A DNA stretch of 64,000 nucleotides from Eledone cirrhosa (Eukaryota): the NCBI GenBank assembly GCA_964016885.1, contig OZ024742.1:271932001-271996000 (forward strand). Direction: 5' to 3'. Within the stretch, counting starts at the first letter, position 1. Each line of letters begins with the position of its first letter. Below the pieces are notes generated by a model. It saw only the letters and a list, made by a program, of their open reading frames with translations. It searched no databases and was not told the origin of the DNA. The position numbers were made by a program, and so were the translations under genes. Of the stretch, positions 1-64,000 are shown in pieces.

Positions 1-700
1 GCTGGTTCTGCTTTTGAAATTGGTGATGAGTTGTATTCCTTGTCGGTTAGGCCTTCTCTGTAAAGGGTTGTTAGGGATTTTAGGTTTCTCATTATTTTCT
101 GTTGTGTGTAGTGTTGGGTCTTTTGGTAATATCTTTGATTTTCTAGAGTTGAGAGTACTAGAGTCGTGTAGTAATCTATCTTCATGAGGACTACTGCACT
201 CCCTTTATCCGCCTCTTTGATTGTTAGGGTTTTGACTTTTAAGACCATTCCATTCTTTTTTACTTAGGTTTGGTTTTTCTTTATGTCTGTGTAGGTGGTG
301 GTATGGGTAATTAGAAATGTGTTTGCAGAATTGATCTAGCAATTTATTTTGTCTTTTGGTGGGGTGAAGTTGCTTCTATTTCTGGCTATTGAGTCATCCT
401 CATTGTATTTGTCGTATAGTTGCTCGCTGAGTCTAATTTTCTCCAGAATTCTGCAATGTCTTCCTTCATTTCGGAGTAGTTTGATCGTTGGGCAGTTGGT
501 GTAAATTTCAGACCTTTAGAGAGTATGTTGATTTGGTCTGTTATTAATTCTTTAGATGTTAAATTAACGATTTTTATTACATTTTGTGTCTTCTGTTTGT
601 TTTGTGTTACCTCCCCCTGCATATTAACTTTCTAAAAAAGGAAAACATACCCAAACCCAGACTTCCATTTGCCTCCATCATGGATCAACTTTTCAAAGCG
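1..700 (-). mobile_element. Penelope-like element, N-terminal/RT-start fragment (degenerate, runs off the window)
   Basis: ORF 386-622 has IVNLTSKEL..QINILSKGLKFTPT, the typical PLE N-terminal motif; minus strand at ~181-230 reads TLTIKEADKGSAVVLM (PLE 'ADKG' motif). Confidence 0.85.
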
Positions 701-1154
701 CTCTTGCTATAATAACACTTTTTGAACTGCTTATCCTCAAGAACTATTCCTGTAATTAATATTATTCTTTCTTTTCGATTACCTTATGATGTTTCTCATC
801 ACGCCCTTTTATTTCTTTTTCTTTATATTTCAAAACCTAGTTTGTGTATAATATTATTCTTTCTTTCGCATTTCCTTACCATGTTCAACATCACTCTATC
901 TTCTCTCTACATTTTGTACCAATACAAATCCCCCACTTTGATAATGCATAAAATGCTAAAACCGGTAATTGACAATTATTAACTACATAAATAAATAAAT
1001 AAATGCTATTATTAATTAATAAATAAATTAACTAATACCTTAACACTTCACACAAAGTAAAATATTTGGTGTTAAACATTTTCTAACACAAACAAAAGTG
1101 AAAAAGATAAAGGAAACAAAAATTTGTCTTCCTGATAATCGTCTTTTTCTTCAT

Positions 1155-1158
<4 letters not shown>

Positions 1159-1249
<91 letters not shown>

Positions 1250-1250
1250 T

Positions 1251-1292
<42 letters not shown>
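1159..1292. repeat. Compound (CA)n-(TA)n microsatellite
   Basis: Directly visible. Confidence 0.95.
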
Positions 1293-1295
<3 letters not shown>

Positions 1296-1586
1296 TCATT
1301 TTCTTTTAGTCGTTTTGGAAGACTCAACAATGCAGATGGGTATTTCTCCGGGTAACAGGATCCGGTGGTGAAGAGAGAGATCTAATGGAATGTAGAATGA
1401 GATGTATAGTGTGTAGAGGAACGCAGGAAAGAGCGTAACAAATAAAAATAATAACAGGAGATATACTTACCTAACCTCCCTCTCGGACCCCCCCCCCCCC
1501 AGTTGACGGATGCGAATCCGAAATATAGGGACAATTAAATCTCTCCAAGGTAACTCTATCTCGTGTTATTATTTTTATTTTTTACG

Positions 1587-1766
1587 GTGGATTGGCAGTA
1601 TCGGTAGAGGGTCTGACGCCATGCTTTCCAGCATAGTTACTTCCCTTTACGATCTGAGTTCAAATCCCGCCGAGGTTGACTTTGCCTTTCATGCTTACGG
1701 GGTCGATAAAATAAAGTACCAGTAATGTACTGGGTAATTGCTGGCCTTGTGCCTAAAGTAGAAACA
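1587..1766 (+). mobile_element. tRNA-type SINE, full length, with 19-bp TSD
   Basis: A-box TGGCAGTATCGG, B-box GAGTTCAAATCC, central GACTTTGCCTTTCAT..CGGGGTCGATAAAATAAAGTACCAG (recalled as MetaSINE-like core, unverified). TSD ATTATTTTTATTTTTTACG at 1568-1586 and 1767-1785. Confidence 0.9.
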
Positions 1767-1792
1767 ATTATTTTTATTTTTTACGCTCTTTC

Positions 1793-2703
1793 CTACCTTG
1801 GCGTTCTATAGAAGATTAGTGGAGGGGAAGTGCGACGACGTACTTGGGGAAAATCTAGGCGTCGACGAAAATCAACTAGCCAATCTCTTCGGAAGAACTT
1901 TCGGGCCGGGTTCTATGGACAACTTCCATAAATCCCTCGACTGGCAGTGCTAACGAGGAGCTTTGCCAGTTCGGGATAAACTCTACAGGCATGAAAGTGC
2001 TGTCAGCCGGGCATGTCCGAGATGCACGCAAGGCGACAAAACCGTCCTGCCCGCACTGGTCCAGTGTCCGAGCATTGCTGACGTGTGGGTTTATGTCGAA
2101 CACCTGCTGTCGCGTGTAGGACGGATCCGGCTATCATCTGTGTCCATCGTGAGTATTGCACCGCCCTCTTCCTTTAGGCGGGAAGAGCAGGCAGTTTTTA
2201 TGCCTCTGGTGGCCATGGCGAAAGAGATAGTATGGTGGACACGTTTGAAAGGGCTGAAGATGAGCACTTACCTCTTCGGTGATGCACTGATTAACTTTTT
2301 CAAATTTCATTTGAAAAGGAAAATCAGGGTAGAGAGGGAAGTGCTCTCTTTCCAGCACTTTGTTGAAAGATGGGTGAGAGAAGCAAGAATGGCTCGAATG
2401 AATGGGTCTACTCTTAGTATGTGTCTGTAAATTAAAGGTGGAAAACTGCGAGAGGGCACTTGCCCTGGTGGTCAGAGTCACCGTGGCTTTTTTAATGGGT
2501 TTTCTCCACGAATATCCCTCGAAAGTATCCCCCCTATTGGGGAATTTTTCATTCTTTCCTTCTTTGTTACATCCTCTGCTTTTTGTTTTACACGCAGAAA
2601 TGCCCATCTGTACCGTCCTGTATTGTCCTGTATTGTCCTGTATTGTCCTGTTTTGTCCTTAATGTCTTACTTTGTGTAAACCTTTGTGGTTAATAATGAA
2701 AGC
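1793..2703 (+). mobile_element. Tx1-clade LINE, 5'-truncated (ORF2 C-terminus plus 3' UTR)
   Basis: ORF 1963-2430 has a zf-RVT-like CPRC..TVLPALVQCP; closely matches the 3' ends of the copies at 7780 and 30776; followed by (TTA)n. Confidence 0.9.
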
Positions 2704-2734
2704 ATTATTATTATTATTATTTTAAATTTCTTTT

Positions 2735-2822
2735 ATTATTGTTTCTGAGATATATGCCGAGTGTCTTCCTGACACCTAGGGCAAATAAATTCAAAGTGTG
2801 CATTGGTAAGCCAGTTAATATA
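2735..2822 (-). mobile_element. Short 3'-end fragment of Dong/R4 subfamily C
   Basis: Reverse complement of ~54643-54729 (TTAACTGGCTTACCAATGCACACT...GTCAGGAAGACACTCG...TCTCAGAAACAATAAT); lies tail-to-tail with the Tx1 copy across a TTA tract. Confidence 0.85.
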
Positions 2823-3663
2823 GCATATTGATTATAATTATTATTTTTATTGGCAAGGAATTCTAATTGCAGAATGATCGTAGCCAAAACGGAAAGTAAA
2901 ATATTAAACGGTTGACTGAATGCGATAAGAGGAATGGACTGCGTTATGATAGAAAGTGGGAAAATATAGCAACAAATACAAGGAGAAATATCACTGTTCT
3001 GAAAAATATCAACTAACATCATCAGTAATAGCAAAACAGAAATCATTCATGTCATTGAAATTACGATTGATAATATTTGCCAAATATTTTATCTATGGGA
3101 AAAATTTAGAAATAGATATAGTAGTTGACATAACCCCCTCTAGTAAGTGTCAAGATGAATAGAAAACACATCTTCCAAACGATAAGAATTATGAAAATAA
3201 ACAATGAATATGTGCATGCATACACACACAGGCACTCACATACATGCATATACACACATGCATACACACATATGAAAACACACACACACACATATATATA
3301 CGTGCACACACACACATACACACAAATATATACATATAAGAACAAAGAAGTTTCGTTTACATGTATTTATGATATTACTGGATATCGAAATGTTTCGCAG
3401 ATATTTGGTTTAAGGTCTCTATGGAAGTTGTGGGCCCTCAACAGTATCAATTTTCTGGTCAGACTGATAGTTCAGTAAAAGCCGAAGTGTTTGTGGTGAT
3501 ATGTGAAATATTGGTTATGTATAAACATCAGCTCTATTTATTTTGGTGTGGTGTGTTCGTATGTAGGCGTTTCAGTGCGGAGCATGCCTACTTGTGTATG
3601 TATAGGTATATGTAAACGTGTATATATTTGTGTTTATGCCTATCTATTCATTCCAAGTGTGTG

Positions 3664-3695
<32 letters not shown>

Positions 3696-3721
3696 GAAGC
3701 ACCAAAGAATCAATACGTTTT

Positions 3722-3858
3722 TAAACTAACACAAGTTTCAGCCGAGAGAGCTTGGTCCCTACGTTATATAGTTACATCATTTAAACATTCTTTAAAAGAA
3801 AAATGATTTTCAAATTTTACATCATGAATGGGTTCAAAGTCGGCATTATCAGAGTTTA
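3722..3858 (-). ncRNA. Degenerate type I hammerhead ribozyme with extended stem II (PLE-associated)
   Basis: Minus strand: TAAACT-CTGATAA-T-GCCGA...TCGGC-T-GAAAC-TTGT-GTT-AGTTTA. Stems I, II and III all pair; the core G8 is mutated to A. Confidence 0.55.
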
Positions 3859-4099
3859 TATTCAGATAGTATTTATTCATATATATATATATCAATTATA
3901 AAAATTACATCAACAATTATAGCGAGAACGTGTTTCAAATAGGATGCAATATCATGGGAAGTCCTCGATTAATAAATGTATATATCACTTCAGAGCTGCT
4001 TTAACAATATTAACATCATCCGTAGTCAATTTAGTTGGTTTATGGTGGCTGTGCTAGTGTTTTATGTTTTTTGTGAGTGATATGGTTGTTTATTTTCAT

Positions 4100-4680
4100 G
4101 ATAAGATACAATATTCTAATAATATAGGTAGAGAAATCATCCCAGGAAATAAAGAATGTATAAACCCAAGAAAAAAAACACCTCTAACCGCAATGGCACT
4201 AGAACCCTACCTAGTCACAACCAACTTATACAAATGTCTTATTATAACCTTAACAGTAATTGTAGGTATAAGGTAAATTGCTCACTTAAGAATAGATGCT
4301 GAACTAAAAACATTGTGAATGAACGCATTCTAGGTGCACAAAATACATCCAAATTATATACAGGGGCAGCTCTCAATAATTTCAAAATATATATTAGGCC
4401 CACACACATTCTTTAAGATAAAAGCAAACTCAAACATGTAGCACATTTAGCTAGTTGCGTCAGGGAATTAAACATTAAACATATAACCGCACACACAACA
4501 CTGGGAGATTTATGTAGAGTAGCTTCATATCGTCCAAAAAATAAAACTTGTAGATTATGCCTATTGCAATCTCAATTAATAATTACATTTAGTCCGCATA
4601 TTCTGAACCGTAGATCTTAAATCCTCCCTAATTGCCTCCATAGGCTGTTCCAATGTTTTGAATACTATTCGCCTGAATAA
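4100..4680 (+). pseudogene. Degenerate Penelope-like (Naiad-type) GIY-YIG endonuclease fragment
   Basis: Hand translation across frameshifts gives YTGAALNNFK, WEI.CRVASYRPKNKTCRLCLLQ and ILNRRS*ILPNCLHR, collinear with ORF 29139-29810. Confidence 0.7.
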
Positions 4681-4774
4681 ACATCACAGATCTGTCATCT
4701 ATCACTCTCCATAAGTAACGCTACCCTGTGTATAGCAACATTAGATATATAGAATAATAACAGTATAATATAAT

Positions 4775-4953
4775 TGTTACTACTTTTGGAACAAGGCCAG
4801 CAATTACACAGTACATTACTGGTACTTTATTTTATCGACCCCGTAGGGATGAAAGCAAAGTTAACCTCGGTGGGATTTGAACTCAGATCGTAACGGGACG
4901 TAACTATGTTGGAAAGCATGGCGTCCGACTCTCTACCGATACTGCCAATCCAT
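4775..4953 (-). mobile_element. tRNA-type SINE (same family)
   Basis: Reverse complement of 1587-1766. Confidence 0.9.
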
Positions 4954-5104
4954 ATCTAACAGGAGTGGAAGTTTAACCTAAATGTGAACATCTAAGTAGC
5001 CCCAATATATATAGTTATAGCATTAGAGTTTAATACTAGAGAAATTATGTCAGGCGTACTACATTTTAAGGCACACCCATTACACTCAAGCTAGAGTAAA
5101 TAAT

Positions 5105-5343
5105 TGTTTCTACGTTTGGCACAAGGTCAGCAATTATGCCAGTGCATTACTGTAAATAATTGTTTCTACTATTGGCACAAGGCCAGCAATTACCCAGTAC
5201 ATTAATGGTACTTTATGTTATCGACCCCGTAAGGATGAAAGGCAAAGCTAACCTCGGCGTGATTTGAACTCAGAATGGCAAGGGCAGTAACTCTATGCGT
5301 CAAAGTATGGCGTCCGAACCTCTACCGATACTGCCAATCCACA
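5105..5343 (-). mobile_element. tRNA-type SINE (5161-5343) plus an extra tandem copy of its 3' tail (5105-5152)
   Basis: Same family; the tail TGTTTCTAC..TGGCACAAGG..CAGCAATTA occurs twice. Confidence 0.85.
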
Positions 5344-6124
5344 ATACTTGCCATTAATATGGCCAATTTAGAAAATCACATTAGCCATAATATAAAAATG
5401 TACTGGGTGTAGGTAGCCATTTGACCTTAATGTGAACCTGTATTAAGCCCAAATGCATATAATAATAGCAATAATCTACGACGCAACAAATTAAGAATCC
5501 TTAAGTGGCCCATTTTCATAAGTATATGTATACACATATAATGATAACATTAGGCAACATTCTTCCACAGATCATCGCAGATAGGGTGCAACTCAGGGCA
5601 ATCTCATCAATCTAATGATAATGTAAACAGTACTGTCCCTAAATATAATCACTTTACACAAATAAATCAGCAATATTTTGCGAGTGCTTATGATTTATGT
5701 AGATAATCGACCTTACTACGTACCCCTATGAAGCCCCGAAGCCTTTAGTGTAAAGAAAGGGCCATACCCTACATATATATATATTAAATTTTGCATGATA
5801 TACTAGGGGTATTTTCCTCTATCTCAAGGCAAATTAGGCATTATTAAACCTTGAAGTATCACACATTTAATATTTACTCATACATTTAATTTCGTTAATT
5901 GATTACCCCAAATTGTAAATGTTAACACTTAAACTTAGAGAATACCTTATGTATAATGACCCATTGAAATAGGCCTTCATTGGTTTTTTAACGTTACATT
6001 CCCTTAAATAGATATGTTTTCTAATTCATTAGAAACCCTCATATGTATTTAACTTTACATTTCTGCAAATAGATACAATTCATAATGTAGGGAACTAAAT
6101 TATCACATCTTGGGTTCTTCTCTA

Positions 6125-7745
6125 TTTAGAGAGGTGCATCCTCGCGAAGTGGAGAGAATGCTCAGCTGATGTCCTAAACCCGATTATAAAAGCCTCTTCG
6201 AATGTACATGGGGTGTATTTGGGAGCGGTGTCAAATCTCTGACAGGCTGATATCACAAGAGCAGTTGAAATGATCAAATGTGGCAAATCCGATGGGGAAG
6301 ATGAAATCCGGACCAGGATGATACAAGCCTTTAAAAGAGATGGAATTCGCTGGCTACCTATTGTGTGCAGGGTGGCCTGGATGGCTTGAAAGGCACTGAA
6401 GCATTGGCAATCGGGATTGATCATCCCAATTTTCAAAGAGGGAGGCAATTAGACAGGAATGTCCTTGTTAAGCATTCTCGGGAAGGAGTCTGGCAAATAA
6501 ATGCAGAGAGATCGTTGGGTCCAAGCTAACTGAATAACAGTGTGATTTTCGCCACGGACAGAGCACAGCTGATCAAATATTCACACTGACACAGATATCC
6601 AAAACATCGTGGGAGTATTGTCAAGAAGTATATTCTTCTTTTGTCGAGCTTGAGAAGTCATATGACCGCGTCCATAGGGACCTGGTATGGAAGGCAGTGC
6701 AGGAGTATGGGATTGGTGATCAGTTTCTTGCTGCCCTGATGTCTCTATACGAATACCCGAGTATTCGTGTTCGGACAAATAGTGCTATATCGAATGTGGG
6801 AGTCGGATTTCACCGAAAGGTGCGTACTGTCACCTCTTATGTTTATTATTTACATGAAAAGGGCAGTGGATTGGCAGTATCGGTAGAGGGTCGGACGCCA
6901 TGCTTTGACGCATAGAGTTTCGGCCCTTTCCATTCTCAGTTGCCTTTCATCCTTACGGGGTCGATAAAATAAAGTACCAGTAATGTACTGGGTAATTGCT
7001 GGCCTTGTGCCAAAGGTAGAAACAATTATTTACATGAAAAGGTTTGAAATGCACAGCCGGGTTGTAAGTTGTATCATGGCTGACGGGTGTAACATCAGTC
7101 AGCTGGAATTTGCAGACGACGTAGTTTTACTCAACTAGACAGAAGATGATCTTCGACTTGCACTTGATGGGTTTCATGCCGAGTGCTACATGGCTAAACT
7201 GCAAATCACTGATGCGATGCCTACGCAGTACACGATACATGTTAATGATTTTACACTGAAGCAGGTAGAGTAGTTCAAGTAACTCGGGGCTGTGTTCACG
7301 AGTGATGGGAATGAGGCGGCTAAATTAAGTGCAAGAATTGCAAAAGCTGGTGCAGTAATGCGCCAGCTTCAGCGTTCTGTAATCAAAGGAAAGGTGGAAG
7401 GCATAAAAGCCAAATTCGCTGTATTCAGTTCGTTTTTCTTTTCGTGCCAAACATTACCTATGATCATGAATCTTGGGTAATGACCGAAAGAATAAGACAG
7501 ACAATACAAGTGACCGAATTGGGACTCCTCCGAAGCGTCTTCGGAGTAACGTTACCCGATAAATGCGTAGCTCCGGGATGAGAGAGTCTCTCCAGGTACA
7601 GCCACTACTACACTGAATTGAGAGATCACAGATCCAATAATACGGGTATGTGGTTAGAATGACTCAGGAAACGTCGCTGGGTAGATTTTAGAGTCGAAAA
7701 CAACAGTTTGAAAACCCAGGTGTAGATCTCGAGCAAGGGAGTCAG
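6125..7745 (+). mobile_element. RTE-clade LINE, degenerate RT and C-terminus, interrupted by a SINE
   Basis: Hand translation gives GKSDGEDEI, WQSGLIIPIFKEG, QCDFRHGQSTADQIFTL, YDRVHRDLVW..QEYGI, VLSPLMFIIYM, LEFADDVVLL and TYDHESWVMT; many stops and frameshifts. Confidence 0.85.
6863..7024 (+). mobile_element. tRNA-type SINE inserted in the RTE RT, 18-bp TSD, B-box region deleted
   Basis: TSD ATTATTTACATGAAAAGG at 6845-6862 and 7025-7042. Confidence 0.9.
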
Positions 7746-7779
7746 GAATTATAATAATCATAATAATAATAATAATATT

Positions 7780-10700
7780 GATTTATTTATTAACCACAAG
7801 GGTTTACATAAGGTGGGACATTAAGGACAGTACAGGACAATACAGGGCGGTACAAATGGGCATTTCTGAGTGTAAAAAAAACAAGAAACAGAGGATGTAA
7901 TAATAGAACAATGAAAAAATTCCCCAATAGGGGTGGGGAGACTTCCGAGAGACATTCGTGGAGAAAGCCCATTAAAAAGCCACAGTGAATCTGACCACCA
8001 GGGCAAGTGCCCTCTCCCAGTTTTTCACCTTTAATTTGCAGACACATACTCAGAGTAGGCCCATTCACTCGGGCCATTCTTGCCTCTCTCACCCATCTTT
8101 CAACAAAATGCTGGGAAGAGAGCACTTCCATTTCTACCCGGATTTTCCTTTTCAAATGAAATTTGAAAAGGTTAATCAGGCATCACCGAAGAGGTAAGTG
8201 CTCGTCTTCAGCTCTTTCAAACGTGTCCACCATACTATCTCTTTCGCCATGGCCACCTGACAGATAAAAACTGCTTGCCCTTCCGACTAAAATGAGGGCG
8301 GGGCAATACTCACGATGGACTGAGCTGATAGCGGGATCCGTCCCACACGCGAAAGCAGGTGTTCGACATAAACCCTCAAGTCAGCAATGCTCGGACACTG
8401 GACGAGTGCGTGCAGGACGGTTTTGTCGCCCTGCGCGCATCTCGGACAGGCCCGGCTGACGGCACCTCCATGCCTGTAGAGATTATCACGAACTGTCAAA
8501 GCTCCTCGGTAGCACTGCCAGGCCAGGGATTTCTGAAAGTTGTCCATAGGCCCCGGCCCTAAAGTTCTTCCGATGAGATTGGCTAGTTGATTTTTGTCGA
8601 CGCCTAGGGTTTCCCCAAGTAGGTCGTCGCTCTTCCCCTCCACTAATCCTCTATAGAACGCCAAGGTGGAGTTTCCACCGATCACATTGCCCGATTAGTC
8701 GAGGGCTATGAGCGCCTGAAGACATTCCAGTCTCCAAGCGCTCCCTCTCAGTCTTCACTTGACCCAGGACTGCAGCTCCGTCAAGGAGACGAGCTGGAGA
8801 AAGACGCGTCTAGCAAACGGAGACCACACCTGATCACCGTCGAGGAAGAGGCGGAGATGTCGTAGCCTGAGCGCGTGTCTGCGCATCATCAGCCACGGCA
8901 TTCCCAGCCCTCCACGTAGCGGGTGTTGACAGCTGATGGACCGCCTGACCATCGGAGCGCGTCCCTTCCACAAAAAGCGAAAGAGCAAACGCTCCAGCGC
9001 AGTCAGGCGGGGCTTAGGACAAGGTACGACGGTCAGGCGGTAGTAGATGACGGACGCGATATACGCGTTAGCCACCTCCGCTCGACCTTTCAGGGATAGC
9101 TTCCTCTCGGCCCATTTCTGGGTGAGAGAAGCCACCCTGCTCGTCACCTCGTCCCAGTTTTTGTCCGTCTGGAGGTCTGGACCGAACCAGAACCCGAGCA
9201 ATTTAACTGGTCCGTCCGTCCAGCGCCCGACGACGCTGTTGTACGGCATGGACCTGCCTCTCCAGGTGCCGAGCTGCAGGCCCACTGACTTTTCCTGGTT
9301 GATCATTGGTCGTATTCTCTTAGTGTAGTGCCGATCGCCTCGATGTGTTTGGCGTTCGACACCACTACGGTGACATCGTCCGCATGTGCTGACACGGATC
9401 TTAAGCATCCTAGTTCGCACGGGACCCCACTCGACGTCCACAGTTTGTGCAGTAATGCCACGAGAGTCAATACCTACAAGAGGGACGAGAAGGGACATCT
9501 TTGGCGGACCGAGCGCATGATGTTGAACGGTTCCGAAAGGTGACCGTTCACTCTCACCACTGAGCAGATGTCGCTGTGCATGGCAGCGATCCAGCTTCTT
9601 AAGAGGGACCCAAAGCCAGCCGCCCTCAGGACTGCCGCTAGGTAACGATGGTCGACACTATCGAAAGGTTTCGACTGATCTAAATTGATAAATGACCCAC
9701 CCGTGCCAGGTTCCCTAGTCACCTCTTTGCCAACCTCTTTGCTAGCATCTTGGCCCAAATCTTGAACTCTCTGTTTAGCAGAGTTATGGGCCTAAAATTA
9801 TCTATGTTAACCCCCTTGTTCGGATCCTTTCTCAGCAGCACCACAGCTCCTCGGCTCACAGAGCTGGGAATTCTCCCGTTCTGTTGCCAGTTGCAGTAGA
9901 CGTCCGCCAAGAAGCCTCCGAACAAATCTGGCATCTGTACGTAAAGTTCATAGGGCAGACCATCCAAACCAGTCGAGTTATCCCTTGTGCAGCCAGTCAT
10001 TGCCTCCCGTACTTCAGCGGCTGTTATCGGCTTTTCGCAACACTCCGTCTCAGTGACCAAGAGTCGCGGCAGTCCGTCGAGGTAGACACTAAAGTCCACC
10101 CCTCGATCCGGCCCGCCGCTGCCACCGAACAACTGAACGAAGTGTCGCTGAAAAGCTTCACACATTTGCCCGGGATCGAGTAGCATGCGCCCGTCGTGGT
10201 CCACCAAAGACCGGATCATGGTTTGTTGCCACGACGCGCCTCCGCCACTCGGGTCCATTGAACGGCTTTCGTCCCCTCGTGTCTGAGAGCACGCACCCTC
10301 GCTCTGACAACGCAGCCTTCGTGCTTTGCATTGAAGAATTGGTCAAGGGCCAATTTCGCCGCAAGTATGTCGGTTGCAATGCCTTTGCTAAGCGCCTCGT
10401 CTAATTTTCTAACTAATTCTCCCTCTGCTCTATTTTTGTCTATATCTAAATACTTACTAAACCTAATGGACTCTATTCTAATTGCTCTTTTCAGAGCAAA
10501 CCACCACTTGTTGTTGACGATGGCCCCCGTCAACGCCCACTTAACTAGTTCGCTAATCCGGTCTCTGTTGGCCTTGCGCGCTGGTAAAGACGCGTTTAGC
10601 TTCCAGTAACCGGGTCCTCGTCTATGAAGCCTATCTCAGTCAAGCACACAGATCACGAATTTGTGGTCCGTGTAGCTGACTATCTTCAATTGTGGACAGC

Positions 10701-13496
10701 CTATGCTAGACCTATCTATTTCCCTACAAACTACTCTATCTAGATATGATCTGGATGACCCTATGCGATTTTTCCAAGTCCTCAATTGCACATTCGGGAA
10801 ATCCAATCGGTACCTGTCAGACAGTTCAAAACGCCTGAGCAGTTTGGTGAGGCTCTTGCACACTCCTCCTCTATCCGCTAATCCCACACAGTCCCAGCGT
10901 GCATCTAAGATCCCGTTCCAGTCGCCCACTAACACTAAAGAGCGGGACGTTCCAAGAAAGGTCTCCAGACGCCGGAAGAAATCAGGCCATCCGGAAAGTT
11001 TGCCCGTCTCCGCTGGTCACGTCTAGCACCACGAACTTACCTTCTGGGTCCAGGAAGATGGCCCGGATGGCGAGATACAAACCTCTCCGAAAAAGTACAG
11101 CAACTCCCACCCACCCACCCACAGATCCCGGACGGCTGGGAAATGCGTACACCTCGTAGCCGCCGAAGATCGGTGCGAAGGCCCGTGCTTCGGAGATTCT
11201 GGTCTCGCTGATGGCCACTACATCTATGTTTAGTGACCTGAGGTCGTTGAGCAGGTGGCTCTGCTTCCATGACGACCCCAAGCCACGCGCATTTATGCTG
11301 CCTATTCTGAGAGAGGTCATGTTGAAATGGAGTGGAAAAGATTGGAAAGACCACTTACCACGTAGAGGAAGGATGTTTTGTCCATCCTTTTCACTGCTTG
11401 TGGCCTTTTCCGGAAGGATGTCCTTATAAATCCTCCTGGAGAGTGTTTGTCGGAAGTCTCCGATGTCTTTGGGGAATTTTTGTTTTAGTGTCGTGTACGT
11501 TTTCTCTGTGTTGCTAGTGATTTGTATGTGTGGAGGTGGTGTGAACTTTTCGGTTGTTGTGTAGTCTTTTTCTGTGATGCTGGTGTTGTGTTGCATGTAG
11601 TGTAATAATTGGTTGTTGTTCAAATTTAATGCTGTGTAGTGTGTATTGTTTTGGTTGTTTTGTTTTGTTTGCTTTTTTTGTGGGTTTGTTTCTGTTACGC
11701 TTTTTGGTGACTTTTGTGGTGTTGGTGATGGTGGTGTTGGGGTTAATGATGGTGATGGTGTTGGTGTTTGTGGTTACGGGGTTGGTGATGCTGGTGTGGA
11801 TGGTGGCATATCTGTCCTAACTTTTTTGTTTGTTAATTTATTTGTTTCCCTCTGTATTTTGTTTTTGGAGGGGTAAGGAAGAGAATTTTTTCTTTTTTGG
11901 TTTCTTTTTTTTTCCTGATACTGTTTCCCACTCCTCGTCGTCACAATCTGCCTCCAGTTGCGATAAGCCGGGGAGTGGAAAATCCTCCACAGGCGTTGGT
12001 TTTGATTGTAGCGTGGTGGATGGTGTAGGCGCTGGTGCTAGTTCTGGGGCGTTGGGTGGTGGTGGTTTAGGTTTTGCTACTGTTGCTGGGGTTGTTGCTG
12101 TTACAGTTGCTTCTGTTGTTGCTGCTACAGTTGTTGCTGCCATTTCTGCTGCTGGTGGTGTTTATGGTTGAGTCACTGGGGTGGGTAAGAGAGGTGGCCT
12201 CAACTTTTTAGCCTGAGGGCAGAAAGCCCTTCGTTGGGTTCCTTCACCACAAACGACACACCTAGGTCTTCTGCCTTCGACGATTACGGTGAGGTGGCTG
12301 CCGTCAGTGAGGTCTATTACCTCTGGGATCTCCTCAATGGGTTTATGGTCCGCTTGGATCAGGAGTTCCATCCCAGATCCGGACCAGTTCTCCTGCTTTT
12401 CTTTTGCTATTTCTATTATGCTGGTGTTGGTCTCGATGCCGCTGAGGACGGCAGCCATTAGCCACTGAATTTCGATGGCCGGTGGAACGTGGGTCACCCT
12501 GATCTTCACAAGTCTCTGGCCACAATAGCTTGGGACGAGTGTGAAGTCGTCATTCTTAATGGGGCCATGGAGTGTTCTCTGGCCTCCTGTGGTGTTTCAA
12601 AGAACACGTCCACGTCTGATGTGGGTTTTTTTTGGCCACACATGTCCCAAAGCTTTTTGGATTTGGGACTCGGATGCCCGTTCCACTCGGCGCGATTTTA
12701 TGTTAATTGTCCGATAAGACACGGTGCATAAGCGCCGATGCTCCATTTTATTATGTGCAGAGTTTGACCCAGTATCCATCTTACCTTACCATTATTTTGG
12801 CTTCTTCTAATTCCTCCTGAGTTACCTGTATCTCTTCGCACGTTTTTGCTACACTGGCAAAACTCACGGTAGTTTTCTTAATTTCATTGTTGCTGTTGTT
12901 GTTATCGTTATTTTTGTTATTGTTAATTTTAGTTGCAGTTGTGGTGGTGGTGGCGTCAGTGGTGTTCGGTGTGGAAGGGTTCATTTTGGTTGAATTCATT
13001 TCGATATCACGAGTTAATTTATTTTTTCTTTTGTTTCTGTTTTCGCTGTGCTGCTGGTGGTGGGTGTTGTCGTTGTGGTGGTGGTGGTGGGGGTTGTCGC
13101 CACGGTGGGGGTGACGGCTTTAACAGCTGCAGTCATTGGTAAATTGCGGGAAATGAATGTCTGGCTGAGACAAATTAAAAATATTGCTACTGCTTATATT
13201 TGGCAAACGTAGTAATATTTACAATGGTGGTGTCGGTGAGAGGTGTTAGCTTGTGACGAAGGTGTGAATCTGAGTCAGCCATGATTTTTCAAAGAAATTT
13301 TTTTATTTGATAATTATAAAAAGTTTAAATTTTGGGCTCAAGGCCCCAATATTTTTGAGTGTCCTTTTCAGAAATCAATGTATGTGTACTTATATACAGT
13401 TAACAATAAACATTTTCCATAAATGCAATTTTAAACAACTGAAAATAACAAACCTTTGCGGAGCTCACGATGATACGATTTACTACATAGGTCGCC
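7780..13496 (-). mobile_element. Full-length Tx1-clade (L1 group) LINE, subfamily A, flanked by (TAA)n on both sides; frameshifted
   Basis: ORF1 from ~12999 with zinc knuckle RPRCVVCGEGTQRRAFCP; APE motifs GSINARG, VVAISET, LVGDWN, SYLDR, YTDH; RT motifs GLDGLPYE, NFRPITLLN, LDQSKPFD, ADDV; C-terminal CPRC..H...QC; 5' end GGCGAC abuts the TTA repeats. Confidence 0.93.
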
Positions 13497-13734
13497 AATA
13501 ATAATAATAATAATAATAATAAGAGAAGAAGACGCACGAGGTGGTAGAAGGTCATAGAATCGCTCCGGTAAGTTTTTGATTTTTAACATATTCAATATGA
13601 AATAACAATTCTTAGTACAAATAACGCATAAATCTCCCAATCAAGTCTCATACAATTTCGGATCCATAATATATTGTTATATCGCTCAAATATTCAGTTC
13701 TGTATTATATATTCAAAAAAGAAAATGGTTATAA

Positions 13735-13908
13735 ATGGAAGAAAACTCCCTCTGTCTACACTATATAGAACAGCCAAATAACAGCAATTTCACCAACACC
13801 AGAAACTTGATACACCACCTACCCAAAAAAAAAGCCGCTGTGTACACTAAATATAACAGCCAGATAACGGCAATTTCACCACCACCACCGCCAATCCCAG
13901 CATCATAA
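13735..13908 (+). CDS. Putative 57-aa upstream ORF in the Dong 5' leader
   Basis: MEENSLCLHYIEQPNNSNFTNTRNLIHHLPKKKAAVYTKYNSQITAISPPPPPIPAS*; reading frame is kept in homologues at 36701-36871 and 43751-43927. Confidence 0.5.
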   Translation: MEENSLCLHYIEQPNNSNFTNTRNLIHHLPKKKAAVYTKYNSQITAISPPPPPIPAS

Positions 13909-14342
13909 TAATAATTACTATTATTATTGTCTCAAGTTTTAACAAAATGTTTAATTCCAATTTTACGGGAATATCTCAACATAGATATTAAACATACGCG
14001 ACACAAACGCATAGATACTACATATCAAAACAAAACTGGTCCACTCAACAAAACTCAGTAACGACAACGCCACCACCGCCACCACTCCATCCATCATTGC
14101 TACCACCACTATTCCCCTGTTAACTTAAGAAAGGGGAAGGTGGCGGTATCACTAGACAAGGGAGAGGCTAGCAAAAGATATAAATAGATTTACTTAGTGA
14201 CCTGGCCACCGGCTAAACGTCAACAACTATGGCACTGCTGGCTCCCCCCTTCCTCACCAACAATATAAAAAGCCCCAGCACCACCATCGACATAGCCAAC
14301 AACAATAACAGGCAACTTCAGCAAAAAGTATATTATATTATT

Positions 14343-14389
14343 GTAATGCACTGGGTGATTGCTGGCCTTGTGCCTGGAGTGGAGACACT
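14343..14389 (+). mobile_element. 3'-tail fragment of the SINE inside the Dong-A leader
   Basis: GTAATGCACTGGGTGATTGCTGGCCTTGTGCC.. followed by TTATTATTA. Confidence 0.7.
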
Positions 14390-17300
14390 TATTATTATTA
14401 ATAATTTCATTCTTAAGCCACGCAATGCTCACATTAAGGAACCACTCATGATAATAACAATTTAAAAAAACAACAAAAATAAAACCCCGTGACCAAGAAA
14501 TACCGGGATGGCGGCCGGCGGGAAATAGCCGTGTCTCTAGAGGAGAACGACCCCTCTAGTCTTGGTTGACACTCGTTCTAGAAGTGGTAACACGAAATGA
14601 TTACCCCTTGGCGGATAAGGATAAAACGCGACAAAATAAAGTAAATGTCTAATGATAAAATCTCATACCGGATCGGCCGTCACCCGGGTAAAAAAGGGCC
14701 GCGTCCCTCAAAGAGGAACCAGACTGGGGTCGAAAAATCAGCTAATGGTTCAAACCTTCCCATCACTTCGGAGCTGGAGACTTCCCATAACCGGAATACT
14801 CCTACTGTTGGCCCTCCATGCTCACCACCAAGAAATCCAAAGAAAAAGAGAGAAAAATGGTCAAGGGAAGATAATAAAGAAGTCCTTGAGGCTTTCTACA
14901 TTGCCATATACTACCCATCAAATACATCGAATACAGAACAGACATATATCAACTGGAAAAAGAAACATCCCGAAAACAGAGGCTATATTAACAGTAACAA
15001 ACTAGCCAATATACGAAGAAATATTGAAAAAAAAATGTCACTAATTAATATAGAAATTGATCAGATCAAGATATTAGCACAAAGTCAGCGAAGGGAAAAT
15101 GAAACATGTGTCAGTGAAAACGAGGTAAATTGTATAACTTCGAATCCCAGGGTTGGGGCGGAATCACTGGCAACAGAACAAATTAAAGAAAGGATCGAAA
15201 AAGTGGAGGGAGTGCATGCTCAAGATGAAACTTCAAATGAAAATAATGAGATCGTAAATGATAAAGAAATGAATGAGAATGAACTTGCCAACTTGAAAGA
15301 TAAAATTATGATCGAATGGATGAAAATGAAAGAATCTGACATGTGGCAACGAGACACCCTACCTAAGATCCAGAACTCCAAACAGAACCAAAAGATAATA
15401 CACAAGACTAACATAATTCTCAAAAACATTATCATCACAAACAAACTAAACATTACTGATTTAAATCATCTCTATTATGCATCGGCTAAAGTCACCACTC
15501 ACTTATGTGGAGTGAAGATGAAAAAACAAAGGAATTCCCACAAGAAATCTACTTGGCAAGAGAACATCAATCGCCAAATAAACCTTCTCCGATCTGACAT
15601 AGACATTTTAACAAACTATAAAGTAGGTGAATATGTTAAACAAACTAAACTTAGAAAATTGAAAAGAGAGTATAGTATAAAATCAACAAGTAACATAGAA
15701 ATGCTGATAGAAATAATCAAGCAAAAAGTATCGACCAAAGCTGCTCGTATAAGGCACTTTGAAAAACGATCTAGATAAGCACAATAATATGTTCAAAAAC
15801 AACCAAAGAAACTTTTACAGAAAAATTGGTAAGACAACAATAACTGCTAAATCAATACCACCCAAGGATGATGTGCAAGAATTCTGGTAAAAGATCTGGG
15901 CTGAAGAAAAAGTTCATGACATACATGCCCCATGGATAGACAGACAAATGAAAGATACAGCTCAACTTGAGGAACAAATATGGGAAAACATTACAGTTGA
16001 ACAGTTGCGCTTGGCTCTAAGAAAAACCAGCAAATGGAAATCCCCAGGAAAAGACAGAATACAAAATTTTTGGATAAATGCCTTCACAGAGTCTCATGAG
16101 CTGTTAACCCGACTTTACAATGAAATAGTTAAGGAGCCAGAAAAGATACCATCATGGCTAGTGTACGGCATTACATTCCTGCTTCCGAAGAATGATGAGA
16201 CAAACAACCCCAAAAATTACAGACCGATAACTTGCTTGACCACAATGTATAAAATGTTAACATCAGTCCAAACTGAATACACATATGACCACCTGATAAC
16301 AAATAACCTATTTCCCATTGAGCAGAAAGGGTGTAAACGAGGCTCATATGGCTGTAAGATCAGCTTTTGGTTAACAAAATGATACTGGAAGATTGTCATA
16401 ATAGACACAAAAATCTATCAATTGCTTGGATAGATTATAAAAAAGCATTCGATAGTTGGCCACCCAGTTGGATGGAAAAATGTTTAGAGATTTTCAAAAT
16501 ATCCCCCGTTGTCAGGAGGTTCCTGTCATCCAGTATGAAGACATGGAAAACGACACTCCTTTTGAATAGTGAAACAAAATCACTGGAAGCTGGAGAAGTT
16601 AATATTAATTGTGGAATTTTTCAGGGTGACTCTTTATCACCGCTTTTATTCTGCATCGTACTTATACCATTAAGTAAAATGCTCAATGAAACAAAACATG
16701 GATATAGAGTCTATGACAAAGCCATTAATCACTTGTTCTACATGGATGACCTGAAACTATTTGCAAAAAATGATGAACAATTGCAAGGGCTATTATCCAC
16801 TGTGGAGCAGTTCAGTGATGACATTAAAATGGAGTTTGGACTAGATAAATGCGTCAAAGCAACGTTCACCAGAGGAAAGCTGCTGAAGAGTTCAGACATT
16901 AATCTTGATCGGGGGAACGTGATAAGAGAATTTGATCAAGAAAAAACTTACAAATATCTAGGTGTTTGTGAAGGAGACGGAATCAAGCACTCGAAAATGA
17001 GGGAAAGGATAAGGAAGGAATGTTACCGCAGAGTAAGAGCAATCTTAAGAACGGAATTGAATGCAAGGAATAGGATCGATGCCATAAACACGCTTGCCAT
17101 ACCAGTAGTAACCTACAGTTACAATGTCATCAACTGGTCAAGCACAGAGATCCGTAGGCTCGATACAAAAATTCGAAAATTCTTAACCATGCACAGAATG
17201 CATCACCCTAAGGCAGATATAGATATAATATATCTCCCCAGGAAAGAAGGAGGACGTGGGTTAGTCCAGTTGGACATTGCGTTGAAAACTGCAACAATTG

Positions 17301-18420
17301 GATTATCTACATATCTAAGGGAATCACATGATTGGATGATCAAACTTCTTTTGAAACACGAAAGCATCAAAAGATCATATTCCATTACAAAAGATGCACA
17401 AAGATACAGTAATGGACTACAAATTTCAGAAGTCCCATTTACTGCTGAAATGGAAAACACAGAAAAAGCAAAGCAGGTAAAAGTAACTGCAAAGAAAGAA
17501 CTGCTACAGAAACTGGCTAAGAAATGGCAAGAAAAGCCTCTGTATGGAAAATACCCAGAGCGAGCTAACAATCCTGATGTTGACAACACTTTAACCCATC
17601 GGTGGTTGGCATCCTCTGGACTGAAATCGGAGACTGAAGGACTGATTATATCAGCACAAGATCAGTGTCTGCCAACAACAAATTACCAAGCCAACATAAT
17701 AAAAAAAATGGATGCAGCCCATTATACCGTGTATGCAAAAAACAGCCAGAGACCATTGACCATATAATTTCAATGTGCAGTCCTATAGCTCCAACCGAAT
17801 ACCTAAACAGGCATGACAGAGCTGCACAATACATACATTGGATAATGTGTAAGCATTTTGACCTGCCCCATCAAAAGAATTGGTGGGACCATCAACCACC
17901 TCCCATACTTGAAAAAGATCACATCTCAATCTTGTGGAACTTTAGCATCCAAACAGACCGAAAAATAGATGCAAATAGACCTGATATAATATTGAAGGAC
18001 TTTAAAAAGAGGGTATGCCTGGTAATTGATATGTCCGTTCCAATAGACAAGAATGTATCTATAAAAACATTTGAAAAATTGAGCAAGTATAAGTACCTGG
18101 AGATAGAAATTGGAAAAATGTGGAAATTGAGAGCTAAAACAATACCAGTGGTTGTGGGTGCTCTGGGAATGATACCTAAGAGGTCTAATGATTACAGGAA
18201 ACCCGCGTATAGGAGAAATACAAAAGATAGTACTAATGGGAACTGCCCATATACCAAGGAAGATTATGTCAATATAAGTGCATCACAAGTCTAAGCACTA
18301 AAGATTCATGTGCGAGTATGTATATTCTTCCTTGAAAATGGCGGACCTTGTTGTCTCTTGAGGTCACTGGTTGTGACTTGGTGATAACTCGTATGAACAT
18401 AAAGCAAGATAAATGCAACT

Positions 18421-18421
<1 letters not shown>

Positions 18422-18457
<36 letters not shown>

Positions 18458-18499
18458 GAAGAAGAAGAAGAAGACGAAGACGAAGAAGAAGAAGAAGAA
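18422..18499. repeat. (TAA)n followed by (AAG)n microsatellite
   Basis: Directly visible. Confidence 0.95.
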
Positions 18500-18846
18500 C
18501 TATACTTTTATCAATTTTGCTACCGTCCATAGTAAAACTATACATTTTATAACTAAACTAGCTGGAGTAAATAACACTTAGAACACCACTATCTTGTTAT
18601 TTCGGAAACGTAACCTCACCTAACACACTTCTTGTATTGTATAATTTATATCCTAATCCCCCTACGTGACTTTCCATAGGGAACTACCCCTGGAACACCA
18701 TCAATAAAATCACTGATATTAACTTTATATAATTAAACCTTAAATATAATATGGTTGAATTTAAACATAATGAGGCATTCGGACCTCAGAAATAGTCTAT
18801 AGTTATATGATATATTTGGGTTAAAGCAACAATAAATATATTGTTA

Positions 18847-20988
18847 TCTACTATATAAATGACAATTTCAGTTTATTTCTGTATCTGTGTATCTGTGTAT
18901 CAGTGTATATGTGTGTAAACAGTTGGCGTCTACACCAGTGATGCGATCATGATGAAACTTTACACAAAAGGTAAGCTAATATACCGAAACAGGATTGGTC
19001 TATTGGATTTCAAGAAAAATTAAAAATGGAACCCCTGGGGACATTTTTACAATGGCGGAGGAAAAACGAGACGTTTTAGTGAGAGAGGAGGAAAACACTC
19101 CTTCCCAACTCAGTCAGTCCTCAAAAATAAGGCAACAACTTATTTGTTGTGTGTTCTTCATTCTGACAGAGAGGGATGAGAGAGGGAGAGAAGGGAATGA
19201 GAGAGTGAAAGAGAAAGTGAGCCAAAGAATGAGAGAGAGAGGCTTACGGAAGAGAGAGAAAGAAAGCAGAAAATGATAGCATAGTTCGATAACTAACTTT
19301 TATTCATTTGTTTTTAAACTCTTCTTAACTCACCCCTTTCTTAACGTTACCTCTCTTTTTCTCTCTCATTAAGTTGTAATGGGACTCTGTCTTTGTGAAC
19401 GTGTGTGTGTTCACGCGCGCGTGTTTGTATGCACGCGCACATGTGTGTCGGCGATCTTAATTTAAAGAGAAGTGTGTGTCTCTGTGTGTGTTAGAGACAT
19501 ATATATATACATGTTTGTGTGATTATTACCGTTCTTAAGTTAGAGACCTATATATGTTTGTAATTTAGAGAGAGGAAAATTTGAAGAATGCCTACACACA
19601 CACATATAGATCTAACCTATGAACAGTGATACAAACACACACACACACACACATTCATATATATGTGTGTGTATGTGTGTATGTGTGTGTGTAGACATTA
19701 TTCAACCTTTCCTCTTTCTAAAGTTAACGATATATATATATATTGCAAACAAATCCTGTGAAAAGGGGTCTTGATATGAAATCATGTGTTAAAACACATA
19801 CTGTTACATTTGGAAAGTCATGTTGTCCAAAATAATAATAAAACACACCCACTGTTTGGTTTGGTTTTCACTTCAGTTCAGTATATCTATATATTTCTAT
19901 ACATAATTTAGCTGGCAGGCAAAACCAAAGAAAGTTTTAGAAACACAATGGGAGGAAATCATTGAAGAAGTCACAGACAAAATGTGTGTGACGAAGGAAC
20001 TTTGAAAAATTATATCTATGTTGGTCAATATATGATAATCATTGATTGCCGGTTAAATTATTATTTTGGAAATATTAGGGGAACATGACCCTACACAAAT
20101 ATAACAATACCAGGGAAAAATCATATTGTCGGATACATTTGTGAATTATTTTTCCAATGTTATTTGACTTAGAGCTGGCCCTAGACAATTAATGGGTAGT
20201 CTGACAAAACAAAATGTTGTGTCATCTTCTAAGAGCTCATATTAATGTTGAGTATTACAGATCTCTCAACGCAATATTATATATCACAAAATATATCAAC
20301 AAGGGTACTGACATGGCTACGTTTGTTATTGACAAGAAACTCAATGAAGGTGGGCTGGTTGAGGTCAAACTGTATGAGACAGGTTAATGCATCTCAATAA
20401 ATTAATCTATCAGGCGGATCTTTGGATTTGATATCCACCCATGCCATCCAAAAGCGGCCAACCTCGCACTCCATCTAGAAAATGGACAGAGAGTGTATTT
20501 CACTGATACCACTGCTCATCAGTTGATACAAGAACCACCTTATATAGGTTGCAACAATGTCAGGAAAATGTGCCGGGTACAATTGTTTTATTCCCAGAAT
20601 ACATCTGAACACAACTGATTTGCTATTTGAATTTCAAAGACTTCAATTTACTTTCAGACTCAGTTTTGTCATGACCATCAATAAATCTCAAGGGCAATCC
20701 TTGAAAGTCATTGGGTTGAACCTGGCAGGTCCTGTATTTTCAGATGGTGATCTCTATGTTGGCACAAGTGTTGGAAAACCCTGATTGTCTCATCATTGAG
20801 GGGGGCAAAACTAGGCAAGTCATCATTACCACGGGGCAAAACTAAGAATGTTTTTTATCCAGAGGCTTTGGATTGAGCAAATATCGTAATTCCTTAGGCA
20901 TGTAGTTTGTAATGTATTCTGAACTTGCAACTTTACTGCACATTGTTACTTTGGAAGAACATACAGACATTCCTGGGTAGCTCTGCTA
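18847..20988 (+). mobile_element. Internally deleted Helitron
   Basis: 5' A|TCTACTATATAAA; Rep remnants HINVEY..KYINKGTDMATF and LHLENGQRVYF (~20240-20505); helicase end FRLSFVMTINKSQGQSL..GKTKNVFYPEAL (~20557-20870). The 3' terminus is degenerate, so that boundary is uncertain. Confidence 0.8.
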
Positions 20989-21349
20989 TGTACAATAGTA
21001 TAAGTGAGGTCTTTTTTATGGTAGTAAGCTCAACCTGTTAGATATAGCAGGCACATGTCTTTCAAATTCCAGTTTATTGTCTCATGTATGTATATCGGTA
21101 TGAAGCAAAAGGGAAAGGTTGTATGTGACACTACCATCTACTAGAAATATTTGCAAAATCCATTTCAAATCACAGCGAACAGTCATACACACACATACAT
21201 GTACGTGTGTGTATATATATATATGTATGTCATGGAAGCTACTATAAGTGTTGGTGTACCTAAAAGACATAGAAAATAAATCTCCCTCAAACAATATCCT
21301 ACTGCCTTAGACCTAAAGGTTAGTGAAAGCTAGTGTAAACATTTAAATT

Positions 21350-21560
21350 AACCCAGGCTCTGCTGCACTTTGGGTGAAGGACCGTAAACTCTCCAAATAT
21401 CGGTCGCTCTCCGACAGGTTTGTTGTTGAGCCAATAGCAATGGAGACTTCTGGTGTCCTTTGCTCTAGGGCTACCCAACGCACCACCGTCGGCACAGAGT
21501 TGACTAAGCGCAGGGGTGAGCGTCGCAAGCCGGAATGATTTTTCCAGCGCGCCTCCTTCA
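21350..21560 (+). mobile_element. CRE-like LINE RLE C-terminal fragment
   Basis: Translates NPGSAALWVKDRKLSKYRSLSDRFVVEPIAMETSGV..FFQRAS, fitting the K..KY..L...F.P.A.ET.G..QR pattern. Confidence 0.65.
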
Positions 21561-21792
21561 CCATCCTCTATTCCGACTGCCGGGGCTGCTGGGTGGCCAG
21601 CGCGTTAGCCCCAATTTGGTCATAATAGTGAGTGATGAGAAGATCAGGAGAGATGGAGGCAGTGACAGTGGGAGTTTGGTTCCTGGTGTATATTTATATA
21701 TTTACCACACTTACACACATTTAAATAAACTTTCCTGAATTACAGAAATCAGTACGTAAATTCTTCATTCATTCATAAACCAATGGCAAATT

Positions 21793-22010
21793 TAAATTTG
21801 CTTTTATTTTATTTGTGCTTTTTAAAATAGCCTTCACATTCTGTTTGAATTTCAGAGGTTCTGGTTGGGCAATAAAAAAAAAAAGGATATATGAAATCTA
21901 AATTTGCTTTTATTTTATTTGTGCTTTTTAAAATAGCCTTCACATTCTGTTTGAATTTCAGAGGTTCTGGTTGGGCAATAAAAAAAAAAGGATATATAAA
22001 ATCTAAATTT
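21793..22010. repeat. Tandem duplication, ~106-bp unit x2
   Basis: TAAATTTGCTTTTATTTTATTTGTGC...GGATATAT repeated at 21793 and ~21899. Confidence 0.9.
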
Positions 22011-22254
22011 ATATTTTTCGTCATGCACTTTTCACTGAAAACATGCCTAATGATTCTTCCAAGTGTGAAGCATTATATATGCTGGACAATCTTATGATAG
22101 GCTCAGCTGGCAGCCGAATCAGTCTTACATGCGATAGTAGATTTTTTACATAAACCCATAGGTCAGCGATACTCGAACACTAGACGACTGCGTGGAGGAC
22201 AGTCTGGTCTCCCTGCGAGCATCTCGGACTGGCTAGGCTTACAGCACTTCCATA

Positions 22255-22432
22255 CTAGTAAATTTTATTTCTAACTGGCAATGCTTCCGGGTAGCAATGA
22301 CAGGCCAGGGATGTCTGGAAGTTTTCAATTTGCCCGGGAACGAACATCCTACGGAAAATAATAGTTTGTTGGCTTTCGTCGACACCAGGAGTTTCACCAA
22401 AGACGTCGTCACTCCTGCCCCTCATTAACCTA
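22255..22432 (-). mobile_element. Diverged Tx1 ORF2 fragment
   Basis: GRSDDVFGETPGVDE..FQTSLACHCY..ALPVRNKIY matches the Tx1 C-terminal region. Confidence 0.8.
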
Positions 22433-22542
22433 AGAAAATGAAAATGCATATATATATATATATATACAAAGGAATTGTGGTAAGGAACAAAATGGATCAT
22501 AACGCACCAGAGTACTCAATACTTAAGGTAGTAGAGTGGGAA

Positions 22543-22655
22543 ATAGGAAAAAGTATGACCCCGACGGCAGAGTTCAAGCCGTTTCGACTGCTGTTTCAGT
22601 CCTGAAATAGCCGTCTAAACGCTTTGAGCTCTGCCGTCGTGGTCATACTTTTTCC

Positions 22656-22658
<3 letters not shown>
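22543..22658. repeat. Imperfect palindrome with ~57-bp arms at a PLE-like terminus
   Basis: ATAGGAAAAAGTATGACC...TTTCAG TC CTGAAA...GGTCATACTTTTTCCTAT, about 7 mismatches; the left part is homologous to 59480-59570. Confidence 0.85.
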
Positions 22659-25051
<2,393 letters not shown>

Positions 25052-25887
25052 TATATATATATATGTAAAAGGTAAACAGGAAATACAACGTAATCAGTAC
25101 AGTACATGGAAGGGAAATATTAGTTTAACGCTTGATATAGCAGGAAGAGGGTCTTAACATTTCGGTCGCTAGTCCTTCATACGAAGAAATGATGAGAAAT
25201 AAGATAGATTGAGGTGACGGGCGGGTTGGAATTGGAAAAGTGTCTTTAGATATAAATAACAGTTCCATTCATGTTAACATCTCTTGTACACACATACACA
25301 TACAGACACACACTGCCACCGAGATGCATATTTATCCTCTTACACCTACATCATTACACATGGTATACACAAACAATGACATACATATTCCCATATATAT
25401 ATATATAAGGGACAGAAAAGATTTCATAAAAATAGGTTCATCTGCCTATTGTTTATGCGGTGTAGTACAGAAAAAGTCATATAGATGGCTTCACTTATTT
25501 TTATATATATTCACACACGTTAACAAACGTTTGTCTAGTTATGCATGCGAGTGGATGCACGTGAGTATATATTGGATCTGGTGCATGTCTGTCTGTATAT
25601 ATATGCATATGCCTGTTTTGTGGGTTCACAGGGACTCACACATCTATGTCTTCCGTGTAAAGACAGGAAATTCTTCACAGAAATAAGTCTATAGCTTTTG
25701 TATTTTCGGATATGTCATGCAATATTATTTCTTGAAGCTTAACACTAATTTCAAGACGTTCAGATATTTGAATTTTCTATATATTCTCAGATAAAATTAA
25801 ATACTAAAGAGGATATTACACTTATAACCAGTTAATAATGCATATGTTCTGAAATTACTAACACACTATTTTGAAAAAATAATAAAA

Positions 25888-26160
25888 CTCTTCTTCTTCT
25901 TCTTCTTCTTCTTCTTCTTCTTCTTCGCCCAATTATTCCTGAGAGGGTTATGGGAACAGAATCCTAAGGAACTCATTCTATCAGATCCTATCAGAATCAA
26001 CCGTCTCCAACTAATCTGGCGGATCCCCACGTGAGACTAGACCATCTCATGGATGTTATTCAACCATCAGGCTCGAGGTCTACCCCTGCGTCACTTGACA
26101 TTTAGTTTTTACCGTAAAATCTGTGCAGCGATTATTTATGTCCTGGGACATTCAAACCAC
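25888..26160 (-). mobile_element. RTE-like LINE 3' end with (AAG)n tail
   Basis: Minus strand reads RRGRPRA*WLNNI, followed by a short UTR and (AAG)n. Confidence 0.6.
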
Positions 26161-27201
26161 TTGCCCACAAAATATTTTATTCAGACATAATTTTAATCAT
26201 AGCGATATATTACATTGTTATCTAACCAACAATCGTATAATCACTACTAAATTTGACAATAACAACCTTACCACTAATCTTTGAAGCGAATTATATAGAT
26301 TTGATTATTTTCAAAATTATGATATGATTGTAAACAAAGGCTCCGAATAGAATATGTGTTCTAGATTCTAATGACAGTTAATAATATTAACCAGAAAATA
26401 ACTATCCTATTCGATATTGTTCAATGCTATTCGTATATTTCAACATCTGCAATACATAACATAAATTGAAAATATATAAACATTTTGACTGTGATTTGAG
26501 ATGTGCGCGAGGCGATTCATTCGACGTCGACACACGATATATGTATTACTTTCCCTGCAGAACATACATGAACATTAAATAATATCCAAATAATTACTAT
26601 CGACTGATACGGAACACTTCATTGGCTATTTTTAACAGGCGAACTGACATACTACATATGAAGTAATCAAAATTCTAATTTCTATCTTGAAAACAATTGG
26701 TGCGATATCTCCTCACCACTAAATTAAAGATTGTAAATTACATCCATATGAACCTAACAACCACAATCGCACAGAAGGCAAATAAACGAAATGAAAAACA
26801 TATAGTTAACAAAATCCTACTGCTCATATATCAATTAGGAAAACCACGTCAATAATATAATGAGAATATCTTATGAAGAAATATTAGCTATCACCGTACT
26901 TAACAGTATATACACCTTGCAGAAGTCAGAAATGAAGATCTACTGTTAATCATTTCAAAAGACACATCTCGTTGAAAGCTTTCTAAATTTATTTCAGGTT
27001 TTCATATTAATCTCCGATATAGCAAATAATTTACCAGAGATAATTGAAATTTGAATTACAGCTGCAACATAAATGTAACAACTGATCTACCAACTTACTA
27101 GAGGCTATATTCACATGCAGAATCGAAATTGCATGTAACTTAATCAGTTTTGAAACTGTTGTTATATAATTCCCTCTAATGATCTTAGGTTTAAACTTCT
27201 G

Positions 27202-27480
<279 letters not shown>

Positions 27481-27736
27481 GATAAAGGGCGTAATTTTAC
27501 ATACAATGGAAAAGGACTTGAACATGCACATTACATTTTTCTTTAATCTCACAGAATGAATAATGTTCTAATGCTTGCATTGAATAACCGGTTTCGTTTG
27601 TTTTAAAAATCTTTGAAATTATAGACATAAAATAATGAATTAAAAAAAACAACATATTCCTTCATATTCTGTATGCAGTTCGAATGTGAGTATTTAGTCA
27701 AAATATCTAATCAAAATATCTTATATATATATATAT

Positions 27737-28571
27737 ATATTTAATACATTAACAGAGAAAGCTTTAAGCAATACTCCGACCGGCTTCCATCTCACTCAAC
27801 AAACATTAGGATATACCTTAGTATAATCCCAATTATGCGTTTGGGGTGCTAACTATACGTATTTTGCGGATAGCCAGTTATATTATTTTATGAGACATAA
27901 TTAAAATACATCTCTCTTTCCAAAAGATCGTTTCATTTTAAGTTTTCTACAAACTGGGAAAATAATGTCCAGGTTATGTAGAAGCCTACACATAGTCCGT
28001 AGGAATATATGTAGGTGGGCACTTATAAATCATCAGTGGATGTCCGACAAATATCGATATAAAAAAAAACCTTACCGATATTAATGTTCAGCGATGGTAC
28101 CCCTCCGTGCTAGAATGACCGCCAAATTTGAAATTTCAGCAGTCTCACAATGAGAAATCTCACACTGCCATCAAGCGGAAAGGGGAGGTCATCGCAAAAC
28201 ATAAAAGAATAAAATAATATGCACGCGGGTCAATTAATTCTTTCAATAATTTTAACCATGCGTGAAGAACTCAATTGGATATGAAAAAAAATATATATGC
28301 ATGTATTATTTATACACGCATATAGGTATTTTCTTAGGCTAAAAACAGAGATAAGATACCGGAAGAACAATCAATATTTCATGCACAGAATAAATACGGA
28401 AAGTCATACCTAAAAAGTATCTGCAAATATTCATCCCTGGCCAAATCAAGAGTACAATATTTAATACATTAACAGAGAAAGCTTTAAGCATTACTCCGAC
28501 CGGCTTCCGTCTCACTCAACAAACATTAGGATATACCTTAGTATAATCCCAATTATGCGTTTGGGGTGCTA

Positions 28572-28574
<3 letters not shown>
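27737..28574 (-). mobile_element. 838-bp element with 118-bp terminal direct repeats, embedded in (TA)n, containing a hammerhead-like core
   Basis: 27737-27854 equals 28457-28574 with 2 mismatches (period 720); minus-strand CTGATGA...GAAAC at ~28036-27930. Confidence 0.6.
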
Positions 28575-28632
<58 letters not shown>

Positions 28633-28717
28633 ATAATAATAATATTGAAGACTAAAATCCAAAGAGGGCTCGATAAGGATAAATATATATCAAATATATA
28701 AGAACCGTAGAGCAAAT

Positions 28718-29137
28718 ATTTATTAAAATAACAGATTAAAGTTTAAGCAAAGAATCGCTACTTTCACCCTTAACGGGATCTTCTGAAACTAACAAAGTCA
28801 ATCTGTAAACGCAGAACTGGATATTTCAAAAAACGTTGCAACCGGAGGAAGACAGGAAGACGATACTTTGGTTCGTGGAAACGTTCGCTGGCAAAGAACG
28901 GGAAAAATCGAATAATACGTCATTAAAAGGAGCGGTGAAAAACAATTACGCGCAAAGACAGAACCACGTTTAGGTATAAAAGAGGTCGTAGACTAATGTT
29001 CTCTTGGGTGGTGCATAGAGACGTTCTCTGCTAATGAACGAAAAAACGAAGATAATAAGTCATATGTGGAGCGTGGAGAACAATAGCACGCAAAGACAAA
29101 ACCACGTAAATGGTATGGCAGAATTCGTAGACTAAAA
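28718..29137 (+). repeat. Interspersed non-coding repeat (possibly a non-autonomous Helitron) with duplicated 3' part
   Basis: TATTAAAATAACAGATTAAAGTTTAAGCAAAGAATCG...TCGTAGACTAA; other copies at ~22975-23085 (-), 23277, 23445 and 55676. Confidence 0.75.
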
Positions 29138-29138
29138 T

Positions 29139-29810
29139 ATGTTTAACCCACCATATAATATGGAGGTGGCCACACCATTAGCTAAGATCTTTCTTTCCCT
29201 GATTACGAAGCATTTTCCCGCTACACATAAATATAGTAAAGTTTTTAATAGAAATACTATTAAAATTTCTTACTCTACGACTCCTAACCTTGCACATAAC
29301 ATCACAGCTTCAAATTTAGCTAAACTACCTAGCCGTAGGAACACGTGCAACCCTGTAGTTAGTACTAACTGTAATTGTAGGAATCGGGCTGATTGCCCCC
29401 TATCCGGGAAATGCATCTCTAGTAACATTGTCTACAAATGTAAGGTTGTAACACCCACGTCCCGTAGGGCCTACATAGGGTTAACCGCCAATAGTTTCAA
29501 GCAGCGTCTTTACATGGATACCCATTCTTTTCGTTACCCTCTAAGAAGGAATATGACGTCACTTTCAGCTTATATCTGGAGTCTAAAAGACAACCACACC
29601 CAATATAAGTTACACTGCGAGATCCTAGCTAGCGCTAGACCGTATAACGGAAATAAAAGACCATGTGACCTCTGCGCCGCTGAGGCCCTGGAAATACTCT
29701 ACGCCACAGACCACATCTTAAACAAAAAATCTGAGGCAATTTCGGCTTGGAAACATAAATTGCACAAAACTTTCCTGTATTACAGCCCCACGTTATACCC
29801 TAACGGATAG
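29139..29810 (+). CDS. Penelope-like (Naiad-type) C-terminal GIY-YIG endonuclease region, 5'-truncated
   Basis: FNPPY..FLSLITKHFP..FNRNTIKISYS; CNCR..CPLSGKC; IVYKC..YIGLT..FKQR; CDLC; LNKKSE. Confidence 0.88.
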   Translation: MFNPPYNMEVATPLAKIFLSLITKHFPATHKYSKVFNRNTIKISYSTTPNLAHNITASNLAKLPSRRNTCNPVVSTNCNCRNRADCPLSGKCISSNIVYKCKVVTPTSRRAYIGLTANSFKQRLYMDTHSFRYPLRRNMTSLSAYIWSLKDNHTQYKLHCEILASARPYNGNKRPCDLCAAEALEILYATDHILNKKSEAISAWKHKLHKTFLYYSPTLYPNG

Positions 29811-30222
29811 TACGATCTATACGTGGATATTTTACGTCCTGATGTGGGAGCTAAGTATATGTTTTGTTTATTCCTTTACTTATTTGCATAGGTAAGTATA
29901 TAATACCTGTATGTTTCGTGAAGATTGTATACCTTCTCGTATTCTCGTACGTATGTTTGATTGTTATGGCGTATAATTTTTATATATTCTGGTATCTAGG
30001 GCTTGGCTATGTGTATACGGGAGTTTTGCGTCTGCGTGTGTATGCAGGTTCGTACGTATGGTATGTGTGTGTATATGTGTACTTCTTGTTTTAGTTGACT
30101 TACGTCTCCGAACATTCGTGTATTTATATGTAGGTATGTGTGTGCGCTTGTTATATACGTATTTATATACCTATGGTAAGGTTTTGCGTATGGATTTTAG
30201 TCTTCAATTTTATTATTATTAC

Positions 30223-30348
<126 letters not shown>

Positions 30349-30775
30349 CATTACGAATGTAAGATGGTAAATGTGGGTGAGGGGTTCAACATGTTGACAT
30401 TCAATTGAATTCACTTGGTTAAAATTAGAAACAGAAAATGTTCTTACAATACAAAACAGTGATTACCTGGAATAGTTTATATGTGTGTCGGTGGGTGTTA
30501 AAGTGAGATTAATTTAAGCTGAAATGTGAATTTATGTGTGGGTATAGAATTAATGTTTTATATTCTGGTATGTATGTCTGTGTTTTTACCCCTGGGATCA
30601 AGAAAACACAACTGATTTTTAGCGGTTTTAGAAAAAAACAAGGATAAATATATTTAGAAAAAAAAAAATGAAAATATAGATATAACATTGATTGAAAGAG
30701 GTTCTGGAAGGTGATGCAGAGATTGGGATCTTGGAGTATTTGCAAGAGAAAATAAATAATAATAATAATAATAAT

Positions 30776-33700
30776 GCTTTCTTTATTAACCACAAGGGTT
30801 TACATAAAGTAGACCTTAAGGACAGTACAGGACAATACAGAACGTACAAATGGGCATTTCTGGTGTAAAAAAACAAAAACAGAGGATGTAACAAAAGAAT
30901 AACAATGAAAAATTCCCCATACGGGGGAGACTTCGGAGGGACATTCGTGGAGAAAGCCCATTAAATAGCCACAGTGACCCTGACAACCAGGGCAAGTGCC
31001 CTCTCCCAGTTTTCCACCTTTAATTTACAGACACATACTCAGAGTAGGCCATTCTTGCCTCTCTCACCCATCTTTCAACAAAATGCTGGGAAGAGAGCAC
31101 TTCCGTCTCTACCCTGATTTTCCTTTTCAAATGAAATTTGAAAAGGTTAATCAGAGCAACATCGAAGAGGTAAGTGCTCGTCTTCAGCCCTTTCAAACGT
31201 GTCCACCATAATATCTATTTCGCCATGGCCACCAGACAGATGAAAAATTGCCTGCCCTGCCCGGCTAAAGGAAGGGGGCGGGGCAATCCTCACGATGGAC
31301 TCAGCTGATAGCTGGATCCGTCCTAAACGCGACAGCAGGTGTTCGACATAAACCCACAAGTCAGCAATGCTCGGACACTGGACGAGTACGTGCAGGACGG
31401 TTTCGTCGCCCTGCTCGCATCTCAGACATGCCCGGCTGACGGCACCTCCATGCCTGTAGTGTTTATCCTGAACTGGCAAACCTGCTCGGTAGCACTGCCA
31501 GGCCAGAGATTTCTGAAAGTTGTCCATAGGGCCCGGCCCTAAAGTTCTTCCGAAGAGTTGGCTAGTTGATTTTCGTCGACACCTAGAGTTTCACCAAGTA
31601 GGTCGTCGCTCTTCCCCTCCACTAATCCTCTACAGAAAGCCAAGGTGGAGTTTCCACCGATCACATTGCCCGATTGGTCGAGGGCTGTGAGCGCCTGAAG
31701 ACATTCCAGTCTCCAAGCGCTCCCTCTCGGGCTTCGCTTCACCCAGGACAGCAGCTCCGTCAAGGAGACGAGCTGGGGAAAGACGCGTCTAGCAAACGGC
31801 GACCACACCTGAGCACCGTCGAGGAAGAGGTCGTAGCCTGAGCGCGTGTCTGGGCATCATCAGCAACGGCTTGCCCAGCCGTCGACGTAGCGTGTAATGA
31901 CAGCAGATGGACTGCCTGACCATCGGAGCGCGTCCCTTCCACAAAAAGCGAAAGAGCAAACGCTCCAGCGCAATCAGGGGGGGCTTAGGACAAGTTACGA
32001 TGGTCAGGCGGTAGTAGATCACGGACGCGATGTACGCGTTAGCCACCTCCGTTCGACCTTTCAGGGATAGCTTCCTCTCCGCCCATTTCTGGGTGAGAGA
32101 AGCCACCCTGCTCGTCACTTCGTCCCAGTTTTTTTCCGTTTGGAGGTCCGGACCGAAACAGACCCCTAGCAATTTAACCGGTCCGTCCGTCCGGCGCCCG
32201 ACGAAGCTGTTGGACGGCATGGACCTGTCTCTCCAGGTACCTAGCTGCAGGCCCACTGACTTTTCCTGGTTGATCATTGCTCTTGAAACCGCTCCGTATT
32301 CTCTCAATATAGTGCCGATCCCCTCGATGTATTTGGCGTTCGACACCTCTACGGTGACATCGTCCGCATATGCTGAAACGGATCTTCCGCATCCTAGTTC
32401 GCGCGGTATCCCCCTCAACGTCTCCATGTTGTGCAGTAATGGCTCGATAGTCTATACGTACAAGAGGGACGAGAGGGGACATCCCTGGCGGATCGAGCGG
32501 ACTTAAAGGTGACCGTTCACTCTCAACACAGAGCACATGTCGCTGTGCATGGCAGCGATCCAGCCTCTGAAGACGGGCCCAAAGCCAGCCACCCTCAGGA
32601 AGCCACTAGGTAAACATGGTCGACCCTATCGAAAGCTTTCGACTGATCTAAATTGATAAAAGACCCACCGGTGCCAGGTTCCCTAGCTAGCCTCCCTACG
32701 ATGTATCGCATGAGGTGGAGGTTGGCGTGCATTTATCTGTCGGGAATGGCGCATGTCTGCGCCTCTCCCACCAGACAACCAACAAGCGCCAACCTCTTTG
32801 CTAGCATCTTGGCCAAAATCTTGAACTCTGTGTTTAGCAGTGTTATGGGCCTAAAATTATCTATGTTATCCCCCTTGTTCGGATCCTTTCTCAGCAGCGC
32901 CACAGCTCCTCGGCTCACAGAGCTGGGAATTCTCCTTTTCTGTTGCCAGTTGCAGTAGACGTCCGCCAAGAGGCCCCCTAACAAGTATGGCATATGTACG
33001 TAAAGTTCATAAGTCAGACCATCCAAACCTGGCGATTTAAGGCTTGTGCAGCCAGTCATTGCCTCCCGTACTTCAGCGGCTGTTATCGGCTTTTAGCAAC
33101 ACTCCGCGTCAGTGGGCGAGAGCCTCGGCAGTCTTATCGGTGTAGACACTAACGTCCACCCCTCGATCCGGCCCGCCGATGCCCCCGAACAGTTGAGCGA
33201 AGTGTCGCTGAAAAGCTTCACACATTTGCCCGGGATTGAGTAGCATGCGCCCGTCGTGGTCCAGCAAAGACAGGATCGGGGCTTTGTTGCCACGACGCAC
33301 CTCCGCCACTCGGGACCATTGAACGGCTTTCGTCCGCTCGTGTCTGAGAGCACCCAACCTAGCTCTGACAATGAAGCCTTCGTCCTTTGCATTGAAGAAT
33401 TGGTCATGGGCGAATTTCTCGGCAAGTACGTCGTTCGCGCTGCCTTTGCTAAGCGCCTCGTCTAATGTTCTAACTAGATCTCCATCTGCTCTATTTTCCT
33501 CTATTGCTAAAGCCTTACTAAACCCAATGGACTCTATTCTAATCGCTCTTTTCAGAGCAAACCACCACTTGTTGTTGACGAGGACCCGTCAACGGCCGCT
33601 TTACTAATTTGCTAATCCTGTCTCTGTAGACCTTACGCCCTGGTAAGGACGCGTTTGGCTTCCAGTAGCCGGGTCTTCGTCTATGAAGCCTATCTAAGTC

Positions 33701-36575
33701 AAGCACACAGATCACGAATTTGTGATCCGTGTAGCTGATTATCTTGAATTGTGGACAGCCTATGCTAGACCTATCTATTTCCCTACAAAATACTCTATCT
33801 AGATATGATCTGGATGACCCTATGCGATTTGTACAAGTCCAGATTGGCACATTCGGGAAATCTAATCGGTACCTATCAGACAATTCAAAACGCTTGAGCA
33901 GTTTGGTGAGGCTCATGCACACTCCTCCCCTATCCGCTAATCCCACACAGTCCTAGTATGCATCTAAGATCCCCTTCCAGTCGCCCACTAACACTAAAGG
34001 TCTCCAGACGCCAGAAGAAATCACGCCGCCCTGCTCCTGTTGGAGCATAGACGGCCAGTAGCCTGAAAGTTTGCACGTCTCCGCTGGTCACGTCTAGCGC
34101 CACCAACTTACCTTCTGGGTCCAGGAAGATGCCCCGTATGGCGAGATCCAAACCTATCCGAAAAACCACAGCAACTCCGCCCCCCGATCCAGGACGTACA
34201 CATGATGCGTACACTTCATAGCCGCCGAAGATCGGTGCGAAGGCCCGTGCTTCGGAGATTCTGGTCTCGTTGATGGCCACTATATCTATGTTTAGTGAGC
34301 TAAGGTCGTTGAGCAGGTGGCCCTGCTTCCATGACGACCCCAAGCCACGCGCATTTATGCTGCCTATTTTGAGTGAGGTCCTGTTGAAATGGAGTGGAAA
34401 ATATGGGAAAGACCACTTACCTTACTTCTCTTAGAGGATGGATGGTTTCTCCATACTTTTGACTGCTTGTGGCCTCCTCCGGAAGGATGTCCTTATAAAT
34501 CCTCCTGGAGAGTGCTTGTCGGAAGTCTCCGATGTCTTTGGGGAATTTTTGTTTTAGTGTCATGTACGTTTTCTGTGTGATGCGAGTGATTTGTATGTGT
34601 GGAGGTGGTGTGAACTTTTGGCGTGTTGTGTAGTCTTCTTCTGTGATGCTGGTGTTGTGTTGGATGTAGTGTAATAGTTGGTTGTTGTTCAAATTTAATC
34701 CTGTGTAGTGTGTATCGTTTTGGTTGTTTTGTTTTGTTTGCGTTTGTTGTGGGTTTGTTTGTTTCGCTTTTTGGAGACTTTTGTGGTTATTGTGATGGTG
34801 GTGTTGGGGTTTAATGATGGTGATAGTATTGGTGTTTGTGGTGCTGGGGTTGGTGATGCTAGGTGTGGATGGTGGCATAACTTTTTAGTTTGATAGTTTA
34901 ATTTTTTCCCTCTGTATTTTGTTTTTGGAGGGTGAAGGAAGGGGATTTTTACTTTTTTGGCATCTTTATTTATTTTTTTCTGATACAGTTTCCCACTCCT
35001 CGTTGTCACAATATATCTCCAGTTGCGATAGGTCGGGTAGTGGCAAATACTCCTCAGGCGTTCGTTTTGTTTGTGGCGTGCTGTATGGTGGGGCGCTGGT
35101 GCTAGTTCTGGCGCGTTGGGTGGTGGTTGTGTTGGTTTTGCTACTGTTGCTGGGTTTGTTACTGCTACAGTTGCTTCTGTTGATTCTGCTACAGTTGCTG
35201 CTGCCATTTCTGCTGCTGGTGTTGTTAATGGTTGAGTCACTGTGTTGGGTAAGAGAGGTGGCCTCAACTGTTTAGCCTGAGGGCAGAAAGATTTTAGGTG
35301 GGTTCATTCACCACAAACGACACACCTAGGCCTTCTACCCTCGACGATTACGGTGAAGTGGCTGTCGTCAGTGAGGTCTATTACCTCCGGGATTACCTCA
35401 ATGCTTTTTTGTTTAGCTTGCATCAGGAACTCCATCCCAGGTCCGGACCAGTTCTCCTGCTTTTCTTTTCATATTTCAATTATTTTGGTGTTGGGCTCCA
35501 TGCCGGCGAGGACGGCATCCATTAGCTAGGAAATTTCGATGGCCAGTGGAACGTGGGTCAACCTGATCTTCACGAGTCTCTGGTCACAATAACTTGGGAC
35601 GAGTGTGAAGTCGTCGCTTCTTAATGGGGCCATGTAGTTCTTTCTGGCCTCCTGTGGTGTTCCAAAGAACACGTCCACGATTCCATATTTCTGGCCACAT
35701 CTGATATGGGGTTTTTTCGACCACACATGTGCCAAAGATTTTTGGATTTGGGACTCGGATGACCGATCCACTCGGCGCGATTTTGTATTAATCGTCCGAC
35801 AAGACACGGTGCATAGGCGCCGATGCTCCATTTTATTAGGTGTGTGTGTGTTGGAGGGGGGCTGACCCTGTCCCAATCTTTCTTTACCATTCTCTTGGCT
35901 TCATTTAATTCCTCCTGATTTACCTCGATTGTTTCGCATTTCTTGGCTTCTTTGAACGACACATTTGCGGTGGTGTTGATTGTGTTGCTGTTGTTGCTGT
36001 TGTTGTTATTGTTATTTTTGTTATTGTTATTTTTAGTTTCAGTTGTGGTGGTGGTGGAGTCAGTGGTGTTCGGTGTGGAGGAGTCGATTATGAGTGAATC
36101 CATTTCGATGTCACGAGATAATCATTTATTTTTTTCTTTTGTTTCTGTTGTCGCTGTGGTGGTGGTGGGGGTGTCGGCTTTAACACCTGAAGTTATTGGT
36201 AATGGCGGGAAATGAATGTCTGCAAGAGACAAATTTAAATTATTGCTACTGCTTATATTTTTAGTGTTAGCAAACCTAGTAATATTTACAATGTTGGTGT
36301 TGGTGTGAGGTGTTAGTTTGTGAGGAAGGGGGTCAGCTTGGTGTGGCTGTGAGTCGTCCATGATTTTTTCAAAGAAATGTTTTGTTTGATAATTATAAAA
36401 GTTTTAATTTTGGGCTCAAGGCCCCAATTTTTTTGAGTGTCCTTTTCAGAAAGTAATATAAGTGAACTTATAAACACTTAACAACAAACATTTTCCGTAA
36501 ATGGCAATTTGAACCAACAGAAAACAACAACATTTTACGGAGCTCACGATAATACGATTTCATACGTATGTCGCC
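30776..36575 (-). mobile_element. Full-length Tx1-clade LINE, subfamily A copy 2, flanked by (TAA)n; frameshifted
   Basis: Collinear with 7780-13496; same GGCGAC 5' end; YADDV RT motif; knuckle CVVC..THLKSFC; 79-aa uORF at 36122-36361. Confidence 0.93.
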
Positions 36576-36650
<75 letters not shown>

Positions 36651-39555
36651 CATTTTATAATGTATTATAGATTTTGTATTCAAAAAGAAAATGGTTTTAA
36701 ATGGAAGAAAACCCCCTCTGTCTACACTATATAGAACAGCCAAATAACAGCAATTTCACCAACATCAGAAACTAGATACACCACCTACCGCATCACCCCT
36801 CTGTGTACACTAAACACAACAGCCCGATAACGACAATTTCACCACCACCACCACCACCAATCTCAGCATAATAATAATAATTACTATTACTATTGCCTCA
36901 AGTTTTAGTTTTAACAAAATGTTTAATTCCAATATTATGGGTAAATGTTAACACATATACGCGAGTAACGAACATTTCACTAAAGATAATTTCACGACCA
37001 ATACCACCAACACTACCACGATGAAAACCCTAGTCAAGTCGACTCAAATTTCTACTCGAACTTCAACACCATCACTACAGTAATACGACCACATCACCAC
37101 CACCGCTGCCTCACTATCGCTACCGCCGCTATTCTCTCCCACTACCTCCTGCCAGTTGCTGCTAGCACAGCACCGCCACCGCCGCCGCTGCCTCAATATC
37201 ACTTCCGCCGCTATTCTCTCCCGCTGTCCCCTGCTACATTGTAGAATTCCCACTAAAAGAGGAAAACATCAAAATATATAAATAGACTGAATTGATGACC
37301 TGGTCAAAATAAAAAAAAAACAATCAAAATCAAGTTTTAGTTTAAAAAAAATGTTTAATTCCAATATTATGGATAAATGTCAACACATATACGCGACTAA
37401 CGATAATTTCACTAAAGATAATTTCACCACCAATACCACCACCACTACCACGATGAAAACTCTGGTCACGTCGACTCAAATTTCTACTCCAACTTCAACA
37501 CAATCACTACAGTAATACGACCACATCACCACCACTGCTGCTTAACTATCGCTACCGCCGCTATTCTCTCCCACTACCTCCTGCTACTTGCTGCTAGCAC
37601 AGCACCGCCACCGCCGCTGCTGCCTCAATATCACTACCGCCGCTAATCTCTCCCGCTATCCCCTACATTGTAGAATTCCCACTAAAAGAGGAAAACATCA
37701 AAATATGTAAATAGACTGGAGAAAAAAAATCAAAATCAAAGCAGCACAGCAACAACGAAAAACATAAAGGAAATAAAAATGAAGAGAAAAACAAACGGAC
37801 GGACAGAGAAGAGAAGGGAAAAACTAAGTCAGACATTCAAACACTACATTACAATGAAACTTATGCTTATTCATTTTTTGGGGTTTTTTCTGCCTGTTTG
37901 TTTGTTTGTTTGTTTGGGTTCGTCTACAGCGTGATAATGCCACACAAAAGTCACGTGGAGTGACGAAACCACCGGAGACAAGTAATTCACCGGTGGTTAT
38001 GTAACCATACATTCGCCAATCCTGGATAAGAGTGTTTAAATGTCGTACCTAAACAGTTCGAATAACGGTGAAATGGAGACTAGAATGTCATGTGACAGAC
38101 TCTCACCCAACAGGTGATCCCTGGCTCAGCAACATGGGCCTGGCTGTCAAACAAATACTGCTGGTGTCGGTGGAAGAAGAAGAAGGAAAGGGACCAGAAC
38201 CAACTGGACGAAAGAATTGAATAGAACTGTTATGCAATGTTACCTGAAGAGTAACCCCAAGGAGAAAGGCTATAGGAAAAGGATGCATAACATCTGGAAC
38301 GAGATTGGTCCATTTAAATTAGATGAACAAAAACTGGCCGGGAAGGCTCGGGTAATAAGAACTAATGGGTGGATAAGCGAGCTGGAACTGGAGGAACTGG
38401 GCAGAGAGATTAGCTTGGAGATGGAGGGTGGGGTAAGCCAGGCAAACGAGCCAGTGGGAAATGAAGGTGAAGAGGTCGAGAGAACGGAGGAACCACCCGA
38501 AACAGACAATGATCTGAATGCTGAGATAAATAATACCTGGAACAGAGATACGGCCACTGAGGAGATGAATGCTGACAGGCTAGGACAAGATTTGGTAGAT
38601 ATCCTAAACTTAGTGGTAGATGAATTGAACAATGATAGTGGGAGACCTATGAACCTAAGATTTGTAGACAGGAAAAAGTTAAAGAAACAACAGCTAAGGT
38701 AAACAAAGTCATCCCATACCTTGAGGCGAGGAGCCTTCACCAGTGCAACAATATCCTCAAAGCAACAGCAAATACGGTGAGGAAACTACTTGGTATAAAA
38801 GCGAGAGCAAACAACAGACAAGAAAGTGCAGAGCCTTGGTGGAAGAAACGACTGAGTGGTCAAATCAGGGAAATGAGAAATGACTTTGGAAAGCTTGAGT
38901 CCCTACTGAATGGGACACTAAAAAATATAGACACTAAAAATAGACTGGAAATAAAGTACAAAACTAGGAGGAAAAAGCTAAATATTATCATAGAGGAACT
39001 GAAGCAACGCATTGTAGCAAAGAATGCAAAAATCTGGCGATACGAGAACAGAGTCAGCCAGTATAGACAGAACCGCATATTCGACAACAACCAGAAGATG
39101 CTGTTTGAACAGCTTGAAGGGAAAGAAAGAGGCAACGACTTGATCCCTGAGGCTAAACAAACTAAAACATTCTGGAGAGGAATGTGGGAGCAGGATGTTA
39201 AACATAATGGCCAGGCAGTGTGGATTGAGACAGTACAGAAGGAGATCAGTGAACAGGCACGCCAATTAACCGATACCAGGACTTAAAGTGGGCGCTAAAA
39301 AGGATTTGGAACTGCCATGAAGTCAAAGTGGTCCCGATTGTCATAGGCGCACTAGGTACTATCTCAAAAAGATTCAGGGATGGTTAAAGAAAATTGGCCC
39401 CTTCACGCTTTTTGGAACGCTTCAAAAGGCATGCTTGCTGGGAACAGCAAGAACCCTCCGATACGTCCTGAATATCTGTGCTGCAGGTAGTGGCTTGATA
39501 TTCATTTCAACAAAATTTCCAGTTAACTAACATCAGTGACTGAGACTCAAAGAAC
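36651..39555 (+). mobile_element. Dong/R4 LINE subfamily B, internally deleted, with a ~430-bp tandem duplication in the leader
   Basis: Near-identical to 43522-48284, but at ~39263 it jumps from the equivalent of ~46008 to ~47994 (RT and most of the RLE lost); leader duplication at 36898 and 37331. Confidence 0.9.
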
Positions 39556-39594
39556 TATAATAATAATAATGATAACAATAATAATAATAATAAT

Positions 39595-42500
39595 CATTTC
39601 ATTTATTAGCCACAAGGGCCGACATGTAGGGCACAATACAAGGACAGGGCAGTGGGGGTTTACAATAAGGTCGAGTAAAATTGAACAATGGCAAGACTAA
39701 GTTAACAATTAGGATATAAAATAAACTATGCATAAAAATAATAAAATAAATTCCCCGATAGGGTGTGGACGACCCTGGTGTGACTCGGGTACCGCACCAA
39801 TCCTGAACCACCCTGCACTTCTAGGGGACCCAGGGAAAGCACCCCTCTTCTCATGATAGCTAACCTATAGGCGCGTGGTCAGAGAAGGCACATTCACACG
39901 AGCCATTCTCGTCACATTCACCCACATTTTAGCAAATGTACTGGGGGGCAGCACTTCTCTCTCCACCCTCACCTTCCTTTCCAGGTGAAACTTGAAGAAG
40001 TTGATGAGGGATTGGCCGAAGAGAAGAGTGTCTGTCTTCAGTCCTTTTAAACTGGTCCACTATATAACCTCTTTCGCAACCGCCACCAGACATAGGAACA
40101 TTTCCTGCTCTTCCTGACATGAGGAAGGCGGTGGGTCGATCTTCACTATGGACTCGGCGGATAGCCGGATTCGTTCCACACGCGACAGTAGCTGTTCGAC
40201 ATAATTCCACAAGTCAGTAATGCACGGACATTGGACAAATGCGTGCAGAACGGTTACGTCGTTCAGTGCGCATCTTGGGTAAGTCCGTCTGACAGCACTT
40301 CCGTGCCTGTAGAGTTTATCCTGAACAGGCAGAGCCCCCCGGTAGCACTGCCAAGCGAGAGATTTCTGGAAATTGTCCATTTTCCCCGGCTCAAAATTCC
40401 TCCGGTACAGAATGGTCAGTTCGAGATCGTCGAGGCCCAAAGCCTCTCCGAGTGCGTCATCGCACTTGCCCACCATTAATCCTCTATAGAACTCGAGAGT
40501 AGAAGTTCCCCTGATCGCATTGCCCGCTTGGTAGAGGGCAGTGAGTGCCTGGCAACATCCCAGGTGCCAATCACCCAGTCAAAGAAATGAGCTGCGGAAA
40601 GGCACGTCTGATAAACGGCGACCACACCTGTTCACCGTTGATACAGAATATCTGGAGATGTCGCAGCCTCAATGCATCATTAGCCACGGCATACCCAGCC
40701 CTCCGCGTAGAGGGTGCTGGAGCAGATGGACCGCCTCACCAACGGAACTTCTCCCCTACACAAGAATTTGAAGAGGAGTCGTTCCAACTTGACGAAGCGC
40801 GGACGGGGGCAAGGCATGACGGTCAGACGGTAGTAGATGACGGACTCGATGTACGCATTTGCCACCTCCGGGCGACCTTTCAGTGATAGCTTCCTCCCAG
40901 CCCATTTTTGGGTGAGACTGGCTACTCTGCTCGTTACCTCGTCCCAATTCTTTTCCACCTGGAGGTCTAGTCCGAACCAAACCCCGAGCAACTTTACCGG
41001 CCCGTCCGTCCAGTTCCCCACGACGCTGCTGGACGGCATGTGCTTCCCTCTCCAGGTTCCGAGCTGCAAGCCCACCGACTTTTCTGGGATTAGTTTGGCT
41101 CCTGTCAACCTTTCATATTCCTTCAATTTCTGAGGTGTTCGACACCATCACGGCTGTGATGTCGTCCGCATAAGGCGACACCACCTTTCCAAGTCACGGT
41201 TAGAACGGGATGCCCTGCAACAGCTCCAGCTTCCGCAGTAAAGGCACGAGACTCAATACGTACAGAAGGGAAGACAGAGGGCACCATTGACGGACCGATC
41301 GGGAGGGCCGAAATGGTTTCGAGAGGTGGCCATTAGCCTTGACCACCGAACGTGTGCCGCTGTGCATTGCAGCGATCCAGCTTCTAAAGACAGGGCTGAA
41401 GCCAGCTGCTCTGTGGACAAACTCCAGATATCGATGGTCGATCTATGGAATGCTTTCGATTGATCTAAATTGATCAGTGCCCCACCGAAGCCAGGTATAC
41501 ACCCTGCCCTCTCTATGATGTATCGCATGAGGTGGAGATTGTCGTGTATGGACCTGGCTGGGATTGCGCAAGTTTGCGCCTCCACAACCAAATCCTCGAC
41601 GACAAGCGCCAATCTTTGTTAACACCTTGGCCAAAATCTTAAACTCTGTTTTGAGCAGAGTTATGGGCCTGAAGTTGTCTAATGTATCCCTCTTGTTCTC
41701 GTCTTTCTTTATCAGCGTCACCCCACCCCTGCTCACAGAACTGGGAATACTCACATTCTGCTGCCAGTTGCAGTAGAGTGCTTCGAGGAGATGGAAGAAC
41801 AAGTCTAGCATATTTACGTAAAGCTCGTAGGGAAGGCCATCCAAACCGGGTGAATTGCCCCTCATGCAGCTGACAAGGGCATCCTGAATTTCGGCTGAAC
41901 TAATCGGCCTTTCGCAGCGCTCAGCGTCGACCGTCGAGATGCGCGACAAGCCGTCAAGGTAGGGACTGAAGTCCGCTACTCTCTCTGAATCGCTTATCTC
42001 GTGTCCATCTCGGTTCGCCAAAGACCGAATTGTTTTTTATTACCACGCTGCACCTCCGCCACGCGGGCCCATCTAACAGCTTTGGTTCCCTCGTTTCTCA
42101 GCGCACGCGCCTTAGCTCTGACAATGCAACCTTCGTGTTTCGCATTGAAGAAATGGTCTAATGCCATTCTCGACGCTAGCACGTCAGTTGCCATGTCACT
42201 ACAAATAGCCTCGTCTAACTTATCTACCAGCTCCCCCTCCTTTCTATTTTTCTCTAACGCTAGTTCTTTGCTGAACTCTATCGAATTTACTCTAATCTCT
42301 CTTTTGAGAGCCCCCCACCATATGTTGTAGATGATCCCCCCTCTCAACTTTTGCTTAACTAAATTGTTGACTCGGTCCTTGTAAGCCCCAATGCCGGAAA
42401 TGACATGTTCAGCTTCCAGTAACCCAGTACCAACCTACGCGTTTTATCTAGGTCGTCCGTACAGATCTCAAATTTGTTATCTGAATAGGCGACAATTTTA

Positions 42501-42753
42501 AAAAGTGGGCAACCCACACTATTTCTATTTATTTTCGTGATGAAGATCCTGTCTATATACGATCTAGATGACCCCTTTCGGTTGGTGCATGTCCCAACTG
42601 GCATATTGGGGAATTCTAATCGATACCTGTCAGACAGGTATCCTTACCTCGAGATCCAGTCCTTTCCTAAGCCGCACTGCAACCCCCCCCCCCATTCCCG
42701 GCCTGCTAACAGATACGAAGATCTGCTGACGGCAATCACATCCATTCTGTAGC
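39595..42753 (-). mobile_element. Tx1-clade LINE subfamily B, 5'-truncated within the APE domain
   Basis: SYIDR, GYWKLN, SPGLDGLPYE, NFRPITLL, LDQSKAF, YADDI and FQKSLAWQCYRGALPV; 3' end CCCTTGTGGCTAATAAA followed by (TTA)n. Confidence 0.9.
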
Positions 42754-43487
42754 AAAAAGCTACAGAAGGAATGTTAATGGCTGCGCAAGAGCAGGCCATC
42801 AAAACGAAGCGGGTAAAACACCATATTTACAAGGAGGAGGCTAGCCCACTGTGTAGAATTTGTGGAGAGAGAGAAGACTCTGGCTCACATTATATCCGAG
42901 TGTAAACACCTAGCCCAGGCTCACTATAAAGGCTGGAGACATGATGTGATGGGAAGGGTGATCCACTGGCACCTATGCGAAGTAAACAATTTACCACGTT
43001 ATGAGCATAAGCCAGCGTCGGTGATTGAAAACGATCAGATGAAGGTGCTATGGGATTTTAGCATACAGACGGAGAAGAAATTAGAACACAATAGACCTGA
43101 TTTGGTGGTTTTAGACAAGAAAAAAAGATCATGCCTGATTGTAGATGTAGCCTGCCCATTTGACACAAGAGTGCAAGAAAAAGAGAGGGAGAAAATTAAC
43201 CGATACCAGGACTTAAAGTGGGAGGTAAAAACTATTTGGAACTTCCATGAAGTAAAGGTCGTCCCGATTGTCATCGGTGCATTAGGTACCATCTCAAAGA
43301 GATTCCAAGGATGGTTAAAGAAGATTAGTCCAGCCCCACTTTTGGGAACACTTCAAAAGGCATGGTGCTGGAAACAGCAAGAACCCTCCGATACGTACTG
43401 GATATCTGAGGCTGCAAGTAGCGGCTTGATATTCATTTCAACAAACTTTCAAGTTAAATAACATCAATGACTGAGACTCCAAGAATA
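42754..43487 (+). mobile_element. Dong/R4 subfamily B 3' fragment (CCHC plus RLE)
   Basis: ORF 42862-43461 has HIISEC, RHD, RPDLVV, DVACPFD and KINRY; TAA-rich tail. Confidence 0.9.
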
Positions 43488-43521
43488 CTAATAATAACAG
43501 TAATAATAATAATAACAATAA

Positions 43522-46500
43522 GAAGACGCAGGAGGTGGTAGAAGGTCATGAAATCGCTCCCGTAAGTTTTGATTTTTTACCATTTTTAAATCATTTGTGG
43601 AATAACAACTCTTAGTACAAATGCTACGTAAAGCATCCGGCTTGAACCCCAAACAAATTCGGACCCAAAGTATATTGTTATAAGGCTCAAATATTCAAAT
43701 ATTCAACTTTGTATTGTACATTGTATATTCAAAAAAGAAAATGGCTATAAATGGAAGAAGAAGAACCCCCCCTCCTCTGTATACACTATATAGAACAGCC
43801 AAACAACACCAATCTCACCAACACCAGAAACTGGATACACCACCTACCCCGTCACCTCTCTGTGTACACTAAACACAACAGCCAGATAACGGCAATTTCA
43901 CCACCACCACAACCAATCTCAACATAATAATGATAATAATAAATACTATTATTATTGTTCCAAGTTTTAACAAAATGTTTAATTCCAACATTAAGGGAAT
44001 TTATGTCAATACATAGATTCACCAAACGGACATCAGTAACGACAACGCCGCCCATCCATCATTACTACCACTATCCCATCACCGCCGCCACCACTCCTTC
44101 ATTGCTACCACCGCTACAACACCATCACTACAGTAATACGATCACATCACCACCACCACTGCCATCATTACTACCACTATCCCATCACCGCCGCCACCAC
44201 TCCTCCATTGCTACCACCGCTACAACACCATCACTACAGCAATACGATCACATCACCACCACCACTGCCTCAGTATCGACATCACCACCACCACTGTCTC
44301 AGTATCGCTACCGCCGCTATTCTCTCCCATTGGTTCCTGCTAGTTGCTGCCACCACATTATAGAATTCCTACTAAAAAAGAGGAAGGCATCAAAATATAT
44401 AGATAGACTCAAAAGAAAAAAACAAACATCAAAACCAAAGCAGCACAGCAACAACAGCAAAACAAAAGAGAAAAACAAACAGAGAAAAACAAAAACAGAA
44501 AAAAACGTAAAGAAAATAAGAATGAAGAGAGAAACAAGCGGACGGACAGAGAAGAGAAGGGAAAAACTAAGTCAGACATTTGAACACTACATTACAATGA
44601 AACTTATGCTTATTCATTTTTGGGTTTTTTCTGCCTGTTTGTTTATTTGTTTATTTGTGTTCGTCTACAGCGTGGTGATAATGCCACACAAGAGCCAAGT
44701 GGAGCGGCGCAACCACCGGAGACGGTGAATCCACAGATGGTTATGTAACCATACATTCGCCAATCCTCGATAAGAGTGTTTAAATATCGAACCTAAACAG
44801 TTCGAATAACGGTGAAATGGAGACTAGAACGTCATGTGACAGACTCTCACCCAACAAGTGCTCCTTGGCTCAGCAGCAGGAACATGGCTGTCAACCAAAT
44901 ACTGCTGGTGTCGGATGAAGAAGAAGAAGGAAAGGGACCAGAACCAACTGGACGAAAGAATTGAATAGAACTGTTATGCAATGTTACCTGAAAAGTAACC
45001 CCAAGGAGAGGGGCTATAGGAGACGGGTGCATAACATCTGGAACAAGATTGGTCTATTTAAATTAGATGAACAAAAATTGGCCGGGCAGGCTCAGGTAAT
45101 AAGAACTAATTGGTGGATAAGCGAGCTGGAAATGGAGGAACTGAGCAGAGAGATTAGCTTGGAGATGGAGGGTGGAGTATGACAGACAAACGAGCCAGTG
45201 GGAAATGAAGGTGAAGAGGTCGAGAGAACGGAGGAACCACCCGAAGCAGACAATGATCTGAATACTGAGATAAATAATACCTGGAACAGAGATACGGCCA
45301 CTGAGGAGATGAATGCTGACGGGCTAGGACAAGATTCGGTTCACATCCTAAATTGAGTGGTAGATGAATTGAACAATGATAGTGGGAGACCTATGAACCT
45401 AAGATTTGTAGACAGGAAAAAGTTAAAAGAAACAACAGCTAAGGTAAACAAAGTCATCCCATACCTTGAGGCGCGGAGCCTTCACCAGTGCAACTATATC
45501 CTCAAAGCAACAGCAAGTACGGTGAGGAAACTACTTGGTATAAAAGCGAGAGGAAACAACAGACAAGAAAGAGCAGAGCCTTGGTGGAAGAAACGACTGA
45601 GTGGTCAAATCAGGGAAATGAGAAATGACATTGGAAAGCTTGAGTCACTACTGAATGGGACACTAAAAAACATAGGCACTAAAAATAGACTGGAAATAAA
45701 GTACAAAACTAGGAGGAAAAAGCTAAATATTATCATAGAGGAACTGAAGCATCGCATTGTAGCAAAGAGTGCAAAAATCAGGCGACACGAGAACAGAGTC
45801 AGTCAGTATAAACAGGACCGTATGTTCGACAACAACCCGAAGATGCTGTTTGGACAGCTTGAGAGGAAAGAAAGAGGCAACGACTTGATCCCTGAGGCGG
45901 AAGAAACTAAAACATTCTGGAGAGGAATATGGGAGCAGGATGTTAGACATAATGACCAAGCAGGGTGGATTAAGACAGTACAGAGGGAGATCGGTGAGCA
46001 GGCACACCAACAAACTGATTTGAGTATCACAGTTGAAACTCTTAAGGGGCAGGCCAAAAAACTAACCAACTGGAAATCACCAGGCCCAGATGGTGTGCAG
46101 GGGTATTGGATTAAAAATATAACATCCCTCCACCCGAAACTGACAACCACGTTCAATGACTGCTTGATGTCAGGTGAGGTACCAGAGTAGTTGACAAAAG
46201 GTACCACAGTTCTGATAATGAAAGACCGAATCAAGGGTAATGATGTTACCAACTATAGACCTATCACATATCAGTCCGTAATGTGGAAACTGTTGACGAG
46301 CATTGTGTCTGAGGAAATTTACCATCACCTCCACACAAACAACTTGTTACCGGACGAACAGAAAGGATGCCGAAAGAAGTCACGTGGTACAAAGGACCAG
46401 TTACTTATTGATAAGATGGTAATGGGCAATTGCAGGAGGAGACACACTGATCTTGCCATGGGATGGATAGACTACAGAATGGCATTTGACATGGTGCCTC

Positions 46501-48284
46501 ATTCTTGGATCACCAAAAGCCTGGAGATCTTCAAGCTGGCAGATAACATCAGACAGTTGTTGGGCAAGAGTATGAGGTCCTGGGAAACAGAGTTGACATC
46601 AACTGGAGAATCCTTGGGAAGCGTGAAGATCAAGAGTGGTATCTTCCAGGGAGATAGCCTGTCCCCTCTGTTGTTTGTCCTTGCCCTGATGCCCCTGACC
46701 AGTGTACTGCGAAAAAGTGAGAGCATGATACGGTTGGGAAAGGGAGGGCTTACCATCAATCACCTCATCTTCATGGACGATCTTAAGCTCTTCGGGAAGA
46801 GTGAGAAGGAGTTGGATGTGCTTGTTGACACTGTCCGTATTTTCAGCAGTTATGTATGTATGCAGTTTGGTATTAGTAAGTGTGGAGTCATTGTGATGAG
46901 GAGGGGTAGGTTGAGCAGAAGTAACGGAATCCAGATACCAACAGGTGAGATGATAAAGGAAATTGACTCTGAGGAAGTATACAAGTATTTGGGCGTTCTG
47001 GAGGCTGATGGCATAAAGAACAAAAAAATGAAGGAATTGTTAAGAACTGAATACATTCGGAGAGTAAGGAGCGTATTGAAGTCACATCTGAACAGCAGAA
47101 ATGCCATAAGCGCAGTAAATTCCCGAGCTGTGTCTATTATTAGGTACATTGCGGGAATTCTGAGATGGAATGTTGCTGAACAAAAAGAAATGGATAGGAA
47201 GACTAGGAAGCTATTGACTATCTACAACATGTTCCACAAGAGGAGTGATGTCGATAGACTCTACCTAAAAAGATCTAAGGGTGGAAGAGGTCTTACCAGC
47301 ATAGAGGACTGTGTTCAGATGGAGAAAAACAACCCACACAAATACGTGACTGATGGTAAGGAGCCAATGTTCAGAACTGAACTGAAGGAAGGGACAATAG
47401 GCCAGGGGATGTCTAAGGAGGAAATAACATCAAGGAGAAAGAGCAGCCTTCAGGAAAAATCCCTTCATAGTACCTTCTTTGAGAAAACTGAATTTAGAGA
47501 TCCACAAACATGGAACTGGTTCAGAAGAGGAGACCTTAAAAAAGGCTACATAAGGAATGTTAATGGATGCGCAGGAGCAGGCCCTCAAAACGAAGTGGTT
47601 GAAACACCATATTTACAAGGAGGAGGCTAGCCCACTGTGCAGGATCTGTGGAGAGAGAGAGGAGACTGTGGCTCACATTGTATCTGAGTGTAAACACCTA
47701 GACCAGACCCACTATAAGGGCTGCATACATGATGTGAGGGGCAAGGTGATCCACTGGCACCTGTGCAAAGTAAACAATTTACCACATTATGAGAAATGGT
47801 ATGAGCATAAGCCAGAGGCGGTGATGGAAAACGATCAGGTGAAGGTGCTGTGGGATTTTAGGATACAGACGGACAAGAAACTGGAACACAGTAGACCTGA
47901 CCTGGTGGTTGTGTACAAAGAAAAAAGATCGTGCCTGATTGTGGATGTGGCCTGCCCATTCGACACGAGAGTGCAAGAGAAGGAGAGGAAGAAAATTAAC
48001 CGATACCAGGACTTAAAATGGGAGCTAAAAGGATTTGGAACTGCCATGAATTCAAAGTGGTCCCAATTGTCATAGGCGCACTATGTACTATCTCAAAAAG
48101 ATTCAGGGATGGTTAAAGAAAATTGGCCCCTTCACGCTTTTTGGGACGCTTCCAAAGGCATGCTTGCTGGGAACAGCAAGAACCCTCCGATACGTCCTGA
48201 ATATCTGACGCTGCAGGTAGTGGCTTGATATTCATTCCAACGGACTTTCCAGTTAACTAACATCAATGACTGAGATTCAAGGAA
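43522..48284 (+). mobile_element. Full-length Dong/R4 LINE subfamily B, flanked by (TAA)n; ORF disrupted
   Basis: 5' end GAAGACGCAGGAGGTGGTAGAAGGTCAT as in Dong-A; ORF from ATG 44817; RT ORF 46191-47630 (GIFQGDSLSPLLF, FMDDLKL); CRICGEREETVAHIVSEC; RLE motifs. Confidence 0.92.
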
Positions 48285-48309
48285 TAATAATAATAATAAT
48301 AATAATAAT

Positions 48310-51300
48310 GATTTCTTTATTGGCCACAAGGGCTGACATCAAGAAAAACATTACAGACGGCACAGGACGGTACAGGACGGTACAGGACGGTACGATGTGG
48401 GTTTTGTGCGTGTAAAGATGTTCATTATTTATATAAGAAAAGAAGAAACATGTATAGAAACATGTATATATATATATATATATACAATAACAAAATGAAA
48501 ATTGAAACAATGAAAACTTCCCCAATAGGGGGAAACCTCCGAGGGTTATTCGTGGCGAAAACCACGCAAAATACCACGGCTAATGTGACCACCAGGGCAA
48601 GCGCCCTCTCTCAATTTTTCCTTTTCTCAAACTACAGGCGTATATTCACTCGGACCATTCTCACTACATTCACCCACCTTTCAACAAACTTTCTAGAAGG
48701 CAGCATTGCCTCTCCACACTGATTTTCCTCTTCAAGTGAAACTTGAAAAAGTTAATTAGGGATTCGCCGAAGAGGAATGCATCTGTATTTAACCCTTACA
48801 ACCTTTTCCACTACACAATCTCTTTCGTCATGGCCACCAGGCAGATGAAAACCGCCTGCCCTTCCTCCTCAAAGGAAGACGGCGAGATCATCTGCACAAT
48901 GGACTCAGTCGATAAACGGATCAGTCCTACACGCGACAGCGACTGTTCGACATAGTTCCACAAATCAGCAATGCTCGTACACTGAACAAGCGCGTGCACG
49001 ACTGTTTCCTCGCTCTGCGCGCATCTCGGACATCCTCGGCTGACGGCACTTCCGTGCCTGTAGAGCTTATCTGAAACCGGCAACGCTCCCCTGTAGCACT
49101 GTCACGCCAGGGATTTTTGGAAGTTATCCATAGGGCCTGGGCTGAAAGTTCTCCGGAAGAGAGCAAACAGCTGATCTTCTTCAACGCCCGGGATCTCTCC
49201 GCGAACGTCGTCGCTCTTCCCCTCCACTAGTCCTCTACAGAAGGCCGAGGTGGATGTTCCACCGATACTGGTGCCCAGCTGGCAGAGGGCAGTGAGCGCC
49301 TGGAGACATTCCAGTTTCCAAGCTCTATCCCTCTGTCTTTTTCTGACCCAGGCCTGCAGCTCCGTCAAGGAGACGAGCTGTGCGAAAACGTGCCTGGCGA
49401 ACGGGGACAAAACCTGTTCACCGTCAAGGAATCTCCAGAGATGTCGCAGCCTCAGCGAATGTTTGCGCATTATCAGCCATGACATTCCCAATCCCCCACG
49501 CAACGGTGTTGACAGCAGATGGATCGTCTGACCATGGGAGCGCGTCCCTTCCACAAAAAGCGGAAGAGAGGCGCTCCATTTTGGTGATAGTTGGGCCGGA
49601 GCAAGGGACGACGGTGAGGCGGTAGCAGTGACGGATGCGATGTACGCATTCGCCACCGCCGCCCGGCCTTTCAGGGACAGCTTCTTCTCAGCCCAATTCT
49701 GGGTAAGGGAGGGCACCTTGCTCGTCACCTCGTTCCATCTGGAGGACCGGTCCGAACCAGACTCCGAGCAATTTAACCGATCCGTCCGTCCAACGCACCA
49801 CGACGCTGTCGGACGGCATGGACTTGCCTCTCCAGGTACCGAGCTGCAAGCTCACCGACTTTTCCTAGTTTATCTTTGCTCCTGTCACCGCTTCGTATGC
49901 CTTGAGAACGGTGCCGAGCATCTGTACGTGTCTGGTGCAAGAAACCACCCACCTACGTTACGTCGTCGGCGGAAGCCGACTCGGTATTCCCGCATCTAAG
50001 TTGCCCCCAGTTTGTGCAGTAACGGCTCGAGAGCCAATATGTACAAGAGAGACCAGGGGGTACAGTTCCAATAGACGTCTGCCAAGAGGTCACCGAACAA
50101 GTCTAGAATAAATGCATAAAGCTCGTTTGGAAGACCATCCAAACCTGGCGATTTACCCCTCGTGCAGTTAGCCATCGCTTCCCGTATTTCACCGGCTGTT
50201 AATTGGCTTTTCGTAACACTGTGATGTGGTCGTCGAGGGCCGAGGCAGTCCGTCGATTTATGCACTGAAATCCATACACCGATCCGGCTCGCCGCTGCTC
50301 CACAACATTTCAGCTAATTGCTGCCGAAAAGCTTCACATACCTGCTCGGGTTCACATATCTGCCTCTCCTAAACGCATTTTCTAGCTTTCTGACTAGCAC
50401 TCCCTCTACTCTATTTTCATCTATCACTAGTCCTTGGCTAAAGCAAATCGACTCTACTGTTATTGCCGTTTTCAGGGCGAACCACCACCTATTGTTGTAG
50501 CTCGCACCCGTCAGCGCCCACTTATCTAATACGCTAATCCGGTCCATGTTGGCTTTGCGTGCCGGGAAAGACGCGTTCAGCTTCCAGTAACCGCGTCCTT
50601 GTCTATGAAGTATGTCTATGGCGATCTCACAGATCACAAATTTGTGGTCTGTGTAGTCGACTATTTTAAATTGTGGACAACTTACACTAGCATTATTTAG
50701 TTCTATCGAGATACGATCCCTATCGAGATACGATCAGGATGACCCGATGGGGTTCGTCCATTTCCACATTGGCACATTCGGGTGATCTAGTCGATACCTG
50801 TCAGACAGTTCAAAACGTCTGAGCAGATTAGTGAGGCTCTTGCACGCTCATCCACTAGCCACTAGCTCCATACATTCCTAGCGTGCATCCAAGATACCGT
50901 TCCAGTCGCCCACTAACACTAATGAGCGGGACGTTCCAAGAAAGGTCTCTAGACGTCTGAAGAAATCTGGCTGTCCTGTCTCTGTCGGGGCATAGACGGC
51001 TACTAGCCTGAAAACGTTGCCTTCGGTGCCGCTTACGTCCATCACCACCGACTTACCTCCTGGCCCAAGAAGATGGTCCGTATGGCGAGATAGCTATCCG
51101 GGATAACTTCGATGCACTCCTGGTCGGTTTGAATTAACATCTCAATGGAGGCGACGTCCCAATCTTCTCGTACTATTTTCTGTACTTGCAGTACGGTTGT
51201 TTTGTCGTCGATTCCGACGAGGACAGACGCGGCCAGCCAAGAAGGGGCCATCCCTTCTTGGGTCAGTTTGACCCTCACAATATTTTGCCCGCAGTACAGG

Positions 51301-51594
51301 GCACCAACACCCTTTATTCGCTCCTTAGGATTACTAAGGATTGAGCCTTTGCTTCCTGGCGTGTGGCAAAAGCAACGGCCTCGGCGGCATATTTCTTGCC
51401 TCGAGTGATATGCGTTTTCCGCTGCCACACTGATACTAAGGCTTTTTGTATTTGAGCCTCTGTAGCTCTTTCAACCCTACATGATTTTGTGCTTACTGTA
51501 CGGATTTCGAAAAATTCTTCGGCTGCCTTCCAGATTGCTCGCTGTCCTGTTTTCGACACCATCTTCCTTGCTTCTTGTAATTCTTCAATTGTTA
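48310..51594 (-). mobile_element. Tx1-clade LINE subfamily C, multiply deleted, 5'-truncated in ORF1
   Basis: ORF1 remnant EELQEARKMV..RVERATEAQIQKAL; APE, RT and zinc-finger remnants; 3' end CCCTTGTGGCCAATAAAGAAATC followed by (ATT)n. Confidence 0.9.
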
Positions 51595-51600
51595 TAATAA

Positions 51601-54600
51601 GACGTGAAATGGATGGAAATAAGTTGGCAAATGTAAGGAGGTATATCTTCAGAAATGATAGACTCACAGACACTGAACTAACTGCGATCAAGCAGGCTGT
51701 GAAGATTGTAACCAGTCATAAGTCATTACTGAAAGACCTCCATCCTACCAAATCACAAATAGGTTTGTAGAAATGAGAAGCCATATTGAACCCGCTGGAA
51801 ATAGCCAGGAAAGAGACTTAGAAACAGTAATTAAAAACCAAACATCTGCTGAAGAACACAGGGAGACTATGAAGGAATTAAAGCAAATAATACTGAATGA
51901 GATTGCAGTAGTAAGACATTCTATTATAAATGGTAGAGAACCACTTCAAAAACTCCCAAATACAATCCAAAATAGAAAACAAATAATGATTGGTAATTCT
52001 GTGACCAAAGAAATCATAGAAGAACTAGAAGCTGATCTTACTGAGTTAAATGAAATCATTTATGCATGTGCTAGCGTAATTGAAAGAAGATGTTTACCAC
52101 CGAGAAAACAAAAAGAAGTCGAACCTTCGAGGTAAACCAATTTGGAGGAGTAGAATCGAAAGGGAGATTGACGTAATGAGAGGAGAAATATCTTTATTGA
52201 GTGAGTTAACCCCTGGAAATGATATAATATCGGAGAAGGTAAGAAAACTAAAGAGAAAATAAGGACTGTCTTCTAGAGAAGCAATTGTTTCAACAAAAGA
52301 ATCTCTGAAACAGAAAGTCCAAGTAAAAGCCCAGAAAACTCGTAGATTCGAGAAGCGAAACAACTTCTATGAGCAAAATAAGTTGTTCTCATCCAATGCC
52401 AAGTCATTTTATATAGAAGTAGGGAAGAAAAAAATAATAATTGAAGATCCCCCGTCCATAGAAGAAGTTGAAAACTTCTGGAGTAAGATTTGGAGTGATG
52501 AGAAAACATATAATGCTAATGTAGATAGGATTAGTCGCCGGGAAAAATCTTACACAAATTTAGAAGAACAGGCGTGGGAAGACATCTCTATAGCGGACTT
52601 AAGAAGAGCACTCATTAATTCTCATGAATGGAAATCTCCTGGTAGAGAAAAGGGTGCCACATTTCTGGTTTTTCTCACTCCCGTGCAGACACAATATATT
52701 GGTCAAGCTGTTTAATAGAATTATGAAAGATCGAAAAAATACACCTGATTGGATAGCAAGTGGCATTACCTAGCTTCTACCAAAGAACAACGAAACCAAA
52801 GATTCCAAAAAAGCTTCCTGAAACAGAATATGTCATTATGGAACAAATCTCCAATTGTCTCATTCCACTGGGGTACTCCGCTCTAGGAATATAATCATCA
52901 ACTGTGGTATATTACAGGGTCACTCTCATTCACCCTTGCTTTTCTGCATAGCTTTAATACCCCTTACACCCGAGCTTAATAGAACAGGGTACGGTTATAG
53001 AATTGACAACAAAAAAATAAGCTATCTAATATATATGGATGATTTGAAGCTATATTGCAAAGATAATGACGAACTGGAAGGCATTTTGGGGACAGTAAAA
53101 ACATTTAGTGATGACATCAGGATGGAGTTTGGACTTGACAAGTGTGCAAAAGCCACTTTCAAAAAAGGCAAGCTTGTCAACTCAGACTGAGTTGAACTGG
53201 ATGCTGAAACAATCATAAAGGAGCTTGAGCAGGCACAAACCTATACATACTTAGGGATCAATAAGGGCCCTGGCATACAACATGCAAGTATGAAAGAGAG
53301 GATCAGGAAAGAATGTTACAGGAGAGTACGTGGAGTTCTGAGATCAGAACTAAATGTGCGTAACAAGGTGTTAACCACAAATTCCTTGGCATTCTCAGTT
53401 GCACTTATAGATTCGGTGTGTCGAATTGGAATATGAGTGAAATCAAAATAATAGACACCAAAGTCCTATAATAGGATGCACCACCCAAACGCAGATGTGA
53501 ATCGTCTTTACCTTGCCAGAACTCAAGGAGGCCATGGCCTGATCAATTTGAACTTGCTTATAAGACCACCATCATTGGACTGGCCAAATACCTTGAAACA
53601 ATTTACGACAGTATGCTGAAACTTGTTGAAAACCATGGGAGAAGTAAGAAGCTTAATTCTATCTTGAAGGTGAGCAAATAATATGCTACTGATCTCATGC
53701 TTGATACCCAGGCAGAAAGACTAAAAAACTGTTGCAACTGATGCTGCTAGGCACATGAAATCACTGGCAAATGCAAAAGGACAAGGACAACTATCATCAA
53801 ATTGGGAGCAGAGACCTCTGGATGGCAAATATGTGTTAGTTGCAAACAAGCTGATGTTGACCAAAACCACACATATGAGTGGCTACGTAGTTCAGGGATA
53901 AAGGTGGAGAGTGAAGGCTTCATCTTAGCTTCCAAGATCAAATCTTATTGACGCGTAATTACCAGGCCAATGTGATGAGAAAGTGCCAATTCAGCAATGC
54001 TGGGGTTGAAACAATGGACCACTTAGTCTCTGGATGTATAGTTTTACCACCAGTAGAATACAAATATAGACATGACAGAGTTGGCCAATATATTGACTGG
54101 GTAATATGTCGGCATTACGACATCAAAGCTGAAGACAAGTGGTACAATCATCACCCTGACGCTGTAACTGAAGGAGAACATGTAACAATTCTCTGGGACT
54201 TTCCTGTAAATACTAACAGGACCATAAAAGCAAATAGAGCTGAATTCATTATAAAAGATCAACATAACAAGGTCTGTTAGTTGATAGATATGAGCATCCC
54301 ATGTGATCACAATATCGCGGCAAAAGTATTTGAAAAACTACGAAAATATAAAGATCTGCTTATTGAAATTGAGTTAATGTGGCACCTCAAGGCCGTTACA
54401 AAACGAGTGATTGTGGGAGGACTGGGAATGATCAAGAAAGGAACAGAACAATATTTGCGAATGATTCCTGGTTTATCATCTCTGCACGAGGTGCAAAAAA
54501 TTGTTTTGGCTGGTACTGCAAACGTATTAAGAAGAGAACTATCTCTGTAAAATTGATATCCCTCTTTGTATTTAAATATGCATATGCACATGTGTATATA

Positions 54601-54729
54601 TGTATACTTTTTTTTCTTGTTTTAATTAGAATCAATGTCCTGTATTAACTGGCTTACCAATGCACACTGTGAATATCATTTGCCCTAGGTGTCAGGAAGA
54701 CACTCGTCATATATCTCAGAAACAATAAT
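51601..54729 (+). mobile_element. Dong/R4 LINE subfamily C, 5'-truncated and degenerate
   Basis: NKLANVRRYI (compare Dong-A NKLANIRRNI), WKSPG, GILQGHSHSPLLF, YMDDLKL, RHD, KLRKYKDL; ends CAGAAACAATAAT. Confidence 0.9.
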
Positions 54730-54977
54730 TCTTACCTTCTTGATATGCTTGTAAACCTATGTTATTTTATGTGACGCCTTTGCCATGCAGTAATTATACA
54801 TGCCTAGTACCATTGCTTGTTTCCTTCTTGTATATGCCTAACACATTTTCACTCTCCATACGTTTGCATATGTACTGCTAGTGTCCTATTTTTACGAGTA
54901 ACTTTCTACCTTAATGCCTCTTTAATTATTAAACTATTAACTTGTAACCTCCGTCGCATGCATTCCACTCTGTGCCC

Positions 54978-55225
54978 CTTTAATTTTTAATTTTTAATTT
55001 TTAATTTTTAATTTTTAATTTTTAATTTTTAATTTTTAATTTTTAATTTTTAATTTTTAATTTTTAATTTTTAATTTTTAATTTTTAATTTTTAATTTTT
55101 AATTTTTAAATTTTAATTTTTAATGTTTAATTTTTAATTTTTAATTTTTAATTTTTAATTTTTAATTTTTAATTTTTAATTTTTAATTTTTAATTTTTAA
55201 TTTTTAATTTTTAATTTTTAATTTT
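54978..55225. repeat. (TTTTTAA)n heptamer array
   Basis: About 35 near-perfect units. Confidence 0.95.
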
Positions 55226-55588
55226 TCTTTTTAACTATTGTAATCTCTGTCACATCCATTCCATTCTGTAAATACAAAACTGTTAATATCCATGTATCTA
55301 TATGATCGTTCACTTGAATATGAGGTTAATTATATGTACACACATTGCTAGTGCTCCGATGCTCTCAAACGAAAGTTTGGAAGAAACAATTGTCAGCAAT
55401 AAAATGATTTCAACATAGCTTTGATTATTGTGTAATTTATATTCCTGCTCTCTAAAACATCTGATGTATTTACATTGAGCTATGTTTCCTACTGGTAATA
55501 AAGTAGTAATGAATTACTGACATTTCCTGTTTATAGTTGTATATATTGTATACATAACTATAAATAATATGATTATTATTATATATAC

Positions 55589-55671
<83 letters not shown>

Positions 55672-55675
55672 CATT

Positions 55676-55953
55676 TATTAAAATAACAGATTAAAGTTTA
55701 ATCAAAGAATCGCTGCTTTCACCCTTAACCGGATCTTCTGAAACTAAGAAAATCAATCCGTGAACGCAGAAGTGAATATTTCGAAAACCTTTGTAACCGA
55801 AGGAAGACAGGATGACGATACTTTGGTTCGAGGAGACGTTCCCAGGCAATGAATGGAAAAAACGAAGATAATACGTCATTATGTGGAACGGAGAACAATT
55901 ACACGCAAATACAAAACCACGCTAATGGTATAAATAATGTCGTAGACTAAAAT
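55676..55953 (+). repeat. Copy of the TATTAAAATAACAG interspersed repeat
   Basis: Aligns with 28718-28995; begins at a (TA)n tract. Confidence 0.8.
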
Positions 55954-56210
55954 CCTATTTAGGAAACCGAATGATTCTCGGCTTCAGAGTTAAGAATAAT
56001 GTAAATAAATTACAGAGGTTACTGAAATGAACAGTAATTAAATATATACATGCATGCATCCATATTCGTACATTCACATGCATACGCGAAAACATCTGCC
56101 CTGGATATGCAAATACAAGCTCGTACATAAAAACACTCGCACAAATACAGAAACCAACACAACGACGATACCCGCACATATACGAACGTATACACTAAAT
56201 ATACATAAAT

Positions 56211-56290
<80 letters not shown>

Positions 56291-56459
56291 GCATACACAT
56301 AATTATATAAACGTATATAATTATACACACATAAATACGTATATAACGCGAGCACACGCACACCTACATACACATATGTTCGATAAACGTACGTCAACGA
56401 AAACGCAAAGTACACATATACACACACCCTACATACGTGCAATATATATATATATTATA

Positions 56460-57188
56460 GTTGGGACAGTAAACAAAAAACTACAACTTGGAATCAAAGA
56501 GGCAGTACAAAATCTTAATATTAGTTTCACGATGGTGAGCTGTGGGTGGGGGACGACGTTTCGGTTATAAGCTTTTCATTAGGAGAAAAGAGCGCAAGAA
56601 AAGAGTTCCGAGGGCGTGAGGGGGAGTGGTGGAAGGACATTAAAAAGGATGGGAGAGAAAAGGCAGCAAAAAAACATTATTTAGAGAGTAAAAAATGTAA
56701 AAATGAAACAAGTGGTGAAAGGGTGTGAGGCGTGTAGGGGTGGTGATGGGTGTAGGTGGGTGTAGAGGGGAGAGAGAGATGTGGGGTCCGCGCAAGGAGG
56801 GCTACATGTGGTGTGTGTGTGTGTGGATGTGAATGTGAGAGTTGGGGGAAGAACGAGGTTCCATGTTCGGGTAATAGGGAAAGCGATGTTTACATGGGGT
56901 GTAAATCGCTGCGTGTGGATGGAGAGGAGTCAGAGGGGGTGAGGGAGATGGGGCGTGTGGAGTTCGGAGGCTGAGTGTGTGCAGCTGAGGATACACACGT
57001 GTGTGTGTTTTTGTGTGTTGTGGATGTATGGTTGCGTGTTGCGAAAGTAGTCTAAGTGTTTGTGTGTGTGTGTGTGTATGTTCCTGGAGGTTATTCCACG
57101 GACATTAGGACCGGATGTTGAAGATTCCTAGCGTGGCATATAGATATACATACAAATATATATATATATATGTGAATAAATATATATA

Positions 57189-57236
<48 letters not shown>

Positions 57237-59570
57237 AATGTGTGTGCTTGTGTGTGTAGTGGTGTGTGTATGTGTGTGTGAGTGTGTGTGTTTGTGTATA
57301 TATATATGTGGGAAAGTTAAAAAAACACAACACAGAAGTAAAATTTACGAAATGTATTAGAATCACGCTTATTTAGAGTGAGGGTTGTGGTTGCGACGTT
57401 TCGAGCATAAGCCCTTCATCGGGAGAGCGGTGGGAAGGAGGAGGTGGTGGAGGAAGTGAAAACAAATAAAAATAACACATGAGTTGGAAAATAAAAGCTG
57501 AAGACAAGTGGTGAAAAGAGGTGAATTATGTAGATGAGGTAGGTGGACGGATTGGAGGGGGGGGGTGAGAGGAAAACGACAAACGGGGTCCGAGTGGGGA
57601 GAGAAGAAGGTGGGGTGTGACAGTGTGTAGGTGAACGTGTGTGTGTTATGCATGGATGTAAGCGTGGGAGTCCGAGGGAGGGCGAGGTTGCATGCTTGGC
57701 TGTTGGAAAAGCATTGTGTACGTTGGGGGAGGGGTAGATATGTGTGTGTGCGTGCGTGCGGATGGGGTGGGGAGAGCGTACAGAATCCGGAGGCGGAGCG
57801 GGTGTTTATGAGGATATACACGTGTGTGTGTGCGTTTATGTGTGGTGTGGATGTATGGGAATGTATGGTTGCGTGTGTGCGAAAATGGTGTAAGTGTTTG
57901 TGGGGTAGGGAGGTGCATACGAGGGGGTGGTGGAGGTGACGCGCGCATTTGATGGAGGAGAGGGTGGTAGTGGGAAGATGGGAGAGATGGAGGGGTCGGA
58001 CTGGAGGCGTTGGTGGAGGATGGATCGTTGGAGGGGTAGGTAGGCGGTGTGGTAGGTGAGTGGGAAGGAGATACGTGAGGGACGTGGACGTGAGTTGAGG
58101 GTGGTGAATCGGCGGACACGCAGGCGCAGGTGAGGGAGGTATGAACTAGTGAAGAGGGGGCTGGTAACCCCTCAAGGTGAAATGGCTCACCGGCGAAAGA
58201 GCCTGGCTCTCAAAGTCAGCATCTCGGCTGCAGAAACGGCGGATGCGGAGGAGTTGGGAGTAAGGAATGGAGTGTTTGGTGTCTGTAAGGTGGGAGGATA
58301 TGAATTCGAGGTACGAATGGAAGTCGGTGTGTTTAAAGAAATCGGAGGTGATGAGGGAGTGGTGGGAGGTGTCTATGGTGACGGAGATGTCTAAGATGAA
58401 GACATGGGTGGTGGAGATAGAGGTGGTGAAGTGGAGGGGGGGGGGTCAAGGAGCAGAAGGAGGAGAGAAAGGAGTCAAGCTGTTCTCGCCTGAGCGTCTT
58501 GGCCCCGATGCTGTCGTCAACGTACCGACCGTACAGCTCGGGCGTTGGGCCGGTCTATTGTGCAAAGATTTGGGCCTCAAATGGCCAACGAAAAGTTTGG
58601 CATAGTTGGGGCCTATACTTGTGCCCATGTCTACCCCAGTGACCTGTTGGTAAAATTCACATGAGAAGGAGAAGCAGTTAAGTGTGAGAACCAGCTCCGC
58701 AAGGCGGAGGGAGTGATGGTGTAGGGAACGGAGAAGGGGCGAAAGTCGATGTATTGCCGGAGGGCACGTAGGCCTTCGACGTGGTGGATGATGGTGTGTA
58801 AGGGACTTAATGTCAATAGTGAAGGAGGGCGTAGGGAAGGGGAATGAGTCAAAAAGGCGAAGGGCTTGGTTTATGTCGGATAAGTGGGGGGGAGGGGGGA
58901 GTCAAGATAGTCGGAGATGAATTCGTTGGGGCAGTTGCAGGTGGAGACGATGGGGCGGCCGGAGTTGTCGGGTTTGTGGAGTTTGGGTAGGAAATAGATG
59001 GTGAGGATCCGGTGGGAAGTAAGAGGGAGGAGGGGAAGGTGTTGTGGTCGTGGTGAGTTAGTCGGGGGTTTGACGGATCTCAGTTAAGGTGATGGGGAAG
59101 GAGTGAGTGAAGCTTCTAGGCTTTGGTGGAGGTGAGGAAGGAGAAGAGATCGTGTTTGAGGTTATGGATGAAGAGGATGGGCGAGAAGGGGCTGACCTGT
59201 GGAGTGGAGGCGGAGGAGGGTGGGGGAGTTTGCGGTCGTGGTTGCGGATGTTGGAGACGGATGAGCGGAGAGAGGCACGTAAGAGGAGACGCGGGGTGCG
59301 TGTGAGAATGTCTTTTGAGGAGGGTGAAGTCAGGGGGGGGGGATACGGAAGCCGTGTGGAATGAGGTGGAAGTGGTGGCAGCGGCTGGGGAAATGGGTGT
59401 CACTGGAATGCCGGGTCTTAGCGAAGAGGAGGTAGGAGCGTTGGAGAGAATGAGGGTGTTGTAATGGAACATAACTCCCCACCAAAGTACTCAATACTTA
59501 GGGTATTAGAGTGGGTAGTAGGAAAGGAGTCAGGGCTCCGACGGCTTATCTCCGGCCGTTTCGACAGCTA
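56460..59570 (-). mobile_element. Penelope-like element: degenerate RT plus two tandem diverged terminal repeats
   Basis: Minus strand reads IYFLPKLHKPDNSGRPIVSTCNCP, MGTSIGPNYAKLF, GRYVDD and SIPYSQLLRIRRFCS; related repeats at ~56460-57065 and ~57365-57905. Confidence 0.85.
57390..57428 (-). ncRNA. Minimal hammerhead motif in the PLE terminal repeat
   Basis: CCGATGA-AGGGC-TTAT-GCTC-GAAACGTC (U4 changed to C); degenerate homologues at ~56552-56585 and ~25153-25185. Confidence 0.65.
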
Positions 59571-59604
59571 GATCCGTAGGAATTATATGGGAATTATGTA
59601 TATA

Positions 59605-60693
59605 CTAGCAGCAGTACCCAGCGTTGCCTGGGTATGTAAAATAATATCTGCTTTGATAAAAAGGTGTTGATCTTAGCGACTGCTTCTCAATGACTCATCT
59701 ATGGCCACACACAGGCCATGCGGGGTAGGGTGGTGATGACCTCTATCACTCAGAACGCGGGCGACTGACGAAGGGGCATGCTGGGGGGGGGGGGGAGGTA
59801 ATGACCTCTAACTCTAAGCCAAATTTCCTCACGCTACTTGGATTGGAAACCGATGAATTCTAAAATACACAACTAAAAGCTCAGACGACGTCAGTGGCCA
59901 TTGTATTGCCTTTGACCATCTATAAGATGTGCAATTATAGGTTCAATCGTAGTTTAAATGTTGAACCAAATAAATTGATTGATGTGTGAGGTGGAGCCGA
60001 AGTTTAGAATTTGAACGAAATCGGTTGAAAATGTGGGAGCGAGAGACGAAAAGGCGAACATTTTAGCGAAAAGGTGGTACTTTCGAATATTTAAGCGGCT
60101 GCCACGCCGTTCCTGAATAAAAAGTCCGAAGTGTAAAGCCACTTTAAGACGTGAAATAATCAGATCTAGCGTAATGTAAAATTTGAATAAAGTAGGTTGA
60201 TTAATGTGGGAGCTTGAGCCGAAAAAGTGGAAATTTGAGTCTAAAAGTGGTATTTTTGAATATTTAAGCAGCTGCCTCGCCGTCTCTGAACAACAAATTC
60301 AAAAGATAAAACAACGTCAGGATGTGCAATGATAAATTCTATCTTGCTTTAAAATTTGAACGAAATCGGTGGCAAAATGTGGGAGCTAGTGCTAAAAATC
60401 TTATTTTTCGACACCTAAAAAGAGATGATCCCCCCACCCACCACCACCACTTTCATTTGTTGTTCAGCGACGGCGTGGCAGCTGCTTAAATATTCAAAAA
60501 TATCACTTTTAGACTCAAATTTTTTATGTGCAGAATGAGCCGGTAAAAAAAACCACATGCTGATATATAGAAAACACTGCCGGATGACGAATCTATGAGC
60601 CTGTAAAGTTTCATGAAAATTGGTCGTAAGATGTAGGCCCTATACGTAATACACAGACACACACACACATACTTAGTTTTATATATATACAGA
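59605..60693 (-). mobile_element. Non-autonomous Helitron
   Basis: Minus strand A|TCTGTATATATATAAAA ... hairpin ACCCAGGCAACGCTGGGT ... CTAG|T; internal ~175-bp subrepeats. Confidence 0.75.
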
Positions 60694-61715
60694 TAATGTA
60701 GAATATTATTTTCGGTGACCTCTACACAACAGGCTTTTTTGTTGTTGCCGTCGTCATTGCGACAGGTTCATTACTGTTGTTTTTGATGTTGGTAGTGTTG
60801 CCGTTGCATTGCCTCACATGCACACGCTGCCACTAGCTCGGTATTAATACGACTACAACTGCCATGACCTGTGTTGGGCGATGGGGCAGTATTTCTGTTG
60901 TTGCCGTTGTTGTCGGTGTAGTTGCTAGGTCTTGAATAAGGCTGTCATAAAGTGTCCATATCGCCATACATCAGATTTCCTTTTATTGCTGTTGTCATCG
61001 TTGTTGTTACCTGAGTATTTCTATCGCTGCGGTGGGACCCCATTTGCTCACCATACGGAGATATGGGGAGGGCGAGAGAGATGGAGGCGATGAAAGTGGG
61101 AGTTCGGCTGTTATTTTATGTTTACTTAGGTTACTATTTTCTATTCTATATAGTCACAGCCAATGTAGGCGTAGTTAGTCTGTGTTTGCTGTTGTTTTCA
61201 TTGTTTTTGTTGTTCTTGTTATTTTTGTTGTTGTTGCTGTTGTTGTTGTTTTAGCTGCTGTTTTGAACATGGCTGTCATCAAAATGTATACCTCACGCTC
61301 CCTCAGTGATCCGTTTTATTGCTTCCACTATCTGCGTGATTCTAGCTAAACATAGACTATCATTTTGTACAGGCCAACACAGCACACTTCGGGCATTAAC
61401 CTTTTGTTGATTTACTACCCTAATTCCTTCATGTGTCGAATCCTGATTTTGCAAATTGACACATAGATAGCACATTACTCCAGTAAACACAGCGGCTGGG
61501 AAACCCATTTAGGTACTCATATATCTGCCGCACGCACGAGTAGAAGGACATGTTTTCCGTGCCGGCGGCATATCACAGAATCGAATTTCACCTGAGGATA
61601 CCGTTCTCATAACAACAACAAATTAATGAATTACATCTTGATTGCATGGGAGAACCATTAAAATAATTATAATGAATAAACGATTTAACATAAGCATCTT
61701 TCTTAATGTTATTAT

Positions 61716-61897
61716 GCGGTGGATTGGCAGTATTGGTAGAGGGTCGGACGCCATGCTTTCCAGCATAGTTAAGTCCCTTTACGATCTGGTTTCAAATCCC
61801 GCCGAGGTTGACTTTGCCTTTCATCCTTGCGGGGTCGATAAAATAAAGTACCAGTAATCACTGGATAATTGCTGGCCTTGTGCCTAAAGCAGAAAAA
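61716..61897 (+). mobile_element. tRNA-type SINE
   Basis: Same family as 1587-1766. Confidence 0.9.
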
Positions 61898-62107
61898 ATT
61901 ATATATATACTTATTACGTTTCTACATTGTTAGAGGAATATCAGACACAATATTAATCTAGTACCTAAGTAGAGCTAAAGAAATGTTCGTCGTTTGTAGT
62001 CCAGGTAAGATTTGTGTGCATTATGAATCGGCTCTGAGATAATGAGAGATGAATCAAACACGGAGGGTAATTGTCAATCCAAAGGAAGGAGAGTGAAAAT
62101 AAATAAT

Positions 62108-62291
62108 TGATTTTACTTTTGGCACAAGACCAGCAAATATCCCAGCTCATTTCTGGTACATTAATATGTCGATCCCATAAAGATGAAAGGCAAAGTTAAC
62201 ATCGGCTGGATTTGAACTCAGACCGTAAAGGGACGTGATTCTTTGCTGGAAAGCATGGCGTCCGACTTCTACCGATACTGCCAATTCACCG
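62108..62291 (-). mobile_element. tRNA-type SINE with TSD
   Basis: Same family; TGAAAATAAATAAT on both sides, which reads ATTATT... on the SINE sense strand. Confidence 0.85.
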
Positions 62292-62939
62292 AATGAAAAT
62301 AAATAATAGAAATGATCTTGTCTAAAGCACTTAAGATAATGCCAGCTATTCACTTTTCTGCATACTGATACAAACTAATAGAGATATCCAGGGAATATCA
62401 ATTCTATACGTTTTAGAGCCATTTACTGATAATATAAACAGAAACAAATACTTCTTTCACAAATACATTGCACTACAAACCGCTATAAATCGTCTTTTTA
62501 GATAAGATTCCCAGCAAATTTGCTTCGACATCGTCATCAGTTTTTATTGTGTGCGTAATGTAGGGTTAATATAAAAACTAAACACTAGCAGCAAATGACA
62601 TTTGATAATGTATGGAAAGGAGATGAAACGTCTCTTATTATGGCAATTTATATGAAACGCTGTCCAATATACGGAAGTAATTACATTTTCTAAAATATAA
62701 TAAGTTTTGTCATCATAAAATAACAAGTTAGCTTAAATTCAGTGTGAGTTGAATGAAATATATGACAAAAATATGTGTGGCAAAATCATAAGCTATAATA
62801 TATGCTGATTAAATATTTCATATTCCCTGCAACAACGTAAAATGTCCTTTGTATGTATTTGAATTGAAGAAAATGATCTTATAATTTCCTCGTTTACGCA
62901 TGCATCCACCATACCTATTTATATTTATATCTATCACTC

Positions 62940-64000
62940 AACTGTTCGAGTGGGGCGGCGCGCCGGGAAGGGCTATGGATTTCGGTCTATACCTCGAAGG
63001 CCTACCGCAACTCTCAGACAGCGAGGCAAAGTTCTGCGAAAAGCCGATTTCAGCCGCTGAGATAGGGGACTCGCTGAGCCAATGCGGCAAACGCAAATCT
63101 CCAGGTCTCGATGGTCTACCCTACGAATTTTACGTAGTAATGCCGGACTTATTCTCCGGTCTCCTGGAAGCGGTCTACTGCAACTGGCAACAGAACAGGA
63201 GAATTCCCAGTTCTGTGACCAGGGGCGTAGTCACACTAGTCAGGAAGGACGATAATAAGGGGGATGACATAGGCAACTTCTGGCCCATAACTCTGCTAAA
63301 CACAGAGTTACAGATTTTGCCCAAGGTGTTGGCAAAGAGGCTGGCGCTTGTTGTCGGGAACCTGGTGGGAGAAGTGCAGACATGCGCAATCCCGACCAGG
63401 TCGATACACGGCAACATCCACCTCATGCGATACATTATAGAGAGGGTAGGGTGTAAACCCGTCTTCGGTGGGGCCCTGATCAACTTGGATCAGTCTGAGG
63501 CTTTCGATAGGGTTGACCATCGTTACCTGGATGCGGTGCTCGAGGCGACAGGCTTCGGACACGTCTTCAGGGGTTGGAGTGTTGCAATGCACAACAGGAA
63601 CATCTGCTCAAGGGTCAAGGTGAACGGTTAACTCTCAGAGCCGTTCTATTACGCGATCCATTCGACAGGGATGCCCTCTCTCCTCCATTCTGTACGTACT
63701 GACTCTCGAGCCACTACTGCAGAAGTTGACTGTATTGCAGGGCATCCCTCTGGAACCGGGACTGCGGAAAGCGGCGTAGGCCTACGCCGACGACGTAAAA
63801 GTAATGGTGTCGACCGCCTCGCAAATCGAGGAAGACGGCATCTTACTGAAGGAATACGAATGTTTCACAGGAGCGAAGCTGAACCGGGACAAGTCCATCG
63901 GTTTGCAACTCGAATCGTGGACAGGCAAACCGATGCCTTCCGATGGCGTCGTCGGACGCTGGACGGAAGGACCGGTAAAGCTGCTCGGGGCCTGGTTTGG
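62940..64000 (+). mobile_element. Tx1-clade LINE RT region, 5'-truncated (runs off the window)
   Basis: ORF 62900-63631 has KSPGLDGLPYEFY, NFWPITLLN and LDQSEAFDRVDH; downstream RQGCPLSP and YADDV. Confidence 0.9.

Follow-up and report, generated by a model that had tools for sequence, protein, structure and literature searches.

Tx1-type retrotransposons in the window (the whole stretch of 64,000 nucleotides, to which all of the analysis was confined) seem to have had a site preference of ATT polarity, for which a self-made tail was by itself an insufficient explanation. The preference is supported by (ATT)n at the 5' junction of both full-length copies (A and B), by the polarity of all seven array tracts at Tx1-type ends (ATT on the element sense strand in each) and by target duplications flanking a SINE-like repeat. 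The preliminary description had read TAA arrays at both ends of copies A and B as more than a simple tail, the arrays were borne out and this reading is supported. Of the (ATT/TAA)n specificity proposed there, the ATT-polarity preference is supported and strict specificity for long arrays was not demonstrated. Feature coordinates are listed in Table 1.

Table 1. Tx1-type copies, R4/Dong-like neighbours and SINE-like repeats in the window
Feature	Position	Strand	Remarks
Tx1-type copy A, full length	7778..13496	-	Both ORFs with stops and frameshifts
Copy A 3' array (ATT)n, tail and/or target	7751..7777	-	Imperfect TAA array; + strand RTE-like fragment adjoins
Copy A 3' terminal hairpin	7792..7804	-	4-bp stem, CUUGU loop, then AATAAA
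Copy A ORF2 remnant	8045..11320	-	APE endonuclease, RT (ADD motif), C-terminal CCHC finger (zf-RVT)
Copy A ORF1 remnant, approximate boundaries	11330..13282	-	Degenerate Cx2Cx4Hx4C knuckle
Copy A 5' array (ATT)n	13497..13522	-	Common to copy A and 5' end of R4/Dong-like piece
Tx1-type copy B, full length, broken	30776..36576	-	
Copy B 3' array (ATT)7	30755..30775	-	
Copy B 5' array (ATT)24	36577..36649	-	Common to copy B and R4/Dong-like copy X
Tx1-type copy C, 5'-truncated, A/B subfamily	1792..2703	+	(ATT)6 at 2704-2721
Tx1-type copy D, second lineage	39595..42745	-	Tail-to-tail with copy X across TAA array 39557-39594
Tx1-type copy E, third lineage	48310..51596	-	Tail-to-tail with R4-like element 43522..48282 across (AAT)9 at 48283-48309
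Tx1-type fragment F	62934..64000	+	Continues past window end; 5' junction without ATT array
Tx1-type fragment G, distant lineage	22081..22428	-	No 3' end; ATT at neither junction
R4/Dong-like 5' piece	13523..14111	+	Head-to-head with copy A
R4/Dong-like copy X	36650..39556	+	5' end short by about 180 nt; internal deletion; TAA end
R4/Dong-like 3' piece Y	42746..43483	+	TAA end at 43484-43521
R4/Dong-like element, near-complete	43522..48282	+	RT, CCHC finger, PD..D-type nuclease motif; a TAA array at each end
3' piece of further R4-like family, 107-bp	2735..2840	-	Tail-to-tail with copy C
SINE-like S1	1587..1766	+	Hairpin; 19-bp duplication (1568-1586, 1767-1785), start ATTATTT
SINE-like S2	4775..4956	-	3' flank begins ATTAT; duplication not found
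SINE-like S3a and truncated second tail S3b	5105..5343	-	S3a: duplication not found; S3b: 9-bp, start ATTATTT
SINE-like S4, within RTE-like RT reading frame	6865..7024	+	18-bp duplication (6845-6862, 7025-7042), start ATTATTT
SINE-like S5, 5'-truncated	14343..14387	+	TATTATT at both sides
SINE-like S6	61718..61897	+	ATTAT at both sides (5 bp only)
SINE-like S7	62108..62291	-	17-bp duplication, 1 mismatch, start ATTATTT

Every Tx1-type copy within the window is dead. The layout was that of Tx1: two ORFs, with ORF2 comprising an APE endonuclease, RT and C-terminal CCHC finger. Matches to zf-RVT scored over the curated cut-off and those to Exo_endo_phos under it (E 1.7e-4 and 2e-3). RVT_1 was found in copies B and F, and the APE motifs could be aligned to Tx1L. 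The ORF1 remnant had no Pfam match; its knuckle His was visible in copy B. A proxy protein (P0003, 66-73% identical to copies A-F) gave bit scores of 279 to Tx1L, 174 to human L1 (ORF2) and 63-88 to R2. The window copies formed a clade (99) with P0003 and Argonauta P0004, long-branched and with ORF2s of about 1150 aa. The order of the domains and the RT score support the Tx1 label of the preliminary description; the copies grouped only weakly with the Tx1L set (SH-aLRT 71), in a tree that lacked L1, Kibi, Koshi, Keno and Dewa. Xenopus Tx1L (YTX2_XENLA, P0212) also has two ORFs and an APE-RT protein, its RT region being about 36% identical, but targets the Tx1D transposon and lies outside the clade of the window copies.

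Identity among copies A, B and C was approximately 90%, and they had diverged almost neutrally (dN/dS 0.51-0.95). Values of 0.26-0.34 were obtained for A/B/C against D or E, and for D against E. Judged from these ratios, the three subfamilies (A/B/C; D; E) claimed in the preliminary description are real, having diverged under purifying selection. Their terminal motif, C(C/T)TTGTGG(C/T)(C/T)AATAA followed by ATTATT, was present in all five copies whose 3' end is intact, namely A to E, each continuing into (ATT)n without poly(A). This terminus was kept across lineages despite a dS of about 0.65-0.9 (dN/dS about 0.3).

The GGCGAC 5' end of copy A lay at 13496, flush with (AAT)8.7, and the opposite end of the copy, near 7778, was likewise flush with its array. 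For copy B, GGCGAC at 36575 lay behind (ATT)24 plus ATA, and (AAT)7 adjoined the 3' end. Positions in, or no more than 3 nt behind, a run of at least 4 ATT units numbered 197 of 128,000 strand-positions, so that two of two full-length 5' junctions is far beyond a naive null, albeit one that is partly circular because the elements contribute to making the arrays.

Five copies (C to G) are truncated, and in none of them did the 5' junction have a clean (ATT)n array. In copy C a degenerate ATT 12-mer lay 13 nt upstream and recurred at 2840; its three occurrences in the window were all at the copy C composite, on both sides. At its 5' end copy D, which has further internal deletions nearby, ran without ATT into the body of copy Y, an R4-like element, and the 5' end of copy E was joined to another headless R4-like element via an ambiguous TTATTAT. 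Both junctions look as if lost by later deletion, leaving fusions to headless R4 bodies. Fragments F and G, both distant and without a visible 3' end, had no array. A shortage of ATT repeats at most 5' junctions had been named in the preliminary description as grounds for rejecting specificity; taken literally, this counts against specificity, as five of seven copies lacked a clean array, although D and E did so by apparent deletion and F and G are distant fragments. The lack of clean arrays in the truncated copies had gone unmentioned there, as had the R4/Dong-like borders of both 5' arrays. Tx1 families have been called target-specific when more than 20% of flanks have one sequence type (PMC4494074, excerpt). 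Here (ATT)n was on at least one side in 5/7 copies and on both sides in 2/7, although the 3' arrays may be tails.

The SINE-like repeat comprised a tRNA-like head with A/B-box-like motifs, for which ARAGORN and Rfam made no tRNA call, and a central stretch resembling what we take to be a Meta domain. Target duplications of 9-19 bp were found at four of its eight ends. Each began with ATTATTT, for which the background was 0.00041 per site. Two ends had duplications of only 5-7 bp and two had none. S3b may be a tandem duplication. As S4 sits in RTE coding sequence, no microsatellite was needed for insertion.

The SINE-like and Tx1-type 3' ends had the same 4-bp hairpin (YUUGU loop) at an equal distance from ATTAT. 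In the consensus fold of 13 ends (5 Tx1-type and 8 SINE-like, amounting to about four independent lineages only), 88.5% of cells were paired and three of the four pairs had changes on both sides. Covariation was 0.59 versus 0.25 in shuffled alignments (0/500) and at most 0.26 when slid, the 25 scored columns having been picked once the motif had been seen. Stability was not in excess of shuffles (z -0.9 to +1.0), and the hairpin was missing from one of seven single folds. YTTGT lay 19-26 nt upstream of 21 of the 260 ATTAT run-starts; 11 of these had a stem of at least 3 bp, all of them Tx1-type or SINE-like ends. An end-anchored profile built from SINE-like ends only ranked the 5 Tx1-type ends 1, 2, 4, 8 and 17 of 252, and the Tx1-only equivalent ranked the 8 SINE-like ends 1-5, 13, 19 and 21 of 255. 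Unanchored covariance models recovered 0/8 SINE-like ends (Tx1-only) and 0/5 Tx1-type ends (SINE-only) at E<=10. Local alignment gave p<0.05 for 9/20 SINE-Tx1 pairs and p<0.01 for two, both with copy E, which took sixth rank in an unanchored window scan. The one blastn match, with the tail counted in, covered 60 nt at 68% identity (E 6e-4). The link was thus seen solely in end-anchored tests and not in unanchored cross-searches. Taken together, the shared ends suggest that the SINE-like repeat was probably mobilised in trans by the Tx1-type element.

Stringent pairs such as ZfL2/UnaL2 (PMC4176376, excerpt) and monocot L1 with ZmSINE2/3 (PMC3747384, excerpt) likewise have a common 3' stem-loop with compensatory changes and then a short repeat, but the stretch in common here is only about 25 nt. 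Tx1-Mar has also been inferred to mobilise a SINE with the same target, SINEU; that link is by common target, age and 5' heads, and the present one by 3' hairpin and spacing (PMC4494074, excerpt).

On balance, we favour a model in which the element prefers a short site, T|ATTATT, TAA microsatellites act as hot spots for it, the 3' hairpin is recognised and the SINE is mobilised in trans. The short-motif part depends on the SINE-like repeat being mobilised by the Tx1-type element. The lineage, a cephalopod-type Tx1-like APE lineage, would use target-primed reverse transcription at (T)T|ATTATT on the element sense strand. ORF2 would bind its own RNA via the hairpin, which has a stem of 3-4 bp and a YUUGU loop and lies about 21 nt from the 3' end. 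Going by the target duplications, the nick made by the endonuclease would fall at 5'-AATAAT|A on the other strand, at a TpA step comparable to L1's TTTT|AA. The freed AATAAT-3'OH would pair with the terminal AUUAUU of the RNA and prime cDNA, making poly(A) dispensable, and the second strand would be cut 9-19 bp away, giving the target duplication. TAA microsatellites and R4/Dong-like TAA tails are rich in ATTATT sites, so both kinds of element would pile up, consistent with the anatomy of the window, in which they form alternating antiparallel arrays.

Strict microsatellite specificity, with insertion only in long (ATT)n as for Kibi and Koshi and with the SINE unrelated or more relaxed, is unlikely. 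Copies A and B would fit it, since their 5' arrays comprise 8 and 24 units and their 3' arrays 6-9, and the missing arrays of D and E could be put down to the deletions described above. The 12-mer in place of an array upstream of copy C, and the single ATTATTT sites used by the SINE-like repeat, do not; moreover, long arrays may expand after insertion or derive from an R4-like neighbour.

The neighbours bear on two further explanations. They had RT-CCHC-PD..D order and scores nearer R2 than L1. On the far side of each full-length 5' array lay an antiparallel R4/Dong-like element; R4-like 3' ends bordered 3/5 Tx1-type tails; and 7/13 visible Tx1-type junctions adjoined R4-like DNA, every one antiparallel. 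We take Dong to belong to the R4 clade, consistent with the Dong-R4 label in PMC13282606. Dong has a single ORF with a C-terminal restriction-like nuclease, unlike the Tx1-type copies with their N-terminal APE, and targets TAA (PMC3812793, excerpt), the same microsatellite in the opposite strand polarity. It is improbable that there was no targeting, the (ATT)n being a self-made tail and the 5' arrays the product of these neighbours. Published Dong targeting and the borders just described speak for it, insertion of Dong into Tx1 tails alone would yield the tail-to-tail arrangement, and a clean 5' array is missing from 5/7 copies. However, the head-to-head junctions need TAA to have lain beside the 5' end of Tx1 at the arrival of either element, the SINE-like duplications place ATTATTT in pre-insertion DNA, and the copy C composite carries its ATT-like 12-mer at both sides.

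Still less credible is the R4/Dong-like element itself as the target, in the manner of Tx1L in Tx1D and Tx1-Mar in a Mariner, for which Tx1 families provide published precedent (PMC4494074, excerpt). The antiparallel junctions would agree with it, but the neighbours were of two different families, met at 5' as well as 3' ends and having only TAA in common, R4 DNA was absent from the 3' sides of A and B, and sites S1, S4 and S7 lay outside R4 DNA. Least probable of all is that A and B derive from one head-to-head Tx1-(TAA)n-R4 composite, duplicated or 5'-transduced, whose 5' array would then count once: the R4-like family at the 5' side is identical for both, the R4-like pieces are 86.6% alike versus 83.5-83.9% to a third copy, and A and B are 91.3% identical against 89.4-89.5% for either with C, but A, B and C form the star expected of separate insertions (private changes 32/33/44, shared 5/3/2), the R4 piece at B is short of some 180 nt at its start and retains a 3' tail of its own, and A and B have unrelated sequence beyond their 3' ends, with no duplication seen around the composite.

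Keno, Dewa and Mutsu target U2 snRNA genes, tRNA gene arrays and 5S genes; the window had no Rfam match at gathering score and no tRNA gene. Kibi at (TC)n, Koshi at (TTC)n and crocodilian families at (TTCC)n/(TTTC)n are, like the present copies, APE-type Tx1 elements inserted in microsatellites (PMC4494074, excerpt). Those targets are pyrimidine-rich, while the target here is AT-only and probably a short motif; (TC)n or (TTC)n was at 0/13 Tx1-type junctions. An ATT-targeting Tx1 was not found in the literature (Repbase and Dfam lay outside the scope). Sharing of TAA with Dong parallels the convergence of Keno and Utopia on U2 genes (PMC4640811, excerpt). A bolder reading, less likely than not, is that an undescribed Tx1 lineage came to use the target of Dong in the reverse polarity. 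APE and restriction-like elements would then seed sites for one another and so build the alternating arrays, stringent recognition of the hairpin would take the place of poly(A), and the lineage would be the partner LINE of a Meta-type SINE that is abundant in cephalopods.

If true, an AT-only target would be added to the Tx1 repertoire, together with an L1-like endonuclease, found in nature, in which the T|A nick is retained but AATAA is read instead of TTT. Such an enzyme could separate the contribution of the nuclease from that of RNA-DNA pairing in targeting. MetaSINEs, defined by a 66-bp Meta domain behind a tRNA-derived head and including cuttlefish SepiaSINE2, have no partner LINE named in the available part of PMC4824008, and a MetaSINE motif search of its supplements (file 1 excluded) gave no relevant match; the present element would be a candidate for a cephalopod SINE. 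Bivalve Meta SINEs have been paired with Nimb or CR1-Zenon (PMC11481361). L1-group LINEs seldom have tails in common with SINEs, stringent pairs amounting to 3 SINEs among more than 800 LINEs (PMC3747384, excerpt). The model could help to account for LINE clustering in octopus-type genomes, and is testable on young copies since L1-Tx1, with 13 families and 421 recent insertions, and Dong-R4, with 5 families and 1129 such insertions, are both listed as recently active there (PMC13282606).

Seven related Tx1-type retrotransposon pieces (copies A to G) were found in the window, every one of them broken. Their anatomy comprised an ORF2 with APE motifs, RT and a CCHC finger, and an ORF1 with a degenerate zinc knuckle. 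Copies A, B and C were approximately 90% identical, with dN/dS of 0.51 to 0.95 among themselves, and their changes formed a star pattern over 863 columns (private changes 32, 33 and 44; shared changes 5, 3 and 2). Between the groups A/B/C, D, E, F and G, dN/dS was 0.15 to 0.37 throughout, a sign of selection, and the groups therefore represent separate master lineages.

Tx1-type copies, R4/Dong-like neighbours and target duplications of the SINE-like repeat (loci S1 to S7). Positions are window coordinates.
Feature	Position	Strand	Length	Remark
Tx1-type copy A	7778-13496	-		full length
Tx1-type copy B	30776-36576	-		full length
Tx1-type copy C	1792-2703	+
Tx1-type copy D	39595-42745	-
Tx1-type copy E	48310-51596	-
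Tx1-type fragment F	62934-64000	+		cut by window edge
Tx1-type fragment G	22081-22428	-
R4/Dong-like piece	2735-2840	-
R4/Dong-like element	13523-14111	+
R4/Dong-like element, further family	about 14500-18421; also delimited as 14645-18457	+		ending (TAA)12 then (AAG)n
R4/Dong-like copy X	36650-39556	+
R4/Dong-like piece	42746-43483	+
R4/Dong-like element	43522-48282	+
R4/Dong-like element, further family	about 51600-54729	+
S1 target duplication			19 bp	starts ATTATTT
S4 target duplication			18 bp	starts ATTATTT
S7 target duplication			17 bp	starts ATTATTT; 1 mismatch
S3b target duplication			9 bp	starts ATTATTT

The best named relative of the Tx1-type RT region was an Argonauta hians protein (62% identity), which makes a cephalopod origin of the window likely. 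A 912-aa relative, 66 to 73% identical to copies A to F, scored 279 bits against Xenopus Tx1L versus 174 against human L1. Placement used a tree of 37 rows without L1, Kibi, Koshi, Keno or Dewa sequences; copies C and G lack the RT region. Window copies, the 912-aa relative and the Argonauta protein formed one clade (support 99), with proteins of approximately 1150 aa as its sister (support 100), and grouped weakly with the Tx1L set (71). The root branch was very long in a second tree, rooted on R4-like RT (78 rows, thinned from 243 eligible proteins), and placement did not rely on that tree. The sister-group ORF2 proteins (P0008, P0164, P0185 and relatives) had 52 to 55% RT identity, and some had hundreds of cluster members. 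In alignment, the endonuclease specificity loop was 2 residues shorter than that of Tx1L. A PDB search with the C-terminal half of the endonuclease gave no match, and ESM Atlas returned generic RT clusters only.

All five intact Tx1-type 3' ends carried the terminal motif followed by (ATT)n, without poly(A), and AATAAA was present at four. Both full-length copies began directly behind arrays, (ATT)8 and (ATT)24. The arrays and terminal motif of the preliminary description are real. A clean 5' array was found at none of the five truncated copies. A degenerate ATT 12-mer lay 13 nt upstream of the 5' end of copy C and recurred at 2840, past the 3' side. The 5' end of copy E joined a headless R4-like element via TTATTAT, possibly coding on either side. 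That of copy D was fused straight onto an R4-like body, with further deletions close by. No ATT was present at the junctions examined of F and G.

Runs of at least four ATT units numbered 14 in the window, in 13 tracts. Seven tracts adjoined a Tx1 end, all with the polarity ATT on the Tx1 sense strand, and five of these also touched an R4-like element. The other six comprised two touching R4-like elements only, one behind a SINE, one inside an R4-like piece and two without an assigned element. The preliminary description had proposed an (ATT)n-specific Tx1-clade family. Most likely the Tx1-type element prefers a short site, T|ATTATT; long (ATT)n arrays as the sole target are less likely. Two findings beyond that description alter the picture: R4/Dong-like elements have a share in the arrays, and a SINE-like repeat has the Tx1 3' end structure and displays the target in clean duplications. 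Dewa targets tRNA gene arrays and Mutsu 5S genes; Rfam and ARAGORN searches of the window found no RNA gene targets.

Dong belongs to the R4 clade. The R4/Dong-like pieces comprised three families, with RT, a CCHC finger and a PD..D-type nuclease motif. In RT and nuclease regions, the two further families shared approximately 41 to 48% identity with the main family or between themselves, and the neighbours' RT scored nearer R2 than L1. TAA at their ends fits the target of Dong, a published TAA-targeting family (PMC3812793, available text), but a search with the neighbour RT gave no protein named Dong or R4 among its matches, so it is their architecture and TAA flanks that the label R4/Dong-like is based on. 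In the available parts of the sources, Octopus vulgaris has recent activity listed for both L1-Tx1 and Dong-R4 (PMC13282606), and R4-Dong is almost confined to cephalopods among molluscs (PMC10294476).

Visible Tx1 junctions bordered R4-like elements in 7 of 13 cases, antiparallel every time. Positions 30755-54729 formed a 24-kb alternating pile of three Tx1-type (all -) and four R4/Dong-like pieces (all +), with TAA arrays between. The long arrays could belong to the Dong-like neighbours rather than to Tx1, which weakens the earlier argument from 5' arrays; against this, a head-to-head junction demands TAA at the Tx1 5' end whichever element arrived first. That the 5' sides of A and B are one duplicated Tx1-R4 composite is unlikely, although the R4 pieces beside them are closer to each other (86.6% identity) than to a third copy (83.5 to 83.9%). 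Separately, the R4-like 3' ends at 39264-39550 (copy X) and 47994-48280 (element 43522-48282) were 95% identical and their middles 88%; each lay tail-to-tail with a different Tx1 lineage.

A SINE-like repeat of approximately 190 bp with A/B-box-like motifs occurred at seven loci, giving 8 ends; its central stretch may be a 'Meta domain'. Only target duplications whose start lay at most 3 nt from the end of a SINE were sought, but the upstream copy is host DNA. In addition to the four tabulated, S5 and S6 had duplications of 5 to 7 bp, and none starting within that distance was found for S2 and S3a (one of two tails at its locus). The base preceding the nick was T at S1, S4, S6 and S7. S4 split an RTE-like RT frame and repeated frame residues on both sides; one ATTATTT within a coding region was therefore enough there.

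The last 25 nt of the SINE aligned to the Tx1 termini with no shift. A consensus fold of the 13 SINE and Tx1 ends gave a 4-bp stem and YUUGU loop, with covariation: one stem pair was CG in 5/5 Tx1 ends and GC in 7/8 SINE ends, and at another, A, B and C had AU where D, E and the SINE had GC. Loop start to ATTAT measured 21 nt in 10 of 13 ends and 22 to 24 nt in the remaining three. These copies are not independent, and the scored columns were picked after the motif was noticed. An end-anchored profile from SINEs only ranked the five Tx1 ends 1, 2, 4, 8 and 17 of 252, and one from Tx1 only ranked the eight SINE ends 1 to 5, 13, 19 and 21 of 255. In cross-searches between the two families, unanchored covariance models detected 0/8 SINE ends and 0/5 Tx1 ends; a joint model recovered 13/13 but is circular and was not counted. 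Local alignment of SINE and Tx1 tails gave weak similarity, and in single-strand folding hairpin stability was not unusual.

The SINE-like repeat is probably the partner of the Tx1-type element. The RTE-like fragment is a less likely partner: it no longer has its 3' end, and the adjoining array has TAA polarity. R4-like 3' ends likewise have TAA polarity and were absent from the hairpin matches.

By analogy to PMC4176376 (available text), ORF2 would bind the hairpin. The opposite strand would be nicked at 5'-AATAAT|A, AUUAUU pairing would prime cDNA, and the SINE would be mobilised by the Tx1-type element. The proposed nick keeps the T|A step of the human L1 site TT|AAAA, whereas the pairing tract differs. 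For RTE elements, nuclease and RNA tail are both discussed as site-choosers (PMC6007223, available text, for L1 and RTE), and either may choose the site here.

Microsatellite targeting by Tx1 is a known strategy, with targets TC, TTC, TTCC and TTTC in the available text of PMC4494074, whose Fig. 3 lists further ones. No ATT- or TAA-targeting Tx1 was found in the literature searched, outside Repbase, Dfam and that figure, including the available text of PMC4640811, PMC4758252, PMC3747384, PMC4824008, PMC11481361 and PMC8869645. Nor, outside SINEBase, did literature including the same six papers yield a cephalopod Tx1-SINE pair. It is rather unlikely that an ATT target of a Tx1-type element is already catalogued. 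What this one window adds is an apparently new target, a convergence with Dong-like elements from the opposite strand and a probable partner SINE.

The window DNA was eukaryotic and rich in repeats. The fragment at 6200-7750 (+), which we take to be RTE from its motifs, holds S4 and stops at the TAA array beside copy A. Remnants at 20200-20900 resemble, by eye, a Helitron/PIF1-type helicase. A 224-aa open frame at 29136-29810 (+) had a Penelope-type GIY-YIG look by eye; Pfam gave a weak, irrelevant match (E 0.066). Positions 57400-59500 (-) were GC-rich with strong G skew and, by eye, look like the decayed remains of a minus-strand Penelope-like RT. A short repeat family occurred in both orientations at 22973-23624, 28574-29138 and 55623-55953, every copy adjoining (TA)n. 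A (TTTAATT) array of 36.7 units with 96% matches occupied 54979-55234.

Follow-up and report, generated by a model that had tools for sequence, protein, structure and literature searches.

Three Tx1-like LINE families with an APE-type endonuclease and three R4/Dong-like families with an RLE-type endonuclease occupied (TAA/TTA)n tracts in opposite orientations in the window, which is the whole 64,000-nucleotide stretch of Eledone cirrhosa DNA that was analysed and belongs to a 379-Mb contig of a 3.0-Gb genome. The opposite polarity was real, and it was a rule across the genome sample and no local oddity. We consider it probable that each class primes on its own strand, and that independent insertions which regenerate the repeat produced the mixed stacks. 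The three subfamilies foreseen for each clade were recovered as Tx1A, Tx1B and Tx1C, and DongA, DongB and DongC.

Layout of the arrays and identity of the two LINE classes

The region 30775-54729 consisted of seven LINE copies of differing age, three Tx1-like (APE) copies on the minus strand and four R4/Dong-like (RLE) copies on the plus strand. Self-BLAST, ORFs and Pfam matches gave the order Tx1(-), Dong(+), Tx1(-), Dong(+), Dong(+), Tx1(-), Dong(+), in agreement with the original prediction of a 24-kb array (Table 1). The copies differed by 3-13% from their respective family majority. The first DongB copy carried an internal duplication (36898-37289/37330-37718) and a ~2-kb internal deletion at ~39270. 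The full-length DongB had a ~1.28-kb 5' UTR and a single RT-CCHC-RLE ORF, interrupted in this copy, and 42642-42725 was further Tx1B sequence beyond the internal deletion. The TAA linkers that had been claimed were found at 30757, 36578, 39558-39593, 43489-43521, 48285 and, as a minimal TAATAA, at 51595-51600, while the Tx1B/Dong junction at ~42725-42754 had no TAA. All five Tx1 3' ends in the window ran into (TTA)n, as had been proposed. The same claim for six Dong 3' ends and the TAA repeat held for five; the copy ending at 54729, a DongC, was clipped at AATAAT within its own 3' UTR, and most other DongC copies extend past that point into an A-rich stretch and then (TAA)n. A (TTTAATT)36 tandem array lay at 54979-55234, 250 bases right of the array end.

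Table 1. Coordinates of the LINE copies, repeat linkers and related features in the window
Position	Strand	Feature
1582..1775	+	SINE, last 45 bases like Tx1 3' ends; Tx1 polarity within arrays
1795..2840		Third, strand-inverted pair: Tx1A(+) 1795-2704, (TTA)5, DongC(-) 3' end
7761..18457		Second array: (TAA)5, Tx1A(-) 7776-13496, (TAA)8, DongA(+) 13523-18421, (TAA)12
13523..13986	+	5' UTR segment common to DongA and DongB; older version, 79% to 43490-44018
30757..30774	+	(TAA)6, left array end; (TTA)n tail/target of Tx1A
30775..36577	-	Tx1A, full-length APE-type LINE; ORF1 and APE-RT ORF2, both broken; ~6% from family majority
36578..36649	+	(TAA)24 linker separating Tx1A and DongB 5' ends
36650..39556	+	DongB copy; 5' UTR without first ~190 bases
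39557..39593	+	Imperfect TAA linker, DongB/Tx1B tail-to-tail
39594..42725	-	Tx1B, 5'-incomplete, with internal deletion
42754..43488	+	DongB-like copy, 5'-truncated; 87% to family majority; 5' junction without TAA
43489..43521	+	Imperfect TAA linker, Dong/Dong head-to-tail
43522..48284	+	DongB, full-length RLE-type LINE; 97% to family majority
48285..48308	+	(TAA)8 linker, DongB/Tx1C tail-to-tail
48309..51594	-	Tx1C, 5'-truncated with internal deletion
51595..51600	+	TAATAA, minimal 2-unit linker
51601..54729	+	DongC, 5'-truncated; 3' end clipped short of normal terminus and repeat

The array was not unique. The strand-inverted tail-to-tail pair was confirmed at 1795-2840, and the head-to-head pair said to recur was present at 7776-18421. 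However, the two head-to-head pairs held different Dong families (DongA at 13523, DongB at 36650). Segmental duplication was rejected as their source, the window Tx1A copies being independent: they had 4 common derived variants per kb vs 51-59 own differences. A further stack of ~23 kb was located some 80-100 kb upstream of the window, and the flanking 200 kb contained more stacks and was enriched in these LINEs (32.0 and 20.1 kb per 100 kb vs 58.6 kb per 800 kb of an evenly spaced sample). Across 271832001-272096000 (264 kb), where these LINEs were 3-4x as dense as in the evenly spaced stretches, six of seven stacks had TAA on the plus strand, with 20 TAA vs 2 TTA tracts. This strand bias, which was not significant by stack count, possibly has an unseen host gene as its source.

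Domain architecture supported the predicted pairing of an APE-type with an RLE-type LINE. The minus-strand copies gave APE, RT and zf-RVT matches, and the plus-strand copies gave RT followed by CCHC and a restriction-like region. Tx1 had two ORFs, ORF1 (P0003) and ORF2, the latter matching Exo_endo_phos (7.8e-14), RVT_1 and zf-RVT. Its APE domain matched L1 endonuclease structures, and the APE homologue search returned one match. The named Tx1 homologues came from Argonauta (67%) and from frogs and fish (35-40%), and included 'Transposon TX1 uncharacterized 149 kDa protein' (30%); with the Argonauta protein the closest of those named, an octopod host is probable. For Dong, an intact 1140-aa open frame (P0001, at locus L123) matched Pfam RVT_1 and had no Exo_endo_phos match. 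Its best PDB matches were R2 proteins over residues 414-1101 (E 6e-30), with L1 matches over the RT only, and an RLE (PD-(D/E)xK) motif, read by eye, lay C-terminal with the CCHC. None of the 120 Dong homologues among the matches listed had a clade name. The names Tx1 and Dong are probable assignments resting on architecture, homologue names, target and motifs rather than on a tree.

Polarity of insertion across the genome sample

Seven genome searches were carried out, each drawing on 1,234-2,379 candidates, of which 40 were scored and the best 30 kept. Removal of the window's own copy left 29 anchored loci per search, so that the anchored sets represent the top 29 of 1,200-2,400 candidates each. 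A flank was called when at least 4 repeat hexamers fell within 34 bases (44 for DongC). Either repeat call was obtained for 83-100% of the anchored 3' ends and full-length 5' ends vs 0.96% of 100,000 random 34-base windows.

Among the best 29 loci of each search, 78/87 Tx1-like 3' ends were at (TTA)n (Tx1A 26/29, Tx1B 24/29, Tx1C 28/29), and 56/58 Dong 3' ends were at (TAA)n (DongB 29/29, DongC 27/29). The full-length 5' ends followed TTA in 28/29 Tx1A loci and TAA in 26/29 Dong loci. The Tx1 figures for full-length 5' and for 3' ends both exceed the >20% target-preference criterion given in the accessible part of PMC4494074. Reversed polarity was found at none of the anchored 3' and 5' ends in these loci, so the prediction of one (TAA)n target shared with opposite Tx1 and Dong polarity was borne out, and the anchored copies were not of mixed polarity.

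The other 5' ends inside these loci were mostly truncations. TTA preceded 26/52 of them for Tx1 (Tx1A 14/20, Tx1B 6/13, Tx1C 6/19), and TAA preceded 31/39 for Dong (DongB 18/20, DongC 13/19). About one third to two thirds of the Tx1 5' ends that were not full-length had no repeat, some of these being alignment breaks at reference deletions. TTA tracts also preceded the 5' ends of two more groups, with 10 and 7 flanks, which L196 and L144 connect to Tx1B and Tx1C. The Dong and Tx1 truncation points were scattered and still often preceded by repeat; since they fall at scattered positions, the upstream repeat is not element-encoded. Because full-length and many truncated 5' ends obeyed the same polarity, the repeat is a target and not only a tail.

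The evenly spaced sample comprised 80 stretches of 10 kb (800 kb) from contigs C1-C5, C7 and C28 only. In this sample, TAA adjoined young Dong copies at 11/13 5' ends and 15/16 3' ends, with a single 3' end called TTA; for young Tx1A copies, TTA was present at 5/7 5' ends and 7/7 3' ends. Older, more distant Tx1-like matches mostly had no repeat (1/19 5' ends with it).

Some distant relatives were flanked by other repeats. At L182:2428-2870 and 7960-8005, (CTAT)n took the place of (TTA)n beside remoter Tx1-like copies that had the same 3' motif. A distant Dong-like family, 33-41% to DongB and represented by two copies only (L161:2300-5155; L167:4800-6200), had (CATA)n ahead of its truncated 5' ends and short (CATA)n past its 3' ends. 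A recurring ~50-base sequence with an A-rich/TAA end came after these distant Dong-like copies, and was also seen in L103, L152 and L276.

Stacking and probable growth of the repeat

The orientation of neighbours joined by a repeat linker was counted over all loci. Tx1-Dong pairs were antiparallel in 61/63 cases and parallel in 2/63, while pairs of the same clade were parallel (Dong-Dong 65/66, Tx1-Tx1 22/23). The SINE, which showed Tx1 polarity, was antiparallel to Dong in 45/46 pairs and parallel to Tx1 in 49/51. The stacks look like the result of independent serial insertion. The proposal that the array grew by accretion was supported; mixed neighbours were antiparallel and copy ages differed.

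It could be argued that Tx1 and Dong cooperate, pairing preferentially and co-regulating each other from head-to-head promoters, since Tx1 meets Dong at five of the six junctions in the window array and the window holds two head-to-head pairs. However, the LINE neighbours were 24 Dong and 15 Tx1 for Tx1 anchors, and 29 Dong and 15 Tx1 for Dong anchors. The suggested excess of Tx1-Dong adjacency was therefore not found (Fisher p=0.82; p=0.22 on a smaller set). Full-length 5' ends facing the other clade made up only 5/29 Tx1A and 3/29 Dong loci, and the idea of divergent promoters received no support. As the class of the neighbour was independent of the anchor, the near-alternation in the window needs no pairing mechanism, and we regard cooperation as very unlikely.

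On the other hand, the stack may be the product of segmental duplication, template jumping or mis-assembly, with the repeats being only tails. In favour of this, no short-read contig or RAD read spans the stretch, 7753-13986 is similar to 30751-36959 over 6 kb, and one junction has no TAA. Against duplication, the copies were only 72-89% identical to each other, with few shared derived variants, and their flanks differed. Template jumping cannot produce antiparallel neighbours, and the presence of repeats ahead of 5' truncations at scattered positions argues against the repeats being only tails. Mis-assembly is opposed by the recurrence of such stacks in the flanking DNA and among the evenly spaced stretches, and by low-depth short-read contigs, possibly from the source sample, that matched the window copies with 0-1 differences. 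We give this explanation almost no weight.

For independent insertion, net regeneration of the TAA repeat is likely. The claim that each insertion regenerates the target drew support from linker length, the linkers having a median of 11 units (n=109) vs 4 for free tracts (n=27; p=2.6e-7; the two classes were measured differently), although long tracts simply attracting insertions may be the source of the difference. Site occupancy did not contribute to the claim. In the evenly spaced sample, 15/30 sites with tracts of at least 5 units held one or more of these LINEs, with 15/8/4/2/1 sites holding 0-4 LINEs after one 5'-inverted copy was merged by hand. A geometric model was barely better than a Poisson model (log-likelihood -38.7 vs -39.3; dispersion p=0.07), so that occupancy did not separate the two.

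A convincing non-pure target duplication was found for only 2/35 two-ended Tx1A copies (L028, L169) and for no Dong copy; duplications within pure repeat are mostly invisible to the search. The 'informative' duplications scored by script (11/35 Tx1A, 12/52 DongB) were largely one-base overhangs and were discarded. Short-read contigs and RAD reads contained no interpretable empty allele.

The SINE was abundant (16.6 kb of 800 kb) and formed tandem copies. In shuffle tests, its last 45 bases matched the ends of all three Tx1 families (p 0.001-0.002) but not those of Dong (p 0.055-0.65). Of its 73 two-ended copies in all, 31 had a non-pure shared flank, which in 16/31 started with ATTAT. Together with the two Tx1A cases and the longer linkers, these duplications suggested repeat regeneration. 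ARAGORN found no tRNA in the window, which lends no support to a tRNA origin of the SINE.

Probable priming strand, known systems and the shared Dong 5' UTR

In the target-primed model, priming is from the strand antisense to the element, which would be the TAA-reading strand for Tx1 and the TTA-reading strand for Dong. By this model, the Tx1 APE would nick the TAA-reading strand at a T/A step, a Tx1 RNA ending in (AUU)n without poly(A) would be primed at the nick, and the second cut would fall after ATT on the opposite strand. The Dong RLE would nick the TTA-reading strand and prime an RNA ending in (UAA)n, and the Dong 5' end would be resolved imprecisely. A usable tract could then be left on each side by target duplication, by slippage and by repeat units brought in with the RNA. 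The SINE, with its Tx1-like tail, likely rides the Tx1 machinery and would seed new ATT sites.

The Tx1 3' ends consisted of AATAAA, a few bases and then ATT repeats. The full-length Tx1A 5' junction ended in ATT in 17/18 blunt cases, while the truncated Dong 5' junctions had no fixed phase (TAA 6, ATA 5, AAT 2 of 13). The ATT phase and the poly(A)-less tails of Tx1 would fit cuts at T/A steps. Among 84 ends listed, the first Dong tail units were inherited by subfamily, 16 of TAACAA type following one DongB diagnostic end and 25 of CAATAA/CAACAA type following the other. It follows that the Dong RNA carries repeat, and this keeps alive the view that annealing of the tail sets the polarity.

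According to that view, cleavage of AT-rich DNA by the endonucleases is loose and can fall on either strand, and the orientation is set by annealing of the RNA 3' repeat, which is AUU in Tx1 and the SINE and UAA in Dong. The CAA-containing first tail units tracking with DongB subfamily and the lack of poly(A) in Tx1 (0/142) are points for it. The SINE, which ends in ATTATT, also landed at non-microsatellite sites, where the shared flanks were of 10-30 bases and so often began with ATTAT. However, the constant ATT phase of Tx1A 5' junctions suggests that the second cut is a defined one. Tx1A 5' ends were far more often at a tract (28/29) than those of the SINE (about 1 in 8 among the evenly spaced stretches), and the accessible part of PMC4494074 ascribes target choice mainly to the endonuclease. 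We judge that tail annealing is somewhat improbable as the determinant of polarity; it could be combined with strand-specific priming, which we prefer.

Each ingredient of the system has precedent, and the combination is new rather than the mechanism. TAA-specific R4-clade elements, namely Dong, DongAg and DongBg, are described in the accessible parts of PMC3812793 and PMC3774820; the former places Dong among the APE elements, and the protein here is of RLE type. The elements in the window resemble Dong as described there in the single RT-CCHC-RLE ORF, the (TAA)n on both sides and the variable 5' junctions. They differ in that three families coexist, that A and B have a common 5' UTR, and that the tracts are shared with an APE family. 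While the accessible text of PMC3774820 assigns an HDV-like ribozyme to B. mori Dong, a loose scan of the Dong 5' end here with a home-made descriptor lacking a positive control gave 0 matches, there was none among the Rfam matches, and the DongA UTR had a fold z of -0.66. The variable 5' ends of R2 and Utopia (PMC4640811, accessible part) are a parallel for the lack of fixed phase at the Dong 5' junctions.

Microsatellite-specific Tx1 elements in the accessible part of PMC4494074 include Kibi at (TC)n, Koshi at (TTC)n and crocodilian elements at (TTCC)n/(TTTC)n. Tx1 here is likewise a two-ORF APE-RT LINE with a simple repeat at both ends, but its target, (ATT)n, is absent from the targets named there and overlaps that of an RLE family. 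Like SINEU with Tx1-Mar in the same source, the SINE shares the target preference of a Tx1 family and forms tandem insertions; unlike SINEU, it also shares LINE 3' sequence, and its target is ATTAT. The closest cross-clade precedent in the accessible literature is Keno (Tx1, APE) and Utopia (RLE), lineages that converge on one U2 snRNA gene site with identical 3' flanks (PMC4640811, accessible part). These two share one orientation in a low-copy gene, whereas here opposite strands of an abundant microsatellite are used, with mixed stacks over 20 kb. TRAS and SART also occupy one repeat in opposite orientations and form arrays in insect telomeric repeats (PMC10088271, accessible part); however, both are R1-clade APE elements at telomeres, and here two endonuclease classes occupy interstitial microsatellites. 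For Octopus vulgaris, the accessible part of PMC13282606 lists Dong-R4 and L1-Tx1 as recently active and also mentions hotspots; the word 'target' is absent from it. Our literature search returned no (ATT)n Tx1 family and no antiparallel Tx1/Dong arrays; subscription papers and Repbase, which were outside its scope, could list such a target.

The ~1.2-kb segment ahead of DongB proved to be the DongB 5' UTR in 29/29 other loci. It was therefore rejected as a separate element at 13523, 36650 and 43522, and it was rejected as a captured Tx1A 5' end since it had only low-complexity matches to Tx1A. In 4/29 loci, the same 5' UTR start led into DongA. Individual young DongA and DongB copies were nearly identical over ~400 bases, while their proteins were 39% identical over 646 aa and the ORFs gave no DNA alignment. 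The shared start occurs in an older and a newer version (window 13523-13986, 43522-44670; L096, L107, L109, L116, L129-L131), and the window DongA has the older one. From sequence comparison, repeated exchange of 5' UTRs, and with them promoters, between the distant RLE families DongA and DongB is likely. A comparable replacement of the 5' UTR is known for L1. At 14340-14400, the DongA 5' UTR held sequence resembling the SINE 3' end together with a short TTA run, and the DongA copies in L071 and L132 begin at this point after a TAA tract. The point may mark a former 5' end or a hotspot of truncation.

Antiparallel sharing of one microsatellite by an APE LINE, an RLE LINE and a SINE is widespread, the Tx1 and Dong families with their relatives covering 7.3% of the evenly spaced 800 kb. 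One microsatellite would then organise a good share of the LINE content in this genome, a point of relevance to LINE hotspots and (AAT)n markers. Because both endonuclease classes use the same DNA in opposite directions and an intact Dong frame (P0001) exists, Tx1 and Dong form a natural comparison for the question of whether strand and orientation in target-primed insertion are dictated by the endonuclease or by the RNA tail. More tentatively, at a little under even confidence, the APE and RLE lineages may partition the strands of one microsatellite by strand-specific nicking and, with a Tx1-dependent SINE, form a self-amplifying landing-pad system that takes up several percent of a 3-Gb genome; head-to-tail stacking would allow 5' promoters to pass between distant Dong families, and sister families would have shifted to the repeats CTAT and CATA.

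Other elements were seen in the window. Further Tx1-like fragments, at 62881-64000 (+) and 22081-22423 (-), had ~70% identity to Tx1A and no visible TTA tract. A Penelope-like element with inverted termini lay inside (TA)n at 28631-30221; it had a GIY-YIG-like ORF at 29136-29807, read by eye and without Pfam match, and its termini carried short TAA runs, beside which Dong copies end in L055 and L186. A degenerate Penelope-type RT-like frame, also read by eye and without Pfam match, was found at 58449-58901 (-), and the region 56-60 kb was strongly G-skewed.
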